DNA from: an uncultured Fibrobacteraceae bacterium | GTDB lineage: Bacteria > Krumholzibacteriota > Krumholzibacteriia > LZORAL124-64-63 | NCBI GenBank assembly: GCA_964607825.1 | Contig: CAZSNA010000004.1 | Location: 14,160 to 78,159, forward strand | Length of the DNA stretch: 64,000 bases | Reading direction: 5' to 3' | Shown: one piece after another, positions 1 to 64,000 of the stretch | Position numbering within the stretch: the first letter of the stretch is position 1 | Layout: the number at the start of each line of letters is the position of its first letter | Position numbers and translations under genes: made by a program | The notes under the pieces: generated by a model | Told to the model about the DNA's origin: nothing | What the model saw: the letters and a program-made list of their open reading frames with translations, nothing else | The model's database searches: none

Positions 1-1
1 C

Positions 2-1675
2 GGCATCTGGCTGATGCCCATCAACCCGTCGCCGACGGTCCACGGCTACGACGCCGTGGACTACTACGCCGTCAATCCCGACTACGGCACCCTGGCCGAC
101 TTCCAGACCTTCCTGGCCGAGGCGCACGCCCGCGGCATCAAGGTGATCATCGACCTGGTCCTGAACCACTGCTCCAACCAGCATCCGTGGTTCACGGCCT
201 CGGCGCTCGAGGATCCCCAGTACCGCGACTGGTTCCGCTGGTCGGCGAGCGATCCCGGCGAGACGGGCCCCTGGGGCCAGGACGTGTGGCACTGGGGCGC
301 TTCGGGCTGGTACTACGGCCTGTTCTGGGGCGGCATGCCGGACCTGAACTACGAGACGCCCGCGGTGAAGGCCGAGATGTTCGACGTCGCCGCCTACTGG
401 CTCGACACCGTGGGCGTGGACGGCTTCCGTCTCGACGCCGTGCTCTACATCCACGAGCAGCCGGGCCAGCTCATGAACACCCCGGAGACCTTCCAGTTCT
501 GGCAGGACTACACCAGCCACGTCAAATCCGTGGAGCCCGACGCCTTCTCGGTGGGGGAGGCCTGGACGGCCTCGAGCACGGTGGTGCAGTACGTGGAGCA
601 GGACCGGCTGGACGTCTGCTTCGAGTTCGACCTGGCCTACGCCATGCTGGCCGCCGTCAACGGCGCCGACGCGGTCTACCTGGCGAGCAAGGCGAGCCAG
701 GTCTACAACCTGTATCCCTACCTGCAGTACGCGACCTTCCTCACCAACCACGATCAGAACCGCTCCTTCAGCTGGCTCGGCCAGGACGTCGGCAAGGCCA
801 AGGCGGCCGCGGCCCTCTACCTGCTGCAGCCCGGCGTGCCCTTCCTCTACTACGGCGAGGAGATCGGCATGACCGGCGAGGGGCCCCACGAGTACGTGCG
901 CACGCCCATGCAGTGGGACGGCGGCCCCAACGCCGGTTTCACCACGGGCACGCCCTGGTTCCCGGTCAACGACGACTACGTCGTCCGCAACGTGGCCGAC
1001 CTGGACGTCGATCCCAACACGCTGCTGAACTGGTACCGCAAGCTGATCCACACGCGCAACGGCTCGTCCGCCCTGCGCCGCGGCGAGTACATCCCGCTGA
1101 CGAGCTCGAAGGCGCCGGTCATGGCCTTCCTGCGCGACGACGGCGACCAGCTCGTGCTCTGCCTGGTCAACACCTCGGCCTTCGCCCAGGGCGGGATCAC
1201 GCTCACGGGGACCGCGGCGAGCCTGACGCCGGGCGTGATGGAGGTCGTCGATCTGCTCGACTCCTCGGACGTGCGCACGCTGGTCGTGACCGGGGACCAC
1301 GAGATCGAGTCCCTGGGTATGGCCGCCTTCGAGGCGCGCGCGTACGAGGTCACGGCGGCCACGGGTGCGGAACCGGATCCGGGCGCGCCGCCGCGCTCGG
1401 GCCTTCGGTTGGAGCCGGCCCGGCCGAACCCCTTCAATCCCTCGACGACAATCCGCTACGACCTGCCCGAGGCCGCGCACGTGCGGCTGGCCGTCTTCGA
1501 CCTCGCGGGTCGCGAGGTGGCGGTGCTGCGGGACGGGGTGCAGGCGGCCGGATCGCACGCCGCCCGCTGGGACGGCCTGGATGCGGCGGGTCGGTCCGTG
1601 GGGGCCGGCACCTACCTGCTTCGATTGTCGACGGGCGCGGACGAACGCCTGGCGAAGATCTCGCTCGTGAAATAG
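2..1675 (+). CDS. GH13 alpha-amylase family protein with C-terminal FlgD-Ig/T9SS-like sorting domain; 5'-truncated by the window edge
   Basis: Frame is open from base 2 (GIWLMP...). GH13 motifs HGYD, DLVLNH, GFRLDA, GEAW, NHD, YYGEEIG. C-terminal PNPFNPSTTIRYDLP...WDG...GTYLLRL. Confidence 0.9.
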   Translation, partial: GIWLMPINPSPTVHGYDAVDYYAVNPDYGTLADFQTFLAEAHARGIKVIIDLVLNHCSNQHPWFTASALEDPQYRDWFRWSASDPGETGPWGQDVWHWGASGWYYGLFWGGMPDLNYETPAVKAEMFDVAAYWLDTVGVDGFRLDAVLYIHEQPGQLMNTPETFQFWQDYTSHVKSVEPDAFSVGEAWTASSTVVQYVEQDRLDVCFEFDLAYAMLAAVNGADAVYLASKASQVYNLYPYLQYATFLTNHDQNRSFSWLGQDVGKAKAAAALYLLQPGVPFLYYGEEIGMTGEGPHEYVRTPMQWDGGPNAGFTTGTPWFPVNDDYVVRNVADLDVDPNTLLNWYRKLIHTRNGSSALRRGEYIPLTSSKAPVMAFLRDDGDQLVLCLVNTSAFAQGGITLTGTAASLTPGVMEVVDLLDSSDVRTLVVTGDHEIESLGMAAFEARAYEVTAATGAEPDPGAPPRSGLRLEPARPNPFNPSTTIRYDLPEAAHVRLAVFDLAGREVAVLRDGVQAAGSHAARWDGLDAAGRSVGAGTYLLRLSTGADERLAKISLVK

Positions 1676-1810
1676 TCGTCGACCACCTTGACGGCGACGA
1701 CGCCATCGGCGTGCCGGTCAATTTCCATCTGGAGCAGCGGAAGCTCATCAGGAATCCGTACGACATGCACAATGATCCGGTCCCCGAGCCGTAGGCCGCG
1801 GCAGGTCCAG

Positions 1811-1844
1811 AAAAGAGAGGAGCCCGGCCGTGTGACCGGGCTCC
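1811..1844 (-). terminator. Intrinsic terminator of the leftward redox operon
   Basis: GGAGCCCGG (1819-1827) / CCGGGCTCC (1836-1844) stem, followed on the minus strand by TCTCTTTT. Confidence 0.7.
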
Positions 1845-1864
1845 CTGCGTGCGGTACTCGAACT

Positions 1865-2263
1865 TCAGCCCAGCAGCTCCGCGATCTTCCCCAGATACGC
1901 ATCCCGGTCGATCGGCTTGCTGAAGAAGCCGTCCGGCGGCGGCACCTGGGGCCGGGTGCTGATGAAGTGCTCGAAGGGCAGGGAGTCGCCGCCCTTGCCG
2001 GTGACCGCGGTCACCACCACCACGGGCACCGACTTCAGCGCGTCGTCGCCTCGCAGGTTGCGGTAGCAGCGGATGCCCGACTCCTCGGGCATGGTGATGT
2101 CCAGGCTGATCAGGTCCGGCTTCTCCGTCTGGGCCAGCTCGAAGCCCTCGCGGCCGTTGCTCGCCGTGACGGTCTCGTAGCCGGCGTCCTTCAGGACCAT
2201 CTCCAGGTAGGTGCGGACGTCGGGCTCGTCGTCCACCACCAGGATCTTCTTGGCGTCGCTCAT
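1865..2263 (-). CDS. Single-domain response regulator (DVU0259/DivK-like receiver)
   Basis: MSDAKKILVVDDE...LISLDITMP...FSKP; AAAGGAG RBS upstream of the ATG at 2263. Confidence 0.85.
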   Translation of the reverse strand: MSDAKKILVVDDEPDVRTYLEMVLKDAGYETVTASNGREGFELAQTEKPDLISLDITMPEESGIRCYRNLRGDDALKSVPVVVVTAVTGKGGDSLPFEHFISTRPQVPPPDGFFSKPIDRDAYLGKIAELLG

Positions 2264-2307
2264 CTCGAAACTCCTTTCAGGCGCGCGGGGGGCGCACTCG
2301 GGCACAT

Positions 2308-2838
2308 CTAGTCTTCTTCCTGCGCCCTGCGCAGGATCTCCAGCGCCTTGCGCATGGCCTCGGGGCTGGCGCCGTGGAGGCTGTCCTCCAGCTCGCCGCG
2401 CAGCTCCACCTTCTCGGTCGCGCCGTCGTCCACGGGCAGGCCGAGGGCGCGGCGGATGCTCTCCACGTAGCTCTTGGGGTTGACCGGCTTCTCCAGGTAG
2501 GTGCCGGGGCCGCTGATCATGCGGCTGTCCAGCAGGTCCTGCAGCTCGTCGCGGCCCATCTCGTCGCCGGCGTGGGCCGTGACGATCAGCACGGGGATGC
2601 GGGCCAGGTCCTTGTCGCGGCGCAGCTCGTAGAGGAGCTTGTGGCCGGACATGCCGGGCATGATCAGGTCGAGGGAGATGAAGTCCGGCGGGTCGGCGCG
2701 GACCATCTCCAGGGCCTCGCGGCCGTCGCCGGCCTCCTGCACCCTGAAGCCCGCGTCCTGCAGGATCATCGCCAGGTACTGGCGGACGTCGGGTTCGTCG
2801 TCGACGACCAGCACGGTCTTGTCGTGGGCCTGGTCCAT
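2308..2838 (-). CDS. Response regulator receiver protein
   Basis: VLVVDDEPDV...ISLDLIMP...LEKP receiver motifs with a short C-terminal tail. Confidence 0.85.
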   Translation of the reverse strand: MDQAHDKTVLVVDDEPDVRQYLAMILQDAGFRVQEAGDGREALEMVRADPPDFISLDLIMPGMSGHKLLYELRRDKDLARIPVLIVTAHAGDEMGRDELQDLLDSRMISGPGTYLEKPVNPKSYVESIRRALGLPVDDGATEKVELRGELEDSLHGASPEAMRKALEILRRAQEED

Positions 2839-2839
2839 G

Positions 2840-4663
2840 TCAGTCCTCCGGAGGGGCGTCGCCGGGGGCGTCCGCCTCCTCGTCCAGTTGCGGGAGCCGG
2901 TCCCGCGGGAATTCGAGCCTGAAGACCGAGCCTTCGCCGGCCGTCGACTCGAAGGACACCTTGCCGCCGTGCTGCTGCACGATCTTGCGCGTGGTCAGCA
3001 GGCCGAGGCCGGTGCCCTTGTCGGCTCCCTTGGTGGAGAAGAAGGTCGTGAAGACCTTCTTGCGGATCTCGTAGTCGATGCCCGAGCCGTTGTCGGCCAC
3101 CTCGATCACCAGCGTGCCGTCCCGCTCGCAGGTGCGCACGACCACCTCGCGCTCGGCGCGGTCGCACATCTCGCAGGCGTCGAGGGCGTTGGACACGAGG
3201 TTGTCCAGACAGGACTGGATCCCCTCCTTGTCCATCAGCGCGTAGGCCACGGGGTCCTCCAGGTCTGCGCGCAGGGCGATGTCGGCCATGGCCGCCTTGT
3301 CGCGGAACAGCTCGACGACCTGTCGGCAGAGGCGGTTGGGGTCCACGAGCTGCACCTCGGGCTTGCGGCCCTTGGCGAACTCGAGGAACTCGCGCACGAA
3401 GGTGGAGATGCGGTTGATGTTCTCCTCGAGCATCTGCCAGCCCTTGAGCATGCGCTCGTCGTCGCCCTTGGCCATGCCCGACTGGAAGGCGTACATGCCG
3501 CCGTCCAGGCCCATCAGCACGTTCTTGATGCCGTGGGCCAGGCCCGCCACGGTCTGCCCGACGGCCGCCAGCCGCTCGGCCGTGAGCTTCTCGCGCTCGA
3601 GCTCCTTGACCTCGCGGCGGTCCTGCGCGATGACGGCGCTGCCGATCAGGGCCTCGTTCTGGTAGAGGTTCAGCGCGGCCAGCCGCACCGGCACCGTCTC
3701 GCCCTGCAGGTTGGTGATGTTGGTGTTCTCGAGCAGGACCTGCTCGGGGCTGCTGCAGCTCCGCAGCGCCTTGGGCAGGATCCCGGCCGGCACCTTCTTG
3801 CCGATCAGCTCCTTGCGGGGGGCGCCCCAGAGCAGCTCGGCGGCCGGGTTCATGAGCACCACGCGCTGGTCCTCGTCGGTGACCACGATGGCGTCGAGGG
3901 CGTGCGCCACCAGGGCGCGGCGGAAGGCGCCGGCCTGGATGAGCTCGGCCTCCATCTGGGTGGAGGCGGTCACGTCCAGGCACATCTCGATCACGTGGGT
4001 GATCTCGCCGTCGCCCATCAGCAGGGGCGCGGTGGAGACCACGTAGTGGGTGTCGCGCCCGTCGCGGCTGGTGCCCACGTGGCGGGAGGTGTAGGACTGG
4101 CCGTCGGCGAAGGTCTTGGCCGCCGGGCATTCCTCGCATTCGGTCTGGCGGCGCTTGAAGAGCTTGTAGCAGAACTCGCCGCGGGGCTCGCCGAAGGTGC
4201 GCCGGAACATCTCGTTGGCCTTGACCACGCGGCGGTCGCGGTTGAGCACCGTCACGTAGCAGGGGACCTTCTCGAAGAGGGTCTGATACTCGCGCTGCAG
4301 GCGCTTGGTGGTGGTCAGGTCGGTGGTGATGGCCGCCAGGTGCGTGGGCTCGCCGCCCTCGTCGCCCAGGGGTGTGAGCTGGGCCAGGTAGTGGACGGTC
4401 TGGCCGTGCAGGTCGAAGCCGCTCTCCTCCAGCACGCGCTGACGGCCGTCGGCGAAGGTCGTGCGCGCGGGACAGTCGGGGCATTCGCTGTCGCGACCCT
4501 TGTAGACCTCGTAGCAGAAGCGGTCCTGGCTCGGTCCGAACACGTCGCCGAAGGCCCGGTTGTGCCGGACGATGCGCAGGTCGCGGTCCAGGACGACCAC
4601 GCCGTGGGGGATCTCCTCCAGGAGCGCGTCTCCGTGCAGTTGCTGCCAGGCGGGGGCGGTCAC
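2840..4663 (-). CDS. Cytoplasmic multi-PAS sensor histidine kinase
   Basis: GTG start overlaps the upstream stop. Three PAS repeats, two with CY..x..CxxCP. H-box LAHGIKN, N-box NLVSNALDA, DNGSG, GTGLGL. Confidence 0.9.
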   Translation of the reverse strand: MTAPAWQQLHGDALLEEIPHGVVVLDRDLRIVRHNRAFGDVFGPSQDRFCYEVYKGRDSECPDCPARTTFADGRQRVLEESGFDLHGQTVHYLAQLTPLGDEGGEPTHLAAITTDLTTTKRLQREYQTLFEKVPCYVTVLNRDRRVVKANEMFRRTFGEPRGEFCYKLFKRRQTECEECPAAKTFADGQSYTSRHVGTSRDGRDTHYVVSTAPLLMGDGEITHVIEMCLDVTASTQMEAELIQAGAFRRALVAHALDAIVVTDEDQRVVLMNPAAELLWGAPRKELIGKKVPAGILPKALRSCSSPEQVLLENTNITNLQGETVPVRLAALNLYQNEALIGSAVIAQDRREVKELEREKLTAERLAAVGQTVAGLAHGIKNVLMGLDGGMYAFQSGMAKGDDERMLKGWQMLEENINRISTFVREFLEFAKGRKPEVQLVDPNRLCRQVVELFRDKAAMADIALRADLEDPVAYALMDKEGIQSCLDNLVSNALDACEMCDRAEREVVVRTCERDGTLVIEVADNGSGIDYEIRKKVFTTFFSTKGADKGTGLGLLTTRKIVQQHGGKVSFESTAGEGSVFRLEFPRDRLPQLDEEADAPGDAPPED

Positions 4664-6654
4664 GGGGCCAGTCCCTTCGCGGCGCCGGCGCCGGACCGGC
4701 GGGCCAGATCGGCGTCGACCACGGCGTGGGTGCGGCGGATCAGGGCCCGCTTGTCGCCGAAGTCGCTGCGGTGGCAGGTGGCGCATTCGTTCAGGTGCGT
4801 GTGCTGCTCCGCCTCGGCCGCCTGGGCGTGGCAGCCCCGGCAGAGACCGTGCAGGGCGTCCAGGTACGACGGCGCCAGGCCCGGTCCCAGATCCTCGGTG
4901 GTGCGCACCAGGGTCTCGTCGATCGTGGCGAAGCGGTGGCAGTCGTCGCAGGCCCGCGCGTGGGCGCGGTCCTTGGGCGCCGAGGGGTCGGGGTGGCACT
5001 CGGTGCAGCTCTCGCGTCCGCCCAGCACCCGCTCGTGCACCTCGTGGGAGAAGGTGTCGGTCGCCTCGTACATGTCCCGGTGGCAGTAGGAGCAGGAGGT
5101 CGCCTGGTCCAGGGGCAGGTTGCGGTGATGGCACATGGCGCAGGAGCGCTGGCCGCCCAGGCGGTGCTTGTGGCACTTGTGCTCGTAGAGGACGAAGCGG
5201 TCCGCGCCGCCGCTGTCGATCAGCAGGGCCCGGCGGATGCCGCTGGACTCGTCGCAGGTCGTGACGGCGCCCTGCGCCACCAGGGCGAAGTCGTGCCCCG
5301 GGCCTTCTTCGGCCGCCGTGCGCTTCATCAGCACGTTGCGCGGCGGATCCACCCGCGAGGGCGTCAGGCGGGAACGGTCGGCGATCTGCGCCTCCATGAC
5401 GATCAGGCCGACCACCGCGCCGACGAACAGCGCCAGCACGGCCCGCTGCCCGCCGCCGAACCAGGGCGCGCGGATGAACTGGCGTCCCACCGGATCGTAG
5501 GCCGCCGGCGTGTAGGTGTCGGGCGACTCGGGTCGCTCCTCCCACACGTCCAGCTTCTCGATGAAGAACAGGAAGACCAGCGCCAGCCCGGCCACGATGC
5601 CCATGCTGGTGATCACCTCGGTCAGGGCCGGCACGTAGGCCTCGCCCGTGACCGCGATGTGGGAGATGCCGCCCACGTTGGCCCGGTGCAGCACGAAGCC
5701 CGAGACCGCCAGCAGGGCGCCCCAGCCGATGGCCCAGCCCTGGCCGCGATGACCGGGCAGCGAGAAGAGCAGCACCGGCAGGATCACGCTCATGAGCAGC
5801 TCGATCCAGAACAGGACCGCGTAGCCGGAGCCGTCGAAGGCGAGCCCGAGATGGCCGCGCACGCCCAGGTCGACCAGGCGCAGCGCGAGGTAGAGCGGGA
5901 GCACCACCGCGGCGGCCTGCGTCAGGCCGGCGAGCTGGGGCCACTCGGTCTTGCGGCGGTAGAGCCAGGAGGTGATGACGCCCTCGAGGGTCACCATCGC
6001 CAGGCCCAGCCCGATGGCCGAGATCAGGAACAGCGGGGACTGGAGCGGGCTGTACCACAGGGGGTGCATGCGCGTCTCGGTCAGCAGGAACAGGGTGCCC
6101 AGCGAGGACTGGTGGAGGGTCGACAGGGCGATGCCCGCGATCACCAGGGGCAGGGTCGCCTTCCTCAGGACGCGCACGAGCGGCCGGGCCCATTCGAAAC
6201 GCCCAAGGCCGACGGGCGCGAACTCGAGCGCCAGCACGGCCGTGTACAGCATCACGCACATGCCGACCTCGAAGAGCGGCGAGTGCAGGTTGTGGTTCAC
6301 GATCATGCGCCAGATGTTGTACGGCCGCCCCAGGTCGACCAGCAGGCCGATGATCACGCCCAGGTAGCCCAGGAACGCGGTCAGCACGGCCGGTCGCGCG
6401 ATGCCGTGGTAGTGCTCGCGTCCGAAGACGTAGACCGTGGCCGCGATCACGAAGCCGCCCGCGGCCAGGGCCACGCCGGACAGCACGTCGAAGCCGATCC
6501 ACAGGCCCCAGGGGGTGAGGTCGGTCAGGTCGGTGGTCAGGCCGAGTCCGCGGACGTAGCGTACGGCCGCGATCAGTCCGGCGGCGCCCACCAGGAACCA
6601 CAGGACGGCCTTCACGGCGATCAGCCGGTTGTTGGTGCCGATGTTGACGCTCAC
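4660..6654 (-). CDS. NrfD/HybB/HmcC-family membrane subunit fused to a C-terminal hexaheme cytochrome c domain
   Basis: GTGA overlap start. PWGLWIGFDV, DLGRP, LHQSSLG NrfD/HybB motifs. Six CxxCH (CAMCH, CSYCH, CTECH, CDDCH, CRGCH, CATCH) follow the last hydrophobic helix. Confidence 0.88.
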   Translation of the reverse strand: MSVNIGTNNRLIAVKAVLWFLVGAAGLIAAVRYVRGLGLTTDLTDLTPWGLWIGFDVLSGVALAAGGFVIAATVYVFGREHYHGIARPAVLTAFLGYLGVIIGLLVDLGRPYNIWRMIVNHNLHSPLFEVGMCVMLYTAVLALEFAPVGLGRFEWARPLVRVLRKATLPLVIAGIALSTLHQSSLGTLFLLTETRMHPLWYSPLQSPLFLISAIGLGLAMVTLEGVITSWLYRRKTEWPQLAGLTQAAAVVLPLYLALRLVDLGVRGHLGLAFDGSGYAVLFWIELLMSVILPVLLFSLPGHRGQGWAIGWGALLAVSGFVLHRANVGGISHIAVTGEAYVPALTEVITSMGIVAGLALVFLFFIEKLDVWEERPESPDTYTPAAYDPVGRQFIRAPWFGGGQRAVLALFVGAVVGLIVMEAQIADRSRLTPSRVDPPRNVLMKRTAAEEGPGHDFALVAQGAVTTCDESSGIRRALLIDSGGADRFVLYEHKCHKHRLGGQRSCAMCHHRNLPLDQATSCSYCHRDMYEATDTFSHEVHERVLGGRESCTECHPDPSAPKDRAHARACDDCHRFATIDETLVRTTEDLGPGLAPSYLDALHGLCRGCHAQAAEAEQHTHLNECATCHRSDFGDKRALIRRTHAVVDADLARRSGAGAAKGLAP

Positions 6655-7472
6655 GACGGCTCCTCCTCGCTCGCGGGATCCTCGGTCGGCTCGGGAGTCT
6701 GTGCGGCTTCCAGAACCGCCGCCTCGGCGGCCAGCTTCTGGCGCCTCTTGATCACCCAGTGGATGCCGGCCATGGCCACGCCCACCGTGACGAACGTCGC
6801 CGGCACCGTGTGCAGCACCTTGTCCGCCAGCTCGGGCACCGCGCCCTCGGGCAGCGAGCCCGGCCAGCCGGCCTGGACCAGGTCCACGTCGGAGATGTAC
6901 AGCACCGAGGTGCCGCCCACCTCGTGCTCGCCCCAGACGTGGTCGATGTACAGGTCGGGCCGCGCGACGATGCGCCGCCTGGCCTCGGCCAGCAGCGCGT
7001 CGCGCTCGCCGAAGATCGTGGCCTGCTCGGGACAGGCCTCGGTGCAGGCGGGCTGCGTCAGCTCGCCCGCGCTGAGCTTCTCGTAGCAGAGGATGCACTT
7101 GCGCACCCGCGGATTGGGCGACTCCCACTCGTAGCGGGTCATCCGGAACGGGCAGGCCACCATGCAGTAGCGGCAGCCCAGGCAGATGCTCGCGTCGTAG
7201 GCGACCACGCCTTCGTCGGTGGTGTGCAGGGCGCCGACGGGACAGGCCGCGGCGCAGCCCGGCTCCAGGCAGTGACGGCAGTGGACGCGCACGTGGCGGC
7301 CCTCGGTCTGGGCCATGGTGGTCCAGCGGGTCGAGGACAGGTCCGTCGCCTTGCCCTGCCACGGATGCGGGGCGTCGCGCAGGCCCGTCTCGTTGGTGAC
7401 CTTGCAGGCGTGCACGCAGGTCTCGCAGCCCGTGCACCTGGTCACGTCGGTCAGGATCGCGAAGGAGCTCAT
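6651..7472 (-). CDS. HybA/HmcB-like 4x[4Fe-4S] protein with C-terminal membrane anchor
   Basis: CTGCETCVHAC, CRHCLEPGCAAACP, CLGCRYCMVACP, CILC...PACTEACP; hydrophobic C-terminal helix; ATGA overlap. Confidence 0.88.
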   Translation of the reverse strand: MSSFAILTDVTRCTGCETCVHACKVTNETGLRDAPHPWQGKATDLSSTRWTTMAQTEGRHVRVHCRHCLEPGCAAACPVGALHTTDEGVVAYDASICLGCRYCMVACPFRMTRYEWESPNPRVRKCILCYEKLSAGELTQPACTEACPEQATIFGERDALLAEARRRIVARPDLYIDHVWGEHEVGGTSVLYISDVDLVQAGWPGSLPEGAVPELADKVLHTVPATFVTVGVAMAGIHWVIKRRQKLAAEAAVLEAAQTPEPTEDPASEEEPS

Positions 7473-8170
7473 ATCGGTTCGTTCTCCTTGGCCAGGGCCA
7501 CCGCCACCCGCTTGCCGCTGTCGGCGGGGAAGCGCCAGCCGATCTCGCCGATCAGCTGGCTCAACGGGGCCAGCACGCAGTGGACGATCTTCGTGATGGG
7601 CGTGATGATCAGGGCCAGGTCGCCGGCCAGGACGTGCAGCAGCATCAGCAGCCGCGGCGCCGCCGGCGACGAGAGGGGATGCGCCGCCCACCAGCCGGTG
7701 CCGACCACCGCGAACAGCAGCAGCAGCACACCCACATCGCCGCCCCGGGTCAGGTCCCGGGTCGGGCGCGAGAGCAGGCGCAGGAAGAGGATCGTCACCA
7801 GACCGACGAGAGCCGCCAGGGTCAGGACGTCCGAGGGGCCGGCGGCCAGGCGCGGCCACCAGGCGGGCGCCAGCGGGCCCCAGAGGCCCACGTGGCCGGT
7901 GTAGAACAGGGGCAGTCCCAGGACGCCCGCATGGAAGACGAAGGACGCCAGCCCGTACAGCGGCCGATGGCGCAGCAGCCGCAACGGCAGCAGCCAGGCC
8001 ACGGTGTTGCGCACGAGGGCGTCGACGGGCAGGGTCTTGTCGCCGGCCCGCGCATGGGCGCTCCGGATCTGCCACAGCACCGTGCCGAGCCGGTACGCCA
8101 GACCCAGCAGACAGACCGCCAGGCTGACACGGAACAGGGGACCCTTGGCCAGTTCGATCCAGGTGTCCAT
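7469..8170 (-). CDS. NarI/DsrM/HmcE/TmcC-like membrane cytochrome b
   Basis: MDTWIELAKGPLFR start, multiple TM helices, conserved His in FVFHAG, GHV, LLHVL and TKIVH. Confidence 0.8.
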   Translation of the reverse strand: MDTWIELAKGPLFRVSLAVCLLGLAYRLGTVLWQIRSAHARAGDKTLPVDALVRNTVAWLLPLRLLRHRPLYGLASFVFHAGVLGLPLFYTGHVGLWGPLAPAWWPRLAAGPSDVLTLAALVGLVTILFLRLLSRPTRDLTRGGDVGVLLLLFAVVGTGWWAAHPLSSPAAPRLLMLLHVLAGDLALIITPITKIVHCVLAPLSQLIGEIGWRFPADSGKRVAVALAKENEPI

Positions 8171-9552
8171 CACGCCTCCTCGCCTTCGTCGCTGCTCTCG
8201 GTGATCTTCATGAACTCGGGCGCCTCGATGGCCTTCAGGATGAGGTCGTGCAGGCCGCAGACGCGCACGTCCACCTTGTGGTCCTGACAGACCTCGGCCA
8301 CCTGCTTCTTGCAGTTGGCGCAGGGCGCGACCACGATCTCGGCGTGGGTGCGCCGGATCTGGTCGGCCTTGGCCTTGCCGCCGACCATGGTGCGGAACTC
8401 GCGGATCTCGTCGATCGACACGGTGCCGCCGCCGCCCCCGCAGCAGTAGTTGTCGTGGCGGTTCGGGGTCATCTCCACGTAGTCGGTGCAGATGTGCTTC
8501 AGGATCTCCCGCGGCTGCTCGGTGATCCAGCCGCTGCGGGCGATGTTGCAGGGGTCGTGGTAGGTGACGCGCTCGGTGATCGCGTCGGGCTTGAGCCGGA
8601 GCTTGCCCGCCTTCCACTGGGCGTAGGTGTACTCCATGATGTTGACCACCGGCGGGGCGTCCTCGCCGCCGCAGAACGCCGGCACGAAGGCCTTGGCGGA
8701 GCGGGAGGCGTGGCCGCATTCGCCGATCAGGATCGTCTTGGCGCCCAGCCGCCTCACCTCCGCGGCCTCGTTGCTCACGATGCGGTCCAGCAGCCGGTCG
8801 CTGTAGAACAGCCCGTAGTTGATGCCGTCGAAGTTGCCGGTGCCGATGGTCCATGAGGCGCCGGTCGCCGCCATCACCGCGGCGTTGCCCATGAGCGTGT
8901 CGGGCTCCAGCAGGTAGTCGCTGACCGCCGGGAAGAACACGTACTCCGCGCCTTCCTTGTCCATGGGGAACTCGATCTTCAGGCCGTACTCGTCGGCGCA
9001 GTCCTCCTCGAGGAACTCGCAGGTGTCCTGCATGGCGGGGGCCGGGATGCCCGAGGTGTTGCCCGACTTGCCGTCGAGCTGCTCGCGGACGGACACCACC
9101 AGGGCCTTGGGCGTGAGTCCGACCTCGGCCAGCACCCAGCGCGCCAGGTGGGTGATCAGGCCGTGATCGACGCCGAGGGGGCACTCCAGCTTGCAGCGGC
9201 GGCAGGCCGTGCAGCGGTAGTAGTCGTCGGCCATGCGCTGGAGGTAGTCGTCGTCCAGCTCGAAGGTGTCGCCGAGGCGCGCCTTGAGGTTGCCCCCCAG
9301 GGTGAAGTAGCGCCGGTAGATGCGCAGGAGCAGCTCGCTGCGCTCGCAGGGGATGTCCCGCTTCTCGCCGGAGACCTGGTACACGGGACAGGTGTCGGCG
9401 CAGCGGCCGCAGCGGGCCTTCATGCGCGCCGCCGCGTCCAGCATCACGGCGTAGTTGGAGTGGGACAGGATGGCCGAGAAGGCGTCGAGGAAACGACGCG
9501 GCAGCTCCCGGGCATCCAGGTCCTCACGGTAGTAGGGGGTGGCGATGGGCAT
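8170..9552 (-). CDS. DsrK/HmcF/TmcB-like (HdrD-type) Fe-S CCG-domain oxidoreductase
   Basis: CGRCADTCP, IYRRYFT, CTACRRCKLECP, GECGH, YHDPCN, YCCGGGGG, PCANC; GGAG RBS upstream of the ATG at 9552. Confidence 0.85.
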   Translation of the reverse strand: MPIATPYYREDLDARELPRRFLDAFSAILSHSNYAVMLDAAARMKARCGRCADTCPVYQVSGEKRDIPCERSELLLRIYRRYFTLGGNLKARLGDTFELDDDYLQRMADDYYRCTACRRCKLECPLGVDHGLITHLARWVLAEVGLTPKALVVSVREQLDGKSGNTSGIPAPAMQDTCEFLEEDCADEYGLKIEFPMDKEGAEYVFFPAVSDYLLEPDTLMGNAAVMAATGASWTIGTGNFDGINYGLFYSDRLLDRIVSNEAAEVRRLGAKTILIGECGHASRSAKAFVPAFCGGEDAPPVVNIMEYTYAQWKAGKLRLKPDAITERVTYHDPCNIARSGWITEQPREILKHICTDYVEMTPNRHDNYCCGGGGGTVSIDEIREFRTMVGGKAKADQIRRTHAEIVVAPCANCKKQVAEVCQDHKVDVRVCGLHDLILKAIEAPEFMKITESSDEGEEA

Positions 9553-9617
9553 GTCACGACTCCGTTTGTGGGTCACCGGGACGCGGTCCGGGTGTGTCAT
9601 TCTCGCGCGAGCGCCAG

Positions 9618-9633
9618 GCATGGAGCGTGCCAA
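9618..9633 (-). promoter_or_regulatory. sigma54 (-24/-12) promoter of the leftward redox operon
   Basis: Minus strand TTGGCACGCTCCATGC = GG-N10-GC with a consensus TGGCACG, ~65 bp upstream of the first ATG. Confidence 0.8.
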
Positions 9634-9719
9634 ATTACAAACATCGCCATAAATTGTAATAGTGTAGCGGGTTGCGCGTGAATGCGCATGAGGGCATCAG
9701 CTCGCGGGGTGTCACATGT

Positions 9720-9782
9720 TGTTATAAAAATGGAACACGCGGTGTTTCAATGTCTCGATATCGAGACAATCACCGCGTGTTC
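9720..9782. promoter_or_regulatory. Candidate enhancer (UAS) for a sigma54 activator
   Basis: Perfect palindrome TGTCTCGATATCGAGACA (9751-9768). A second TGT-N12-ACA lies at 9720-9737. Flanking 12-bp IR GAACACGCGGTG / CACCGCGTGTTC. Confidence 0.65.
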
Positions 9783-9871
9783 GATCATTCGATTCATGAC
9801 GCCGCCGCCCCGGGAATCCGAGGCCGTGCCGCCGTCTCGTCGCCCGGGACCGATCGGCCGCCAGCGGACGA

Positions 9872-10201
9872 CTAGTCCTCGCCGCCCTCGCGGATGAGGT
9901 CGTAGGGCGTGTCCACGTTCGCGACGAGCGCCTTCATCTCCTCGACGTCGAACGCGCGCATGGTGTTGGTCCGCACGTTGCCGAGAGAGGACAGGGAATA
10001 GGCGAAGGCCGCCGCGGCCTTGTCGTCCTCGGCCTCGAAGAAGTGCACCAGATCGTAGCTGCCCACGGTCCACAGGGTGTGCTGGATGTCGACGCCCTTG
10101 GCCTTGATCCGCTCGGCGAAGGCCTCGGCCCGGGCCGTGGTCTTGCGGAGATTCTTGATACCCGTGTCGGTGAAGGTCAGCAGGCTTACGTACTTGGCCA
10201 T
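9872..10201 (-). CDS. GYD-domain protein
   Basis: MAKYVSLLTFTDTGIKN...WTVGSYDLV...GNVRTNTMRAF pattern; AAGGGAGAAG RBS. Confidence 0.8.
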   Translation of the reverse strand: MAKYVSLLTFTDTGIKNLRKTTARAEAFAERIKAKGVDIQHTLWTVGSYDLVHFFEAEDDKAAAAFAYSLSSLGNVRTNTMRAFDVEEMKALVANVDTPYDLIREGGED

Positions 10202-10351
10202 CGGTCTTCTCCCTTGTCGTACGTTTCGAGAACTCCCTATCACAAAGTAGCACGCCCCCCCGCCGCCCGGCAAACGGATTGAGCTTCCAGGTCGTTAAAA
10301 AGATAGGTGTTACGGTGTCCTGTATCGTGGGGGACCGGTGCGCGGCGGCGG

Positions 10352-10381
10352 TTGTGCGGAGACGTGTCGATATGGTATTAT
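10352..10381 (+). promoter_or_regulatory. Possible sigma70 promoter of the qmo-dsrJOP operon
   Basis: TTGTGC-N18-TATTAT with an extended -10 TG. Confidence 0.4.
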
Positions 10382-10585
10382 CGGTTCGCATCGCGTCGGT
10401 TCAGCGCCCTGGTTCCTCATCAGCGTTGCACGCCGTTTCCCGAACGGGGATCCGCACGTCGAGGAGGGGGGCGCTCTTGCATCACGGGCCCGTACAACCC
10501 GCCGGCTTCGCGCCGTCCCGATCGATCGACCCGCCGTCCGCTTCTCACCTCGTCCTCAAAACCCGATACAGGAGTCGCGAACGCC

Positions 10586-11848
10586 ATGGACGTTAGCACA
10601 CGGCCCGTTCTGGTCATCGGTGGCGGTATCGCGGGCATGACGGCGGCGGTGGAGATCGCCGAGACGGGTCATCCCGTGATCCTGGTGGAGAAGGAGGCCT
10701 GCCTCGGCGGGCGCGTGATGCGTACGCACCGCTACTTCCCCAAGATGTGTCCGCCCACCTGCGGCTTCGAGATCAACGTGCGCCGCATCCGGAGCAACCC
10801 GCTGATCACCGTCCACACCCTGGCCACGGTGGAGGAGATCATCGGTCACCCGGGCAAGTTCAAGGCCCGCATCAAGGTCAGGCCGCGCTACGTGACCGGC
10901 GAGACCTCGCTGGACGACGCGCTCGTCGATCGTCTCGAATCGGAACGCGACAACGACTTCAACTTCGGACTGGATCGGACCAAGGCCGTCTACCGTCCCC
11001 ACGAGATGGCCTATCCCGCGCTGCATGTCGTCGACCGCGAGGCCCTGTCCGATGCGGACGCGGCCCTGCTGACCGACGCCGCCCCGCCCGGCGCCGTCGA
11101 CCTGGAGATGAAGGCGTCGGGCTTCGAGGTCATGGTGGGGGCGGTGATCGTGGCCACGGGCTGGCGGCCCTACGACGCCGGCCACCTGGATCACCTGGGT
11201 TACGGCCGCTGCGCCAACGTGGTCACCAACGTCGTGATGGAGCGGCTGGCCGCCCGCAACGGCCCCACCGGCGGCGCGATCCTGCGGCCGTCGGACGGCG
11301 AACCGCCCCGCAGCGTGGCGTTCGTCCAGTGCGCCGGCTCCCGCGACGAGAACCACCTGCCCTACTGCTCGGCCGTGTGCTGCATGGCCTCGCTCAAACA
11401 GGTCCGCTACCTGCGCGAGAAGGTGCCGGAGGCCACCGCGACGATCTACTACATCGACATCCGCACCATCGGCCGGCTGGAGAAGTTCTACCAGGACATG
11501 CTCGAGGACGAGCAGGTCGCGTTCATCAAGGGCAAGGTGGCGCTGATCGAGGAGGATGCGGGCACCGGCGAGCTGCGGCTCGACGTCGAGGACACGCTGG
11601 CGGGGGAGACCGGGCATCCGCGCTTCGACATGGTCGTCCTGGCCACCGGCGTGGTCCCCGAAACCGACGACCTCGCGCTGCCCGAGGAGATGCCCGCCGA
11701 CGCGTACGGCTTCTTCGACGGCACGGCCGATTGCCCCGGCGTCTTCGCGGCGGGCTGCGCCCGTCATCCCTGCGACGTGTCCCGCGCCACCAAGGAGGCG
11801 GCGGGCGCCGCGCTCAAGGCGATCCAGTGTCTGTACGGAGGAGATTGA
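10586..11848 (+). CDS. qmoA: QmoA (HdrA-like flavoprotein)
   Basis: GGGIAG FAD motif, YFPKMCPPTCG, FVQCAGSRDENHLPYCSAVCC, AALKAIQ; 420 aa. Confidence 0.88.
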   Translation: MDVSTRPVLVIGGGIAGMTAAVEIAETGHPVILVEKEACLGGRVMRTHRYFPKMCPPTCGFEINVRRIRSNPLITVHTLATVEEIIGHPGKFKARIKVRPRYVTGETSLDDALVDRLESERDNDFNFGLDRTKAVYRPHEMAYPALHVVDREALSDADAALLTDAAPPGAVDLEMKASGFEVMVGAVIVATGWRPYDAGHLDHLGYGRCANVVTNVVMERLAARNGPTGGAILRPSDGEPPRSVAFVQCAGSRDENHLPYCSAVCCMASLKQVRYLREKVPEATATIYYIDIRTIGRLEKFYQDMLEDEQVAFIKGKVALIEEDAGTGELRLDVEDTLAGETGHPRFDMVVLATGVVPETDDLALPEEMPADAYGFFDGTADCPGVFAAGCARHPCDVSRATKEAAGAALKAIQCLYGGD

Positions 11849-11852
11849 GCCC

Positions 11853-14126
11853 ATGGCGGACAAGATCGGCGTCTTCATCTGCACAGGTTACGGCATCGCC
11901 GAGGCCCTCGACGTCGAGGCCCTGACCAAGGTCGCCACGGACGAATGCGACGCGGCCTTCTGCCGCACCGTGGAAACCTGCGAGGGCTCCGACCTCGACG
12001 CCATCCTCGCGGACATCGCGCGCGAGGAGCTGGACGGGGCCGTCATCGCCGGCATCTCGGGGCGCCGCTACGAGCCGGCCGTCCTGCCCGCGGACGTGGT
12101 GATCGAGCCCCTGGCCCTGCGCGAGCACGTGGTCTGGTGCCAGCCGCCCGGCGAGGAGGACACCCAGATGCTGGCGGAGGACTACCTCCGCATGTACGCG
12201 GCCAAGGTCGGCAAGATGTCCGTGCCGGAACCCTTCGCGCCGGAGGAGGAGATCGACCGGACCGTGCTGGTGGTCGGCGGCGGCGTGACCGGCCTGACCG
12301 CGGCCCTCGAGGCGGCCCGCGCCGGCTACGAGGTGCGGCTGGTCGAGAAGTCGGACCGGTTGGGCGGCTGGCTGGCCCGCCAGCACAGGTCGGTGCCCAC
12401 GCGCCCGCCCTACCGCGAGCTGGAGGAGACGGGCGTCGAGGCGCTGGCGGCCGCGGTGGAGGGCCACGACCGGATCCGCGTGCACACCTCGGCGGTCACG
12501 GGCGCCATCGTCGGCGCGCCGGGCCTCTTCGACGTGACCCTGCACGCGGCGGACGACGCGGCCGACGCGCCCGCGGCGCTGGATGCCTTCCGCGTCGGCG
12601 CCGTGATCCAGGCCACCGGCTGGACCCCCGTCGATCCCCGTCCGGACCTGCCCTGGGGCGAGGTTCCCGACGTGGTGCTGAACGTGGACCTGGAGGAGAT
12701 GGTCGGGGCGGGCGGCGACCTGGTCCGTCCGTCCGACGGGCGGAAGATCGAGCGCGTGGCCTTCGTGCAGTGCGGCGGCCGGCGCGACCCGGAGCACCAC
12801 TCCTACTGCTCGTCCATCTGCTGCCGCAACTCGCTCAAGCAGGCCCTCTACCTGCGCGAGCGCAGCGACGACGCCAAGGCCTACATCTTCTACGAGTTCA
12901 TGCGTACGCCCGGCCAGGCCGAGGAGTTCTACCGGCGCGTGCAGGAGGACCCCGGGGTGTTTCTCACGCGCGGCGGCGTCACCGACGTGACGCGCGACGA
13001 CGCCGGCGACCTCGTGGTCACCGTCGCCGACACCATGCTCGGCGAGCAGGTGCAGGTGAAGGCGGACCTGGTGGTCCTGGCGGCCGGCATGCGGCCCAAC
13101 GCCGCCGACGGCGAGGCCATCCGGCTCCTGGAGGACGCCAAGCTGGCCGCCGTCGAGGGGGAGTCCGAGGTGCAGCGCGAGGTCGCCGCGGCCAAGGCCG
13201 AGGAGCTGAAGGCCCACGAGGGCACCGCCATCCTCAACCTGAACTACCGCCAGGGGCCGGACCTGCCGGCCCTGGAATACGGCTTCCCCGACTCCCACTT
13301 CATCTGCTTCCCCTACGAGAGCCGGCGTACGGGCGTCTATCCCGCCGGCTGCGTGCGCTCGCCCATGGACGGCGAGGCCAGCCGCGAGGACGCCGCCGGG
13401 GCCGCGCTGAAGGCGATCCAGTGCCTGGAGATGACCGCGCGCGGCGAGGCCGTGCATCCGCGCTCGGGCGACCGCTCCCATCCCGAGTTCTTCATGCAGC
13501 GCTGCACCCAGTGCAAGCGCTGCACGGAGGAGTGCCCCTTCGGCATGCTCAACGAGGACGAGAAGGGCACGCCGCTGGTGCAGACCACCCGCTGCCGCCG
13601 CTGCGGCATCTGCCTGGGCGCCTGCCCCGAGCGCATCGTCTCCTTCGCGGACTACTCGGTGGAGATCCTCGCCTCGATGATCAAGGCCGTCGAGGTGCCC
13701 GACGAGTTCGAGGAGAAGCCGCGCATCCTGGCGCTGATGTGCGAGAACGACGCCCTGCCGGCCCTGGAGCTGGCGGCCCGGCACCGGCTGTCCATCAACC
13801 CCTTCGTGCGGGTGCTGCCGGTGCGCTGCCTGGGCTCGGTCAACGTGGAGTGGGTCAACCAGGCCGTCTCGCGCGGCTTCGACGGCGTGCTGCTCTTCGG
13901 CTGCAAGTACGGCGACGACTACCAGTGCCACTTCATCAAGGGCAGCGAACTGGCCAACGCGCGCGGCGAGAACATCCGCGAGAAGCTGGAGAAGATGGCC
14001 ATGGAGCAGGAGCGGGTGGAGATCCACCAGCTGGAGGTCGACGAATACGAGAGGCTGCCAGCGATCATCGACGCCTTCGCGGAGGTGATCGAGGAGGTCG
14101 GCATGAACCCGTTCAAGGGCATGTGA
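11853..14126 (+). CDS. qmoB: QmoB (HdrA-like FAD/Fe-S protein with MvhD-like C-terminus)
   Basis: YCSSICC, LNLNYRQGPDLP, GFPDSHFICFPYESRRTG, two ferredoxin motifs, CENDA...RCLGS...GCKYGDDYQCHF...NPFKG; 757 aa. Confidence 0.92.
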   Translation: MADKIGVFICTGYGIAEALDVEALTKVATDECDAAFCRTVETCEGSDLDAILADIAREELDGAVIAGISGRRYEPAVLPADVVIEPLALREHVVWCQPPGEEDTQMLAEDYLRMYAAKVGKMSVPEPFAPEEEIDRTVLVVGGGVTGLTAALEAARAGYEVRLVEKSDRLGGWLARQHRSVPTRPPYRELEETGVEALAAAVEGHDRIRVHTSAVTGAIVGAPGLFDVTLHAADDAADAPAALDAFRVGAVIQATGWTPVDPRPDLPWGEVPDVVLNVDLEEMVGAGGDLVRPSDGRKIERVAFVQCGGRRDPEHHSYCSSICCRNSLKQALYLRERSDDAKAYIFYEFMRTPGQAEEFYRRVQEDPGVFLTRGGVTDVTRDDAGDLVVTVADTMLGEQVQVKADLVVLAAGMRPNAADGEAIRLLEDAKLAAVEGESEVQREVAAAKAEELKAHEGTAILNLNYRQGPDLPALEYGFPDSHFICFPYESRRTGVYPAGCVRSPMDGEASREDAAGAALKAIQCLEMTARGEAVHPRSGDRSHPEFFMQRCTQCKRCTEECPFGMLNEDEKGTPLVQTTRCRRCGICLGACPERIVSFADYSVEILASMIKAVEVPDEFEEKPRILALMCENDALPALELAARHRLSINPFVRVLPVRCLGSVNVEWVNQAVSRGFDGVLLFGCKYGDDYQCHFIKGSELANARGENIREKLEKMAMEQERVEIHQLEVDEYERLPAIIDAFAEVIEEVGMNPFKGM

Positions 14127-14166
14127 CGAGACGCGCGCCGCCGCGTCGGGTCGGAGGGACAGACGC

Positions 14167-15447
14167 TTGGCCGGAGACGGACAGTCCGGACGCATCCTGC
14201 AGGTGGAGCCCGATCTCGCCTTCATCCGCAGGCTCGGCGACCGCATCGGACCCGAGTTCAAGAAGTGCATGCAGTGCGGCACCTGCGCCGCCACGTGCTC
14301 CCTCTCGCCCGAGTCCGCCGCCTTCCCGCGCAAGGAGGTGATCTGGGCCGCCTGGGGCTGGAAGGACCGCCTCGTGCGCGACACGGACGTCTGGCTCTGC
14401 TACCAGTGCAACGACTGCTCCACGCGTTGCCCCCGCGGCGCCCATCCCGGCGACATCCTGGCGGCGGTGCGCCAGGAGAGCATCATCCACTTCGCGCGGC
14501 CGCGGTTCCTGGCGCGCTGGGTCAACGACATCCGCTACGTGCCGCTGCTGCTGGCCGTCCCCACGCTGCTGCTGTTTCTGCTGCTGAAGCTGCGCGATCC
14601 CCTGGCCGCGGCCCTGGGCCTGGGCGACGGCACCGGCGAACGCATCGTCTACGCCTATTCCAGCCACTTCCCGCACTGGCTGCTCAACGGCTTCTTCCTG
14701 GGCTGCGCCGCGCTGGTGCTGCTGGGGGCCGTGCTCAGCGCCCGGCGCTTCTGGCGGGCCCTGAAGACCTCGCTGGAGCTGGACGCGGGGGCCGAGCCGG
14801 TGCAGGGCCTGTGGCCCAGTCTCGCGGCGGCCCTGAAGAACGTGGTGCGGCACGACAACTTCGCCGTCTGCAGCACGGCGCATATCCGCTACGTGTCGCA
14901 TCCCTTCTTCTTCTTCGGGTTCTTCTCCCTGTCGGCGGTCACGCTGTGGGTGATCACCTCCGGGATCAATCCCCTGATCCGGGGCGACTTCGTCTATCCC
15001 TTCGCCTTCTGGAGCCCCTGGAAGGTGCTGGCCAACCTGGGCGGGCTGGCGGTGGTCGCCGGCTGCATCCTGACCATCCGCGAGCGGCTCTTCGGCACAG
15101 CCTACAACACCGCGGGCAACTACTACGACTGGTCGCTGCTGATCGGCCTGATCCTGGTGGCGCTGACCGGCTTCCTCACCGAGATCTGGCACTACTTCCG
15201 CATGGAGCCCCACCGGCACATCGCGTATTTCATCCATCTGGTCTTCGTCTTCGCGCTGATCGTCTACATGCCCTACGCCAAGTTCGCCCACGTGGTCTAC
15301 CGCACCACCGCCCTGGTGCTGGCCGAACGCTACGGCCGCAAGCGGGAACGCCCGGCCGCGGCCGCCGACGCGCGGCGCCGGGCCCTGATCATCGGCGAGC
15401 CGCCGGCGCCGCAGGTCGATGCGGAAGAGGGGGGTGAGGAGGCGTGA
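14167..15447 (+). CDS. qmoC: QmoC (HdrC-like Fe-S domain plus heme-b membrane domain)
   Basis: CMQCGTCAATC, FPRKEVIWAAWG, WLCYQCNDCSTRCPRGA, TM helices, PYAKFAH. Confidence 0.9.
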   Translation: MAGDGQSGRILQVEPDLAFIRRLGDRIGPEFKKCMQCGTCAATCSLSPESAAFPRKEVIWAAWGWKDRLVRDTDVWLCYQCNDCSTRCPRGAHPGDILAAVRQESIIHFARPRFLARWVNDIRYVPLLLAVPTLLLFLLLKLRDPLAAALGLGDGTGERIVYAYSSHFPHWLLNGFFLGCAALVLLGAVLSARRFWRALKTSLELDAGAEPVQGLWPSLAAALKNVVRHDNFAVCSTAHIRYVSHPFFFFGFFSLSAVTLWVITSGINPLIRGDFVYPFAFWSPWKVLANLGGLAVVAGCILTIRERLFGTAYNTAGNYYDWSLLIGLILVALTGFLTEIWHYFRMEPHRHIAYFIHLVFVFALIVYMPYAKFAHVVYRTTALVLAERYGRKRERPAAAADARRRALIIGEPPAPQVDAEEGGEEA

Positions 15448-15896
15448 GCACGCTGGAGAAGATCGGCCGCGGCAAGACCATCGTGCTGGTGACCCTGCCC
15501 ATCGTGGTCATCCTGGCGCCCCTGGCCCACAGCGTCTACGACCGCGTGTCCGCGGGGGAGACGCCCACGGAGGCGCCGTTCCTGGAGTACCCCGCCGATC
15601 GCGAGGGGGGCTGCGTCCGCGACACCGAATACATGCGCTTCCACCACTGGGAGCTGTTGCGGGAGGTGCGCGACGCCTCGGTGCGGGACGGCGCGCGCGG
15701 CGGCATCACCCTCTCGGGCTGCCGCGACTGCCACCCGAGCCGCGACCGCTTCTGCAACCGCTGCCACGAGGCGGTGAGCCTGCAGCCCGACTGTTTCGGC
15801 TGCCACTACTATCCGGCCGACCCCGCGTCCGGCGACGGAGGCGAAGCCCACGGCGGCGAGGAGGTGAGGACGGCATGGACCGCAGGGACTTCCTGA
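15444..15896 (+). CDS. dsrJ: DsrJ-like membrane-anchored triheme cytochrome c
   Basis: N-terminal TM helix, CV...YMR..H..LL...RD..VR, three CxxCH (CRDCH, CNRCH, CFGCH). Confidence 0.78.
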   Translation: MSTLEKIGRGKTIVLVTLPIVVILAPLAHSVYDRVSAGETPTEAPFLEYPADREGGCVRDTEYMRFHHWELLREVRDASVRDGARGGITLSGCRDCHPSRDRFCNRCHEAVSLQPDCFGCHYYPADPASGDGGEAHGGEEVRTAWTAGTS

Positions 15897-16603
15897 GGAC
15901 CGGCGGCCTGTTCCTGGTGGGCGCGCCCACCGTGTACGGCCTGCTGGCCGCGGCCGCGCCCCGGCCGGGCGGATCCGCGGGCCTCGGCGCGCGTCGCTGG
16001 GGCCTGGTGATCGACCTGCGCCGCTGCCCCGACGGCTGCACCGCCTGCCTCGACGCCTGCCGCCGCGAGAACAACGTCGCCCTGCACGGCGACCCGCACT
16101 GGGACCTGCACTGGATCCGCAAGGTGCGGATCCGCCGCCGACACGACGAGGACGGCCCCGAGCGCGCCGTGCCCATGCTCTGCAACCACTGCGACCGGCC
16201 GCCCTGCGCCCAGGTCTGCCCGGTGAAGGCCACCTACAAGCGGAACGACGGCATCGTGATCGTCGATCACCACCGCTGCATCGGGTGCCGCTACTGCCTG
16301 ATCGCCTGTCCCTACAACGCCCGCCAGTTCAACTACCGCGAGAACGAGGACTGGCCCAACAAGGACTACCCCAAGCGCTCCCACGGCGTGGCCGAGTCGT
16401 GCCACCTCTGCGCCCACCGCCTGGACGTCGGCGAGCCGCCGGCCTGCGTGGAGGCCTGCCGGGGCGCCGACGCGGGCGCGCTGGTCGTGGGCGACCTGAA
16501 CGATCCCGACAGCGAGATCTCCCGGCTGATCGCCGGCAACTCCGTCAAGCGGCTCAGGGACGACCTGGGCACCGAACCCAAGGTCCACTACATCGGACTC
16601 TGA
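15875..16603 (+). CDS. dsrO: DsrO-like Tat-exported Fe-S protein
   Basis: MDRRDFL Tat motif, WGLVIDL, HWIR, LCNHCDRPPCAQVCP, DHHRCIGCRYC, GTEPKVHY. Confidence 0.82.
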   Translation: MDRRDFLRTGGLFLVGAPTVYGLLAAAAPRPGGSAGLGARRWGLVIDLRRCPDGCTACLDACRRENNVALHGDPHWDLHWIRKVRIRRRHDEDGPERAVPMLCNHCDRPPCAQVCPVKATYKRNDGIVIVDHHRCIGCRYCLIACPYNARQFNYRENEDWPNKDYPKRSHGVAESCHLCAHRLDVGEPPACVEACRGADAGALVVGDLNDPDSEISRLIAGNSVKRLRDDLGTEPKVHYIGL

Positions 16604-16604
16604 G

Positions 16605-17891
16605 ATGATGGAATACGACTACAGACCGATCGAGGGCCGCTCACGGGGCTACTACGCGCTCCTGACGACGTTGCTGCTGCTCATCGCGGCCGGCCTCTTC
16701 GCCACGTTCCGTCTGTCCGCCCACGGCCTCCATCTCTCGGGCATGACCAACCGCATCCCCTGGGGCCTGCAGATCGTGATGGCCGTCTTCTACATCGGCC
16801 TCTCGGCGGGGTCGCTGGTGGTGTCCGGGCTCTACGGCATCTTCGGCAAGCTGGAATACAAGCCCTTCGCGCGCATCGCCGCCTTCCTGGCCATGCTGTT
16901 CCTGGTCGCGGGCCTGCTCTCGATCATCACCGACCAGGGCCGCATCGACCGGGTGTTCGTCATGCCCTTCGCCCACGTCAATCCCACGTCCATGTTCTCG
17001 CTCAATCCCATCCTGTACTCGGGCCACATCATGATGTGCATCTTCTACATGTGGGCCCTCTTCAAGGAGAAGGGACGGCTGACCAAGGTGGTCTCGGTGA
17101 CGGTCGTGCTGTGGGCCCTCTGCGTGCACACGGGGACGGGCGCCATCTTCGCCTTCACGCCCCGGGAGCTCTACAACACCGCCCTGCTGCCGCCGAGCTT
17201 CGTGGCGGCGGCCCTGTCCTCGGGCGCCGCCCTGATGATCCTGGTGCTGACGACGCTGTTCCGGGTCACCCGGCGCTACCTGGACGTGGTGCTGGTGATC
17301 TGGCTGGGCCGGCTGCTGGCCGTGTTCATCGTCGTGGCGCTGTACGTGATCCTGATCGAGAACGCCCACCGCTTCTACCAGATCGAATCGCACGAGACCA
17401 CGGCCCACCACCTCTTCGAGGGCTACCATGCCGTCCTGTTCTGGGGCGGGCTGATCCTGGTCGGTTCGATCGTCCCGGCCCTGGTGCTGTTCAACCGGCG
17501 CACGGGCACCTCGCTGCGCTGGATCATCTTCGCATCGGTGCTGGTGGTGATCGGCGTGATCTGCGAGCGGTACCTGATCGTCCTGCCGGGGCTGGAGTAT
17601 CCGCCCGAGATCCTGCCCGGCTGGGAGATCGTCGCCTCGCCGCTGGCCGAGGGGATCGTCACCTACCGCATCAGCGGGTACGAGCTGCTGCAGGCCCTGG
17701 GGGTGATGAGCTTCATCGCCTTCATCTTCGTCCTGGGGCTGAAGTACCTGCCGGTGCTGCCCATCGAGGCGCGGGCCCACGGTCCCTCCCAGATGCTCGA
17801 GACCATGATGGGCCGGGCCTTCGGCCGGGCCGTCGAGCGGCACCGCGAACGGGCGGTGGCCCGGGGCCACATCGTCGAGGACACCGAATAG
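16605..17891 (+). CDS. dsrP: DsrP-like NrfD-family membrane protein
   Basis: GMTNRIPWGLQI, DQGRIDR, VHTGTG, many TM helices; follows dsrJO. Confidence 0.78.
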   Translation: MMEYDYRPIEGRSRGYYALLTTLLLLIAAGLFATFRLSAHGLHLSGMTNRIPWGLQIVMAVFYIGLSAGSLVVSGLYGIFGKLEYKPFARIAAFLAMLFLVAGLLSIITDQGRIDRVFVMPFAHVNPTSMFSLNPILYSGHIMMCIFYMWALFKEKGRLTKVVSVTVVLWALCVHTGTGAIFAFTPRELYNTALLPPSFVAAALSSGAALMILVLTTLFRVTRRYLDVVLVIWLGRLLAVFIVVALYVILIENAHRFYQIESHETTAHHLFEGYHAVLFWGGLILVGSIVPALVLFNRRTGTSLRWIIFASVLVVIGVICERYLIVLPGLEYPPEILPGWEIVASPLAEGIVTYRISGYELLQALGVMSFIAFIFVLGLKYLPVLPIEARAHGPSQMLETMMGRAFGRAVERHRERAVARGHIVEDTE

Positions 17892-17987
17892 CGACGCGCC
17901 GGCCGGCGCCCCTTCGGGGCTGCGCGGGCGGGTCGGTCGTGCTACGCTCGCACCGCTCGGCCGCGCGGGCCGGGCGGGAGGCGAACC

Positions 17988-19334
<1,347 letters not shown>

Positions 19335-19449
19335 GGCGCGCCCTCCGGCACCGGCAGCGGCGACTAATTCGGATTATCATGGTACAGTTTCAGTCTCCGC
19401 CTTGCCCGGGGTCCGCGCGGACTCCGTCCACACTTCCGGGGGGTAACAC

Positions 19450-20013
19450 ATGGAATTCCTGACCGTCCTCTGGCTGCCGATCCTGCTGGCCGCCGTGCTG
19501 GTGTTCATCGTCAGCTCGATCCTCCACATGGTCTTCAAGTACCACAACAGCGAGTTCAAGGCGCTGCCGGGCGAGGATGAGATCCTGGCGAACATGCGCG
19601 ACAAGGGGGTCGAGCCCGGCCTCTACGCCTTCCCGCGCTGCGAGTCCATGAAGGCGATGGGCGAGCCCGAGATGGTGGCCAAGTATGAGTCGGGTCCGGT
19701 GGGCTTCATGACCGTCGGGCCGAGCGGCCCGCCGAACATGGGACCGTCCCTCGCGCAGTGGTTCCTGTATTCGGTGCTGATCGGCTTCTTCACCGCCTAC
19801 CTCGGCTGGTTCGCCCTGGGCCGCGGCGCCGAGTACATGGACGTCTTCCGCTTCACCGGCACGGCCGCGTTCATGGCCTACGGGCTGGGCGCCCTCTCCG
19901 ACGGCATCTGGATGAAGACGCCCTGGAGCAGCGTCATGAAGCACGTCTTCGACGCGCTGGTCTACGGGCTCTGCACGGCCGGCGTCTTCGCCTGGCTGTG
20001 GCCGGAGCTGTAG
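19450..20013 (+). CDS. Conserved-looking membrane protein of unknown function
   Basis: Host-like codon usage and several hydrophobic helices. Confidence 0.7.
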   Translation: MEFLTVLWLPILLAAVLVFIVSSILHMVFKYHNSEFKALPGEDEILANMRDKGVEPGLYAFPRCESMKAMGEPEMVAKYESGPVGFMTVGPSGPPNMGPSLAQWFLYSVLIGFFTAYLGWFALGRGAEYMDVFRFTGTAAFMAYGLGALSDGIWMKTPWSSVMKHVFDALVYGLCTAGVFAWLWPEL

Positions 20014-20074
20014 GCGCTGCAACAAACGGGCGGCGATTTCGTGTTTTGACGTGGACCCGAACGAAGGACCGCGC

Positions 20075-20317
20075 ATGAGCAAGCTGGATCACGAACTCGC
20101 CGCCCGCTTCGTCTGCCCCAAGTGCGACCAGCGGGGCGCCCTCGTCGAACACGTCGCCTTCACCGGCACCGGGATCTCCCGCTGGATCGACCTGCAGCAC
20201 CGCCACTACGCCGCCGTCTCGTGCAGCCGCTGCGGCTTCACCGAGTTCTACGACCTCAAGACGCTGAAGGGGACCGACACCCTCGGCGACATCCTCGACC
20301 TCATCTTCGAGCGGTGA
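20075..20317 (+). CDS. Zinc-ribbon domain protein
   Basis: CPKC...CSRCGFTEFY; AAGGA RBS. Confidence 0.75.
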   Translation: MSKLDHELAARFVCPKCDQRGALVEHVAFTGTGISRWIDLQHRHYAAVSCSRCGFTEFYDLKTLKGTDTLGDILDLIFER

Positions 20318-20319
20318 TC

Positions 20320-20661
20320 ATGGGACGACGCGTCTATTCCTCCGACGGCGGCCGCATCTGCCCCGCCTGCGACCGCCCGGCCGACGACTGCGTCTGCGGG
20401 GGAGACCGCGCGCCCGCCGGGGACGGCGTCGTGCGCGTCCGCCGCGAGACCAAGGGCCGCAAGGGCAAGGCGGTCACGGTGGTCACGGGCGTGCCCCTGG
20501 CCGGCGTCGAGCTGAAGGATCTGGCCAGACGCCTCAAGCAGGTCTGCGGGTCGGGGGGGACGGTGCGCGGCGGCGACATCGAGGTCCAGGGGGACCACCG
20601 CGACCGGATCGTGGCGGAGCTGGCGGGTCGGGGGTGGACGGTGAAACGGGCCGGCGGCTGA
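20320..20661 (+). CDS. yciH: SUI1/eIF1-family translation factor YciH
   Basis: RRETKGRKGKAVT...LKQVCGSGGTV...IEVQGDHR. Confidence 0.9.
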   Translation: MGRRVYSSDGGRICPACDRPADDCVCGGDRAPAGDGVVRVRRETKGRKGKAVTVVTGVPLAGVELKDLARRLKQVCGSGGTVRGGDIEVQGDHRDRIVAELAGRGWTVKRAGG

Positions 20662-20773
20662 GCCGGGCCTCCGATTTCCACGCCCACCCTCTCTTTTTCC
20701 GTGTACCGGGATCACTGTTGAACTATGCTGCCCCCGTCGTCGGGAGACTGGACTCCCGCGGAGAGGAGACGCC

Positions 20774-21769
20774 ATGAACGGGTCAGGAGGGGACGGTCCC
20801 CGCGACATCCCCGAGATCAAGATTCCGCAGATCAACGCGGCGCTGCTGCAGCGCGGCGTGCTCGCACTGCTGGTCGTCGTCGCGGCGCTGACCAGCTTCT
20901 ACACCATCGAGCCGGAGGAGACCGGCCTCGTGCTGCGCTTCGGCCAGTACGTCCGCGCCACCGAGCCTGGGCTGCACTTCAAGATGCCCTTCGGGATCGA
21001 GCGCGTGATGAAGGTGCCCGTCCAGCGCCAGCTCAAGCAGGAGTTCGGCTTCCGCACCGTGCGGGCCGGCGTGCAGAGCCAGTACTCGACGCGGCCCTAC
21101 GCCGACGAGTCGAACATCCTCACCGGCGACCTCAACGTGGCCATGGTGGAGTGGGTGGTGCAGTACCGGGTCGTCGACCCCTACCGCTACCTGTTCCGCG
21201 TGCGCAACGTGACCGACACCTTCCGCGACATGAGCGAGGCGGTCATGCGGCAGATCGTGGGCGACCGCACCGTGAACGAGGTGCTGACCGTCGGCCGCGC
21301 CGAGACCGCCATGCAGATGCAGGTCCAGCTCCAGGAGCTCTGCGACCAGTACGAGACCGGCATCAAGGTGGAACAGGTGGTCCTGAAGGACGTGAACGCG
21401 CCCGATCCGGTGAAGCCGTCGTTCAACGAGGTGAACGAGGCCGAGCAGGAGAAGGCCCGCATGATCAACCAGGCCCAGAGCGAGTACAACAAGGTCGTGC
21501 CGCTGGCTCGCGGCGAGGCCCTGCAGACCATCCAGGAGGCCGAGGGCTACCGCATCGACCGCGTGAACCGCGCCCGCGGCGACAGCGCACGTTTCGTGGC
21601 GCTGTTCGAGGCCTACCGGCGCGCGCCCGAGGTGACGCGCCAGCGCATCTACCTCGAGACCATGGGCGAGGTGCTGCCGAAGGTGAGCGACAAGGTGATC
21701 GTCGACGGCGACCTGCGTTCGGTGCTGCCCCTGCTCGATCTGGGCGGGGCGAAGGGAGGTGAGCGGTGA
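20774..21769 (+). CDS. hflK: FtsH modulator HflK
   Basis: SPFH domain, ILTGDLN, VKPSFNEVNEAEQ, APEVTRQRIYLETM. Confidence 0.92.
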   Translation: MNGSGGDGPRDIPEIKIPQINAALLQRGVLALLVVVAALTSFYTIEPEETGLVLRFGQYVRATEPGLHFKMPFGIERVMKVPVQRQLKQEFGFRTVRAGVQSQYSTRPYADESNILTGDLNVAMVEWVVQYRVVDPYRYLFRVRNVTDTFRDMSEAVMRQIVGDRTVNEVLTVGRAETAMQMQVQLQELCDQYETGIKVEQVVLKDVNAPDPVKPSFNEVNEAEQEKARMINQAQSEYNKVVPLARGEALQTIQEAEGYRIDRVNRARGDSARFVALFEAYRRAPEVTRQRIYLETMGEVLPKVSDKVIVDGDLRSVLPLLDLGGAKGGER

Positions 21770-22704
21770 TGAGGCTAGGCATGCTGCTGATCATCGTCGT
21801 GGCGCTGGTCCTGCTCTCCAACACGTTCTACGTGGTCAAGGAGACCGAGCAGGTCATCATCACCCAGTTCGGAAAGCCGGTGGGCGACCCGGTGAACACG
21901 CCGGGGCTGAAGGCGAAGCTGCCCTTCCTGCAGACCGCCCACCGCTTCGACCGCCGTTTCCTGGAGTGGGACGGCGATCCCAACGAGCTGCCGACGAAGG
22001 ACAAGCGCTTCATCGGCGTCAACACCTACGCGCGCTGGCGCATCACCGACCCGCTGCTCTACTTCCAGCGGCTGCGGGACGAGCGCGGCGCCCAGACCCG
22101 TCTGGACGACATCCTCGACGGCGAGACCCGCAACGCCATCGCCAACTACGACCTGGTGGAGGTGGTCCGCACCTCCAACCGGGAGCCGGAGCACGGCGAT
22201 CTGCTGGCGGAGGAGCGGATCGATCTGGACGACATCATGCACGGCCGCGAGAAGATCCGCCTGGAGGTCCTGTCCACCGCACAGGCGCGTACCTCCGACC
22301 TGGGCATCGAGATCCTCGACGTCCAGTTCAAGCGCATCAACTACGTGGAGGACGTGCAGCGCAAGGTCTACGAGCGGATGATCGCCGAGCGCCGGCGCAT
22401 CGCCGACCGCTACCGTTCCGAGGGCCAGGGAGAGGCCTCGCGCATCAGCGGCGAGAAGGACCGCGACCTGCTGCAGATCCGCTCGGAGGCGTACCGCACC
22501 GCCGAGGAGATCAAGGGCGACGCCGACGCCACGGCCACCGGCATCTACGCCGCGGCCTACGACCGGTCGCCCCAGGCCCGGGCCTTCTACGAGTTCCTCA
22601 AGACCATGGAGAGCTACCCCGCCACCCTGGACGAGAACAGCACCCTGGTGCTCTCGACCGACGGGGAGTTCTACCGTTTCCTGACGGAGAGCGACGGGCG
22701 CTGA
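21766..22704 (+). CDS. hflC: FtsH modulator HflC
   Basis: VIITQFGKPV, TKDKR, YERMIAER, SEGQGEA, FYEFLKTMESY. Confidence 0.92.
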   Translation: MMRLGMLLIIVVALVLLSNTFYVVKETEQVIITQFGKPVGDPVNTPGLKAKLPFLQTAHRFDRRFLEWDGDPNELPTKDKRFIGVNTYARWRITDPLLYFQRLRDERGAQTRLDDILDGETRNAIANYDLVEVVRTSNREPEHGDLLAEERIDLDDIMHGREKIRLEVLSTAQARTSDLGIEILDVQFKRINYVEDVQRKVYERMIAERRRIADRYRSEGQGEASRISGEKDRDLLQIRSEAYRTAEEIKGDADATATGIYAAAYDRSPQARAFYEFLKTMESYPATLDENSTLVLSTDGEFYRFLTESDGR

Positions 22705-22723
22705 GCGGGCGTCCCCTCGCGAG

Positions 22724-22757
22724 AACGGCTCCTTCCCTGCGGGGAGGGAGCCGTTTC
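22724..22757 (+). terminator. Terminator hairpin after hflC
   Basis: AACGGCTCCTTCCC-TGCG-GGGAGGGAGCCGTT. Confidence 0.6.
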
Positions 22758-22832
22758 CGTGGGGCCGGTGGTCCCCGTCCGCCGGATCACGTATACTGAT
22801 GAGGCCCCTGTGATCAGCAACCCGGGAGAGAC

Positions 22833-24989
22833 ATGTTCCGACGCCGCTTCGCCCGCGCCGTCCTCACGGCGTGCGTTCTCGCCCTCGCGACCGGCCCCGC
22901 CGGCGGCGGCATCGAGCCGCCCAACGAGGCCGTCAACCTCAAGCACGTCGGGCACTGGCCCAACGGGGCCTGCTACGCGGCCTGCGTCCTGGGCAACACG
23001 GTGATCACGGGCAACGGGGCCGCGCTGGAGATCGTCTACTTTGCCGATCCCCAGTCGCCGACGCCGGTGGGACGCACCGTGCTCTCGAGCGAGATCTACG
23101 TCATCGCCGTGGAGGGGAACCACGCCTACGTGGGCGTCATCGACCACGGGCTCTACGTGGTGGACATCACCCATCCCGACGCGCCCGAGACGGTGGCCTA
23201 CCGCGACTATCCCTCGCGGATCTACAGCATCGTCGTGGAGGACGGCCTGGCGTGGCTGGCGGTCGGCGCCGCCGGCCTGCGCGTGCTGGACGTGAGCGAT
23301 CCGACCGATCCGCGGGAGATCTCCCGCTTCACCGAGGCGGGCTTCGTGATCGAGGCCGAGCTGCAGGGCGACACGGCCTACCTGTCGCTGGGCCTGGGCG
23401 GCGTGGCGGTCGTGGACGTGACCGATCCCGAGGCGCCCGCGCTGGTGAACCGGTTCCTGCCCTACGAGTCGGTCAACGGCACCTGCGCCGTCGGCGACCT
23501 GCTCTACTGCGCCGCCGGCTTCGACGGCGTAGGCGTGGTGGACGTGGGCGATCCGCTGGCGCCGGTCGTCCATCCGCACACCGTCATGACGGGCATCATC
23601 TGGGACGTGACCGCGGACGGGGGCTGGCTCTACGCCACGGGCTTCAACTGCGGCTTCAACGTCTTCGACCGGAGCGCGCCCACGGCGCCGGTCCCGGTCG
23701 GCGGGATCATCTACGCCAGCACCCTGAAGCCGGCCCTCGGCACCGGCCTGGTCTACGTGCCGACCAGCCCCCGGGGCCTGGCCGCGATAACCGTGGACGG
23801 TCTCGGCCAGGCGGCCCAGACGGGGGTCTACGACGAGGGCGGGCACTCCATGCGCGTGGACGTGACGGACGAGCGCGTCTACGTGGCCGGCCGCTACGAC
23901 GGCCTGCGCATCCTGGACTTCTCCCATCCCGCCGACATCGAGGAGCTGGGCCACTGGCCGCTGGAGCACGCCCGCGACGTGCGCGTGGCCGGCGACATCG
24001 CCTACGTGGCCGCCGAGCAGGAGGGGCTGGTCGTGCTGGACGTGAGCGACCCCTCGGCGCCCGCCGAGCTGGGACACCTGCCCTCGCTCTACGCCACCGG
24101 CGTCGAGCTCCGCGGCGACTACCTCTACCTGGCCGACCGGGCGCTGGGCGTGATCAGCGTCGACGTCTCCGATCCGACCGACCCCGTGGAGATCGGCGGC
24201 TACCAGACCATCGGCGACCACCTGCTCGACATCGTCATGCGCGACGCCTACCTCTTCCTGGCCTACGGGGGAGACGGCGTGCGCATCCTGCGGGTCAACA
24301 ACCCCGCCTCGCCGTACCTGATCGCCGAGATGAGCACCGAGGGCTTCAGCCAGGGCGTGGACGTGCAGGGCGACCTGCTGGCGGTGGCCGACGGGTCCAT
24401 GGGCGTGCGCCTGATGCACGTGGGCGACCCCGCCTCGCCCTTCGAGCTGTCGTTCTTCGACACCAAGGGCAACGCCGCCGGGGTCGACCTCTCGGGCGAC
24501 CACCTCTACGTGGCGTCCTACCCCTACGGCGTGATCGTGTACGACGCGGCGGATCCCACCGGCCCGATCGAGTGCGGTCGCTTCGACACCGCCGGCACGG
24601 CCCAGACCGTGACGGTCAGGCAGGACCTCGTCTACCTGGTGGACATGGAGGACGGGGTATGGCTGCTGGACCACGAAGAGGCCACCGGCGTGGACGGGCC
24701 CGGCGGCCCGCCGTCGCCCCTGGCCCTGAGCGCCAGCCCGAACCCCTTCAACCCGCGCACCCGGCTCGCCTTCTCGCTGCCGGAGGCGGGGACGGTGGAG
24801 GTGGCCGTCTACGCCCTCGACGGTCGCCGCGTGGCGCGCCCCCTGCTGCAGAGGCTGCCCCCGGGCCCCCACGCCCTCGACTGGTGGGGACGGGACGACG
24901 CGGGCCGCGCGTTGCCGAGCGGCGTCTACCTGGTGCGGGTGGTGTCGGGCGGCTGGTCAGACCGGCTGAAGGTCACGCTGGTCCGCTGA
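22833..24989 (+). CDS. Secreted LVIVD-repeat beta-propeller protein with FlgD-Ig/T9SS-like C-terminal domain
   Basis: Signal peptide, many AYVA....GL.(V/I)LDVSDP..P repeats, SPNPFNPRT C-terminal domain. Confidence 0.88.
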   Translation: MFRRRFARAVLTACVLALATGPAGGGIEPPNEAVNLKHVGHWPNGACYAACVLGNTVITGNGAALEIVYFADPQSPTPVGRTVLSSEIYVIAVEGNHAYVGVIDHGLYVVDITHPDAPETVAYRDYPSRIYSIVVEDGLAWLAVGAAGLRVLDVSDPTDPREISRFTEAGFVIEAELQGDTAYLSLGLGGVAVVDVTDPEAPALVNRFLPYESVNGTCAVGDLLYCAAGFDGVGVVDVGDPLAPVVHPHTVMTGIIWDVTADGGWLYATGFNCGFNVFDRSAPTAPVPVGGIIYASTLKPALGTGLVYVPTSPRGLAAITVDGLGQAAQTGVYDEGGHSMRVDVTDERVYVAGRYDGLRILDFSHPADIEELGHWPLEHARDVRVAGDIAYVAAEQEGLVVLDVSDPSAPAELGHLPSLYATGVELRGDYLYLADRALGVISVDVSDPTDPVEIGGYQTIGDHLLDIVMRDAYLFLAYGGDGVRILRVNNPASPYLIAEMSTEGFSQGVDVQGDLLAVADGSMGVRLMHVGDPASPFELSFFDTKGNAAGVDLSGDHLYVASYPYGVIVYDAADPTGPIECGRFDTAGTAQTVTVRQDLVYLVDMEDGVWLLDHEEATGVDGPGGPPSPLALSASPNPFNPRTRLAFSLPEAGTVEVAVYALDGRRVARPLLQRLPPGPHALDWWGRDDAGRALPSGVYLVRVVSGGWSDRLKVTLVR

Positions 24990-25467
24990 GCTCCGACTCG
25001 GAGAGGATCATCCCCAGGATACGCTCGAGCCCCGCGCGGTCGGCCTCGCCGAAGGCGTCGAACTCCGTGGAATCCACGTCCAGCACGCCCACCACGCCGC
25101 CCGCGGCGTCGCGCAGGGGCACCACGATCTCGCTGTTGGACCGGCCGTCGCAGGCCACGTGGCCGGGGAAGGCGTGCACGTCGGGCACGATCACCGTCTC
25201 GGCGCGTTCGACGCCCGCCCAGCACACGCCCTCGGGTCCCTCGAGCACCGCGCAGGCCAGCGGCCCCTGGTAGGGGCCCACCAGCAGGACGTCCCCGTCC
25301 AGCAGGTAGAATCCCGTCCAGAAGTAATGGGACATCTTGTGGTGCAGGACGGCGACGGCGGTGGCCATGCGGGCCAGGGGGTCGTCGGTCTTGCGGAACA
25401 GCTCGGCGAGCTGGTCGGCGATGCGGTCGTAGCGCCCGGCGCGGGCGTCGTCGTCGCGAGTCGTCAT
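24973..25467 (-). CDS. GAF-domain protein, free methionine-R-sulfoxide reductase-like
   Basis: WTGFYL, GPYQGPLAC, GVC, FPGHVACD..SNSEIVVP, VLDVDS. Confidence 0.85.
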   Translation of the reverse strand: MTTRDDDARAGRYDRIADQLAELFRKTDDPLARMATAVAVLHHKMSHYFWTGFYLLDGDVLLVGPYQGPLACAVLEGPEGVCWAGVERAETVIVPDVHAFPGHVACDGRSNSEIVVPLRDAAGGVVGVLDVDSTEFDAFGEADRAGLERILGMILSESELSGPA

Positions 25468-25994
25468 GCGCCGGCCTCGACGACGGTCTTCAGCTTGGCC
25501 AGTCCGTTCTCGAACATGGGGCCGGTCCAGGCGTCCATGACCAGGCCCATGTAGCGGGCGATGATGTTGCGGCCCATGTCGCCGTCCATGGCCCACACCA
25601 CGCGGGTGCCGCCCTCGGCCGGGTGGTAGGCGATCTCGCCCGTGCTCACGTACTGTCCCTGGTTGAAGTCCATGTCGTAGGCCACGCCCCGGGCGGGGTC
25701 GCAGAGGGTGAAGGTCAGCTGCCCGGAGCCGGACTCGCCCGTCCACGACTGATGGGCGCCCACGCCCGTGGTCGACGCGCCGAGGGTCACCTCGATGGTG
25801 GGGTCCTGCTCTAGCCAGGGGGTCCAGGCGTCCCAGGCCGCCAGGTCGCCCACGTGGGCGTGGACGGCCTCGGGGGAGGCGGCGATGAGCGTCTCGCGCT
25901 CCACGTGATAGGCGGACGGCAGGAACAGGCCGACCAGCGCCAGCAGCGCCAGCACGGACACGACGAAGATGATGATGCCCTTGAGCCACTTCAT
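25464..25994 (-). CDS. SRPBCC-family protein with N-terminal anchor
   Basis: HVERETLIAASPE, W.AWTPW, GPMFENGLAKLK. Confidence 0.8.
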   Translation of the reverse strand: MKWLKGIIIFVVSVLALLALVGLFLPSAYHVERETLIAASPEAVHAHVGDLAAWDAWTPWLEQDPTIEVTLGASTTGVGAHQSWTGESGSGQLTFTLCDPARGVAYDMDFNQGQYVSTGEIAYHPAEGGTRVVWAMDGDMGRNIIARYMGLVMDAWTGPMFENGLAKLKTVVEAGA

Positions 25995-26064
25995 GGGGCG
26001 TATCTCCTCGAAAGGGGGGTGCGTTCACGGAAGGGCACACGATAGCGAAAACCGCGCGGGACGA

Positions 26065-27003
26065 CTAGTCGAGCAGCAGCTGCGCCAGCGCGGCCGCGTT
26101 CATCAGCAGCGCCACGCCCATGTGCAGCGTCGTCCCGCCCAGGACGCAGCGGCTGGCGTAGGCGATCACGCCCAGGATGTAGCCCCCGAACACCGACCCC
26201 AGCGCCTCGGGCATGGGCTTGCCGAAATGCCACACGGCGTAGAGGCAGACCATGGGCAGGATCGCCCCGCGCCCCAGCCAGCGCATCAGCCCGATCACCA
26301 GGAAGCCGCGGAAGAACACCTCCACGCCCACGAAGCGCAGGGCGTAGCAGACCTCGTGCAGGCTCCAGGTCCAGACCGTGGACCAGCCCGTGGCCGCCTC
26401 CACCGGGCCGGGCCTGTAGATGGGGTACATGGACATGAACGAGGGCTGGAACGAGGCCCAGACGATGGGCGGCGTCATGATCGCCAGCATCAACGCGTAG
26501 GGCCGCCAGGTGAAGCGCCGACGCGAGAAGCCGTAGAGGTCGGGCTGGCCGCGGTCCAGCAGCCGCCGGCCGATCTCCAGCGGGACCAGGAAGGCCGCCG
26601 CCCGCACCAGGTTGATCATCACCTTGTCGACGTACCACGCCTCGGCCCGCCCCAGCTCCAGCCCGTCGAACAGGCGGGGGGCCAGCGATAGGGCGGTGCG
26701 GTTGAACGTCAGCAGCAGCAGGGCCGCGACGCTCACGATCCAGAAGCGCGGGTCGCGGGGGAGCGGCCGTCGCGTGAAGCGGGCCTGCAGGAGCAGCGCG
26801 CCGTACCAGGGCAGTCCGTAGAAGCCCATGTACATGACGATCTCGAGCCAGGTGCCCGGATGGGCGTTCATCACCTCGCGCTTGAAGTCCACCGAGTAGT
26901 TGTAGACGAAGGCCGCCGTCAGCAGCACCGCCAGCAGGGCGTGGAGCCCCGGATGGACGTGTTCGCGCAGGTGGGTGCGCAGGTAGTCGACGATGGCGCG
27001 CAT
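26065..27003 (-). CDS. CPBP (CAAX/Abi)-family intramembrane glutamic endopeptidase
   Basis: EVFFRGFL, WHFGKP..E, LHMG motifs and TM helices. The real gene is the last 312 aa of the 1532-aa shadow ORF. Confidence 0.8.
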   Translation of the reverse strand: MRAIVDYLRTHLREHVHPGLHALLAVLLTAAFVYNYSVDFKREVMNAHPGTWLEIVMYMGFYGLPWYGALLLQARFTRRPLPRDPRFWIVSVAALLLLTFNRTALSLAPRLFDGLELGRAEAWYVDKVMINLVRAAAFLVPLEIGRRLLDRGQPDLYGFSRRRFTWRPYALMLAIMTPPIVWASFQPSFMSMYPIYRPGPVEAATGWSTVWTWSLHEVCYALRFVGVEVFFRGFLVIGLMRWLGRGAILPMVCLYAVWHFGKPMPEALGSVFGGYILGVIAYASRCVLGGTTLHMGVALLMNAAALAQLLLD

Positions 27004-27249
27004 GCGTCTCCCGGACAACGGGTTCGGAGGATCGGCCCAGGGAAGCATATCCGGCCGCAAAAAGGAAGCGCCGCCGCCCGGCTTGCGTCCGTCCGGGCGG
27101 TTGGTGTAGTGTCGGCATTCTGAAAACAGCCTTGCGATATCATCGGCCGTAAGAGCGGCCGTTCGATGGAAACGAACCGAGAGGAGCGCCATCCAAACAC
27201 ACGCGACGGTCCCGCGGGGCCTCGCACCACTTTCGAATGGGGGGACATC

Positions 27250-30200
27250 ATGTACCGTACACGAGCGCCCGCCTATGCCCTGGCGGCCCTGCTGCTGCTG
27301 GCCATGCCGGCCCTGGCCGACTGGGACGACGGGCAACCCGCCAAGTGGGTCCAATGGCCCGACCTGACGCCGATGGGCATCGACGTCAACTGCTCGAACC
27401 ACCTCGACGACTACATCCTGGCCGACGATTTCGAATGCACGGAGCCCGGACTGATCACCGGAATCCACATCTGGGGCTCCTGGCTGCAGGACGAACTTCC
27501 CCTGGACGGGAACCCCGAAGCCCTCACCTTCACCCTCAGCCTCCACGCCGACATCCCCGCCGACCAGAATCCCCTGGGCTACAGCATGCCGGGCGAGTTG
27601 TTGTGGATGCGCACCTTCCAGCCCGGCGAGTTCAGCGCCCGCGTCTGGGAGGCCGGCCTGATGGAAGGCTGGATGAATCCGCCCGAGGACTACATGTTCC
27701 CGGGCGACACCGTCTGCTGGCAGTACAACTTCTTCATCTCGCCCGAGGAGGCCTTCGAGCAGGTCGGCACGCCCGACGAGCCGGTCGTCTACTGGCTCGA
27801 CGTGGAGGCCACCCTGCCCCACGACCAGATCGCCTTCGGCTGGAAGACCTCCATGGACCACTGGAACGACGACGCCGTCTGGGGCGTCGGTCCCGAGCCC
27901 TACATGGGGCCGTGGTACGAGCTGGTCTACCCGCCCATGCACGAGCTGGCCGGGCAGTCCATCGACCTGGCCTTCGTGATCCAGAGCGAACCCCTGCAGG
28001 AGGAGCTGGACTACGGCGACGCGCCCGACGCGGTCGGCGCGCTCTCCTATCCGACGCTCCTGATCAACAACGGCGCGCGCCATGTCCTGGACTCGACCGT
28101 CTACATGGGCACGGGCCTCGACGCCGAGCCCGACGGCCTGCCCTCCGGCCTGGCCGACGGCGACGACAACAACGGCATCGACGACGAGGACGGCGTGAAC
28201 CTGCATCTGCCCTGGCAGCTCGGCCAGGCGGTCACCTTCGACGTCACCGTATCGACGAACGGGTACATCGACGCCTGGGTCGACTGGAACCTGGACGGCG
28301 ACTGGGCCGATGCGAACGAACAGGTCGTCACCGCCTACAACACCGGCGGCGGCGGGACCTACTACTTCGGCACCAGCATCCCCTACTCGGCCCCGGTCGG
28401 TCAGACCTACATGCGGGTCCGCTTCAACACCATGGGCGGCCTGCCCTATGACGGACCGGCTCCCGACGGCGAGGTCGAGGACTACTTCGTCGAGATCGAA
28501 CCGGAGCCCTTCGACTGGAAGTGGGAGCAGCCGCCCGATCTGACCCCCATGGGGATCGACATCAACGGCTCGCCCCTGCCGGGCGACTACATCCTGGCCG
28601 ACGATTTCCTCTGCACCGAGCGGGGCCGGATCACGGTCGTGCGCGTGTGGGGCTCGTGGCTGGGCGACTACCTGCCGTTCGAGGAGTTCCCGGACCAGGT
28701 CAAGTTCACCCTGAGCTTCCACGGCGACATCCCCGCCGACCAGAACCCCGACGGCTACAGCATGCCGGACGATGTCCTCTGGATGCGTGATTTCCATCCG
28801 GGCGAGTACACGGCCGAGATCTGGCAGGACCAGATCGTGGAAGGCTGGATGGACCCGCCGGAGGACTACGTCTTCCCGGGCGACACGGTCTGCTGGGTCT
28901 ACGAGTTCTTCATCCCGGAGGAGGAGGCCTTCCTGCAGCTCGGCGACGAGGCGAACCCCGTCGTCTACTGGCTGGACGTGAAGGCCGAGCCCTTCGATCC
29001 CCAGGCCCTCTGGGGCTGGAAGACCTCCGAGATCCACTGGAACGACGACGCGGTCTTCGGCCACGGCGCCGAGCCGTATGCCGGTCCGTGGTACGAGTTG
29101 ATCTACCCGCCGAACCACGAGCTCCACGGCCAGTCCATCGACCTGGCCTTCGCGCTCGAGGGCGTTCCCGAGCCGGCGGAGCTGGACTTCGGCGACGCGC
29201 CCGACGGCGCGGCGGCGCCCGGCTATCCGACCTATCTGGCCAACGCCGGCGCCAACCACGTGATCGTGCCGGGCTTCTTCCTCGGCAACTCCGTCGACGC
29301 CGAACCCGACGGCCAGCCCGACGCGGCGGCCACCGGCGACGACACCGACGGCAACGACGACGAGGACGGTGTGACCTTCGTGTCGCCCCTGCGCCCCGGC
29401 TGCGTCGCCTACGTCGACGTGACCGCGAGCGCCGCGGGCATGCTCGACGCCTGGATCGACTACGGCACCGATCAGAGCTGGGCCGAGTTCGGCGATCAGA
29501 TCTTCGCCGCGCAACCGCTCAACCCCGGTCTGAACCACCTGTCCTTCGTGGTGCCGGCCGGTACGGCCCAGGGCATCACGACCTTCGCGCGTTTCCGGTT
29601 GAGTTCCGTCGGCGGGCTCCCTTCGACCGGCCCGGCCCACGACGGCGAGGTCGAGGACCACATGGTGACGATCGAGGAGCGCTACACCCTGAAGTGGCTC
29701 CAGAACCCCGATCTGAGCCCCATGGGCATCGACGTGGCGGCCTGCGTGTCGCCGCCGGGCGACGACTACCTGTTGGCCGACGACTTCCTCTGCACCACCA
29801 CCGGCCCGATCACGGACATCCGGATCTGGGGCTCCTGGCTGAACGACTACCTGCCGTTCGGACAGGATCCGCGCGCCATGCGCTTCATCCTGAGCATCCA
29901 CGCGGACATCCCCGCCGGGGTGGTCGAGGAATGGAGCATGCCTGGCGACGTGCTGTGGTTCAGGGAGTTCGGTCCCGGCGAGTTCCAGGTCGAGCCCTAC
30001 GCCGAGCAGATCGTCGAAGGGTTCATGTATCCGCCGGACATGTACCTCTTCCCGGCGGACTGGACCTGCTGGCTCTACGAGTTCCACGTCGATCCCCACC
30101 TGGCGTTCAAGCAGGAGGGCACCGAGGACGAGCCCATCGTCTACTGGCTGGACCTGAAGGCCTTCCCGGACGATCCGGAGGCGCAGTTCGGCTGGAAGAC

Positions 30201-30657
30201 CTCGGTCGACCACTGGAACGACGACGCGGTCTGGGGCCTGGGCATGGAGCCCTACTTCGGACCGTGGTGGGAGCTGAGGTACCCGCCGGGCCACGAGCTG
30301 TTCGGCCAGTCCATCGATCTGGCCTTCGCCATCCTCGAGGACCCGGTCACCGGTGTGCCCGAGGGCCCGGTGCCCGACAAGTTCGGCCTGCGCCAGAACG
30401 TGCCCAACCCCTTCAACCCGCGCACGGAGATCCGCTACGACGTGCCCGCCGGCGGCGGCCACGTCCGACTCGAGATCTACGACGCCATGGGACGGAGGGT
30501 GCGCACGCTGGTCGACGGCCATGTGCCGGAAGGCGAGCGGACGGCGGTCTGGGACGGTCAGAACGACCGCGGCCAGGCCCTGTCCACGGGCGTCTACTTC
30601 GCGCGTCTCTACGCGGAGGGCGTCCACAGGTCCGTGAAGATGGTGCTGCTGCGGTAG
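27250..30657 (+). CDS. Large acidic secreted repeat protein: A-GEVED-A-GEVED-A plus FlgD-Ig/T9SS-like C-terminal domain
   Basis: Signal peptide. Three ~220-aa repeats (KW.Q.PDL.PMGID..LADDF.C..WGSW..YWLD..GWKTS..HWNDDAV..DLAF). Two DYGDAP...GEVED modules. Ends NVPNPFNPRT. Confidence 0.88.
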   Translation: MYRTRAPAYALAALLLLAMPALADWDDGQPAKWVQWPDLTPMGIDVNCSNHLDDYILADDFECTEPGLITGIHIWGSWLQDELPLDGNPEALTFTLSLHADIPADQNPLGYSMPGELLWMRTFQPGEFSARVWEAGLMEGWMNPPEDYMFPGDTVCWQYNFFISPEEAFEQVGTPDEPVVYWLDVEATLPHDQIAFGWKTSMDHWNDDAVWGVGPEPYMGPWYELVYPPMHELAGQSIDLAFVIQSEPLQEELDYGDAPDAVGALSYPTLLINNGARHVLDSTVYMGTGLDAEPDGLPSGLADGDDNNGIDDEDGVNLHLPWQLGQAVTFDVTVSTNGYIDAWVDWNLDGDWADANEQVVTAYNTGGGGTYYFGTSIPYSAPVGQTYMRVRFNTMGGLPYDGPAPDGEVEDYFVEIEPEPFDWKWEQPPDLTPMGIDINGSPLPGDYILADDFLCTERGRITVVRVWGSWLGDYLPFEEFPDQVKFTLSFHGDIPADQNPDGYSMPDDVLWMRDFHPGEYTAEIWQDQIVEGWMDPPEDYVFPGDTVCWVYEFFIPEEEAFLQLGDEANPVVYWLDVKAEPFDPQALWGWKTSEIHWNDDAVFGHGAEPYAGPWYELIYPPNHELHGQSIDLAFALEGVPEPAELDFGDAPDGAAAPGYPTYLANAGANHVIVPGFFLGNSVDAEPDGQPDAAATGDDTDGNDDEDGVTFVSPLRPGCVAYVDVTASAAGMLDAWIDYGTDQSWAEFGDQIFAAQPLNPGLNHLSFVVPAGTAQGITTFARFRLSSVGGLPSTGPAHDGEVEDHMVTIEERYTLKWLQNPDLSPMGIDVAACVSPPGDDYLLADDFLCTTTGPITDIRIWGSWLNDYLPFGQDPRAMRFILSIHADIPAGVVEEWSMPGDVLWFREFGPGEFQVEPYAEQIVEGFMYPPDMYLFPADWTCWLYEFHVDPHLAFKQEGTEDEPIVYWLDLKAFPDDPEAQFGWKTSVDHWNDDAVWGLGMEPYFGPWWELRYPPGHELFGQSIDLAFAILEDPVTGVPEGPVPDKFGLRQNVPNPFNPRTEIRYDVPAGGGHVRLEIYDAMGRRVRTLVDGHVPEGERTAVWDGQNDRGQALSTGVYFARLYAEGVHRSVKMVLLR

Positions 30658-30683
30658 CGCCATCCGGATCGCGGCGCTTCACG

Positions 30684-30714
30684 AGGGCCCCGGGAGTGAT
30701 CCCGGGGCCCTTTG
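30684..30714 (+). terminator. Intrinsic terminator
   Basis: AGGGCCCCGGGA-GTGA-TCCCGGGGCCCT followed by TTGT. Confidence 0.75.
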
Positions 30715-30759
30715 TGCGGGGACGGCGATGTGATAAGCTGCCAGGAAGGGGGTTATGAC

Positions 30760-31566
30760 ATGAAACGCTATGCTCCGCTCGTCTTCTGCCTGGTCGTCGT
30801 CCTGGCCGCACACGCCTTCGCCGCCAATTCCGTCACCGTGCTGACGCCCGAGGCCGAGCCCGGCCAGACCGGCGTACGCGTGGACGTGTGCGCGACCAAC
30901 GACGTCGAGCTGCTCGAGTACTTCAACCTGCTCGTCTTCGACGCCACGCGCCTGGAGCTGGTCTCGTTGACGCCCGACCGCGGCGGCTTCTGGTACGGCT
31001 ACTATCCGACCGAGATCGTGGGCGACCACGTCTACGTGCACGGCTGGGCGACCGACTACCCGGACTGCATCGATCCGTCGGGCGGCGAACCGCCGGGGCC
31101 GGCGCTCTACCACCTCGTCTTCGACGTCAAGCCCGACGCGCCCGCGGGGCTGGCCGCGGTGGCCTTCGGCGTCGAGGGCGCCTTCGACGGGCACTGGAAC
31201 AACTGCTCCGGCTACACCGTGTCGCCCGCGCCGACCTACGCCGACGGCGGCGTGATGGTCACCGAGGACACCGCCGTGACCGGTCCCGCCGCGGTCGCCG
31301 CGGCGAGCGTCCGGCCCAATCCCACGTCGGGCAGCGCGCACATCCTGTTCTCGCTGCCGGAGGCGGGGCGGGTCGAGGTGGGCGTGTACGACCTCGCCGG
31401 TCGACGGATCCGCACGCTGCGGAGCGATCGGCTGCCCGCGGGGGAGGCGTCCCTGCGCTGGGACGGCCGCGACGAGACGGGCCGGCCGGCCGCCGCCGGC
31501 ACCTACGTCTGCCGCGTGCGGACGGAACGGGACGAGGCCGTCATCCGGCTCCTGAAGCTCCGCTAG
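30760..31566 (+). CDS. Secreted protein with a cohesin-like beta domain and FlgD-Ig/T9SS-like C-terminal domain
   Basis: Signal peptide (AFA). A.PGQ..V.V.V...N......L.FD...L.LVS pattern recalls cohesins. RPNPT...WDGRDETG C-terminus. Confidence 0.7.
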   Translation: MKRYAPLVFCLVVVLAAHAFAANSVTVLTPEAEPGQTGVRVDVCATNDVELLEYFNLLVFDATRLELVSLTPDRGGFWYGYYPTEIVGDHVYVHGWATDYPDCIDPSGGEPPGPALYHLVFDVKPDAPAGLAAVAFGVEGAFDGHWNNCSGYTVSPAPTYADGGVMVTEDTAVTGPAAVAAASVRPNPTSGSAHILFSLPEAGRVEVGVYDLAGRRIRTLRSDRLPAGEASLRWDGRDETGRPAAAGTYVCRVRTERDEAVIRLLKLR

Positions 31567-32942
31567 GTCGTCGGTTTCTGGGATCGTCGGGGCAGGATCA
31601 CCCGGAACGTGCTGCCGCGGCCCGGTTCGCTCTCCACCTCGATGGTGCCGCCGAGCAGGGTCACCAGCTCCCGGCAGATCGATAGCCCGAGCCCGGAGCC
31701 CTCGTGGATGCGGTCGGTGCCGCCGTCGAGCTGGCGGAAGGGGTCGAACAGGACCGCCTGGTCCTGGGGCGAGATGCCGACGCCGTCGTCGCTGACCTTC
31801 AGGCGGGCCCGCACGTCGTCGCAATTGCAGTCGATGCACACCTCGCCCGCGTCGGTGAACTTGATGGCGTTGTCCACCAGGTTCAGCAGCACCTGGGCCA
31901 CGCGCCGCCGGTCGCTGACCAGGCTGCAGGTCCTGGGACAGAGGTTGTTCCGGATCACGAGCCCCTTCGCGTCGGCCCGGGGCTTCATCGAGGCCACCAC
32001 CTGCGCCGCCACCTCGGACAGATCGAACGCCTCGTCCACCAGTTCCATGCGTCCCGCCTCGATCTGCGACAGGTCGATCAGGTCGTTGATCAACGACAGC
32101 AGGTGCTCGGCGCTGGTCTGGGCGAAGCCGAGCTGACGGGACTGCTCGTCGTTGAGCGGACCGGCCATGCCGTCGCGTACGGTGGTCGTGAAGCCGAGGA
32201 TCGAGTTCAGGGGCGTGCGCAGCTCGTGGGAGATGGTGGTCAGGAACTCCGACTTTAGGCGGTCCGATTCCTGGGCGCGGTCCAGGGCGCGCATGAGCGC
32301 CCGGGTGCGGGAGGTGACCAGCTCGTCCAGGTGGTCGCGGTGGCTGGCGAGCTCGGCCTCGGCCTTCCGGCGCTGCTTGATCTCCGCCTCGATCCTCTCG
32401 ACGTGCTGGACGTTGGCCAGGGCCAGGCCGATGGTCTGCCCGATGGAGCGCAGGGTCTCGAGCTCCGCCGCGCTGAATTCGCGCGGACCGTGGAACACCA
32501 GGTTCAGGGTGCCCAGGGCCCGCTCCTCGAACAGGAGCGGGATCGAGGCCGCGCTCACGATGCCCTCGCGCCGAGCGGCCTCGCGCAGCGGCTCGGTGAT
32601 GGACGGCTCGGTCTGCATGTCCGGACAGACGACCACCTCGCCCGCGGCCACCGCCTGTCCCGAGAGGGTGCCCTTGGTGGGGTGTTTGCCGATCACGGCC
32701 GCGGTCTCGTCGGTCAGCTTCGCCGTGTGCAGCAGCTCCAGCTCGCCGCTCTCCGCGTGGTGCAGGTAGACGCTGACCGAGGGCGACTCGCTGTACTGCA
32801 TCATGGCCGTCGCCGCGTGACGGGCCAACGTCCGCTGATCCGTCGCGCGATGGAGCTCGTCGGTCAGGGCGTTGATGGTCTGCAGGGTCTCGACGCTGGC
32901 GCGCAGGCGGGCCAGGTCGGCGTCGTGGTCTCGGTTCGTCAT
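31563..32942 (-). CDS. GAF sensor histidine kinase
   Basis: GAF domain, SHELRTPLNSI, NLVDNAIKFT, DDGVG, GSGLGL. Confidence 0.9.
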   Translation of the reverse strand: MTNRDHDADLARLRASVETLQTINALTDELHRATDQRTLARHAATAMMQYSESPSVSVYLHHAESGELELLHTAKLTDETAAVIGKHPTKGTLSGQAVAAGEVVVCPDMQTEPSITEPLREAARREGIVSAASIPLLFEERALGTLNLVFHGPREFSAAELETLRSIGQTIGLALANVQHVERIEAEIKQRRKAEAELASHRDHLDELVTSRTRALMRALDRAQESDRLKSEFLTTISHELRTPLNSILGFTTTVRDGMAGPLNDEQSRQLGFAQTSAEHLLSLINDLIDLSQIEAGRMELVDEAFDLSEVAAQVVASMKPRADAKGLVIRNNLCPRTCSLVSDRRRVAQVLLNLVDNAIKFTDAGEVCIDCNCDDVRARLKVSDDGVGISPQDQAVLFDPFRQLDGGTDRIHEGSGLGLSICRELVTLLGGTIEVESEPGRGSTFRVILPRRSQKPTT

Positions 32943-33093
32943 GGGGGGAGTCTAGTCCAAACGGGGGCGGTTGGCGAGTCCGCTGACGCTCGGTCAGGCC
33001 GTTCGGGGAAAAGGGGAGCCCGCGGGCTCAGAACCTCTCCGTTCCCTGACGGGATCGGGTCGGAACCGGCGCGCGACGACCAGAGGTCCAGCC

Positions 33094-33210
33094 AAGAAAA
33101 ATCTTGGGGTGGCACGTCGTGCTGCCCGCGGGCCATGGGATGAGCATGCCGCCCCGAAGGGGGAATACCTCCCTGGGTTGCAACCGCGCCCGGTAAGACG
33201 TGGCCGCTAC
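33094..33210 (-). ncRNA. Candidate sigma54-dependent small RNA (or structured leader of the GAF kinase)
   Basis: Lies downstream of a GG-N10-GC promoter and contains TTCCCCCTTC. Ends in a GGGGCGGCATG/CGTGCCACCCC stem plus AAGATTTTTCTT. Confidence 0.4.
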
Positions 33211-33220
33211 GCCACCGTAC

Positions 33221-33236
33221 GCTACCTTCGTACCAG
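33221..33236 (-). promoter_or_regulatory. Candidate sigma54 promoter
   Basis: Minus strand CTGGTACGAAGGTAGC (GG-N10-GC). GACCGG/CCGGTC inverted repeats at ~33291-33332 are possible UAS. Confidence 0.5.
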
Positions 33237-33389
33237 GTGAAAGCGCTCGAAACGGCCGAATCGTGTAGAATTCGGGAGGTTCGGCCCTACGACCGGGAGC
33301 GCGGCCGGTCAGAAACCGATCACTCGCCGGTCGGCGGAGGACCGTACTTCCGACCATGCGGATCTTTTTCGTTTTCCTCGCTTTCCCGC

Positions 33390-33449
33390 TTGTCACGGTC
33401 TCGAATCAGGCTATCTTTGTGGGGTCAACAATTCTCGGCATGTCAAGAA
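33390..33449 (+). promoter_or_regulatory. sigma70 promoter of feoAB with a downstream palindromic operator
   Basis: TTGTCA-N16-TATCTT, then TTCTCGGCATGTCAAGAA (33432-33449). Confidence 0.5.
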
Positions 33450-33476
33450 CAGGCGCCTCCAACACGGAGACCGGAC

Positions 33477-33701
33477 ATGACCCTCGAGACGCTGCCGGCC
33501 GGTACCACCGCGACCCTGATCGACATCGATCCCTGCAACGGGTTGCGTCTGCGTCTTATGGAGATGGGGCTGACCCCGGGCACGGACGTGTCCGTGCTGC
33601 GTGTGGCGCCCCTGGGCGATCCCATCGAGATCATGGTGCGCGGCACGCGCCTGTCCATCCGCAAGAGCGAAGCGGCCCTCATCCACTGTCAGGTCGACTG
33701 A
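33477..33701 (+). CDS. feoA: Ferrous iron transport protein A
   Basis: RLMEMGLTPG...APLGDPIEI.VRG..LSIRKSEA. Confidence 0.92.
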   Translation: MTLETLPAGTTATLIDIDPCNGLRLRLMEMGLTPGTDVSVLRVAPLGDPIEIMVRGTRLSIRKSEAALIHCQVD

Positions 33702-33717
33702 CGCGATCGGAGCCGCC

Positions 33718-35865
33718 ATGGCCAAGGCCCCGGCTCACCGTCCATCCGATTTCACAGTCGCCGTCGCCGGCAATCCCAACTCCGGCAAGACCACCCTGTT
33801 CAACGCCCTGACCGGCGCCAACGCGCGCATCGGCAACTTTCCCGGCATCACCGTCGACGTGCTCACCGGCCACTTCCAGCTGCCGCAGGCCGGCCGCGTG
33901 CGCCTGATCGACATCCCCGGCACCTGCAGTCTCAACGCCCGCTCGCCCGACGAGGAAGTGGCCATCAACACCGTCCTCGGCCGCAAGGGCGTCCGCCGTC
34001 CGGACGCCGTCCTGCTCGTGCTCGAAGGCACCGCCCTGGAGCGCGGCCTCTACCTGCTGATGCAGATGCTGGAGTTCGAGATCCCGGTCGTCGTCGTGGT
34101 CAACATGCTCGACGCGGTGCGCGACGACGGCCTGGAGATCGACTTCGACGCCCTGCGCGAGATCTACGGCGTCCCCTTCGTGGGCACGATCGCGCGGCGA
34201 CGCCGGGGCGTGGACCTGGTGCGCGACGCCCTCGACGAGCTGCTGACCAATCCCGAAGAGGCCGCGCGACCGGGCTGGCAGTGGGGGCCGCCGGACGAGC
34301 TCGCCGCCGACCTCGACACCTTCGACGCCCTGATCAGAGACGAGGTGCGCTTCCGCCTGGACGGCCCCGGCGCCCGCCGCGCCTTCGCCCTGTGGCTGCT
34401 GATGAGCGTGGTGCCGGACAGCGTGCTCGAGGTGCGCCCCCGTCTGCGGGAGCACACCCTGCAGACCCGCGCGCGCATCAAGGCGGAGGGCCGCGACCTG
34501 GTGCGCGAGGCCGTCACCGGCCGCTACGCCAAGATCGACCTGATCACGCCGCGCATCCTGACCCGCAGCGCCAACCGCAGCCAGTTGACCGAGCGCATCG
34601 ACGCCGTCCTGACCCACCCGCTCTGGGGCTCGGCCGTGTTCCTGGCCCTGATGGCGCTCATCTTCCAGATGCTCTTCTCCTGGTCGGATCCCTTCATCGG
34701 CCTGATCGAGGACGGCTTCGCCCGCCTGGGCGGCTTCGTGCGTCACGTCCTGCCGGCCGGCCTGCTGCGCGACGCGGTGACCGACGGCGTGCTGGCCGGC
34801 GTGGGCGGCGTGCTGGTCTTCCTGCCGCAGATCGTCTTCCTGTTCTTCTTCATCTCGATCATGGAGGGCACGGGCTACCTGTCGCGCGCGGCCTTCCTCA
34901 TCGACCGCATCATGCGTAAGCTGGGTCTTCACGGTCAGGCCTTCGTGCCGCTGCTCAGCGGCTTCGCCTGCGCCATCCCGGCCATCATGGCCACGCGCAC
35001 CATCGACAACCGGCGCGACCGCTTCCTGACGATCATGGCCGTGCCGCTGATCAGCTGCTCGGCGCGGCTGCCCGTCTACACCCTGATCATCGCCCTGCTC
35101 TTCCCGGCGGCCGACAAGATCGGCTTCCTGAGCACCGGCACCTTCCTGCTGCTGGGCATCTACGTGATCAGCACGGTGATGGCCCTGGCGGCGGTGGGCC
35201 TGCTCGGACGCACCATCCTCAAGGGCGCGCCGCAGCCCCTGCTGATGGAGCTGCCGCCCTACCGGATGCCCGACGCGCGCACCATCCTGCTGGTGCTCTG
35301 GGACCGCACCCGGGCGTTCCTGACCACCGCCGGCACGGTGATCCTGGTGATGACTGTGGTGCTGTGGGCCCTGCTGGCCTTCCCCCGCCACGACCTGGAC
35401 GGCCTCGAGGGCGAGGCGCTGACCCGGGCCCAGGCCGAACAGCTGCGCGGCAGCGTGGCGGGCCGGATCGGCGCCTTCATGGAGCCGGCCCTGGAGCCCC
35501 TGGGCTTCGACTGGAAGATCGGCATCGGCCTGATCGGCTCGTTCGCGGCGCGGGAGGTCTTCGTCAGCACCATGGGCGTGGTCTACGGCGTGGGGGAGGG
35601 GCACGACGGGGCCGACACCTCCCTGCGGGAGGTCATGCGCCGCGACACGCGCGACGACGGCACCCCCCTGTGGACGACCCTATCCGGCCTGAGCCTCATC
35701 GTCTTCTTCATGTTCGCCATGCAGTGCATGAGCACCCTGGCGGTGGTCCGGCGCGAGACCGGCAGCTGGGCCTGGACCGCCTTCATGCTCGTCTATCTCA
35801 CCTCGACCGCCTACGTGGTCACGCTGCTGGTCTACCAGGGCGGGCGGCTGCTCGGCCACGCCTGA
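33718..35865 (+). CDS. feoB: Ferrous iron transport protein B
   Basis: [24 protein letters not shown] GTPase motifs; [30 protein letters not shown]. Confidence 0.95.
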
Positions 35866-35956
35866 TCCCGCCCCAGCCGGGGCTTGCGCCCCGGGGCGCG
35901 ATCGCCCATCATGTCCGCTTGAATACAGACCACAACCCGAGACCGGGGACACCGAC

Positions 35957-37357
<1,401 letters not shown>

Positions 37358-37696
37358 ACCTGTGGGCCTGTCGGTGGCAGGCGCTGCAGAGGGTGATGAG
37401 ATTCCCGGGCGCTTTGGATCCGCCGGCCGACCGTGGTATCACGTGATGCACTTCCAGGAACCGAGTGTTGCGGCAGCCCTCGCTGCGGCAGCGGAAGCTG
37501 TCCCTGATCATGACTTCACGGCGTATGGACGGCGGAATCGTATGCCGGCTGCGATCCCCTGGGACAACGATGTTGGCATCGCATTCAACCGCCGCCAACT
37601 CGGGTCCGGACACAGTCAGCCGATCTCCGGGCCCCACGACAACCGCTTTTTCGCAGTCCGGGCATTTCATGATCACTATTTGATACCGGCTTTCAG

Positions 37697-37714
37697 AGTG
37701 TACACGTGTAGACT
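37697..37714. repeat. Near-palindromic 18-bp repeat, copy 1 (inside the HNH gene)
   Basis: AGTGTACACGTGTAGACT, identical to 38400-38417. Confidence 0.85.
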
Positions 37715-38399
37715 TTTGTGTTCCGAGACTGTCCAGCGCCCTCAATATCAAATCCTCCCGACTTCCCTGATGTCCGCGTTTCCGCAATGCTTCAAGGATA
37801 TTCTCCAGGCGAGCTGCATCGATGGGCCGTAATTGCAGGTTCACGCGAACAGGCCGAGATGACTCCTCTGGCTGCGGCGTCCCAGGCAAGAGGGACGGTT
37901 GAATACTCACTTCTCGCCTTCGCGCCTTCGCTCGCGCCACGTCTTTCTGCAGGCGCCGAACAGACGTCTGACGAGCCCGACCAACCCAGGCCTTCTCGGT
38001 TCGACTGTCCGCGATTCCAGCAACGGTGCGGGCCTTCGTCCAAGTGACCGATCCGTCTGTAACCGCCGCCTTCAGAACGGGCAGACGCTCGAGATCCTCG
38101 ACCAAGCGAAGGAACTGGTAAGTCTTGCTGCGCGAAAAACCCAGCGCCCGCTCGGCATAGAGGTGGATCGTGGCGTACCCGAGTTCGAGATAGAGGCGAC
38201 GGCGCGCGACCTCGCCGAACCAGAGGACCGCGCTGCGCTCGGCATGGAGCAGGTTCTCGAGAGCCTGTTTCAGGGCGACATGAACCTTGCCTGCGGACAG
38301 ACCGGGGCGGAATCCTGTCATGTGTTATCCGTGCTTTCCGGGAGGAAGCTAGAGCGTGTATGAAGGAAGTGTGCCGACCGTATCGAGACGCGTTCTCAA

Positions 38400-38417
38400 A
38401 GTGTACACGTGTAGACT
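38400..38417. repeat. Near-palindromic 18-bp repeat, copy 2 (upstream of the HNH gene)
   Basis: AGTGTACACGTGTAGACT, identical to 37697-37714. Confidence 0.85.
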
Positions 38418-38443
38418 CTTGATGATTCGGTAGGCCGTATCAC

Positions 38444-38473
38444 GAAAGACCCCCGAACCATAGTCCGGGGGCC
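38444..38473 (-). terminator. Terminator of the glycosyltransferase gene
   Basis: Minus strand GGCCCCCGGAC-TATG-GTTCGGGGGTC-TTTC. Confidence 0.65.
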
Positions 38474-38495
38474 CGAGCCGGAGGCGTCCTATTCC

Positions 38496-40541
38496 TCAGC
38501 TCTTCACCGTCTCCCTCTCGCTCGCATCCGCCGTCTTCCCCTGCCGGATCTCCTCCAGATTATGCATCGCATCCGGATTCCCGGGATCCGTCACCAGCAG
38601 ATCCTCCAGCACCTCTCCGGCCTCCTCGACCTTCCTCATGCGCCAGAGCACCACCGCCAGGTTGTTGGCGGCGCGCACGTCGTCGCTGTTCCACCACAGG
38701 ACGTAGCGGAAGAGGGTCTCGGCGTCCTCGAGGCGGCCGGCGTGGAAGAACGCCTCGCCCTCGCGCAGGCGGGCCTCCAGTTCGGCGGGGGCGGGTTCGA
38801 TGGGGGTGACGTCCGCGGCGCGCGGCAGCGGGCTGAAGTGCAGCACGGGGTTGAAGCCGTTGACCACGATGCTCTCCAGGTCGAAGTGTCCGGCGTAGGT
38901 GATGTCGGCGGGGATGCCCCACTTGGCCTTGAACACCTCCCAGTTGGTCTCCAGGGCGTCGCGGTAGTCGGTCTGGACGGCGGCGAAGCTGCGGCCGCCG
39001 GCGTGGTGCACGTAGCAGTCGGCGGCGATCATGGTCTGGTAGCCCGCCAGGAAGGTGCGCAGGCAGTAGTCGGTGTCCTCGAAGGTGCCCAGGCCGTAGC
39101 GCTCGTCGAAGCCGCCGATGCGGCCGAGCAGCTCCCGCTTGATCAGCATGCAGAAGCCGCTGACCCACAGGGCGGGCTCGTCCTGGCCGGCCAGGGCGTC
39201 GCCGTGCATCTGCGCGAACAGGTCCAGGTTCTTCAGGGACTCGGTGTCGTAGCCGACCTTGGGCAGCTTCTGGGCGCCGGCCACGCTGTTGCTGACCGGG
39301 CCCACTACGCCCGCCTGGGGGTGGGCCTCGGCGCAGGCGATCAGGCGGTCGAGCCAGCCCTCGGTGACGACGGTGTCCGGGTTCAGCAGCACCAGGTGGT
39401 CGCCGCAGGCGCGGGCCAGGCCCATGTTGAGGCCCGCCGACACGCCCAGGTTCTCCTGGTTGTAGATCGCGCTCAGGCGGCCCTCGGCCTCGGCGAGGTC
39501 CTCCAGCCAGGTGACGGTGCCGTCGTTGCTGGCGTTGTCCACCACCACGATCTCGTGGTGAGGATCGGTGTGGGTCAGCACCGAGTCGAGACAGCGCTTC
39601 GTGTGGTCCAGGGCGTTGTGGGTCAGGATGATGATCGAGGCCCGCGACGGGTCGCCCGGCTTGTCGGGGGCGCGGCCCCAGCGCAGGCGGGGCGGCGCGT
39701 AGGCGCGGATCGAGAAGTCGGGGGCGGGGGTGGCCTCGCCGTGGAGGTCGATGTAGTAGTCCGGGTGGGCCTTGTCGCGCCAGCGCGCGTCGAAGCGGGA
39801 CAGGTCCTCCGGCGTCGGCTGCGTCTCGTCGCAACGATAGGTCGCCGTGCTCTCGGGACGGTAGACCGATCGCCAGCCGGCCGCGGCCAGCTTCAGGCAG
39901 AGGTCCGCGTCGGCCATGACGCCCTCGTAGACCTCGTCGAAACCGACCACCTCGAAGAAGGCCCGGCTGCGCACCAGCAGGCCCGCGCCGTCCAGGGCGC
40001 GCATGATCTGGGGCGTGTTGGCGGCGAAGGCGTCGCCCGGCTTGCCGCGCCACAGGGGGTTGGGCTCCAGGACGGGGCCGGCGCTCGTGTCGCGCTGGGT
40101 CAATGCGACGCCGGCGTGGCGAATGGTGCCGTCGACGGCGAGGTGACGGCCGCCCGCGGCGCCCGCCCAGGGGTCGTCGTCCAGCACGTGCAGCAGCGGG
40201 GAGAGCCAGCCGTCGCCGACGATCAGGCCGGGCTTCAGGAAGCACAGGTAGCGACCCTGCGCCGCGGCCGCGCCCTGGTTGCAGGCGCGGGCCCAGTTCA
40301 GGGGGCCGTCCGCGCGCTTCAGGACGATCCGCTTCTCCGCGGCCTGCGTCTGCAGGTCGGCGGTGACGGCGTCGTCGGCGCCCGAGTCCACGACGATGAT
40401 CTCGTGGGCGTCGCCCGGCGTGCGGTCGGCGAGCGCGTCCAGGCAGGCGCGGAGATGCTCGGCGCCGTCGTCGACGGGCAGGATGATGGAAACCCGGGGC
40501 TCGGGCTTCGGATAGGCTTCATCGTGGCGGATGCCGCTCAT
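38496..40541 (-). CDS. Tandem GT2 glycosyltransferase with C-terminal TPR
   Basis: Two SII(I/L)..IVVD GT2 domains (the second with DNASNDGT, LLNPD, GFDERYGLGTFEDTD; the first degenerate), plus TPR (AANNLAVV). GGAGG RBS. Confidence 0.85.
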   Translation of the reverse strand: MSGIRHDEAYPKPEPRVSIILPVDDGAEHLRACLDALADRTPGDAHEIIVVDSGADDAVTADLQTQAAEKRIVLKRADGPLNWARACNQGAAAAQGRYLCFLKPGLIVGDGWLSPLLHVLDDDPWAGAAGGRHLAVDGTIRHAGVALTQRDTSAGPVLEPNPLWRGKPGDAFAANTPQIMRALDGAGLLVRSRAFFEVVGFDEVYEGVMADADLCLKLAAAGWRSVYRPESTATYRCDETQPTPEDLSRFDARWRDKAHPDYYIDLHGEATPAPDFSIRAYAPPRLRWGRAPDKPGDPSRASIIILTHNALDHTKRCLDSVLTHTDPHHEIVVVDNASNDGTVTWLEDLAEAEGRLSAIYNQENLGVSAGLNMGLARACGDHLVLLNPDTVVTEGWLDRLIACAEAHPQAGVVGPVSNSVAGAQKLPKVGYDTESLKNLDLFAQMHGDALAGQDEPALWVSGFCMLIKRELLGRIGGFDERYGLGTFEDTDYCLRTFLAGYQTMIAADCYVHHAGGRSFAAVQTDYRDALETNWEVFKAKWGIPADITYAGHFDLESIVVNGFNPVLHFSPLPRAADVTPIEPAPAELEARLREGEAFFHAGRLEDAETLFRYVLWWNSDDVRAANNLAVVLWRMRKVEEAGEVLEDLLVTDPGNPDAMHNLEEIRQGKTADASERETVKS

Positions 40542-40587
40542 GGGATTCCTCCAGGGGGGATCGGGATTCCGTGTCCCGATCCGAACT

Positions 40588-40603
40588 GCAAGATCGCGGC
40601 CAA
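40588..40603 (-). promoter_or_regulatory. sigma54 promoter of the glycosyltransferase gene
   Basis: Minus strand TTGGCCGCGATCTTGC (GG-N10-GC, TTGC) 47 bp upstream of the ATG. TGTCCGG/CCGGACA IR at 40677-40711. Confidence 0.65.
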
Positions 40604-40848
40604 GATCCGCTCTTGGGGTGGCGTTGCAACCGGCTGTGCCACTGGAGGTTAAGGCCCCTGCGCTCTGTGCGGTCCGTGTCCGGCCCCGTACCCCTGCGTG
40701 AAAACCGGACATCCTGTGGCCACGATCCGGCCACGCCCCCCCGTGGTTTTTGCGCAGGCCCCCCGAATTCCGTAATCTCATCCAGCCCGTTGCGGCGCCC
40801 GGGTGTGGGCGCCGCGCCAAGCCACTCGCAGGTTCAAGGGAGCAGGTC

Positions 40849-41190
40849 ATGTCCATCCACGAAAACAGGTTCCGGACGATCCTCGGGATCTTCCTGGCCA
40901 TCGCGCTGCTGGCGGCGCCGATGCAGGCGTACGCCTTCCTGGACATCTGGGACCCCGACGATCAGGACCAGATGGAGCCCGGCGATCCCGAAGGCGGAGA
41001 TCGCGCCTTCCCCGACACCCCCTACGACGATCCGAGCGGCCAGTCGAGCTTCGCGCCCGGCGGCGACTCCGGAGACGATGAGCTGCCCGACCAGCCCGTC
41101 ATCCGGATGATCCCCTTGCTGCGCGACCACTGGCTGATCGTGACGCCGTTGATGAAGCCCGGCGTCTCGCCGTACCTGCTCGTTCGCTGA
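40849..41190 (+). CDS. Small secreted acidic peptide precursor (113 aa)
   Basis: AGGGAG RBS, Sec signal ending AYA, Asp/Pro/Gly-rich core (PGDPEGGD), hydrophobic tail; 11 bp upstream of the next gene. Confidence 0.7.
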   Translation: MSIHENRFRTILGIFLAIALLAAPMQAYAFLDIWDPDDQDQMEPGDPEGGDRAFPDTPYDDPSGQSSFAPGGDSGDDELPDQPVIRMIPLLRDHWLIVTPLMKPGVSPYLLVR

Positions 41191-41201
41191 GGAGAGGGAA
41201 G

Positions 41202-43670
41202 ATGGGGGAGTACCTGAATCCCGATATCGGATCCCACGTCCGCGCGACGGACGCCGTGGATCCCGACCTGCTCGACCTCGCCCGGGTCCGCTACCGGCAC
41301 GAGGACTTCGAGGGCGCGCTGGAGACCTGCCGGCACGCCCTCGGAGAGGACGGCGACCGGCCGGCGCCGAACGGCGACGGGCTCTGCCCGCTGCGCCGCG
41401 ACGCCGTGCTGATCGCCGCCTGGTGCTACTACGATCTGCGCCGCTTCGTCGATTGCCGGGCCTGGCTGTTCAAGGCCCGCGACAAGGGCTGGATCGCGGA
41501 CCTGGACGTGGAGGCCGCCGCCGTCGAGTTGTGGATGCACAACTGCGAGGGCCGCTACGAGGCGACCGTCGACGAGGTGGGACATCTGCTGGAACGGGCC
41601 GAGCCGCCCCTGGACCTGGTCGATCGCGGCTGGCTGTTCTACACCCGAGGCGCCGCCCTGCGTCATCTCGGCGACATGGCCGCCTCCCTGGACGACCTGA
41701 TGACCGCGCGCACCCTCTTCCGCCTGGTCGGCCGGCGCGATCTGCGGGCCGAGGTGGGCAACCTCGTGGGGTTGGTGCGCTTCCGCCTGCGCCGCTTCGA
41801 GGAGGCCGAGGAGCTGTTCCAGGACGCCCTGGAGGTGAACCGCTCTCTCGGTCTGACTCGACGCGTCGCCGACAACCGGCAGAACCTGGGCCTGACCTTC
41901 TACAAGACGGGTCGCTACGACGAGGCCCGCCGCCACTTCACCGCGGCCATGGGCATCCGCAACCTCTCGAACGACCGCATCTGCCGCGCGCGTATCGCCC
42001 TGGGCAAGCTGGACGTGCTGCAGCGCCGCTTCGACGACGCCCGCAGCAACCTGATGGCGGCCTACACCCTGGCCGTCGACAACCACCTGCCCCGCGAGGA
42101 ATGTCTCGCCCTGGAGTTCCTGGGCGACGTGTTCCGTCACGAGGGCCGGCCCGCCGAGGCCCGGCGCTACTACGGTCGCGGCATGGTCATCGCGCGCAAG
42201 ATCGCGCCCGAGGGCGACCTGGTGCTCGAGCTGCAGCGCCGCGAGGGCGAGTGCCTGATCGCCCTGGAGAAGTACACGCAGGCCGAGGCGGTGCTCGGAC
42301 AGGCCCGCCAGCTGGCCCGCAAGCTCCACGACCCCTTCGAACTGGGCGTGGTGGAGCGCTGCCGGGCGCAGCTGGCGATCCGGCAGGGCCGGCGTCTCGA
42401 CGCGTTGACCGACACCGAGAGCGCGGTGTCCCTGCTGTCCGGCATCCGGGCCGATCACGAGCTGGCCCTGGCGCACCTGGCGGCGGCCGGACTCTACGTC
42501 GACGCCGCCTCGGACCTGCCGTTGGCCGTGGAGATCCTCGATCGAGACGCCTCCACCCGGGCCTCCGATCCCGAGGCGCCCGTGGGCCAGGTCATGGTCA
42601 CCCGCGCCCGGCGCCACGCCGTGGCCGCCGAGTTCCTCTTCCAGCGCGTGGACGAGCCCTACTGGGAGCGTCGCGTGGACGAGATGCTGGCGGTCATCGA
42701 TCGTCTGGGCCGCCGCGAAGACGGACGGCCCGGCCGCCTCACCGCCGGCGACGCCGACACCATGGTGGCCGAGTCGCCGGCCATGCGGCGCCTGCTGGCC
42801 CGCGTCGACACCTATGCCGGCTACGCCGATCCCGTGCTGGTGACCGGAGAGACCGGCACCGGCAAGGAGCTCGTCTGCCGGCGTCTGCACGATTCCAGTC
42901 CGCGCGTCGTCGCACCCTTCGTGCCGGTCAACTGCGCGGCCATTCCCGGCGACCTCTTCGAGCGGGAGTTCTTCGGACACGCCCGCGGCGCCTTCACCGG
43001 CGCCGACGCCGAGTCCCCGGGCTACGTGGCCCAGGCCGAGGGCGGCACCCTCTTCCTGGACGAGATCGGCGACCTGCCCCTGCCCCTGCAGGCCAAGCTG
43101 CTGCGCCTGATCGAGTACGGGGAGTACCGCCGTCTGGGCGATCCGCGCGAGCGCTTCGCCGACGTGCGCGTCGTCGCCGCCACCAACGCCCATCTGGCCG
43201 AGCTGGTGGAGGAGGGGCGCTTCCGCAAGGACCTCTACTACCGCCTGCGCATGCTCACCCTCGAGGTGGCGCCCCTGCGCGAGCGTCGCGAGGACGTCCG
43301 TCCCCTGCTGGACCATTTCCTCTCCCGCATGTCCGGCCGTCCGACCGAGGCCGCGGACGTGTTCCTGACCGCCGAGCTGGAGCGCATCGAGCGGTCCCGT
43401 CTCGACGGCAACGCCCGCGAGCTGATGCAGATCGCGCGCAAGGGACTGCTGCACCACTCCACCCACATGACACCGGCGGCCCCGGAGACGCCGCGCCCAT
43501 CCGCCGACGATCCTCCTGCGCGTCCGACCATCCCCGGGCGCCGGGGCCGCCCCCAGGCCGAGGAGCTCCAGCGACTGCTGGCCGATTGCGGCGGCAACAA
43601 GACCGCCCTGGCCGAGAAGCTGTCGGTGTCCCGTTCCACGCTGTATCGCTGGTTCTCTTCGATCAACTGA
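41202..43670 (+). CDS. TPR-domain sigma54-dependent enhancer-binding protein
   Basis: ~500-aa helical TPR region (NLVG..F....[19 protein letters not shown]), [37 protein letters not shown]-terminal HTH; no receiver domain. Confidence 0.92.
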
Positions 43671-43672
43671 CC

Positions 43673-43752
43673 GTCCCGCAGGACTGTCCCATCGTCCCAT
43701 CGCCGCACGGCGATGGGACGTTTGGGACGGGGGTATGGGACAGTGCGGGACA
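43673..43752. promoter_or_regulatory. Nested inverted-repeat array of GTCCC/GGGAC half-sites (putative UAS)
   Basis: GTCCCGCA/TGCGGGAC, ACTGTCCCAT/ATGGGACAGT and CGTCCCATCGCCG/CGGCGATGGGACG. Confidence 0.7.
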
Positions 43753-43829
43753 GTCGGGTCAGGGTGTTGTATCCGTGTAACTCGATGTATTCAGGCCAGA
43801 TAGTCTAAATCGGCATATTTTCCTGGAAA

Positions 43830-43846
43830 CTGGCCCCGTTCCTGCA
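43830..43846 (+). promoter_or_regulatory. sigma54 promoter
   Basis: CTGGCCCCGTTCCTGCA: GG at 43832-33 and GC at 43844-45 (N10), preceded by an AT-rich spacer. Confidence 0.65.
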
Positions 43847-43856
43847 ACAGGGGAAG

Positions 43857-43938
43857 TAGACAGGACACTTCCCCCTTTCGTGTTCTGCGAGTGCAGGTAA
43901 GACGATCCGGCAGGTGGGGCTGCCGGATCGTCGCTTTT
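43857..43938 (+). ncRNA. Candidate ~80-nt sigma54-dependent sRNA with an anti-SD-like loop
   Basis: Stem CAGGACAC/GTGTTCTG with loop TTCCCCCTTTC. 13-bp terminator stem GACGATCCGGCAG/CTGCCGGATCGTC plus GCTTTT. No plausible ORF. Confidence 0.6.
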
Positions 43939-43940
43939 CG

Positions 43941-44999
43941 TCAGGGTGTCTCGCCGCCGTCCGCCTGATTCCGCAGGTACACATCCCGCTTCGGATACGG
44001 AATCTCCACCCCCGCCTCCACCAGCGTCCCATAAACCCGCTCCGTCAGCGCGTCGATCACCCGCCCGCGGTACACCGGCTCGCTCACCCAGGCCAGCAGC
44101 TCGAACTTCAGCCCCGACTCGCCCAGCAGCCGGAAGCGCACCCGCGGCGCCGGCTCGGCGATCAGGTGGGCGACCCCGTCGCAGCAGCCGAGCAGCAGGG
44201 CGCGCACCTGGTCCACGTCGCTGCCGTAGGCCACCGACACCGGCACCCGCACGCGCATCTTGTCGTAGGGGCCGCCGGTCTCGTTGATGATCTTGGCGTT
44301 GCCGATGATGGCGTTGGGGACGGTGACTTCCACGTCGTCGCGGGTCAGGATGCGCGAGGAGCGCAGGCCGATCTCGGTGACCTGCCCGCGGGTCACGTCG
44401 TCGATCACGATGAAGTCGCCGATCTTGAAGGGCGCGTCCGCCAGGATGAACACGCCGGCGAAGAGGTTGGCCAGGGTGTCCTTGGCCGCGAAGCCCACCG
44501 CGATGCCGGCCACGCCCGCCGAGGCCAGCCAGGTGGTCACCTCGATCCGCCAGGCCGAGAGCAGGAAGTAGAAGGCGGCGCCGTAGACCAGGATCTTCCA
44601 CAGCATGATCATCAGCGGCAGGGTCTTGGTCTGCACCACGCCGGTCTCGCCGCCCCTGCGGCTGGCGGCCTTCAGCAGCAGGGTGCCGATGCCCACCAGC
44701 ACCACCGACCACACCACGATGCCCACGGTCTTCAGCACGCCCACCAGCGCGAAGTGGGCCGCCGCGGTCTGGATCCACAGCAGCGACCAGGCCGCGCCCG
44801 CCAGCCACACGGTCAGGATGACCGGGCCGCGCAGGCGGTTGACGACCTCGTCGTCCAGATCGGTGGCGCTGCGGCGGCTCAGGCGCACCAGCAGGGGGAA
44901 CACCGCCAGCCGGATCAGCAGCACCGCCACCAGGGTGATCGCCAGGCGCATGAGGGTGGCGATGATCCGCGTGTCCAGGTTGTCGAACCACTCGGGCAT
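43941..44999 (-). CDS. mscS: Small-conductance mechanosensitive channel family protein
   Basis: AGVAGIAVGFAAKDTLANLFAG, PFKIGD, IGLRS, VPN, EIPYP. Confidence 0.9.
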   Translation of the reverse strand: MPEWFDNLDTRIIATLMRLAITLVAVLLIRLAVFPLLVRLSRRSATDLDDEVVNRLRGPVILTVWLAGAAWSLLWIQTAAAHFALVGVLKTVGIVVWSVVLVGIGTLLLKAASRRGGETGVVQTKTLPLMIMLWKILVYGAAFYFLLSAWRIEVTTWLASAGVAGIAVGFAAKDTLANLFAGVFILADAPFKIGDFIVIDDVTRGQVTEIGLRSSRILTRDDVEVTVPNAIIGNAKIINETGGPYDKMRVRVPVSVAYGSDVDQVRALLLGCCDGVAHLIAEPAPRVRFRLLGESGLKFELLAWVSEPVYRGRVIDALTERVYGTLVEAGVEIPYPKRDVYLRNQADGGETP

Positions 45000-45014
45000 G
45001 GTCTCCTCCTCGGG

Positions 45015-46424
45015 CTACAGGTAGCCGAGCGCCTCCAGGTTGCGGCGCATGCGGGGATCGATCTGGATGGTGGGGGGCGTCCGCGTCTCGTCGCCGGGAC
45101 GGCCCGCCAGGGCCTCGGCCGCCGCGTCCAGGGCGGCGTCGAGGGCGTCGGTCGGCAGGCGCGGCGACAGCTCCCAGGGGTCGGCGTCCAGGTCGTACAC
45201 GGCGACGGGGGCGTCGCGGGTCTCGTCGTCGCCCAGCGGGCCCGGCCGGACGACGCTGCGCCCGCCCGCCCGCGTCCAGGTGAAGCGCCGCGCCTCGCAG
45301 AAGCCCGTCAGGACCTCGCGCCCATCGACCCGGACGCTGCGCCGGGCGCGCGCCGCCTCGTCGGCCGGCGAGACCGGTCGCCCGACCAGTTCGGGCAGCA
45401 GGGAGAACCCGTCGATGTCGTTGTCGGGCTCGAGGCCCGCGGCGTCGAGCACCGTGGGCAGGATGTCCATGAAGCTCACCTCGGTCTCGACGACCGCCTC
45501 GCGCGGGGCGGCGCCGCCGGGCAAGGTCACGATCAGCGGCACGTCCGTGATCTGCGGACCCAGCAGGTCGCCGTTGTGGCCCCAGCCCCCGTGCTCCCAG
45601 AACGACTCGCCGTGGTCGCTGGTCACGATCAGCAGCAGGTTCTCGTCCAGGCCCTCCTCGGCCAGGTCGTCCAGGAAGGCGCCCAGCAGGCGGTCCGTGT
45701 AGCGGATGCCCGCGTCGTAGAGGCCGACGATCTCGGTGGCGGTCTCGTCGTCGGGCCGGCCGAAACGGTGCTTCTCGAGCTCGCGGATGTTCGCGGAGAT
45801 CTTGGTGCGGTGATAGCCGAGGATCTCCCGCGTCTCCCTGGGCGGCGGCATGTAGGGCGCGTGGATCTCGTAGGTGTGCAGGAAGAGGAAGATGTCCTCC
45901 GCGGGGTGTTCCCGCAGCCAGTCCAGGCCGTGACGCAGGATGTTGCCCCACTGGCCGGTCTCCTTCTCGGAGGACCACCAGAGTTCGAAGCCCCGATGCA
46001 GGCCGTAGGTCTGCGTCATGAACGCGCCGCCGGTGTAGGCCGCCGTCGCGAAGCCCGCCGCCAGCAGCGGCTCCATCAGGCTCGGCACGTCCTCGCCCAG
46101 GGCCTGGTCCTCGCGCCGTACGCCGTGCCCCTTGTTGAACAGGCCCGTGAAGAAGGAGGCGTGGGACGGCAGGGTCCAGTTGGTCGGCGCCGTCGCCCGC
46201 GCGAAGCGCGCGCCCTTCGCCGCCAGCGCGTCCATGCGCGGACTTGTGTCGCGCCCGTAACCGTGGCAACCCAGGTGGTCGCCCCGCAGACTGTCCAGGC
46301 AGATCACGATCACCCGTCGCGGCCCGGGTCCGAACACGGGCGCGTCGCTGCGCGGCGCCTCGTCGTTCCGTCCGCAGGCGAGGACGGTGAGCAATAAAAG
46401 GGGAAGGAGCCGACGCGATCTCAT
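45015..46424 (-). CDS. Sulfatase-like hydrolase/transferase lipoprotein
   Basis: Lipobox LAC, DSLRGDHLG, WTLPSHASFFTG, H.PY, TSDHGE, L.ALGYL. Confidence 0.85.
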   Translation of the reverse strand: MRSRRLLPLLLLTVLACGRNDEAPRSDAPVFGPGPRRVIVICLDSLRGDHLGCHGYGRDTSPRMDALAAKGARFARATAPTNWTLPSHASFFTGLFNKGHGVRREDQALGEDVPSLMEPLLAAGFATAAYTGGAFMTQTYGLHRGFELWWSSEKETGQWGNILRHGLDWLREHPAEDIFLFLHTYEIHAPYMPPPRETREILGYHRTKISANIRELEKHRFGRPDDETATEIVGLYDAGIRYTDRLLGAFLDDLAEEGLDENLLLIVTSDHGESFWEHGGWGHNGDLLGPQITDVPLIVTLPGGAAPREAVVETEVSFMDILPTVLDAAGLEPDNDIDGFSLLPELVGRPVSPADEAARARRSVRVDGREVLTGFCEARRFTWTRAGGRSVVRPGPLGDDETRDAPVAVYDLDADPWELSPRLPTDALDAALDAAAEALAGRPGDETRTPPTIQIDPRMRRNLEALGYL

Positions 46425-46508
46425 CACACATCACCGGTTCGAGGGGGTGCCGTCATCCACTTCAGATGGTAGCGCTTCGACGGCGTTTTGTCTGCCGCCG
46501 CCCGGCCC

Positions 46509-47645
46509 TCACCGATTGAACAACCTGTCCCAGAACCCCCCTTTTTCCACCGCCTCGGCCGTCACCAGGTCCACCGACCCGAGCGTCACCCCGTCGAGCA
46601 GCGCCACCGCCCGCCCGACCGGCTCTCCCGCCGGCACCGGCGCCTCCACCTTCTCCGGCAGGTCGTAGCGGAACTCGATGTCGCCGCTGCGCTCCTTGCG
46701 CACGCCGACCACCAGCGGATCGGTGTAGGCCAGGGCGGCTTCCTTGCTCTTGCCCCCCTTGATGGACAGCGCCTCGGGGCAGGGATCGCCCGCCGCGGCG
46801 ACCAGGGTGAGCCGGGTGTACTCGGCGAAGCCGCGGGCCAGCAGGCGGGTGGTCTCGCGGCCGCGGGCCTCGTTGGTGGTGGCGCCCATGATCACCGAGA
46901 TCAGGCGCACGCCCTTCTGGGTGGCGGCGGCGGTGAGGCAGTAGCCGGCCTGGCTGTGGAAGCCCGTCTTGATGCCCTCCAGCCCGCGCAGCTTGCCGAC
47001 CAGGGGGTTGGGGTTGGTCAGGATGAACTGGCCGTCGCGGAAGGGCACCCGGTCGCTGACCGCCCACTCGAGGGCCTCGGGGTAGCGACTGAGCTCGCGC
47101 CCGAGCAGGGCCATGTCGTAGGCCGATGAGCGGTCGGCCTCCTGGCGCCAGCCGGGGGGGAGGCCGTGGACGAAGTGGAACTCGGTGTCGTGCATGCCCA
47201 GCTCGCGCGCGCGACGGTTCATCAGGTCGACGAAGGCCTCCACGCTGCCGCTGGTGTGCTCGGCCAGGGCCACGGCCGCGTCGTTGGCCGAGTGCACGGC
47301 CAGGGCCAGCAGCAGGTCGTGGACGCTGAACACCTCGCCCTGCTTCAGGTAGACCTGCGAGCCGCCCATCTTGCTGGCCTTGGCCGACACGGTGACCTGG
47401 TCCTCCATGCGCAGGTCGTTCTCGGCGATCAGCTCGAGGATGATCAGCTCGGTCATCATCTTGACCATCGAGGCCGGGGGCAGGGGCTCGTGCTCGTTCT
47501 CGGCGAAGAGCACGTCGCCGGTCCTCGCGTCCATCACGAGGGCGGAGTCGTAGTCGCCGGAGGTCTCGGCGGCGGGTGCCGCGGCGACGGCCAGGCAGGC
47601 CAGTGCGAGGGCGGCGAAGACGGTGCGGGCGTCCGTGCGGGGCAT
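46509..47645 (-). CDS. D-alanyl-D-alanine carboxypeptidase (peptidase S11, PBP5/6-like)
   Basis: PASMVK, SAND, KTG motifs; signal peptide; PBP5 C-terminal domain. Confidence 0.92.
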   Translation of the reverse strand: MPRTDARTVFAALALACLAVAAAPAAETSGDYDSALVMDARTGDVLFAENEHEPLPPASMVKMMTELIILELIAENDLRMEDQVTVSAKASKMGGSQVYLKQGEVFSVHDLLLALAVHSANDAAVALAEHTSGSVEAFVDLMNRRARELGMHDTEFHFVHGLPPGWRQEADRSSAYDMALLGRELSRYPEALEWAVSDRVPFRDGQFILTNPNPLVGKLRGLEGIKTGFHSQAGYCLTAAATQKGVRLISVIMGATTNEARGRETTRLLARGFAEYTRLTLVAAAGDPCPEALSIKGGKSKEAALAYTDPLVVGVRKERSGDIEFRYDLPEKVEAPVPAGEPVGRAVALLDGVTLGSVDLVTAEAVEKGGFWDRLFNR

Positions 47646-47739
47646 GGGGCTTCCTTTGCGAAACGGGTCGTCGGGTCTTCCGGGGCGACGGGTCGTACGG
47701 CGACGGGTTGCGGACGGGGCCGACCCTACAGGGCGCGAC

Positions 47740-48153
47740 TCAGAACTTCAACGGTCCGCCGTCCTTCATGTCGGCCAGGGTGAGACGGCCGAGCATCTCC
47801 TTGATGGCGTCGCGGCGCGGGCCCCATTCCTGGTGCATGGGGCAGGGATCGTCGTCGCCGCAGGTGGGGAACCCGAGGATGCAGCGTTCGTAGTCCTCCT
47901 GTCCGTCCACGACGTCCACGATGTCCAGCAGCGTCGTCTCGTCCAGGGAACGGGCCAGGCGGTAGCCCCCGCGCATGCCGCGGGTGGCCGTCACGAGGCC
48001 GGCCTCGGCCAGGGTCCTCATCAGCTGGGCCAGGTACTTCTCGGGGATCGCCAGCTTGTCGTGGAGACGGCGCACCGAGCAGGGCGCGCAGTCGGAGGCG
48101 GCCATGTAGATCAGGGCGCGGATGGCGTATTCGGATGTCTTGGAGAGTCGCAC
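47740..48153 (-). CDS. Rrf2-family transcriptional regulator
   Basis: SKTSEYAIRAL, RG..GGY.L, CILG...C....PCPMH. Confidence 0.88.
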   Translation of the reverse strand: MRLSKTSEYAIRALIYMAASDCAPCSVRRLHDKLAIPEKYLAQLMRTLAEAGLVTATRGMRGGYRLARSLDETTLLDIVDVVDGQEDYERCILGFPTCGDDDPCPMHQEWGPRRDAIKEMLGRLTLADMKDGGPLKF

Positions 48154-48286
48154 GCGGGCTCCCGTCTCGGAGATGTCGTCGTCTCGGATGATCCGGACAG
48201 ATCATGCCATACGTCGCCGCGCAGACCAAGTTCCGCTTGTCCGCCGTGCGGGAAGAGGATTGAATGAGGGTTCGGGAGGAGTGCCC

Positions 48287-49837
48287 ATGCGCGTCGCCGT
48301 CGCCGCCAGCCTGATCCTGTCCGTCGCCGTCCTGCTGCTGGTCGGCTGCGGCGGACGCCAGGCTGTGCCCGTGCCCTACGACACGGTGTGGGTCAGCCGG
48401 GCCGCGTCGGACTCCCTGGGGCTCGAGGCGTTCCGTCGCCTGCCGTCGCCCACGGCCGCCGCCCGTCGCGAACGGGCCCGCGCCTGTCTCGTCCGCGCCG
48501 ATCGCGCCCGGGGCGTCGCCCCCCGCGTACGTCAGCTGTGCACCGCCGCCGGCCTGACGCCCGACGATCCCGTGATCTGGTTCCGCCTGGCCGAGGACAC
48601 CTTCGGCCTGGGCGACACGCGGCGCGCGCTGGACTACCTCGACCGGGCCGAGGCCGCCATCCTGGTCCGCGACGCCGAGGACCGTCGCGACCTGCGCCGG
48701 CGCCTGGCCCAGGCCCGCGCCTGGCTCCACCGCCACCGAGGCCGCTGGGCCGAGGCCCACGCCTGGGCCGACAGCGCCGCGCGCTACGCCCCCGAGGAGC
48801 GCGAGACCAAGATGCTGCAGGGCCTGACCCGCGCCAACCACGGCGACCTGCGCGGGGCCTTCAACATCGCGCGCGAGATCGAACGCCTGCACTTCTTCCG
48901 CTTCGAATGGCGCTGGATCCGCGGCATGGCCGAACTGGCCCGGGGCAGCGTGGACAACGCCTACCACTGGCTCCGCGACGCGCGCCCCGACGGCCCCTGG
49001 TCCGCCCGCTTCTACCGCGACCTGGCCCAGGTCTGCGAGCAGGTCGGCAACCTCGGCGAGGCCCGCCGTTTCCACGGCTACAGCCTGGCCGCCCTCGATC
49101 TGGAGCCCGGCCTCTGCGGCGAGCCCGTCGAGGTGGCGATCCCCCGCGCGGAGGGCGGGGCGGACCGGGTTCCGATCTGGTGGTCCCTGGGCCGTCTGTC
49201 CGTCGCCGGCTCGCGCCTGGGCGCGGCCCTGGCGGCGGTCGACAGCTTCCGCGTCGAACGTCCGCCGGCCGGACGCGGGATCTGGGCCGACACGGCCCAG
49301 GACCTGCTCAGCGACTGCATCCGCCACGGCCTGGACGAGCTGCGCTGCCGTCGCGAGCGCGGCCTGCTCTACGCCGAGATGGGCTTCGCCGAACTGGCGC
49401 TGGCCGACCTGCGCCGGGTGGTGGCCGATCTCGAGTCCCGCGACGAGATCGAGCCGGAGATCTTCGCCCTCTACGGCCATCTGCTCAACGGCGACCGCAA
49501 GTACCAGCAGGCCCTGTCGTACCTGCAGAAGGCCGTGGACGTGCGCCCCGACCTGGCGCGGGCCTGGAGCGCCCTGGGCTTCAACCTGCTGATGACCGCC
49601 CAGGGCGCCGCCGGCGAGACGGCCCTGGAGCGCGCCCTCGCCCTGGATCCCGACCTGCCGGAGGCCTGGTACAACCTCGGCCTCTCGCATTATTATGCCC
49701 ATCGGTGGGGCGACGCGGCCGCCGCCCTGGAACGCGCCCTGGAACTGGCGCCGGACAATCCCGACATACTTCCGTTGCTGCAGCAGTCGCGGGGACGGGC
49801 GCGACGCGCCGTCCGCGCCGAAGAGGAGACGCCATGA
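48287..49837 (+). CDS. TPR-repeat lipoprotein
   Basis: GGAGGAG RBS, lipobox LVGC, TPRs (EAWYNLG, AWSALG). Confidence 0.8.
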   Translation: MRVAVAASLILSVAVLLLVGCGGRQAVPVPYDTVWVSRAASDSLGLEAFRRLPSPTAAARRERARACLVRADRARGVAPRVRQLCTAAGLTPDDPVIWFRLAEDTFGLGDTRRALDYLDRAEAAILVRDAEDRRDLRRRLAQARAWLHRHRGRWAEAHAWADSAARYAPEERETKMLQGLTRANHGDLRGAFNIAREIERLHFFRFEWRWIRGMAELARGSVDNAYHWLRDARPDGPWSARFYRDLAQVCEQVGNLGEARRFHGYSLAALDLEPGLCGEPVEVAIPRAEGGADRVPIWWSLGRLSVAGSRLGAALAAVDSFRVERPPAGRGIWADTAQDLLSDCIRHGLDELRCRRERGLLYAEMGFAELALADLRRVVADLESRDEIEPEIFALYGHLLNGDRKYQQALSYLQKAVDVRPDLARAWSALGFNLLMTAQGAAGETALERALALDPDLPEAWYNLGLSHYYAHRWGDAAAALERALELAPDNPDILPLLQQSRGRARRAVRAEEETP

Positions 49838-50586
49838 CCGACTTCCGCATCGACGACCTGATCCACGACGGCGACTGGTACGACCGCATCAACACCTTCG
49901 ACCACGACCTGCCGTTCTACCGCCGCCTCGCGCAGGAGGCCGACGGGCCCGTGCTCGAGCTCTGCGCCGGATCGGGCCGCCTGACCCTGCCCCTGGCCGA
50001 GGCCGGCGTCGCCGTGACCGGCCTGGACGTCTCGCCGCTCATGCTCGCCGCCGCGCGCCGCAAGGCCGCCGCCCGCGGCGTCGAGGCGGAGTTCGTCGAG
50101 GGGGACATGCGCTACTTCGACCTGGGCCGCCGCTTCGCCCTGATCTTCGTCCCCTTCAACTCGCTGCAGGTCCTCTACACGGACGAGGACGTGTCCTGCG
50201 CCCTCGAGCGGATACGCGCCCATCTGCTGCCCGACAGCCGTTTCGTCTTCGACGTCTTCAACCCCGATCCGCGCGTCCTGGTGGAGCGCAGCGAGGGCTG
50301 GACCGAGACCTTCCGCTTCATGCTGGACGACGGCCGCGAATGCGTCGTCAGCGAGCGCTGCGACTACGACGACGCCGCGCAGGTCAACCGCGTCACCTGG
50401 CGCTACGAGGCCGGCGACGAGGAGCGCCGCGCGCAGCTCGACATCCGCTGCTTCTATCCGCGGGAGATGGACCTGGTCCTCGCGCGCCACGGGTTCGAGG
50501 TGGAGGACAAGTTCGGGGACTTCGAGGGGACGCCGTTCCGGAAAGGGGCGGGGAAGATGGTGTACGTGTGCCGGGCGGCGGTCTGA
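49834..50586 (+). CDS. Class I SAM-dependent methyltransferase
   Basis: VLELCAGSGR, GLD.S..ML, GDMR, PFNS; ATGA overlap. Confidence 0.88.
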   Translation: MTDFRIDDLIHDGDWYDRINTFDHDLPFYRRLAQEADGPVLELCAGSGRLTLPLAEAGVAVTGLDVSPLMLAAARRKAAARGVEAEFVEGDMRYFDLGRRFALIFVPFNSLQVLYTDEDVSCALERIRAHLLPDSRFVFDVFNPDPRVLVERSEGWTETFRFMLDDGRECVVSERCDYDDAAQVNRVTWRYEAGDEERRAQLDIRCFYPREMDLVLARHGFEVEDKFGDFEGTPFRKGAGKMVYVCRAAV

Positions 50587-50611
50587 GCGCGTCGCCCGGT
50601 CCCGGATAGAC

Positions 50612-50648
50612 GGGGCCCCGGTCCATCCCTGGACCGGGGCCCCATTTC
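50612..50648. terminator. Hairpin between convergent genes
   Basis: GGGGCCCCGGTCCA-TCCC-TGGACCGGGGCCCC. Confidence 0.7.
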
Positions 50649-50666
50649 ATTGCACGTGTGAACCGG

Positions 50667-51863
50667 TCAGCCGAGCCGCCCGAACACCTTCTCGATCCGA
50701 CGCATGGCCCAGTTGATGTCCTTCCGCTTGATGGTCAGCGGGGGGGCGATGCGGATCACGTTCTCGTGGGTCTCCTTGCAGAGCATGCCCTCGGCCATGA
50801 GCGCCTCGCAGTAGGGGCGGGCCGGACGGTCGAGCACCACGCCGATCCACAGGCCCACGCCGCGCACCTTCTTGATGCTCTTGGCCTTCACCTTGCGGAT
50901 GCGGTCCATGAAGTACTCGCCCTGCTTGGCCGAGTTCTGTATCAGCTTCTCGTCGACCAGCACCTCGAGCGCCTCGCTCGCCACGACGCAGCCTAGGGGG
51001 TTGCCGCCGAAGGTCGAACCGTGGTCGCCGGGGTTGAACACGCCCATGACCTCGTCGTCGGCCAGGAAGGCGCTGACGGGGTAGAAGCCGCCGCTCAGGG
51101 CCTTGCCGATGATCACGCCGTCGGGGCGCACGCCCTCCCACTCGTGGGCGAACATCTTGCCGGTGCGGCCCAGGCCGCTCTGGATCTCGTCCACGATCAG
51201 CAGCACGTCGTGCTTCTTGCACAGCGCGGCGGCCTTCTTCAGGAAGCCCTTGGGCGGGACGATGATGCCGGCCTCGCCCTGGATGGGCTCCACCATGAAG
51301 GCGACCGTGTTCTTCGTGATGGCCTTCTCCAGCGCCTTGACGTCGCCGAAGGGGATGACCTTGAAGCCGGGGGTGAAGGGGCCGAAGCCGTCCTTGTACT
51401 GGTCCTCGGTGCTGAAGCCGACGATGGTCGTGGTGCGGCCGTGGAAGTTGTCGGCGCAGACGATGATCTCGGCCTTGTCCTTCTTCACGCCCTTGATCTT
51501 GTAGCCCCACTTGCGCGCGGCCTTGATGGCGGTCTCCACGGCCTCGGCGCCCGTGTTCATGGGCAGCACGCGCTTGTAGCCGGTCATCTCGCTGAGCAGC
51601 TTGTAGAAGCCGGGCAGCTGGTCGTTGCGGAAGGCCCGGCTGGTCAGGGTGCACTTGGCGGCCTGGCGCTTGAAGGCCTTCAGCAGGCGCGGGTGGCAGT
51701 GGCCCTGGTTCACGGCGCTGTAGGCGGCCAGGCAGTCCATGAAGCGGTTGCCTTCGACGTCCTCCACCCAGATCCCGTCGGCCTTCTTGATGACCAGGTC
51801 GAGCGGGTGATAGTTGTGGGCGCCGTACGAGTCCTCCATCTCGATGAATTTCCGCGTCTTCAT
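50667..51863 (-). CDS. rocD: Ornithine--oxo-acid aminotransferase
   Basis: GAHNYHPL, AYSAVNQGHCHP, MNTGAEAVETA, EPIQGEAG, DEIQSGLGRTG, GKALSGG, HGSTFGGNP. Confidence 0.95.
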   Translation of the reverse strand: MKTRKFIEMEDSYGAHNYHPLDLVIKKADGIWVEDVEGNRFMDCLAAYSAVNQGHCHPRLLKAFKRQAAKCTLTSRAFRNDQLPGFYKLLSEMTGYKRVLPMNTGAEAVETAIKAARKWGYKIKGVKKDKAEIIVCADNFHGRTTTIVGFSTEDQYKDGFGPFTPGFKVIPFGDVKALEKAITKNTVAFMVEPIQGEAGIIVPPKGFLKKAAALCKKHDVLLIVDEIQSGLGRTGKMFAHEWEGVRPDGVIIGKALSGGFYPVSAFLADDEVMGVFNPGDHGSTFGGNPLGCVVASEALEVLVDEKLIQNSAKQGEYFMDRIRKVKAKSIKKVRGVGLWIGVVLDRPARPYCEALMAEGMLCKETHENVIRIAPPLTIKRKDINWAMRRIEKVFGRLG

Positions 51864-52380
51864 GTCGACCTCCGGGAAGGTGGAAAGGGTGTCCGCCCGA
51901 TCGGGCGCGCTTTATCGGCAGCGGCTCAAGCCGCGATTTCGCAAAGATACACGCCCATTGCGCCCTCGCGAAAAAATTTCGCTCCTCGGTTGTTTTTATA
52001 CTTGAATAATAAAAGTACTTGGCTTATTAAAGTTCTGGCGCCCGAGGGATCCCAGGGAAGGGAGCCGGAGGCGCATCGGGTCTCATCGTTCTTTGAAGGT
52101 CTGTCCGAGGGAGATTGCCGGGTCCGGAAGGAGCACCGGTTGAAGGCCGAGGCACCCGCTCCGCGGGTCGGGGAAGGACCCCCGCCGGCTACCTCCCGGA
52201 GGCCCGCGCCGGTCGGAGATCGGCGCGGCCTCCCGGTTCGGAACGCGCGCACACGCCTGGCCGACGCGTTCCGGCTCCAGCCGGGAGACAGACCGACCCG
52301 GGGGGGCGGCGGCCGTTCCCGCCGCCCCCATTCGCTCACGCCGTCCGCACGGATGCGGGCAGAGGCAAGGAGGCCTCGAG

Positions 52381-52710
52381 GTGAGCACCTCGACACCATC
52401 CCCGGAAAATACCGGGGGTGGCGCGCCCCTGTCGCCGTTGATCCACGGCCGGGCGCGACTGCTCATCCTGTCCCACCTGATCAGGGTCGGCGCGACCCCG
52501 TTCACCGAGTTGCGCGTGCGACTGGGCATGACCGACGGGTCGTTGTCGGTGCATCTGTCCAAGCTGGAGGAGGGGGGCGTGGTGGAGATCGTGAAGGAGT
52601 TCGTGGGGAAGCGCCCGCGGACGATGATCCGGATCTCCCGCCGCGGGCGCTCGCTCTTCAATCGCTACGTCCAGGAACTGCGAGACATAGTTCCAGGTCT
52701 CGACGAGTAG
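52381..52710 (+). CDS. Winged-helix transcriptional regulator (ArsR/MarR-like)
   Basis: IH...RL.I, FTEL, TDG.LS.HL.KLEE.G, K.FVGKRPRT; AAGGAGG RBS. Confidence 0.85.
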   Translation: MSTSTPSPENTGGGAPLSPLIHGRARLLILSHLIRVGATPFTELRVRLGMTDGSLSVHLSKLEEGGVVEIVKEFVGKRPRTMIRISRRGRSLFNRYVQELRDIVPGLDE

Positions 52711-54810
52711 CTACTCCCTGAAAGCACACGGCCTGTAGAAGCGGTCGGCGTATTCGTCGACCATGCGCGCCGTGCTGAACTGGGGGATGACCGTCTCCAC
52801 CGCCTCGATCATGCGGCGGATCCACTCGCCGGGCAGCCCGTCCGCGTCCCGCTCGTAGAACAGGGGCACGATCTCGTCCTCCAGCAGGGTGTAGAGGGAC
52901 TCGGCGTCGGCGGCGTCCTGCCGCTCGGGGTCCTCGTACTCGCGGTTCTCGCCGATGGCCCAACCGTTGTTCTCCTCGTAGCCCTCGCACCACCAGCCGT
53001 CGAGCACCGACAGGTTGAGCGCGCCGTTGGCGGCGGCCTTCATGCCCGAGGTGCCGCTGGCCTCCATGGGACGGCGCGGGGTGTTGAGCCAGATGTCGAC
53101 GCCCTGCACCAGGTGGCGGGCCAGGTCGATGTCGTAGTTCTCCACCAGCACCAGACGCGAGCGGAAGCGCGTCTCGCGGGAGATGTTCCAGACCTCCTGC
53201 ATGAGGTCCTTGCCCAGCTCGTTGCGCGGATGGGACTTGCCGGCGATGACGATCTGGACCGGGCGCTCGGCGTCGTTGAGCATCCGCGCCAGGCGCTCGG
53301 CGTCGCGGAACATGAGGGTGGCCCGCTTGTAGGGCGCGAAGCGTCGGGCGAAGCCGATGGTCAGGGCCCGGGGATCCAGGACGCGGGCCGCCGCCTCCGC
53401 CATCTCCGCGTCGCCGCGTTCGCGGCGGGCCTGACGGATCATGCGCTCGCGCACCATCTGCACCAGGTGGCCTCGTCGCCGCTCGTGCTCCGCCCAGAAG
53501 ACGTCGCGGGGGAGGGACTCGCCGCCGCCGAGATGCTCGCGGTAGATGGGGTCCATCTCGCCCGCGATCCAGGTGGGCAGGTGCACGCCGTTGGTGACGT
53601 GCTCGATGGGCACGCTGTCCACGTCGTTCTCGGGCCAGAGGAAGCGCCACATGTCGCGGGCGACCTCGCCGTGCAGCTCGCTGACGCCGTTGGCGAAACG
53701 CGACAGCCGCAGGGCGATGACGGTCATGCCGAAGCGCTCGCGCGCGTCGGCGGGATCGACCAGGCCGAGCCGGATCAGCTCGTCGAGCTCGACGCCCATC
53801 TGCTCGGCGTAGGGGCGCAGGTACTCGCCCACGTGCTCGCGGTCGAAGGCGTCGTTGCCCGCGGGCACCGGGGTGTGGGTCGTGAAGACGTTGCTCACGC
53901 GCGCGGCCTCGCAGGCGGCCGTGAAGTCCAGTCCGTCCTCGACCATGCCGCGGCGGATCTGCTCCACGGCCAGGAACGCCGAGTGGCCCTCGTTCAGGTG
54001 GCAGGCGTCGGGCTCGACGCCCACCGCCTGCAGGGCGCGCAGGCCGCCGATGCCCAGCAGGATCTCCTGGCGCACGCGGGTGTCCTCGGTGCCGCCGTAG
54101 AGGTGGCCGGTGATGGAGCGGTCCTCCTCGTCGTTGTCGTCGCGGTCGGTGTCCAGCAGGTACAGGGGGACGCGGCCCACCTGGATCTTCCAGATCTGCG
54201 CGCGCAGGGTGCGGCCGGGGTACTCCAGGTCGATCACCAGGGGTTCGCCGTCCTCGCCGCACTGCAGGGCCATGGGCAGCATCTCGAAGTCGCTGCGGCG
54301 GTAGTCCTCGCGCTGGCGGCCGTCGAGACCGATGTGCTGGTGGAAGTAGCCGTAGCGATAGGCCAGGCCCACCGCCGTCAGGGGCGTGCCCAGGTCGCTG
54401 GCGGCCTTCAGGTGGTCGCCGGCGAGGATGCCAAGCCCGCCCGAATAGAGGGACAGGCTCTCGTGCATGCCGAACTCGGCGGAGAAGTAGGCCACCGTCT
54501 TGCCCGTCAGGTCGATGGCCTCGGGCGCGGGGCCGGCCTCCATGTAGGCGAGGAAGCGCGCGTGGATGCGGTTCAGCACCTCCACGAAGCGCTCGTCCGC
54601 CGCCAGTGAGCAGAGTCGGGTCTCGCTGACTTCATGAAGCAGGCGGACGGGGTTGTGGCGCACGTCGTCCCAGCGGGCGGGATCGACGTCGTGGAAGAGG
54701 GTCGTGGCCTCGTGGTCCCAGCACCACCACAGGTTGCGGGCCAGGTCGCGCAGGGGCAGCAGGGATTCGGGCAGCGCCAGCTCGGCGCCGTAGTGGTCGA
54801 TCACGGACAT
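52711..54810 (-). CDS. glgP: Alpha-glucan (glycogen) phosphorylase
   Basis: NLWWCW, YFSAEFG, YSGGLGILAGDHLK, NEGH, ARRFAPYKR, EASGTSGMK. Confidence 0.95.
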   Translation of the reverse strand: MSVIDHYGAELALPESLLPLRDLARNLWWCWDHEATTLFHDVDPARWDDVRHNPVRLLHEVSETRLCSLAADERFVEVLNRIHARFLAYMEAGPAPEAIDLTGKTVAYFSAEFGMHESLSLYSGGLGILAGDHLKAASDLGTPLTAVGLAYRYGYFHQHIGLDGRQREDYRRSDFEMLPMALQCGEDGEPLVIDLEYPGRTLRAQIWKIQVGRVPLYLLDTDRDDNDEEDRSITGHLYGGTEDTRVRQEILLGIGGLRALQAVGVEPDACHLNEGHSAFLAVEQIRRGMVEDGLDFTAACEAARVSNVFTTHTPVPAGNDAFDREHVGEYLRPYAEQMGVELDELIRLGLVDPADARERFGMTVIALRLSRFANGVSELHGEVARDMWRFLWPENDVDSVPIEHVTNGVHLPTWIAGEMDPIYREHLGGGESLPRDVFWAEHERRRGHLVQMVRERMIRQARRERGDAEMAEAAARVLDPRALTIGFARRFAPYKRATLMFRDAERLARMLNDAERPVQIVIAGKSHPRNELGKDLMQEVWNISRETRFRSRLVLVENYDIDLARHLVQGVDIWLNTPRRPMEASGTSGMKAAANGALNLSVLDGWWCEGYEENNGWAIGENREYEDPERQDAADAESLYTLLEDEIVPLFYERDADGLPGEWIRRMIEAVETVIPQFSTARMVDEYADRFYRPCAFRE

Positions 54811-54919
54811 CGTAGCTCCTGGGTCGTCGGCCCCGGGGGCCGGTCGTCGGATGTTGGCCGAGGAAGATAACGCCTGGATGGCCGGTATGGCCAGTCGAGA
54901 TGCATTTTTCGGCGTCGGA

Positions 54920-55480
54920 TCAGAAGAGTTGAGCGGGTTCGATCCGGGCCCGGTCGCCGAGCGTATGTCCTTCCAGGCGCAGTAGTTGCGCCTTGAGCGA
55001 CAGCCCGCCCGCGAATCCCACCAGCGAACGGTTCACGCCCACCAGCCGGTGGCAGGGCACCAGGATCGGCACCGGGTTCTGGCCCGCGGCCTGGCCCACG
55101 GCGCGCGTGGCGTTGGGGCGACGGATCGAGCGGGCGATCTCCTTGTAGGTCTTCAGTCGGCCGTAGGGGATGCGCATCAGGGCGGTCCAGACGCGCAGCT
55201 GGAAGCTGCTGCCGTGCAGGTCCAGGGGGATGTCGAAGCCCTCCCGGTCGCCGATGAAGTACTCGCCGAGCTGTTGGCGGAGATCCTCGAAGACCTCCGG
55301 ATTCTCCTGCATCGTCTCCTCATCGCCGTCCGCGTCGGCGCGTATCTTCTTGACGTGGGCGGCCGCGCATGTGTGATAGCGGTAGGCCCGGGGCAGGAAC
55401 TCGAGACGTATCAGACCCTGATCGCTGGCCAGGGCCAGCATCGGGTTCAGGACGGTCCGCAGGAGCGCGTAGTACAGCAT
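54920..55480 (-). CDS. ogt: Methylated-DNA--protein-cysteine methyltransferase
   Basis: FQ.RVW..L..IPYG, RAVG.A...NP, PCHR active site. Confidence 0.9.
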   Translation of the reverse strand: MLYYALLRTVLNPMLALASDQGLIRLEFLPRAYRYHTCAAAHVKKIRADADGDEETMQENPEVFEDLRQQLGEYFIGDREGFDIPLDLHGSSFQLRVWTALMRIPYGRLKTYKEIARSIRRPNATRAVGQAAGQNPVPILVPCHRLVGVNRSLVGFAGGLSLKAQLLRLEGHTLGDRARIEPAQLF

Positions 55481-55564
55481 CGATCCGCCTTTCCGCCGGG
55501 GAGCCGGGAACGACGATCGGCGCATTCTAGCAGAAACGCACGTGGATAGGAAGGGGTCGGGACC

Positions 55565-56434
55565 ATGAAACTGCTGGGCTGGCAAGAGCTTGACGAGCAT
55601 CCGGCCGTGCCGCTCGGCCACGTGCTCGACCTGCGCTCGCCGGACGCGTTCGCCGCGGGTCATCTCCCCGGGGCCGCCAGCTTCGCCATCCTGTCCGCGG
55701 GACGGGACGATCTGGCCGAGGCCCTGCCGAGCGTGCTGCTGCCCCCGCGCCGCGCCCCCCTGCTGGTCTGCGGCGACGACGCCGACCGGGTGCGCGAGAT
55801 CGTCGCCTTCCTGCGCGACCGGGGCCGCGAGGCGGTCGACGGCGCCCTGCTCGACGGCACCACGGCCCCGTCCGGCCTCTGGGTGCCGGGGGCGGACTCG
55901 ACCCCTCTCTGGCGCCCGCCCCGCTTCCTGTCCGACGCCGCGAGCCTGCTGCCGCCCCCGGGCGCCGGCCCCGTCCTGGACCTGGGCTGCGGCGGCGGCC
56001 GCGCCGCGGTGTGGCTGACCCTGCTGGGCTACGACGTGACCGCCGTGGACCACCTCGAAGACGCCCTCGCCCTCGCCCGCCGCCTGGCGCAGCTCCACGA
56101 CGCGGCGCCGACCTTCCTGCGCCGCGACCTGGGCGATCCGGACCAGGTGCCGCCGGGCCCCTGGTCCCTCGTGCTGAGCGTGCGCTTCCTGGACCGTCCC
56201 CTGCTGCAACGTCTGCCCGACCTGCTGCGGCCCGGCGGCATGGTGCTGCTGCGGACCTTCCGCTGGATCGAGGACGAGCCGCGGCTGCCGCGGCGGAAGT
56301 ACTGCGTCGACATGGACGAGTTGACGGTGCTGTTCCCGCCGGATCGCTTCGAGATCCTCCGCTGCATCGATGACCGCTTCGACGACGATCGGCCCGCGGT
56401 GGGCGTGGTGGCGCGGTTGTCGGCGGGCGAGTGA
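55565..56434 (+). CDS. Rhodanese-like domain fused to a TehB-like SAM methyltransferase
   Basis: VLDLRSP..F..GHLPGA, then LDLGCGGGR.AVWL...GYDV.AVD, RFLDRPL, L.PGG. Confidence 0.75.
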   Translation: MKLLGWQELDEHPAVPLGHVLDLRSPDAFAAGHLPGAASFAILSAGRDDLAEALPSVLLPPRRAPLLVCGDDADRVREIVAFLRDRGREAVDGALLDGTTAPSGLWVPGADSTPLWRPPRFLSDAASLLPPPGAGPVLDLGCGGGRAAVWLTLLGYDVTAVDHLEDALALARRLAQLHDAAPTFLRRDLGDPDQVPPGPWSLVLSVRFLDRPLLQRLPDLLRPGGMVLLRTFRWIEDEPRLPRRKYCVDMDELTVLFPPDRFEILRCIDDRFDDDRPAVGVVARLSAGE

Positions 56435-56542
56435 TCGTCCGGGCCATTTCAGCGCGACACCCCCCTTGGCCCCACCCCCCGATTGCCATTCCCCCACCCC
56501 CGCACTATCATCGTCGCCACTCGCACACCAAGGAGATCGACC

Positions 56543-57592
56543 GTGCAGATAGGCATCCTGGGCTTCAAGTTCACGGGCAAGACCACCCTGTTCAACGCCG
56601 TGACCGGCAGCGACCAGCCCGTCGGCCAGGGGGGCGTGGAGCCGCACCTGGCGGTGGGGCGCATTCCCGATCCGCGTCTCGACAGGCTGTCGGCCATGTT
56701 CGAACCCAAGCGCACCGTCCCCGCCACAGTCGACTGGGTGGACGTGCCCGGGTTCGAGCCGACCAAGCCGGGGGGACAGGGCGAGGCCACGCGGTTCCTG
56801 GAGCACGCGCGGCGGGTGGACGCCCTGGCCCAGGTCGTGCGCTGCTTCGACAACGGGATGGAACCGCCGGCTCCCGCCGACGAGATCGAGTCGCTGGCGC
56901 TCGAGCTGGCCCTGGCCGACCTGCAGATCGTCGAGAACCGGATCGAGCGGCTCGAGAAGGACCGCGCGCGCAAGGGCAAGGTCGACAACCCGCTGGAGCC
57001 GCCGTTGATGGAGCGCTTCCGCGAGCGGCTGGAGGCCGGCGAACCCCTGCGCGACCTGGAGCTCGACCGCGACGAGATCAAGCTCTCCAGCGGCTTCTCG
57101 CTGCTGACGCTCAAGCCCATGATCCTGGTGCTCAACGGGCCGGAGGACGGCGTCGACGCGGACGTGATCGAGGCCGCGCGCGCCACCGGCGCCGAGGTGG
57201 TCGATCTGTGCGCGCAGGTGGAGGCCGAACTGGCCGAGCTGCCCGAGGACGAGCGTACCGAGTTCCTGGCGGACCTGGGCATCGCGGAGCCGGCGTCCCA
57301 TCGCATGGCCCGTTCGGCCTACGGGGCGCTGGGGCTGCACAGCTTCTTCACCGTGGGCGACGACGAATGCCGCGCCTGGACCGTCCGCCGGGGTGCGCTG
57401 GCGCCCGAGGCCGCCGGCACCATCCACTCGGACATGGAGCGCGGCTTCATCCGCGCCGAGACCTGCAGCTACGACGACCTGGTCGAGGCCGGCGGCCTGT
57501 CAGAGGTCAAGAAGCTCAACCGGATGCGCCTGGAGGGCAAGAGCTACGAGGTGCGGGACGGCGACGTCCTCAACATCCGCTTCAGCGTTTAG
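56543..57592 (+). CDS. ychF: YchF/Obg-like ATPase
   Basis: [64 protein letters not shown]. Confidence 0.85.
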   Translation: MQIGILGFKFTGKTTLFNAVTGSDQPVGQGGVEPHLAVGRIPDPRLDRLSAMFEPKRTVPATVDWVDVPGFEPTKPGGQGEATRFLEHARRVDALAQVVRCFDNGMEPPAPADEIESLALELALADLQIVENRIERLEKDRARKGKVDNPLEPPLMERFRERLEAGEPLRDLELDRDEIKLSSGFSLLTLKPMILVLNGPEDGVDADVIEAARATGAEVVDLCAQVEAELAELPEDERTEFLADLGIAEPASHRMARSAYGALGLHSFFTVGDDECRAWTVRRGALAPEAAGTIHSDMERGFIRAETCSYDDLVEAGGLSEVKKLNRMRLEGKSYEVRDGDVLNIRFSV

Positions 57593-57599
57593 GGGGGCC

Positions 57600-59513
57600 G
57601 TGACGAGACCCTGGACCGGACCCATCCTCCGCCGGCTCGGCGGACTGCTGGCGGTGGCGCTGCTGGCGGTGTTCTGGTCCTCCGTGTGGAGCGACCTGGA
57701 CCGTTCCGTGCTGTCGCGGGTGCCGGTCCTCGACGAGGCCATCTACCTGACCCAGGCCGCCGAAATGGCCGACGGCCGGCTCCTGCCCGACGAACCCTTC
57801 TTCATGTCGTCGCTCTATCCCTACCTGGTCGCCGCGACGGGGAGCGGCCGCGAGCTCTCGCCCGAGGGGGTGCGGCTCGGGGCGCCGCCCCACGTCCTGC
57901 GTCTGGTGCAGGCGTTGATGTGGCTGGGCACGGCCGTCCTGCTCTGGCGGACGGCGCGCCGGTTCGCGCCGCCGGGGATCGCCTGGCTCGCGCCGGCGTC
58001 GTGGATGCTCTACGCACCGGCCGCCGTGTTCGCGTCGGCGGTGCTGCTGGAGGTGCCGCTGGCCCTCGCGGCGACCGCGGCCCTGTTCGTCGCCACGGGC
58101 GGACCGGCCTCGACCCGCCGCGCCGTCGCCGCCGGCGTCCTCGTCGGCGCGGCGACCCTGCTGCGCACGTCGGGGGGGCTGCTGATCGTGCCGGTCGTCC
58201 TGGCGCTGGTCGGCTCCGACCGTCGGGCCTGGCGCCGAGGCGTACCGGCCCTGCTCGCCGCGGTGCTGACGGTCCTGCCGGCCGTGGCCTTCAACAGCCT
58301 CGAGACGGGGCGGCTCGTCGGGCCCAGCCTCAACGGCGGCGTGAACCTCTACATCGGCAACGGACCCGAGGCCGAGGGCTTCTACGTGAGCTACCGGGGC
58401 GTGGACGTGCGCCGGGATCTCACCGGCCGCGCCTTCCTCGGCGAGCGGATGGGGCAGGAGGTGCCCGACGCCGCGGCCGCCGACGCCGCCTGGGCGCGGG
58501 CCGGCCGCCGCGCGGTGCTCGACGACCCGCTCCGTGCGCTGGGTCTGTGGCTGCGCAAGCTGCGTCTGCACCTGGTCGCGGCGGAGATCCCGCAGATATC
58601 GCCCCTGTCGGCCTGGCGGCGCGAGGTCCCGATTCTGCGCGCGTTGCCCGTGCCCTACGGTCTGCTCTCGGCGGCCGGTCTGCTCGGGCTGTTGCTGGTC
58701 GGCCTGCGCGAACCGCGTCTGCGGCCCTGGGCCCTCGCGGCGCTGCTGTTGATCGCGGGCCAGAGCCTGTTCTTCGTGGTCTCGCGGTATCGGCTGGTGC
58801 TGGTGCCGCTCTGGGCGTTGCTGGGGACCGCGGCGGTGGGGACCCTGTGGGCGGAACGCGGCCGGCGCCTGGCGGCGGGACTCGGCCTGGGCGCGGCCTG
58901 CGCCCTGGCCGTCGCGCCCTGGGGGCTGGGCTCCGTGCTCGAGCGGCTCGAGGCCGCCGGACGGGCCAACGAGGCCGTGCGCTGGGAGAGGCTCGGGGTT
59001 CCGGCCGAGGCCTTGTCCCGCTACGAGGCGTCCCTGGCCCTGATCCCCGACCATCCCCGGCCCCGGCGCGCCGCGGCGCGGATCCACGCCGCGGCCGGCC
59101 GGATCGACGAGTCGGAACGGCTGCTGCGCCGCGGCCTGGAGATCGCCGTCCCTCCCGACGACCTGCGCCGCGACCTGATCAATCTGCTGCTCGAGGCCGG
59201 ACGTCCGGGCGAGACCCTCGATCTGCTGCGCGAGCACGTGCGCGCCCGTCCCGACGACCACGAGATGATGCACAACTACGCCGTGGCCCTGGCCGGCGCC
59301 GGTCGGGCCGACGAGGCCGAGTTCGTGGCCGGACAGCTCGTGATGGTCGCGCCGGACGACCCGCGCGGCTACATCGATCTCGGCGTGATCCTGGCGCGAC
59401 AGGGGCGGCTGGAGGAGGCGCGCACGGTGTTCCGACAGGGGCTGGAGCGTGTTCCCGGCGATCCGCGGCTGCAGGCCAACCTGGAGCGCGTGGAGGCCCG
59501 TCTCCCGGAGTGA
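57600..59513 (+). CDS. GT-C (ArnT/PMT-like) membrane glycosyltransferase with C-terminal TPRs
   Basis: LDE..Y, LYPY, NGGVNLYIGNG, FFVVSRYRL, many TM helices, TPR tail. Confidence 0.78.
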   Translation: MTRPWTGPILRRLGGLLAVALLAVFWSSVWSDLDRSVLSRVPVLDEAIYLTQAAEMADGRLLPDEPFFMSSLYPYLVAATGSGRELSPEGVRLGAPPHVLRLVQALMWLGTAVLLWRTARRFAPPGIAWLAPASWMLYAPAAVFASAVLLEVPLALAATAALFVATGGPASTRRAVAAGVLVGAATLLRTSGGLLIVPVVLALVGSDRRAWRRGVPALLAAVLTVLPAVAFNSLETGRLVGPSLNGGVNLYIGNGPEAEGFYVSYRGVDVRRDLTGRAFLGERMGQEVPDAAAADAAWARAGRRAVLDDPLRALGLWLRKLRLHLVAAEIPQISPLSAWRREVPILRALPVPYGLLSAAGLLGLLLVGLREPRLRPWALAALLLIAGQSLFFVVSRYRLVLVPLWALLGTAAVGTLWAERGRRLAAGLGLGAACALAVAPWGLGSVLERLEAAGRANEAVRWERLGVPAEALSRYEASLALIPDHPRPRRAAARIHAAAGRIDESERLLRRGLEIAVPPDDLRRDLINLLLEAGRPGETLDLLREHVRARPDDHEMMHNYAVALAGAGRADEAEFVAGQLVMVAPDDPRGYIDLGVILARQGRLEEARTVFRQGLERVPGDPRLQANLERVEARLPE

Positions 59514-59595
59514 AATCCGGCCGCAGGATGTCCGCCGCCGAAGCGTTGGGGGAGATGCATCCCAGAATGCAACCCCTCTCGAAGGAGACGAGATC

Positions 59596-60102
59596 ATGAA
59601 GACCAAGACGATCCTGGCCCTCACGCTGATCCTGCTGGCGGCGACCGCGTTGCCGGCCCTGGCCCAGTGCGGCCACGCACCCCGCGACGGCGAGGCCCCC
59701 CGCTTCGAGCGCATGACCAGGATGCTCGACCTGAGCGAGGCCCAGCAGGCCGCCATCAAGAAGATCCGCGAGGAGAGCCGCGACGAGGGCCTCCAGACCC
59801 GCAAGCAGATCATGCGTCTGCGTCACGAGCTCCAGGGCCTGATGCTCGAGGACGATCCCGATGCGGGCGAGGCCGGCAAGCTGATCAAGCGCATCGGCGA
59901 GCTCAAGAGCGAGCAGCAGGTGCGGCGCATGGAGACCCGGTTGGCCGTCCGCGCCGAGCTGACCGACGAGCAGCGCGACAAGATGATGGCCATGCAGGGC
60001 AAGAAGAAGCGCGGCCGCGGCGGCCCGGGCCGGCGGTCCGGCTGCGACGGCCACGGCCGGCACGGCGGCGAAGGCGCCTGCGGCGGACCCCGGGGACGTT
60101 AG
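59596..60102 (+). CDS. Spy/CpxP-family periplasmic protein
   Basis: Signal peptide, LDLSEAQ...LTDEQR (LTXXQ) motifs. Confidence 0.8.
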   Translation: MKTKTILALTLILLAATALPALAQCGHAPRDGEAPRFERMTRMLDLSEAQQAAIKKIREESRDEGLQTRKQIMRLRHELQGLMLEDDPDAGEAGKLIKRIGELKSEQQVRRMETRLAVRAELTDEQRDKMMAMQGKKKRGRGGPGRRSGCDGHGRHGGEGACGGPRGR

Positions 60103-60123
60103 GACCGGAAGGTGTGAACGTCC

Positions 60124-60675
60124 GTGAACGACGACGAACTGATGACGCGCATCGCGACGGGCGAGGAGGCGGCCTTCCGCCTCCTCGTCGAGCGGTGGGA
60201 GGCCCCGGTCCAGGCCTTCCTGTGGCGCATGACCGGCTCGCGGGAAGAGGCAGAGGACCTGACGCAGGACACCTTCGTCAAGGTCCACGCCCACGCCGGA
60301 CGCTACGTGCCGGCGGATCGCTTCCAGAGCTGGCTGTTCCGGATCGCGGGCAACCTGGTGCGGAGCTGGGCGCGTCGCCGGAAGATCGTCGGCTGGATCC
60401 GCTGGGATCCCTCGGACCACGATCGTCCCGGGGACGGACCGGCCCCCGACGCCGGCCTGGAAGCCGACGAGACGAGCCGGCGGGTGCAGGCGGCCCTGGC
60501 CGAACTGCCGGAACGGCAGCGGCAGGCCGTGGTCCTGCGCCGGTATCACGAGATGAGCCAGCGGGAGATCGCCGAGGCCCTGGACACGACCGAGGGCGCG
60601 GTGGAATCCCTGCTGATCCGGGCGATGGCGGGCCTGCGCCGGCGGCTCGCGCCCCAGACGGGAGATGAATCATGA
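60124..60675 (+). CDS. ECF RNA polymerase sigma factor
   Basis: AEDLTQDTF, WLFRIA.N, LPERQR, EIAEAL....GAVES. Confidence 0.92.
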   Translation: MNDDELMTRIATGEEAAFRLLVERWEAPVQAFLWRMTGSREEAEDLTQDTFVKVHAHAGRYVPADRFQSWLFRIAGNLVRSWARRRKIVGWIRWDPSDHDRPGDGPAPDAGLEADETSRRVQAALAELPERQRQAVVLRRYHEMSQREIAEALDTTEGAVESLLIRAMAGLRRRLAPQTGDES

Positions 60676-61106
60676 CGCACATGCACGACCTCATCGCGGC
60701 CTACGTCGACGGACGCCTCGCCGAGGCGGATCGCGAGGCCGTCGACGCCCATTGCGCCGTCTGCCCGGACTGCGCCCGCGCCCTGGCCGAGACCCGGGCG
60801 GTGTGGGACCTGATGGGCGAGGCGCACGCTCCCGAGCCGACCCGCTCCGTCTGGCCGGACGTGGTCGAGTCGACGGCGCCCCGGCAGGCGCCCGCCTGGC
60901 GCCGCGCGGCCTTCGGGACGCTCTCGGCGGCCGCGGCGGCCGGCGGCCTGCTGATCGGCGTCCAGCAGTACACGTCCGGCGGCCTGGTCGACCTGGCCGC
61001 CCTGGACGAGACCCTCGACGGCACCACGCTCGCCGGCGACACGTCCTGGAGCTTCGGCTACGCCCTGGACGACGCGCTGTCTCTCGACACGGGCGAGGAG
61101 GACTGA
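60672..61106 (+). CDS. Zinc-finger (HxxxCxxC) anti-sigma factor
   Basis: AYVDG.L...HCAVCPDC plus one TM helix. Confidence 0.85.
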   Translation: MTHMHDLIAAYVDGRLAEADREAVDAHCAVCPDCARALAETRAVWDLMGEAHAPEPTRSVWPDVVESTAPRQAPAWRRAAFGTLSAAAAAGGLLIGVQQYTSGGLVDLAALDETLDGTTLAGDTSWSFGYALDDALSLDTGEED

Positions 61107-61107
61107 C

Positions 61108-61602
61108 ATGAAGCGCCTGATCCTGCCGCTGCTGCTGCTCTCGATCGGCCTGAACATCGGCCTGGGCATCACCCTCAAGCGCCAGCGGAGCGAACTGGAC
61201 CGTCTGCCCCCCTGGGTATTCCGGGATCGCGGCCCCGAGGCCGGCCGGCCCGGGGGAGGCCCGCATCACGGCGGGCACATGGGTCGCCTGCGCGAGATGC
61301 GTGATCGCATCCAGCCGGAGATGGAAACCCGCCAGGCGGCCTTCAAGGCGGCGCGCGAGGCCCTGTACGAGGCCCTGGCCCGCGAGCCCATGGACGAGGA
61401 CGAGATCCTGGCCCGGGTCGGCGACGTGATCACCGTCCAGGGCGGCATCGACTCCCTGATGACCTCCAACCTGGTCGAGGAGCTGAAGGGCATGGCTCCC
61501 GAGTCGCGCCGCGAGGTGATCCGCCTGCTCGATCGCTTCGATGACCGTCGCAGGGGCCGTTTCGGCGGCCGTAGGGGCGGTCGCCCGTCCGTCTCCCCTT
61601 GA
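61108..61602 (+). CDS. Periplasmic heavy-metal-sensor/ZraP-like protein
   Basis: LLSIGLNIG anchor, helical body, position after the anti-sigma gene. Confidence 0.7.
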   Translation: MKRLILPLLLLSIGLNIGLGITLKRQRSELDRLPPWVFRDRGPEAGRPGGGPHHGGHMGRLREMRDRIQPEMETRQAAFKAAREALYEALAREPMDEDEILARVGDVITVQGGIDSLMTSNLVEELKGMAPESRREVIRLLDRFDDRRRGRFGGRRGGRPSVSP

Positions 61603-61627
61603 CACGGCTTGCGCCGTAGCGTTTAAT
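61599..61627 (+). promoter_or_regulatory. sigma70 promoter
   Basis: TTGACA-N17-TTTAAT. Confidence 0.65.
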
Positions 61628-61755
61628 TCCCGTAGCTTACCGAAGTTACGGGATACGCGCTGCGGGTCCGTCCGCGCGCGATTCCGGCTCCACCGACTAC
61701 GGTCATCGATATCGACCCCGATAGCCCGTTTCGCGCGATCCAGGGAGTTGTCTGC

Positions 61756-62952
61756 ATGAGCGCCAAGAGAATCCTCGTCGTATCCGGCCTGCTGGCTCTC
61801 GCCCTGTTCGTGGGTTGCCGATCCGCCCACGTCACCAGCTCCATCATCTACATCGATCAGCAGATGTTCGACAAGGCCATCGAGGTGCTGCACGAGGGTC
61901 TGGAGTACAGTCCCGACGAGGCGGAGGCCTACTTCTACCTGGGCGAGGCCCACTCCAAGAAGGCCGAGGAGATGATCCGCGAGAACGATTATCTCGACGC
62001 CAAGAACAACTACGTCATGGCCTACGACTACTACATGCAGTCCCTGGACATGATGCCCGAGCTGTACGACAAGGTGCAGGAGTCGCTGCTCTACAGCTAC
62101 GTCATGCAGAGCAACAACGCGAAGAACGAGTACCAGGCCGGCTTCTACGAGGCCGCCGAGGGCTACTTCCGCCTGGCCTACGCCTGCCTGCCCGATTCGG
62201 TCGCGCCCATCAAGAACCTGGCCCGCATGAAGATCCAGCTGGCCATGGAGAACGACAACGACGCCGCGATCCTCGAGGAGGCCCTCGTTCTGATCGACCA
62301 GGTCCTGGCCGGCAACCCCGGCGCCTACGAGCTGCTGTCGGACAAGGCCAACGTGCTCAGCCGCCTCGAGCGCAAGGACGAGGCCGCCGCCATCTACGAC
62401 CAGCTCCTGGCCGAGCACCCGGACGACGCGCCGCTGATGATCGACATCGCCAACCTCTCCCAGGAGCAGGGCGACTTCGAGCGGGCCGGCGACCTGCTGG
62501 TGCGGGTGATGACCATCTACGAGAACGACGACGACACCACCAACGACGAGGACGTCTACTTCCTCTCGCTGCAGGCGGCCGCCTTCTTCGGCGACAGCCG
62601 CGTGGGCCGCTTCCAGGAGGCCATCGATCTCTACGACAAGGCCCTGCGCATGGAGGACATCCCGACCGAGAGCACGCTGCTGAACAAGCTGATGCTGCAC
62701 TACAACTACGGTCAGGCCATCGTGGCGCAGTACAACGAGGAAGAGGACCCGGTCCGGAAGGCCGAGTACGAGACGCAGGCGACCGAGCAGTTCCAGGCCG
62801 GCGTCGCCGTGGGCAACGCGCTCATCGGCCAGTACTTCGAGAGCGTCAACGGCTTCTACTACCTGGCCGAGTGCCATCGCCTGCTGGGCGACGAGGCCAA
62901 CTTCAACGCGAACATGGAGCAGTGGCGGAAGCTCTCGAACCTCGACGAATAG
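61756..62952 (+). CDS. TPR-repeat lipoprotein
   Basis: Lipobox FVGC, TPRs (EAYFYLGE, GFYYLAE). Confidence 0.8.
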   Translation: MSAKRILVVSGLLALALFVGCRSAHVTSSIIYIDQQMFDKAIEVLHEGLEYSPDEAEAYFYLGEAHSKKAEEMIRENDYLDAKNNYVMAYDYYMQSLDMMPELYDKVQESLLYSYVMQSNNAKNEYQAGFYEAAEGYFRLAYACLPDSVAPIKNLARMKIQLAMENDNDAAILEEALVLIDQVLAGNPGAYELLSDKANVLSRLERKDEAAAIYDQLLAEHPDDAPLMIDIANLSQEQGDFERAGDLLVRVMTIYENDDDTTNDEDVYFLSLQAAAFFGDSRVGRFQEAIDLYDKALRMEDIPTESTLLNKLMLHYNYGQAIVAQYNEEEDPVRKAEYETQATEQFQAGVAVGNALIGQYFESVNGFYYLAECHRLLGDEANFNANMEQWRKLSNLDE

Positions 62953-62987
62953 ACGTGACCCCGCCTTCGGGCGGGGTCGAACGCCGC

Positions 62988-63016
62988 TGGACACGGCGCG
63001 GCCCTTGGTGTATGAT
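62988..63016 (+). promoter_or_regulatory. sigma70 promoter of rho, preceded by a UUCG hairpin (62957-62978)
   Basis: TGGACA-N17-TATGAT. Confidence 0.65.
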
Positions 63017-63183
63017 CCTTGGGCTGCAAGGAATCCGCTCTCACGAAATAAATCGCAAACCGCAAACGTCGTGACCGGCCCGGGGAGAGCCGCGTCCGGC
63101 GAATCCCACCGCTCGTTCGAGCCCGTTTCCGGGACAGCGACTCCTACCAGAGAATCCCGTCAATCACAGCGCACAGGAGCGAC

Positions 63184-64000
63184 ATGGACATCAAGGAACT
63201 CCAGGACAAGAGCATCATCGAGCTCGTGGACATCGCCAAGGACCTGCAGATCGAGGGACTGAGCACCCTGCGCAAGTCCGAGCTCATCTTCAAGATCCTC
63301 GAGGGCCAGACCGAGAAGAACGGACTGATCTACGCCGAGGGCGTGCTGCAGGTGCTGCAGGAGGGCTACGGCTTCCTCCGCTCGGCCAAGTACAACTACC
63401 TGCCCGGCCCCGACGACATCTATCTCTCCCCGTCCCAGATCAAGAAGTTCGACCTGAAGACCGGCGACACGGTCGCGGGACAGGTGCGTCCGCCCAAGGA
63501 CAACGAGCGCTACTTCGCGCTTCTCAAGGTGGAGTCCGTCAACTACGAGGACCCCGAGAAGGCGAAGACCATGACGCTCTTCGACAACCTGACGCCGCTG
63601 TATCCGGAGGAGATGCTCAACCTCGAGTGCGAGAACGGGGACATCACCACGCGGCTGGTCAACCTGATGGCGCCCATCGGCAAGGGGCAGCGCGGCCTGA
63701 TCGTCTCGCCGCCGCGCGCCGGCAAGACCATCATCCTGCAGAAGATCGCCAACGCCATCACCGAGAACAATCCCGACGTGCACCTGATCGTGCTGCTCAT
63801 CGACGAGCGGCCCGAGGAGGTCACGGACATGGCGCGGTCGGTCAAGGGCGAGGTGGTCAGCTCCACCTTCGACGAGCCCGCCGAGCGCCACGTGCAGGTG
63901 GCCAGCATGGTGCTGGCCAAGGCCCGCCGCCTGGTGGAGCACCACCAGGACGTGGTCATCCTGCTCGATTCGATCACCCGCCTGGCCCGCGCCCACAACA
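63184..64000 (+). CDS. rho: Transcription termination factor Rho; 3'-truncated and absent from the ORF track
   Basis: MDIKEL...[85 protein letters not shown]. Confidence 0.97.

Follow-up and report, generated by a model that had tools for sequence, protein, structure and literature searches.

The window, the whole 64,000-nucleotide stretch of DNA that was analysed, contains six tightly packed genes on the forward strand between positions 10586 and 17891. Three encode QmoA, QmoB and QmoC. The other three encode a DsrJ-type cytochrome with three haems, an Fe-S protein of the DsrO type that is exported by Tat, and a membrane protein of the NrfD family. All six are referred to below as the operon copies or by the suffix 2:

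10586..11848, + strand: qmoA paralogue (QmoA2), an HdrA-like FAD flavoprotein of 420 aa, ATG start with aggag just before it
11853..14126, + strand: qmoB paralogue (QmoB2), an HdrA-like flavoprotein of 757 aa with two 4Fe-4S motifs (CxxCxxCxxxC) and a C-terminal MvhD/VhuD-like domain
14167..15447, + strand: qmoC paralogue (QmoC2), 426 aa, an N-terminal HdrC-like two-cluster domain followed by a six-helix cytochrome-b-like membrane domain
15444..15896, + strand: DsrJ-type membrane-anchored triheme cytochrome c (DsrJ2), 150 aa, GTG start, three CXXCH motifs and an N-terminal anchor
15875..16603, + strand: DsrO-type Tat-exported ferredoxin (DsrO2), 242 aa, 16 Cys and an RRDFLR Tat motif
16605..17891, + strand: NrfD-family integral membrane subunit (DsrP2), 428 aa, nine or ten hydrophobic segments

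The gaps are 4 nt between qmoA and qmoB, 40 nt between qmoB and qmoC, and 1 nt between the DsrO- and DsrP-type genes. The DsrJ- and DsrO-type genes overlap by 22 nt, and qmoC and the DsrJ-type gene share the four nucleotides GTGA. An earlier reading of this DNA, made from the sequence only, had described the same tight coupling and the same overlap at these coordinates, and both were confirmed.

The family matches of the six products were of unequal strength. QmoA2 matched the NCBIfam HdrA2 model with 323.6 bits over residues 98-512 of the long frame, together with Pfam FAD/pyridine-nucleotide domains, and QmoB2 matched HdrA2 with 357.2 bits and VhuD with 47.3 bits at its C-terminus. QmoC2 exceeded the cut-off of the NCBIfam qmoC model (NF038018; 337.9 bits against 300) and has two CxxCxxCxxxC motifs and six hydrophobic segments. 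The eight Cys residues of both motifs and four His residues (H245, H342, H357 and H375) were invariant in 28 orthologues. DsrO2 also exceeded its cut-off (DsrO, 288.5 bits against 200), the next best models being TtrB (178.8), QrcC (136.8) and NrfC (131.9). DsrJ2 fell below the DsrJ cut-off (64.1 bits against 100). DsrP2 belongs to the NrfD family (Pfam NrfD, 159.6 bits, E 1.9e-46), and its top NCBIfam model was DsrP at 95.8 bits, under the cut-off of 350, with QrcD at 49.4. Judged by these scores, and by a DsrO tree with NrfC paralogues of the genome itself as outgroups, the Fe-S and membrane subunits are not best matched by the Qrc, Ttr, Psr, Nrf, Hyb/Hmc or ACIII families.

Searching PDB sequences with DsrP2 and QmoC2 revealed no solved Qmo or DsrMKJOP chain. 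The sole match of DsrP2 was ActC of alternative complex III (E 3.1e-7), and residues about 17-106 of QmoC2 matched HdrC. A complex of QmoC2 and DsrP2 predicted from alignments scored 0.01 against a mark of 0.32, and was counted neither for nor against a complex.

No aprBA, sat or canonical dsrMK gene lies between or directly beside the six genes in the window, and none of the six products matched DsrM or DsrK (CCG domain) in Pfam or NCBIfam. The claim that this arrangement lacks aprAB and dsrMK therefore holds at the operon. It does not hold for the genome, which has both on another contig, C48. The further claim that QmoC replaces DsrM(K) is reasonable as a matter of architecture, QmoC being placed where DsrMK is placed in dsrMKJOP; the physical assembly that goes with it is a prediction.

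Contig C48 carries sat-qmoABC-aprBA, dsrABDNC and dsrTMKJOP, with the canonical aprBA adjoining the canonical qmo set. A canonical apr/dsr pathway (sat, apr, qmo and dsr) is thus present, which the sequence-only reading had named as half of what would speak against it. The dsr cluster has a reductive-type layout, with a gene in the dsrD position (79 aa, matching no family), dsrN, dsrC and dsrT-M. Between the operon and C48 copies the identity was 45% for QmoA, 52% for QmoB, 31% for QmoC, 34% for DsrJ, 41% for DsrO and 25% for DsrP.

The other half was that the gene order might be a one-off rearrangement, and here the survey pointed the opposite way. Seeded on DsrP2, it gave 828 relatives at E<=1e-10 among 8000 candidates scored. 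The 80 loci surveyed are all from metagenome-assembled genomes. All six genes were present in order in 54 of the 56 related loci with at least 6.3 kb of upstream DNA, and both exceptions have a 100-N scaffold gap at the break. Among the shorter loci, 22 of 24 were scored as consistent up to the contig edge; the other two, L018 and L078, were flagged only by a cross-hit of QmoA to QmoB and have the B-C-J-O-P order. The operon occurs in uncultured sulfur-cycling bacteria of the Gemmatimonadota, Acidobacteriota, Zixibacteria, Planctomycetota, Latescibacterota and other phyla. A gene order that recurs at 54 of 56 loci is far from what chance would produce, and qmoABC plus dsrJOP-type genes in this order is a real conserved unit. 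The adjacency of qmoC and dsrJ, for which a survey had been proposed, was likewise conserved: as measured over 48 loci with start codons chosen by script, on which the distances depend, this was the tightest junction, with an overlap in 28 loci, an overlap of 4 nt in 20, and a distance within 30 nt in 45.

The same synteny would result if two complexes were merely co-transcribed, that is, if an ordinary second QmoABC were encoded together with an independent JOP quinol:cytochrome-c module making no contact with QmoC. NrfCD-type dimeric modules work alone or with varied partners, according to passages of a paper on them (PMC6303296), and qmoB and qmoC are the most widely spaced pair in the operon (median 83 nt over the 48 loci), so that sub-operonic regulation is possible. 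Against two machines, the six-gene order is kept across phyla and the junction between the two halves is the tightest and often overlapping. QmoC, the only Qmo subunit sited in the membrane, is also the one least like its canonical paralogue (31% identity against 45-52% for QmoA and QmoB), as expected if its contacts had changed. In addition, wherever the DNA in the DsrP2-seeded survey allowed a check, no locus with a DsrP2-type gene and no Qmo genes was seen. We regard two separate machines as improbable.

Trees of QmoB and DsrO placed the operon copies near the canonical proteins. In the QmoB tree 25 of 26 operon copies formed one clade (SH-aLRT 100), and a branch with support 100 split all QmoB copies from the other HdrA-like proteins of the genome, leaving the operon QmoB among canonical QmoB. 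By the AU test, a tree with all 26 operon copies held together, including L082, was not rejected (p 0.068), and a single clade of the 21 canonical QmoB was rejected (p 0.0009), a result possibly driven by the single odd row L082. In the DsrO tree 41 operon copies grouped together (SH-aLRT 95), next to a clade made up of 20 canonical DsrO; the branch for this sister relation has support 77, and the tree had no more than three outgroups, all long-branched and all from the same genome. NrfC paralogues of the Hyb, Hmc-like and Qrc/ACIII-like kinds in the window's genome fell outside the group of DsrO and DsrO2. A grouping of the JOP genes with unrelated NrfCD/Qrc families, the other outcome foreseen as adverse, was therefore not what we found: among the sequences included, DsrO2 is the sister clade of canonical DsrO. 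Three CXXCH motifs were present in 61 of 61 operon DsrJ copies and 20 of 20 canonical ones, and an upstream Cys...Met..His motif was common to both. The conserved extra Cys of DsrJ is a ligand in His/Cys coordination of a haem. Taken together, the operon joins a paralogous qmoABC to dsrJOP-type genes of a separate clade, in close packing and in an order conserved across many phyla.

The genomes that carry the operon were searched for genes of dissimilatory sulfur metabolism. Among 50 other carriers, dsrA exceeded its cut-off in 47, aprA was found at E<=1e-100 in 42, two full-length QmoC were found in 45, at least two QmoB matches in 45, and a canonical DsrP over the cut-off in 44. DsrP scores in the 50 carriers fell into two groups, 76-96 bits for the operon copies among the matches listed and 352-476 bits for the canonical ones. 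The window's phylum (208 genomes) has 15 carriers, 13 of them with dsrA and 13 with aprA. Only 2 of its 184 dsrA-negative genomes carry the operon; one has dsrB and a dsrA fragment, and the other, with a completeness of 83%, has aprA. Genomes of the phylum with one of aprA and dsrA nearly always have both, so this pattern does not separate a link to Apr from a link to Dsr. Of the phylum's 24 dsrA-positive genomes, 11 lack the operon, among them one of the same genus that is 94% complete; the operon is thus dispensable for the pathway. It occurs, then, almost always in genomes that also have dsrAB, aprA, canonical qmoABC and canonical dsrMKJOP. One carrier, G258, has aprA and the operon copy as the sole QmoB found. 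We considered that the hybrid Qmo might be the only Qmo in some phyla, a canonical qmoC standing alone beside aprBA in Zixibacteria-type genomes; a canonical QmoB was found elsewhere in 45 of the 50 genomes, and the idea was set aside.

Linkage was also seen. At L021, a locus from Acidobacteriota, the operon is followed directly by a HAMP-PAS kinase gene and then by aprB, aprA and canonical qmoA and qmoB. Linkage of the operon to aprBA was found at this locus and at L018, also from Acidobacteriota, and not in the window. Another genome, G002, has the operon on a 43.7-kb contig together with dsrAB, aprA, canonical qmo genes and dsrP. These results bear on the suggestion that the locus is possibly unrelated to sulfate reduction, which the carrier counts do not support. 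In its general form the suggestion is that of a transmembrane electron conduit that serves HdrA-type (bifurcating) flavoproteins and plays no part in sulfur metabolism. The absence of apr and dsr genes inside the operon would fit such a conduit, as would the homology of QmoA and QmoB to HdrA. It is nevertheless very improbable, as the operon is almost confined to dsrA- and aprA-positive genomes, lies physically beside aprBA or dsr clusters in some of them, and encodes a QmoB that groups with canonical QmoB and not with the other HdrA-like proteins of the genome.

We also inspected the flanks of the operon. An Hmc-like gene set adjoins it in the window. On the opposite strand and immediately upstream are a DsrK/HmcF-like gene at 8170-9633, which reached 292.1 bits and is under the DsrK cut-off of 400, and an HmcE/TmcC-like cytochrome-b gene at about 7469-8170. 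Two further genes flank the operon:

9872..10202, - strand: small conserved gene (110 aa), divergent and directly upstream of qmoA, with no Pfam or NCBIfam match
17988..19334, + strand: PAS, sigma-54 AAA+ activator and HTH_8 protein, a candidate operon regulator (Pfam Sigma54_activat 227.9, PAS 70.5 and HTH_8 63 bits)

The small gene has orthologues (57-66% identity) at the corresponding place in L004, L005 and L006. Those of the activator (78-79% identity) adjoin the operon in L004 and L006, but on its upstream side, so that the activator is kept beside the operon within the genus though the side differs. A search for the sigma-54 promoter TGGCAC-N5-TTGCW with up to 2 mismatches gave no match upstream of qmoA and 18 matches against 20 expected; the link between activator and operon is hence one of adjacency only. 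One match, at 9617-9632 on the reverse strand, falls where the longest DsrK-like frame starts, ahead of the part that matches the family, and is not above chance. A scan of positions 9500-19600 for sigma-70 promoters and terminators found nothing delimiting the operon.

A first, loose clustering of the neighbouring genes merged unrelated ORFs, and a stricter clustering was used for the result given here. It gave only response-regulator genes in 48 loci, HAMP-PAS kinase genes in two clusters (29 and 19 loci) and spurious antisense ORFs, with no conserved enzyme partner among them; an AprAB-like gene was not a conserved neighbour among the loci surveyed. In most cases the operon has sensor and regulator genes of its own beside it. 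It would be expressed conditionally, here under the adjacent PAS/sigma-54 activator and elsewhere under a HAMP-PAS kinase and response regulator.

On balance we favour, by a modest degree, a single membrane complex. From its gene content and conservation the locus would encode an accessory redox complex of six subunits, regulated on its own, that belongs to dissimilatory sulfur metabolism. QmoC would substitute in it for DsrMK, and we name it Qmo-JOP. A literature search found no description of such an operon or complex. DsrP2 (the quinone subunit, of NrfD type), DsrO2 (the Fe-S protein exported by Tat) and DsrJ2 (the triheme cytochrome) would make up the periplasm-facing module, which would exchange electrons with the two b-haems of QmoC2. 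QmoC2 would move them across the membrane to its own HdrC-like Fe-S domain and on to the HdrA-like QmoB2 and QmoA2. As Qmo-JOP has no CCG (DsrK) catalytic domain, it is not expected to act on the DsrC trisulfide. Its most likely cytoplasmic partner would be AprAB (APS reductase), as for canonical Qmo. Only one aprA locus per genome was found in this genome and the carriers searched, and AprAB is not a conserved neighbour of the operon, so AprAB, if it is the partner, would be shared with canonical Qmo. With the JOP module the complex might gain another quinone site, a point of electron entry or exit in the periplasm, or both, and so couple the APS/sulfite step better to the membrane potential. 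Electrons in Qmo-JOP could flow towards APS reduction or from sulfite oxidation.

The same six subunits could be run oxidatively, as a regulated 'reverse gear' of lineages suspected of alternating between sulfate reduction and sulfur oxidation. Sulfite/AMP oxidation by AprAB would then pass electrons through QmoAB2, QmoC2 and DsrJ2, with the quinone pool as acceptor or else periplasmic cytochromes and a terminal oxidase. Several observations are in line with this. The genome has a DsrL-like NAD(P)-binding Fe-S flavoprotein gene adjoining sat, a periplasmic Hyb-type hydrogenase and an ACIII/Qrc-like NrfCD set. The sequencing runs containing the window's DNA were labelled as seawater or marine metagenome, with no RNA run listed among them, and PAS-type sensors belonging to the operon are as expected of a conditional mode. 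Carriers also fall in lineages which are discussed as possibly reversible, e.g. Acidobacteriota with DsrL plus DsrD (PMC6018796, PMC10564751). The dsr cluster of this genome, however, has the reductive-type layout described above, and we consider an oxidative role rather unlikely.

Returning to Qmo-JOP as a six-subunit complex of either direction, a broader proposal may be put forward tentatively. Qmo-JOP may be an undescribed respiratory complex in which DsrJOP acts as a portable energy-coupling unit, quinone-cycling or proton-moving, that can be plugged onto a different haem-b/Hdr-type core. On Qmo it might make the thermodynamically awkward APS/sulfite step electrogenic or reversible, and serve the many 'new' sulfur-cycling phyla (Gemmatimonadota, Zixibacteria, Acidobacteriota, Planctomycetota, Latescibacterota) as an alternative route under regulation. 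What DsrJOP does within DsrMKJOP has been called an enigma, and a gain in energetic efficiency through quinone cycling or proton pumping has been proposed (PMC10861901). The operon touches two open questions of sulfate respiration: how electrons at the level of menaquinol drive APS reduction through Qmo, and what DsrJOP adds to DsrMK. A fusion of Qmo and JOP that is natural, widely conserved and free of DsrMK points to JOP as a transferable module for coupling, not specific to DsrC chemistry. If the portable unit exists, its function would be independent of the chemistry of DsrK and DsrC, which bears on what DsrJOP does, and the operon offers a defined target for testing this idea. There is also a practical side. 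Since QmoC2 and DsrO2 of the window pass curated sulfate-reduction cut-offs, operon copies can be counted as canonical Qmo/Dsr in metagenome surveys, and such miscounting would inflate or blur pathway calls in phyla newly added to the sulfur cycle.

The operon shares features with several known systems and differs from each. QmoABC is the quinone-interacting membrane-bound oxidoreductase of sulfate reducers and Chlorobi, and is usually encoded beside aprBA. The operon set matches it in its three subunits, their order and roughly their sizes, its QmoC passes the qmoC cut-off and keeps the cluster Cys and haem His residues, and its QmoB groups with canonical QmoB. It differs in being a second, paralogous set, with 31-52% identity to the genome's canonical one and its own QmoB clade, in being always followed by three DsrJOP-type genes, and in not adjoining aprBA in the window.

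A non-canonical Qmo set, 'Type II', has been described from Vulcanisaeta moutnovskia and Ammonifex degensii, with a function that is unclear in some hosts (PMC10504309). The type II QmoAB are there described as nearer to typical HdrA than to bacterial QmoAB, and the passages on type II do not mention a link to dsrJOP-type genes (PMC10504309). The operon QmoB instead falls among bacterial canonical QmoB and is set apart from type II by that description only (PMC10504309). Identity of the operon with the published type II Qmo is unlikely given its position in the QmoB tree, which includes no type II sequence.

The JOP half resembles that of DsrMKJOP (Hme), the DsrC-trisulfide reductase of sulfate respiration. 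Both have the J-O-P trio in the same order, with a triheme cytochrome bearing the Cys/Met/His motif, a Tat-exported ferredoxin over the DsrO cut-off and an NrfD-type subunit, and in both a dihaem-b-type membrane protein and a cytoplasmic Fe-S domain are encoded directly upstream. The operon has neither DsrM nor DsrK with its CCG catalytic domain, and has QmoC and two HdrA-like flavoproteins there instead. Its DsrJ2 and DsrP2 are under the family cut-offs (64.1/100 and 95.8/350 bits), and its DsrO2 forms a separate clade.

Hmc/Tmc-type complexes of sulfate reducers consist of a periplasmic cytochrome c, membrane subunits and a cytoplasmic DsrK-like protein. Like them, Qmo-JOP would connect redox modules on the periplasmic or quinone side, through the membrane, with an Hdr-related module in the cytoplasm. 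Its subunits score best against the Qmo/Dsr models and not against those of Hmc or Tmc. Unlike in Hmc/Tmc, the cytoplasmic end would be formed by HdrA-like flavoproteins and not by a CCG protein.

The Qmo-JOP operon occupies positions 10586-17891 of the window (G+C ~70%) on the plus strand. Its six genes follow one another with short gaps or overlaps, and GGAG/GAGG-like sequences lie ahead of most start codons. The sequence-only reading had correctly placed the operon and its 4-nt qmoC/dsrJ overlap. The operon's own products are distinguished here from the canonical copies by the suffix 2.

Genes of the Qmo-JOP operon (10586-17891, plus strand), their products and junctions
qmoA: QmoA2, 420 aa, HdrA-like flavoprotein; 4-nt gap to qmoB
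qmoB: QmoB2, 757 aa, HdrA-like, two CxxCxxCxxxC motifs and, C-terminally, a VhuD/MvhD-like domain; 40-nt gap to qmoC
qmoC: QmoC2, 426 aa, passes the NCBIfam qmoC model (337.9 bits, cut-off 300); 4-nt overlap (GTGA) with dsrJ
dsrJ: DsrJ2, 150 aa, three CXXCH motifs and an N-terminal anchor; 22-nt overlap with dsrO
dsrO: DsrO2, 242 aa, passes the DsrO model (288.5 bits, cut-off 200), 16 Cys, Tat motif RRDFLR; 1-nt gap to dsrP
dsrP: DsrP2, 428 aa, NrfD family (Pfam E 1.9e-46)

QmoC2 has an HdrC-like N-terminus and six hydrophobic segments, and four of its histidines and eight of its cluster cysteines are the same in all of 28 orthologues. The curated model that fitted DsrP2 best was DsrP, whose cut-off of 350 bits it missed with a score of 95.8.

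DsrP2 had 828 relatives at E<=1e-10 among 8000 candidates scored, and the best 120 of the 828 were all at least 63% identical to it. Searching one genome per species with an alignment built from 22 DsrP2 relatives gave 152 pattern matches, of which 110 were confirmed and 80 kept. All 80 loci are from metagenome-assembled genomes, titled in their records as Gemmatimonadota, Acidobacteriota, Zixibacteria, Planctomycetota, Latescibacterota, Calditrichaeota, LCP-89 or unclassified bacteria. When the six window proteins were mapped onto these loci, all six genes were found in order in 54 of the 56 that extend at least 6.3 kb beyond DsrP2 on its upstream side, so the order is not a one-off rearrangement, a possibility raised earlier. 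The two exceptions (L009 and L035) have a 100-N scaffold gap exactly at the break. Among the loci with less than 6.3 kb upstream, 22 of 24 were consistent as far as the contig edge; the remaining two (L018 and L078) were flagged only through a QmoA-to-QmoB cross-hit and have B-C-J-O-P in order. With start codons chosen by script, an overlap of qmoC with dsrJ occurs in 28 of 48 loci and measures exactly 4 nt in 20 of the 48; no other junction in the operon is as tight. It is at the qmoC/dsrJ junction that the Qmo-type genes meet the JOP-type genes, and we consider it improbable that they specify two separate machines instead of one complex.

The window's genome (3.67 Mb, 97% complete) also carries a canonical pathway. 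On its contig C48 the order is a DsrL-like flavoprotein gene, sat, qmoC, qmoB, qmoA, aprA, aprB, dsrA, dsrB, a 79-aa gene, dsrN, dsrC, a dsrT-M fusion, dsrK, dsrJ, dsrO and dsrP; the 79-aa gene occupies the dsrD position and had no family match. A genome without apr and dsrMK is not borne out: sat, aprAB, dsrAB, dsrC and dsrK are all on C48. Identity between the operon's products and the C48 copies is 45% for QmoA, 52% for QmoB, 31% for QmoC, 34% for DsrJ, 41% for DsrO and 25% for DsrP. Because a canonical set is present on C48 and is only 25-52% identical, the operon is a second set made up of paralogues, not the canonical pathway in rearranged form. There is only one aprA locus in the genome.

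The dsrM frame on C48 (positions 696-2216 of locus L085) encodes 506 aa, of which the DsrM model covers residues 186-505 only, and fits the dsrT-dsrM fusion known from the available text of PMC6018805. On contigs C98 and C54 of the same genome (loci L130 and L128) lie genes for a Hyb-type periplasmic [NiFe] hydrogenase, HybA and HybB included, and for an NrfC-NrfD pair of Qrc/ACIII-like type; the genome has five NrfD paralogues in all. Contig C45 contains, at ~19.4-27.0 kb, a further HdrA-like gene cluster with an HdrC-like piece (26-37% identity to QmoA2/QmoB2), which served as outgroup in the QmoB tree.

In a DsrO tree of 64 rows built by a quick method, the operon's 41 copies and the 20 canonical DsrO of the same genomes resolve as two separate clades, each with SH-aLRT 95. 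A weaker branch (support 77) unites these two to the exclusion of three further NrfC-type paralogues from the window's genome, the outgroup branches being long. Three CXXCH motifs are present in 61/61 operon DsrJ and 20/20 canonical DsrJ, and an upstream Cys...Met..His motif is common to both. Ranking by curated models assigns the JOP genes to the Dsr type and not to Qrc, Ttr or Nrf, and within that type they form a distinct subfamily; the possibility that they group with unrelated NrfCD/Qrc families is thus not supported.

The QmoB tree (49 rows) separates all Qmo copies from the genome's other HdrA-like proteins with a support of 100. Here 25 of the 26 operon copies fall in one clade (100), placed among canonical QmoB, and we infer from this tree that the operon's Qmo genes derive from bacterial canonical Qmo. 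An assignment to the 'type II' HdrA-like Qmo, compared by its description in the available part of PMC10504309, appears unlikely, as QmoB2 lies among bacterial canonical QmoB. The exception is locus L082, whose QmoB groups with canonical copies while its QmoC, DsrJ, DsrO and DsrP are nearer the operon type. In AU tests, placing all 26 operon QmoB together was not rejected (p 0.068), and placing the 21 canonical QmoB as one clade was rejected (p 0.0009), a rejection that L082 may drive. L082, an atypical operon member, is a 7648-bp contig titled Proteobacteria bacterium. In its genome (G258, a metagenome-assembled genome that may be partial) the operon's QmoB is the only QmoB found, and aprA is present; this may represent an ancestral or deep form with JOP-linked Qmo as sole Qmo.

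The operon's carriers are nearly all equipped for dissimilatory sulfur metabolism. Of 50 carrier genomes, 47 have dsrA above cut-off; of the other three, two show dsrB together with a fragment of dsrA, and the third shows no convincing match. Two full-length passes of the qmoC model were obtained in 45/50, at least two QmoB matches in 45/50, and aprA at E<=1e-100 in 42/50 (39 over cut-off), with two aprA loci in none. A canonical DsrP (352-476 bits) was found in 44/50; the operon's DsrP copies, among those listed for the 50 carriers, scored 76-96 bits. Among 208 genomes of the window's phylum, one of which, from the same class, bears the record title Candidatus Latescibacterota, DsrP2 was found in 15, dsrA in 24 and aprA in 25; the 15 carriers have dsrA in 13 cases and aprA in 13. 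Only 2 of the 184 dsrA-negative genomes carry the operon (one 83% complete with aprA present, the other a scaffolded record with dsrB and a dsrA fragment), and it is absent from 11 of the 24 dsrA-positive ones, among them a genome from the same genus that is 94% complete. We therefore take the operon to be accessory to the Dsr/Apr pathway and essentially restricted to organisms having that pathway. As the genomes are metagenome-assembled and mutually related, these counts describe a pattern and do not amount to a statistical test.

Physical linkage is also seen. Next after the operon in an acidobacterial locus (L021) come a HAMP-PAS kinase gene, aprB, aprA, a CxxCxxCC protein gene and canonical qmoA and qmoB, and in genome G002 a single 43.7-kb contig bears the operon together with dsrAB, dsrP, aprA and canonical qmo genes. 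The earlier suggestion that the operon might be unrelated to sulfate reduction is not borne out by this linkage or by the distribution of dsrA, and a role outside sulfur metabolism altogether appears very improbable.

A divergent Hmc-like operon adjoins the Qmo-JOP operon.

Neighbouring features in the window
2308-9633, minus strand: Hmc-like operon
2308-2994, minus strand: response regulator, after the PAS histidine kinase
3000-4660, minus strand: PAS histidine kinase, after the Hmc-like set
4660 to ~6600, minus strand: HmcC/HybB-like NrfD protein
~6651-7470, minus strand: HmcB/HybA-like ferredoxin
~7469-8170, minus strand: HmcE/TmcC-like cytochrome b
8170-9633, minus strand: DsrK/HmcF-like CCG protein (DsrK model 292 bits, cut-off 400)
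9872-10202, upstream of the operon and divergent: 110-aa gene with no assigned function
17988-19334, downstream of the operon: gene for a PAS, sigma-54 activator and HTH protein

DsrK-like and HmcE-like genes have the same position beside the operon in L004 and L006, two loci of the same genus. The absence of dsrMK thus holds for the operon itself, but genes for a pair related to DsrMK stand next to it. The last 286 residues of the HmcC/HybB-like protein (4660-5520, minus strand) match class III multihaem cytochrome c (Cytochrom_CIII, E 9.4e-9; Cytochrome_C7), which suggests a candidate fusion of an NrfD membrane subunit with a cytochrome c3-like domain in one reading frame. No HmcA-type large cytochrome gene was seen in the Hmc-like set (2308-9633).

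Orthologues of the PAS/sigma-54 activator (78-79% identity) adjoin the operon upstream in L004 (1908-3254) and L006 (1539-2882); the gene has changed sides of the operon within the genus and kept its adjacency. No sigma-54 promoter motif was found upstream of qmoA. A -24/-12-like match with two mismatches, TGGCACGCTCCATGCC at 9617-9632 (minus strand), sits where the longest DsrK-like frame has its 5' end, ahead of the part matching the family; window-wide, such matches number 18 against 20 expected, not above chance. When the flanking ORFs of the 80 loci were clustered, just two neighbour types proved widely conserved: response regulators of the CheY type, in 48 loci, and HAMP-PAS histidine kinases, which fell into one cluster of 29 loci and one of 19. 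The clustering brought out no enzyme as a conserved partner. Elsewhere in the window, four predicted secreted proteins end in an FlgD Ig-like domain, possibly a common C-terminal sorting or anchoring domain: an alpha-amylase (2-1675), an LVIVD-repeat protein (22803-24989), a DUF7901/GEVED protein (27124-30657) and a 288-aa protein (30700-31566).

The gene content, conserved packing, paralogy, clade structure, conserved cofactor motifs and the association with apr, qmo and dsr genes, both phyletic and physical, are established. On the function we lean towards a six-subunit, DsrMKJOP-like Qmo-JOP complex with AprAB as the likely partner and JOP improving APS/sulfite coupling. The six proteins would form one complex on the DsrMKJOP plan, with QmoC replacing DsrM and DsrK and QmoAB as the cytoplasmic head. 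Electrons would pass, in one direction or the other, between quinone (DsrP2/DsrO2), the c-haems of DsrJ2, the b-haems of QmoC2 and the flavins of QmoB2 and QmoA2. The same complex working oxidatively is an unlikely, though not negligible, alternative. In the preferred Qmo-JOP complex, DsrC trisulfide could presumably not be the substrate, because the complex would have no CCG domain. AprAB would be the most economical partner, since the operon's Qmo is closely derived from canonical Qmo and apr, qmo and dsr genes are linked to the operon in some genomes. In the available text of PMC10861901 the DsrJOP module is proposed to raise energetic efficiency via quinone cycling or proton pumping, and in that of PMC6303296 NrfCD-type modules are described as capable of electrogenic function; by analogy, JOP would better couple the APS/sulfite step. 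The architecture proposed in the sequence-only reading is kept; a separation from sulfate reduction and a genome-wide lack of apr and dsrMK are not supported.

Full-text literature searches found no description of qmoABC joined to dsrJOP-type genes; supplementary synteny figures (PMC10504309, PMC8477390) and the NrfD-module review of Duarte et al. 2021, possibly relevant, lay outside their scope. The available text of PMC10504309, PMC10564751, PMC10591310, PMC6018805, PMC8477390, PMC6338057, PMC10861901, PMC6303296 and PMC6018796 describes no such joining. The locus is a variant of two known kinds, Qmo and DsrMKJOP. Unlike dsrMKJOP, the Qmo-JOP operon has qmoC at the place of dsrM and dsrK and encodes no CCG domain.

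Follow-up and report, generated by a model that had tools for sequence, protein, structure and literature searches.

The locus lies in a 64,000-nucleotide stretch of DNA (the window; G+C 0.693, i.e., 69%) from an uncultured marine bacterium of Candidatus Krumholzibacteriota. The 3.67 Mb genome, which has 70% G+C and is 96.9% complete, encodes rpoN, as judged from a Sigma54_DBD match of 213 bits on contig C15 in a genome search; among sequencing runs, the locus sequence occurs in DNA metagenomes only. On the + strand, a gene for a small exported protein of 113 aa (40849..41190; ORF and family conservation) lies 11 nt before the gene for an 822-aa TPR-type sigma-54 activator, or bEBP (41202..43670; Pfam, NCBIfam and AF2). 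Behind the activator gene come a repeat array, an A+T-rich spacer, a predicted -24/-12 promoter and a terminated, ORF-less unit that is probably a small RNA. A promoter scan of 40000-45000 found no sigma-70-like site. Every element that an earlier note on this DNA had named was found where the note had put it, and sequence comparison could establish which parts are there, that they are conserved and that they are linked.

The activator had been described as having TPR repeats for its only sensor, an intact GAFTGA, an HTH and no receiver, and Pfam and the translation bear this description out. Pfam TPR families cover residues ~145-403, within a solenoid spanning residues ~20-506; Sigma54_activat (PF00158) follows at residues 522-687 (E 5.3e-62) and HTH_8, a Fis-type HTH, at residues 787-816. 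Walker A/B and the GAFTGA loop were read in the translation, and no receiver domain was matched by Pfam. NCBIfam matches were to the AAA+/HTH part only, all under the equivalog cut-offs. The protein carries all the hallmarks of a bEBP, with sigma-54 encoded in the same genome, and its orthologues in the genus are 72-76% identical. Control of sigma-54 activators usually falls to receiver, GAF, PAS or V4R domains or to partner proteins. AF2 modeled residues 1-510 as a confident solenoid of 25 helices (pLDDT 92), for which the best fold matches were LGN/Pins and OGT (Foldseek E 1e-9 to 1e-8, TM <=0.74 on the target); no RRNPP receptor was among the Foldseek matches listed (ranks to 50). The LGN/Pins and OGT solenoids bind extended peptides in a concave groove; these proteins serve eukaryotes as scaffolds and play no part in transcription, and the likeness is one of fold class and no evidence of a common function. 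In a profile search with the TPR domain, consensus TPR, Pins/LGN and kinesin light chain all came well ahead of Rap proteins (RapF, E 3.7e-12), and the Rap match appears to be generic TPR likeness. The modeled fold resembles generic peptide-binding solenoids, not RRNPP receptors specifically.

The 113-aa ORF, read directly, has the export signal and acidic core ascribed to it. Its hydrophobic N-terminal segment (residues ~3-29) is signal-peptide-like and terminates in AYA; an invariant G45-D46-P47 lies inside PGDPEGGDR; the middle is acidic, Gly-rich and disordered, and the C-terminal end is a beta-hairpin. The AF2 model (mean pLDDT 71.7), with a helix at 3-22 and strands at 86-91 and 94-98, predicts a mostly disordered protein with a hydrophobic hairpin. 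No Pfam or NCBIfam family was matched. A family search (E<=1e-3) yielded 335 clusters of small, uncharacterised signal-peptide proteins of 100-130 aa, throughout which the signal-peptide-like N-terminus is conserved, as is the C-terminal hairpin; a variable stretch after the signal peptide leads to the GDP, which is invariant across 136 aligned sequences. Mean column identity among these partners is 14-17%; full-length activators reach 45% and the TPR parts of activators 39%.

Two observations weigh against the mechanism and input proposed below. The pair poses a problem of topology, the partner having an export signal and the receptor being cytoplasmic. Further, the invariant GDP differs from the mature peptides of known peptide-signaling systems, which are variable. 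The secretion-monitor leaders SecM, VemP and MifM, which control Sec/YidC components in cis through arrest of translation, were considered as a class for the small gene and rejected: the gene downstream encodes a transcription activator, not a secretion component, and the invariant motif sits close to residue 46 rather than to the stop codon.

That homologous activators should have an adjacent peptide gene was upheld across genomes, in 41 of 53 TPR-activator loci, and by the 335 clusters. In these 41 loci the ORF upstream has a signal peptide and a G[DE]P motif, as against 2/20 non-TPR activator loci and 4/3000 random positions; the other 12/53 TPR-activator loci had no partner ORF by the criteria used. 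All 43 partner-HMM matches in the loci, 7 of them outside the HMM training set, were on the same strand and directly before the activator. Within the genus, the small ORF is kept upstream of the activator in 5/5 loci. Among the 32,692 six-frame ORFs of the genome, significant partner-HMM matches were found only before its two TPR activators, and genomes have 1-3 divergent cassettes. Behind the second cassette here (contig C110) comes a small ORF that has a signal peptide and three GDPxGGDT units in tandem. The two genes overlap or abut in 27/37 cassettes, often by 4 or 11 nt, a count that depends on the start codons chosen. By bacterial family, the partners were held by 60/90 in f1, 2/10 in f6 and 0/107 in all others, so that the partner family appears almost confined to the bacterial family that carries the TPR activators.

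Downstream, the nested repeat array placed behind the activator stop codon by the earlier note is indeed present: a putative upstream activating sequence of GTCCCA(TCG)/(CGA)TGGGAC direct and inverted repeats occupies 43669..43755 (no strand assigned; repeat listing and conservation), about -188 to -102 relative to the predicted RNA start. It is conserved in 6/6 genus genomes and is the sole cluster of >=4 GTCCCA/TGGGAC hexamers within 120 nt in the 3.67 Mb genome. Among the genus genomes its distance is constant to the promoter, not to the activator stop codon; in G004, array, promoter and RNA stay together at ~1.56 kb from the activator gene. The AT-rich spacer is equally real (43756..43830, no strand; G+C 0.453, or 45%, versus 0.693 for the window). 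Spacer G+C is 0.34-0.47 in 5/6 genus genomes and 0.62 in G002, its sequence is not conserved among them, and it is possibly a bending or IHF-type region. The predicted GG-N10-GC promoter also held up, with GG at 43832-33 and GC at 43844-45 of the candidate sigma-54 (-24/-12) promoter TGGCCCCGTTCCTGCA (43831..43846, +; conservation, rpoN present). The form TGGC-N7-(C/T)TGC(A/G) was found in 6/6 genus genomes, at a fixed 13 nt before the first conserved RNA base. By itself the -24/-12 pattern is neither rare nor significant in the window: there are 7 matches versus 3.8 expected, and 8/100 shuffles reach 7. From position only, the activator is predicted to bind the GTCCCA repeats.

The predicted ORF-less unit of ~80 nt, closed by a + strand terminator, is present in the sequence at 82 nt. 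This putative small RNA (43857..43938, +; conservation, fold and terminator scan) would consist of a first stem-loop with an 8-bp stem (43861-43868 / 43880-43887, +) and an 11-nt loop, UUCCCCCUUUC (43869-43879, +), both from the fold, and, across a single-stranded linker, a terminator hairpin with a 13-bp stem (43901-43913 / 43920-43932, +) from the terminator scan. GCTTTT follows the terminator stem, and the T-run is on the + strand only. The sole frame inside has 6 codons (GTG...TAA) and no ribosome-binding site. The RNA occurs full-length and in one copy in each of 6/6 genus genomes (107-110 bits, E about 1e-24), with 93% mean column identity and diverging flanks; array, TGGC-N7-YTGC and RNA body are conserved in these six genomes, the spacer and 3' flank not. 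In all six, conservation begins 13 nt past the -12 C, which is the predicted transcription start, and it covers 45 nt 5' of the terminator hairpin. The minimum free energy is -37.7 kcal/mol (z -3.48), and 0/200 shuffles were equally stable. All 21/21 base pairs are kept in the six genomes (126/126 pair cells paired), and the three variable pairs show GC/GU/AU and AU/UG changes that preserve pairing on the + strand only. Since the RNA is found in a single genus, six close sequences with 3 variable pairs are all that the covariation builds on, and 15/500 shuffles reach its score. Searched against Rfam with cmscan (E<=10), the interval 40000-45000 showed 4 matches at chance level, none in 43800-43950; there was no credible copy in the other 85 genomes of the family, and scans of the 70% G+C genome for complementary target sites returned numerous sites without specificity. 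The 82-nt RNA is most likely switched on by the adjoining TPR activator. On comparative evidence, the output half (activator, array, promoter and terminated sRNA) is strongly supported, because of the 6/6 conservation, the strand-specific pair changes and the onset of conservation at the predicted start.

The idea that the downstream sRNA unit would be common to homologous activators is not supported, the unit being confined to one genus. In the closest cassettes outside it (L009, 45% identity, and L010, 42%), a -24/-12 promoter directly downstream drives clpB, and in L011 clpB comes after one intervening gene. At 75 nt upstream of its ATG, the genome's own clpB retains a matching promoter, CGGCACGCCCCCTGCA; enhancer motifs differ between the clpB-linked loci and this locus. 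Since the sister-genus cassettes drive clpB, a stress-sensing alternative is indicated.

Among the closest known systems is Nla19 and Pxr of Myxococcus xanthus, where a 262-nt intergenic region holds an enhancer site and a sigma-54 promoter for a 108-nt sRNA (PMC5568312). To the extent that the published account covers it, the order of activator gene, enhancer and sigma-54 promoter, and lineage-conserved sRNA of ~100 nt with several stem-loops is alike in both, but in that account Nla19 is a response regulator (PMC5568312), and the sensor here would be a TPR solenoid paired with a small exported protein. The present sRNA has no sequence relationship to Pxr (no Rfam match) and comes from another phylum. 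CrcZ of Pseudomonas uses a sigma-54 promoter, and it sequesters Hfq/Crc, unlike the RNA here, which has one C-rich loop in a genome where Hfq was not found. In the portion of the literature on CbrA/CbrB-CrcZ concerned with gene order, the sRNA gene crcZ is a separate transcription unit downstream of the activator gene cbrB (PMC8871633), and the present sRNA would likewise be a separate unit 3' of its activator gene. The input to CbrA/CbrB is a two-component kinase, unlike the TPR input proposed here. LuxO-Qrr of Vibrio quorum sensing similarly dedicates a sigma-54 activator to short terminated sRNAs, but LuxO is phosphorylated via a receiver domain, which the present activator lacks. The Qrr sRNAs are Hfq-dependent and multi-copy; here there is a single sRNA copy, no match for Hfq in the 96.9%-complete genome, and no Rfam match. 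Of the Qrr-like output suggested earlier, the sigma-54-sRNA arrangement stands, with 6/6 conservation, and homology to Qrr does not, there being no Rfam match. The locus would couple a new sensory cassette to an sRNA that is new but of the Pxr/CrcZ/Qrr kind. In the open-access literature searched, no paper dealing with regulatory RNAs or with sigma-54 control in Krumholzibacteriota came up.

For DNA binding, activation, RNA function and ligand identity we infer the following course. The activator would bind the GTCCCA/TGGGAC array through its Fis-type HTH, ~100-190 bp upstream of the -24/-12 promoter, and its AAA+ domain would then remodel sigma-54 RNA polymerase. The product would be a Rho-independently terminated small RNA of ~82 nt, displaying the C-rich loop atop the invariant 8-bp stem, and would most likely be a trans-acting regulator that pairs, independently of Hfq, with G-rich Shine-Dalgarno regions. 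The TPR solenoid, as the sole sensory part, would set activator activity; its input would be the product of the upstream gene or a fragment of it, bound extended in the TPR groove. We lean to a fragment that left the cytoplasm beforehand, having considered both re-import and failed export. That the locus is a self-contained sigma-54 regulatory module of one Krumholzibacteriota genus, taken jointly with this whole mechanism and input, we consider probable on the comparative evidence, at roughly 0.6.

Signaling of the RRNPP kind is a possible but doubtful reading of the input. The secreted protein would be cut to a short peptide that contains the GDP motif or ends at it; this peptide would build up outside the cell, be re-imported by an oligopeptide permease and be bound by the TPR, giving quorum-type control of the sRNA. 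As in the RRNPP systems of Firmicutes (Rap, NprR, PlcR, PrgX), a putative cytoplasmic TPR sensor adjoins a small signal-peptide ORF, and there are several divergent cassettes; the 1-3 per genome, with their low partner identity, resemble pherotype diversification. The conserved signal-peptide-like N-terminus, the variable segment followed by an invariant site, the tandem GDPxGGDT ORF of C110, which resembles a multi-copy peptide precursor, and a TPR fold like those of peptide-binding solenoids point the same way. The genome also has one Opp/Dpp-type binding protein (SBP_bac_5), but this type is nearly universal (11/14 control genomes). RRNPP precursors are typically 40-60 aa, unlike the partners of 100-130 aa with their conserved C-terminal hairpin and invariant GDP; RRNPP outputs are an XRE-type HTH or a phosphatase, not an AAA+ sigma-54 activator with a Fis-type HTH; and the phylum is not Firmicutes. 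Neither in fold nor in sequence does the TPR domain show a specific affinity to RRNPP receptors: none was among the Foldseek matches listed to rank 50, and the Rap likeness is generic. The cassette has no visible protease or transporter, and clpB, which the sister cassettes drive, is a stress gene. A peptide would have to cross two membranes twice, since the phylum is presumably diderm. It is unlikely, on balance, that this is an RRNPP-type secreted-peptide/TPR-receptor system outside Firmicutes, with a lineage-specific peptide sensed by the TPR-sigma-54 activator, relayed via a dedicated Hfq-independent sRNA and forming, throughout the family, 1-3 private channels per genome; the GDP protein would then possibly be processed at the invariant Asp-Pro bond. 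The earlier note had joined an RRNPP-like input to a Qrr-like output: the output half stands, through its conservation in 6/6 genus genomes, and the RRNPP input half is unproven.

A monitor of export or proteostasis, in which the small protein is a sentinel whose unexported, largely disordered precursor builds up in the cytoplasm upon disturbed export or folding, is captured by the TPR and switches on clpB in sister genera or the sRNA here, seems rather unlikely. The clpB promoters of L009 and L010 and the matching one of the genome's own clpB suggest it, as do a partner predicted to be disordered with a hydrophobic hairpin and overlapping or abutting genes, which suggest coupled synthesis of bait and sensor. 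It leaves unexplained why a genome has several specific cassettes, why the GDP is invariant and why there is a tandem-repeat ORF; the arrangement differs from that of known secretion monitors, with their cis action on Sec/YidC components, and the clpB-linked activators are only putative orthologues with different enhancer motifs.

It is improbable that the small protein is no input at all, merely a co-expressed exported product or structural factor, with the TPR sensing a chaperone, another protein or a metabolite. Linkage alone does not prove binding, 12/53 loci have no detectable partner, and TPR solenoids bind many kinds of partner; against this, the family occurs essentially only beside these activators (43/43 in loci, 2/2 in the genome), the genes overlap or abut in 27/37 cassettes, and the partners are almost confined to the activators' bacterial family (f1, 60/90). 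Very improbable is a DNA-level element in place of an independent sRNA (a protein-binding site, or a bidirectional terminator shared with the convergent MscS-family gene at 43941-44999, at whose 3' end the hairpin lies) with a fortuitous -24/-12 match: that pattern alone is not rare, but in 6/6 genomes conservation extends 45 nt 5' of the hairpin and starts a fixed 13 nt from the -12, G-U/U-G changes preserve pairing and the T-run occurs on the + strand only, array spacing is held to the promoter and not to the activator stop codon, and the unit persists with another downstream gene (G004, G001) and at 1.56 kb from the activator.

The locus would offer a complete unit from an uncultured phylum, with activator, enhancer, promoter and sRNA, that is testable outside the organism, and the invariant GDP motif with the compact promoter unit may serve synthetic biology as a simple orthogonal switch. 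For sigma-54 activators, a TPR solenoid paired with its own small exported protein would be a new sensory input; this pairing, kept in at least 335 protein clusters, is nearly exclusive to TPR activators. If the partner is an export-stress sentinel, this would be a new, clpB-linked form of proteostasis sensing; if it is a signal, peptide communication of the Gram-positive type would reach another phylum.

Every element listed in the earlier note, namely a small ORF, an activator gene, a repeat array, a spacer, a promoter and a terminator, was found where that note had placed it, on contig C4 (the window being its positions 14160-78159) of a genome (3.67 Mb, 96.9% complete, 69.6% G+C) that encodes sigma-54. 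The ORF for the small partner protein (113 aa; 40849-41190, + strand), read from the ORF list, is followed after an 11-nt gap by the 822-aa activator ORF (41202-43670, + strand). The activator matched TPR families, Sigma54_activat (residues 522-687, E 5e-62) and HTH_8 (787-816) in Pfam, in which no receiver domain was found on it, and GAFTGA was read directly in its translation. After the activator stop codon come a nested array of direct and inverted GTCCCA/TGGGAC repeats (43669-43755), a spacer of 45% G+C, a -24/-12 promoter found by pattern scan, TGGCCCCGTTCCTGCA (43831-43846, + strand), and a terminator with a 13-bp stem found by terminator scan (43901-43932, + strand). No sigma-70-like site was found in 40000-45000, and a sigma-54 promoter upstream of the partner ORF was looked for in the window and not found. 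The segment 40800-44100 is carried by 12 sequencing runs from four studies, all of them DNA from seawater or marine metagenomes, with no RNA run on record.

By itself the -24/-12 pattern was not significant in the window, with 7 matches vs 3.8 expected, so that the case depends on comparative evidence. The genus loci, when aligned, keep the array of repeats, the TGGC-N7-YTGC element and the body of the RNA, but have diverged in the spacer and 3' of the terminator. Array, promoter and RNA directly follow the activator stop codon in three other genomes of the genus (G001, G002 and G005), as in the window; in G003 a contig break separates them from the activator gene, and in G004 they lie about 1.56 kb from that gene with their internal spacing unchanged. 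That the array accompanies the promoter in G004 spoke against its being a mere terminator of the activator gene. The array is the sole cluster in its genome of at least four GTCCCA/TGGGAC hexamers within 120 nt, and it accounts for 6 of the 16 GTCCCA-N(6-59)-TGGGAC pairs genome-wide; this uniqueness suggests a regulator with one main target. From the established behavior of such activators (bEBPs), the activator would bind the array and switch on the -24/-12 promoter.

The RNA that this promoter is predicted to drive (43857-43938) was present in full length, one copy per genome, in all six genus genomes by BLAST, which in the rest of the bacterial family found 21-29-nt terminator fragments only, in 3 of 85 genomes. 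A covariance model of the RNA scored the six genus copies at 107-110 bits and the best other match among 91 genomes at 26.7 bits. Six weak matches to the model, on inspection, were apparent coding sequence or bare hairpins, and neither BLAST nor the model found a credible copy in the other 85 family genomes. A metagenome pattern scan gave two contigs which, being near-copies of the G002 and G005 loci, added no diversity. The mean column identity of the RNA across the six genomes is 93%, while the activator protein is just 72-76% identical in the same genomes. In all six, conservation sets in at a fixed 13 nt past the C of the -12 GC, which puts the predicted start at 43857 +/- 1. The RNA folds into an 8-bp stem with an 11-nt loop, UUCCCCCUUUC, then a 13-nt single-stranded linker and then the terminator, with a minimum free energy of -37.7 kcal/mol (z -3.48; equally stable shuffles, 0 of 200).

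Standard pairs filled all 126 pair cells of the six-sequence alignment, against 32-48% of cells in a control in which the partner column was shifted by 1-3. Eighteen pairs are invariant and three terminator pairs vary (GU/GC/AU, GC/AU/GU and AU/UG); of these states, G-U and U-G can pair in a + strand transcript only. Because there are just six close sequences, and 15 of 500 shuffles reached the covariation score, the support from covariation is modest. A 6-codon frame, GTG TTC TGC GAG TGC AGG TAA (43880-43900), lies within the invariant part without a ribosome-binding site and is probably meaningless. As far as comparison can show, the predicted RNA is real, and we take it to be a new, genus-specific sRNA with complete promoter architecture and a predicted dependence on sigma-54.

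The output side is a known kind of system. Its closest parallel is nla19 acting on pxr (PMC5568312), followed by cbrB acting on crcZ (PMC8871633). LuxO acting on Qrr RNAs is a further parallel, and is the one to which the earlier note had likened this output. That likeness held in that a predicted terminated sRNA with a sigma-54 promoter is present in all six genus genomes, but it did not extend to kinship: no Rfam family matched the sRNA, which thus falls outside the pxr, crcZ and Qrr families. The sRNA would work in trans, its C-rich loop pairing with G-rich ribosome-binding sites. Hfq was not found in the genome, so that sRNAs, if they act here, would act without it. CsrA is encoded (contig C1), and the sRNA was considered as a CsrA sponge; this idea was dropped, since the RNA has a single GGA, within a stem. 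A motif search for the G-rich complement of the loop returned 143 sites, with an ORF of at least 60 aa following 45 of them, and in a duplex-energy scan 23,215 windows reached -14 kcal/mol or lower; no specific target emerged from either in this 70% G+C genome.

Divergent from the cassette of partner and activator genes, and upstream of it, is a glycosyltransferase gene (38496-40541, - strand) with two GT2 domains and C-terminal TPRs. Some 45 nt upstream of the likely start of this gene (MSGIRHDE...) is a -24/-12 promoter, TGGCCGCGATCTTGCA (40587-40602, - strand), and the motif TGGCC(G/A)CG(A/T)TCTTGCA was present in 5 of 5 genus loci; with the sRNA promoter, predicted sigma-54 promoters lie on both sides of the activator gene. 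Between the glycosyltransferase promoter and the partner ORF, at about 40720-40800, the five genus loci share conserved blocks, one reading ...GGTGGCCA(C/T)GA(T/A)CTGGAC... with a second GGACA/GGGCA about 22 nt upstream, and another reading (A/T)TTCCGTA..(C/G)TCA. These blocks may be the promoter of the cassette itself or an enhancer of the divergent one. Farther out, the ORF list has a 346-aa ORF (37281-38321, - strand) with an HNH-nuclease-like motif at its end.

The larger finding of the locus is its input cassette. The partner ORF is kept upstream of the activator in all five genus loci that contain the 5' end, with PGDPEGG(D/N)R invariant and the C-terminus conserved. Outside the genus, too, an ORF of 100-130 aa on the activator's strand closely precedes most TPR-activator genes. 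The earlier note had asked whether homologous activators have an adjacent peptide gene, and most do: by fixed criteria, an ORF of the partner type, with G[DE]P and a hydrophobic N-terminal segment, was present at 41 of the 53 TPR-activator loci whose upstream sequence sufficed, at 2 of 20 loci of activators matching in the AAA+ part only, and at 4 of 3000 random genome positions. An HMM seeded from 37 upstream ORFs matched 43 ORFs at these loci, 7 of them outside the seed set, all on the activator strand and ending at the activator start. Among the 32,692 six-frame ORFs of the present genome it matched only the seed on C4 and, at E 2.8e-6, an ORF of contig C110 directly upstream of the genome's sole other TPR activator. 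With start codons of our choosing, 27 of 37 cassettes have a partner gene that overlaps or abuts the activator gene, in 9 cases by 4 nt and in 8 by 11 nt.

The partner profile matched 335 of 1.84 billion representative proteins at E<=1e-3, of which 48 reached E<=1e-10; lengths among the 150 matches listed were 81-176 aa, mostly 100-130 aa. G45, D46 and P47 are the sole invariant columns of a 136-sequence alignment, with the consensus EGDPxDGND..GGGGG....D. Of 208 genomes in the phylum, 63 have this protein family, at 1-3 copies each: 60 of 90 in family f1 plus this genome, 2 of 10 in f6 and none of 107 in the others. It has no entry in Pfam or NCBIfam, and the protein Atlas gave no usable match. 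Further, 86 of 89 proteins related to activator residues 100-500 also have a sigma-54 domain, under generic source names ('sigma 54-interacting transcriptional regulator', 'NtrC family response regulator/TPR repeat protein'), so the TPR sensor is tied to sigma-54 output. A search of the open-access literature found neither TPR-fused sigma-54 activators nor the partner family described. The finding of the earlier note is real, and more general than its reader could see: as judged by comparison, a small exported GDP-motif protein and a TPR-fused activator form an undescribed, family-wide cassette.

The second cassette of the genome, on C110, has a partner containing GEGDPDGGDTSP (about 205-687), a -24/-12-like TGGATCGGTCATTGCA some 60 nt upstream of the partner start, and a TPR activator at 681-3122. 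Beyond the activator, a low-G+C stretch holds a 70-aa signal-peptide ORF (about 3290-3500) with tandem GDPGGGDTTP, GDPSGGDTSP and GDPGGGDT, and a 1576-aa exported protein follows. At another activator locus (L012), the region about 265-400 nt after the activator stop has a strong -24/-12 match, TGGCACCCGTATTGCA. The next 110 nt or so contain a C-rich stretch (CTTTTCCCC) and a hairpin rich in G+C, and the only ORF from there to a convergent gene has 27 codons. This element may be another sRNA, controlled by a paralogous cassette.

That the two genes pair almost exclusively and with overlap speaks for the partner, or a fragment of it, as the TPR ligand. The sensor (residues 1-510) was modeled as a confident solenoid of 25 helices (pLDDT 92, pTM 0.87), and its best-conserved stretch, about 298-349, with R298, L302, E305, G308, A335, P336, D339, E343 and R347 invariant in 36-37 sequences, is a candidate ligand or relay site. 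In the partner model (mean pLDDT 71.7), a helix at the N-terminus (3-22) and a beta-hairpin (86-98) are joined by a long region of low confidence. Co-folding the TPR domain (1-510, 37-row alignment) with the mature partner (30-113) scored 0.00 without controls and is weighed neither for nor against binding. Some exported proteins self-cleave at Asp-Pro bonds, and the stretch that follows GDP looks like a calcium-binding loop; on these grounds the invariant GDP may be a processing site.

What the related cassettes drive bears on the input route. At the closest ones outside the genus, L009 (45% identity) and L010 (42%), a -24/-12 promoter lies 3' of the activator and is followed by clpB, so that of the output described in the earlier note the promoter recurs, but with clpB in place of the sRNA; at L011 clpB is one gene beyond the activator. 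The clpB gene of the present genome (contig C2, start 59943) has CGGCACGCCCCCTGCA 75 nt 5' of its ATG, at about 59870, with no adjoining activator gene. Such motifs lie 70-75 nt upstream of the clpB ATG in three genomes, and in two sister genera the motif is directly 3' of the cassette. clpB thus appears to be sigma-54-dependent in the bacterial family. The enhancer motifs of the clpB-linked loci are unlike the GTCCCA array, and their activators are only possible orthologs of that of the window.

This link to clpB favors cytoplasmic capture of unexported partner precursor as the input route. Signaling from outside the cell is favored by the conserved export signal of the partner, by the presence of several divergent cassettes in one genome, and by the ORF 3' of the C110 activator, with its signal peptide and three tandem GDPxGGDT units. 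Its peptide-sensing form, the RRNPP-like input of the earlier note, is a hypothesis to which we give a low probability. The cassette is like RRNPP systems (Rap, NprR, PlcR) in layout only; of their features, an adjacent small precursor gene with an export signal was found here, and an XRE-type HTH or phosphatase output fused to the TPR was not. O-GlcNAc transferase and LGN/Pins supplied the TPR domains most like the sensor in fold (E 1e-9 to 1e-8), and no RRNPP receptor was among the matches listed. In a profile search of PDB sequences designed consensus TPRs, Pins/LGN and kinesin light chains ranked first, and the matches to RapF (E 3.7e-12) and AfsR (1.9e-8) reflect generic TPR likeness. In sum, with clpB 3' of the sister cassettes and an sRNA here, one type of sensor would serve a stress gene in some genera but an sRNA in the genus studied here.
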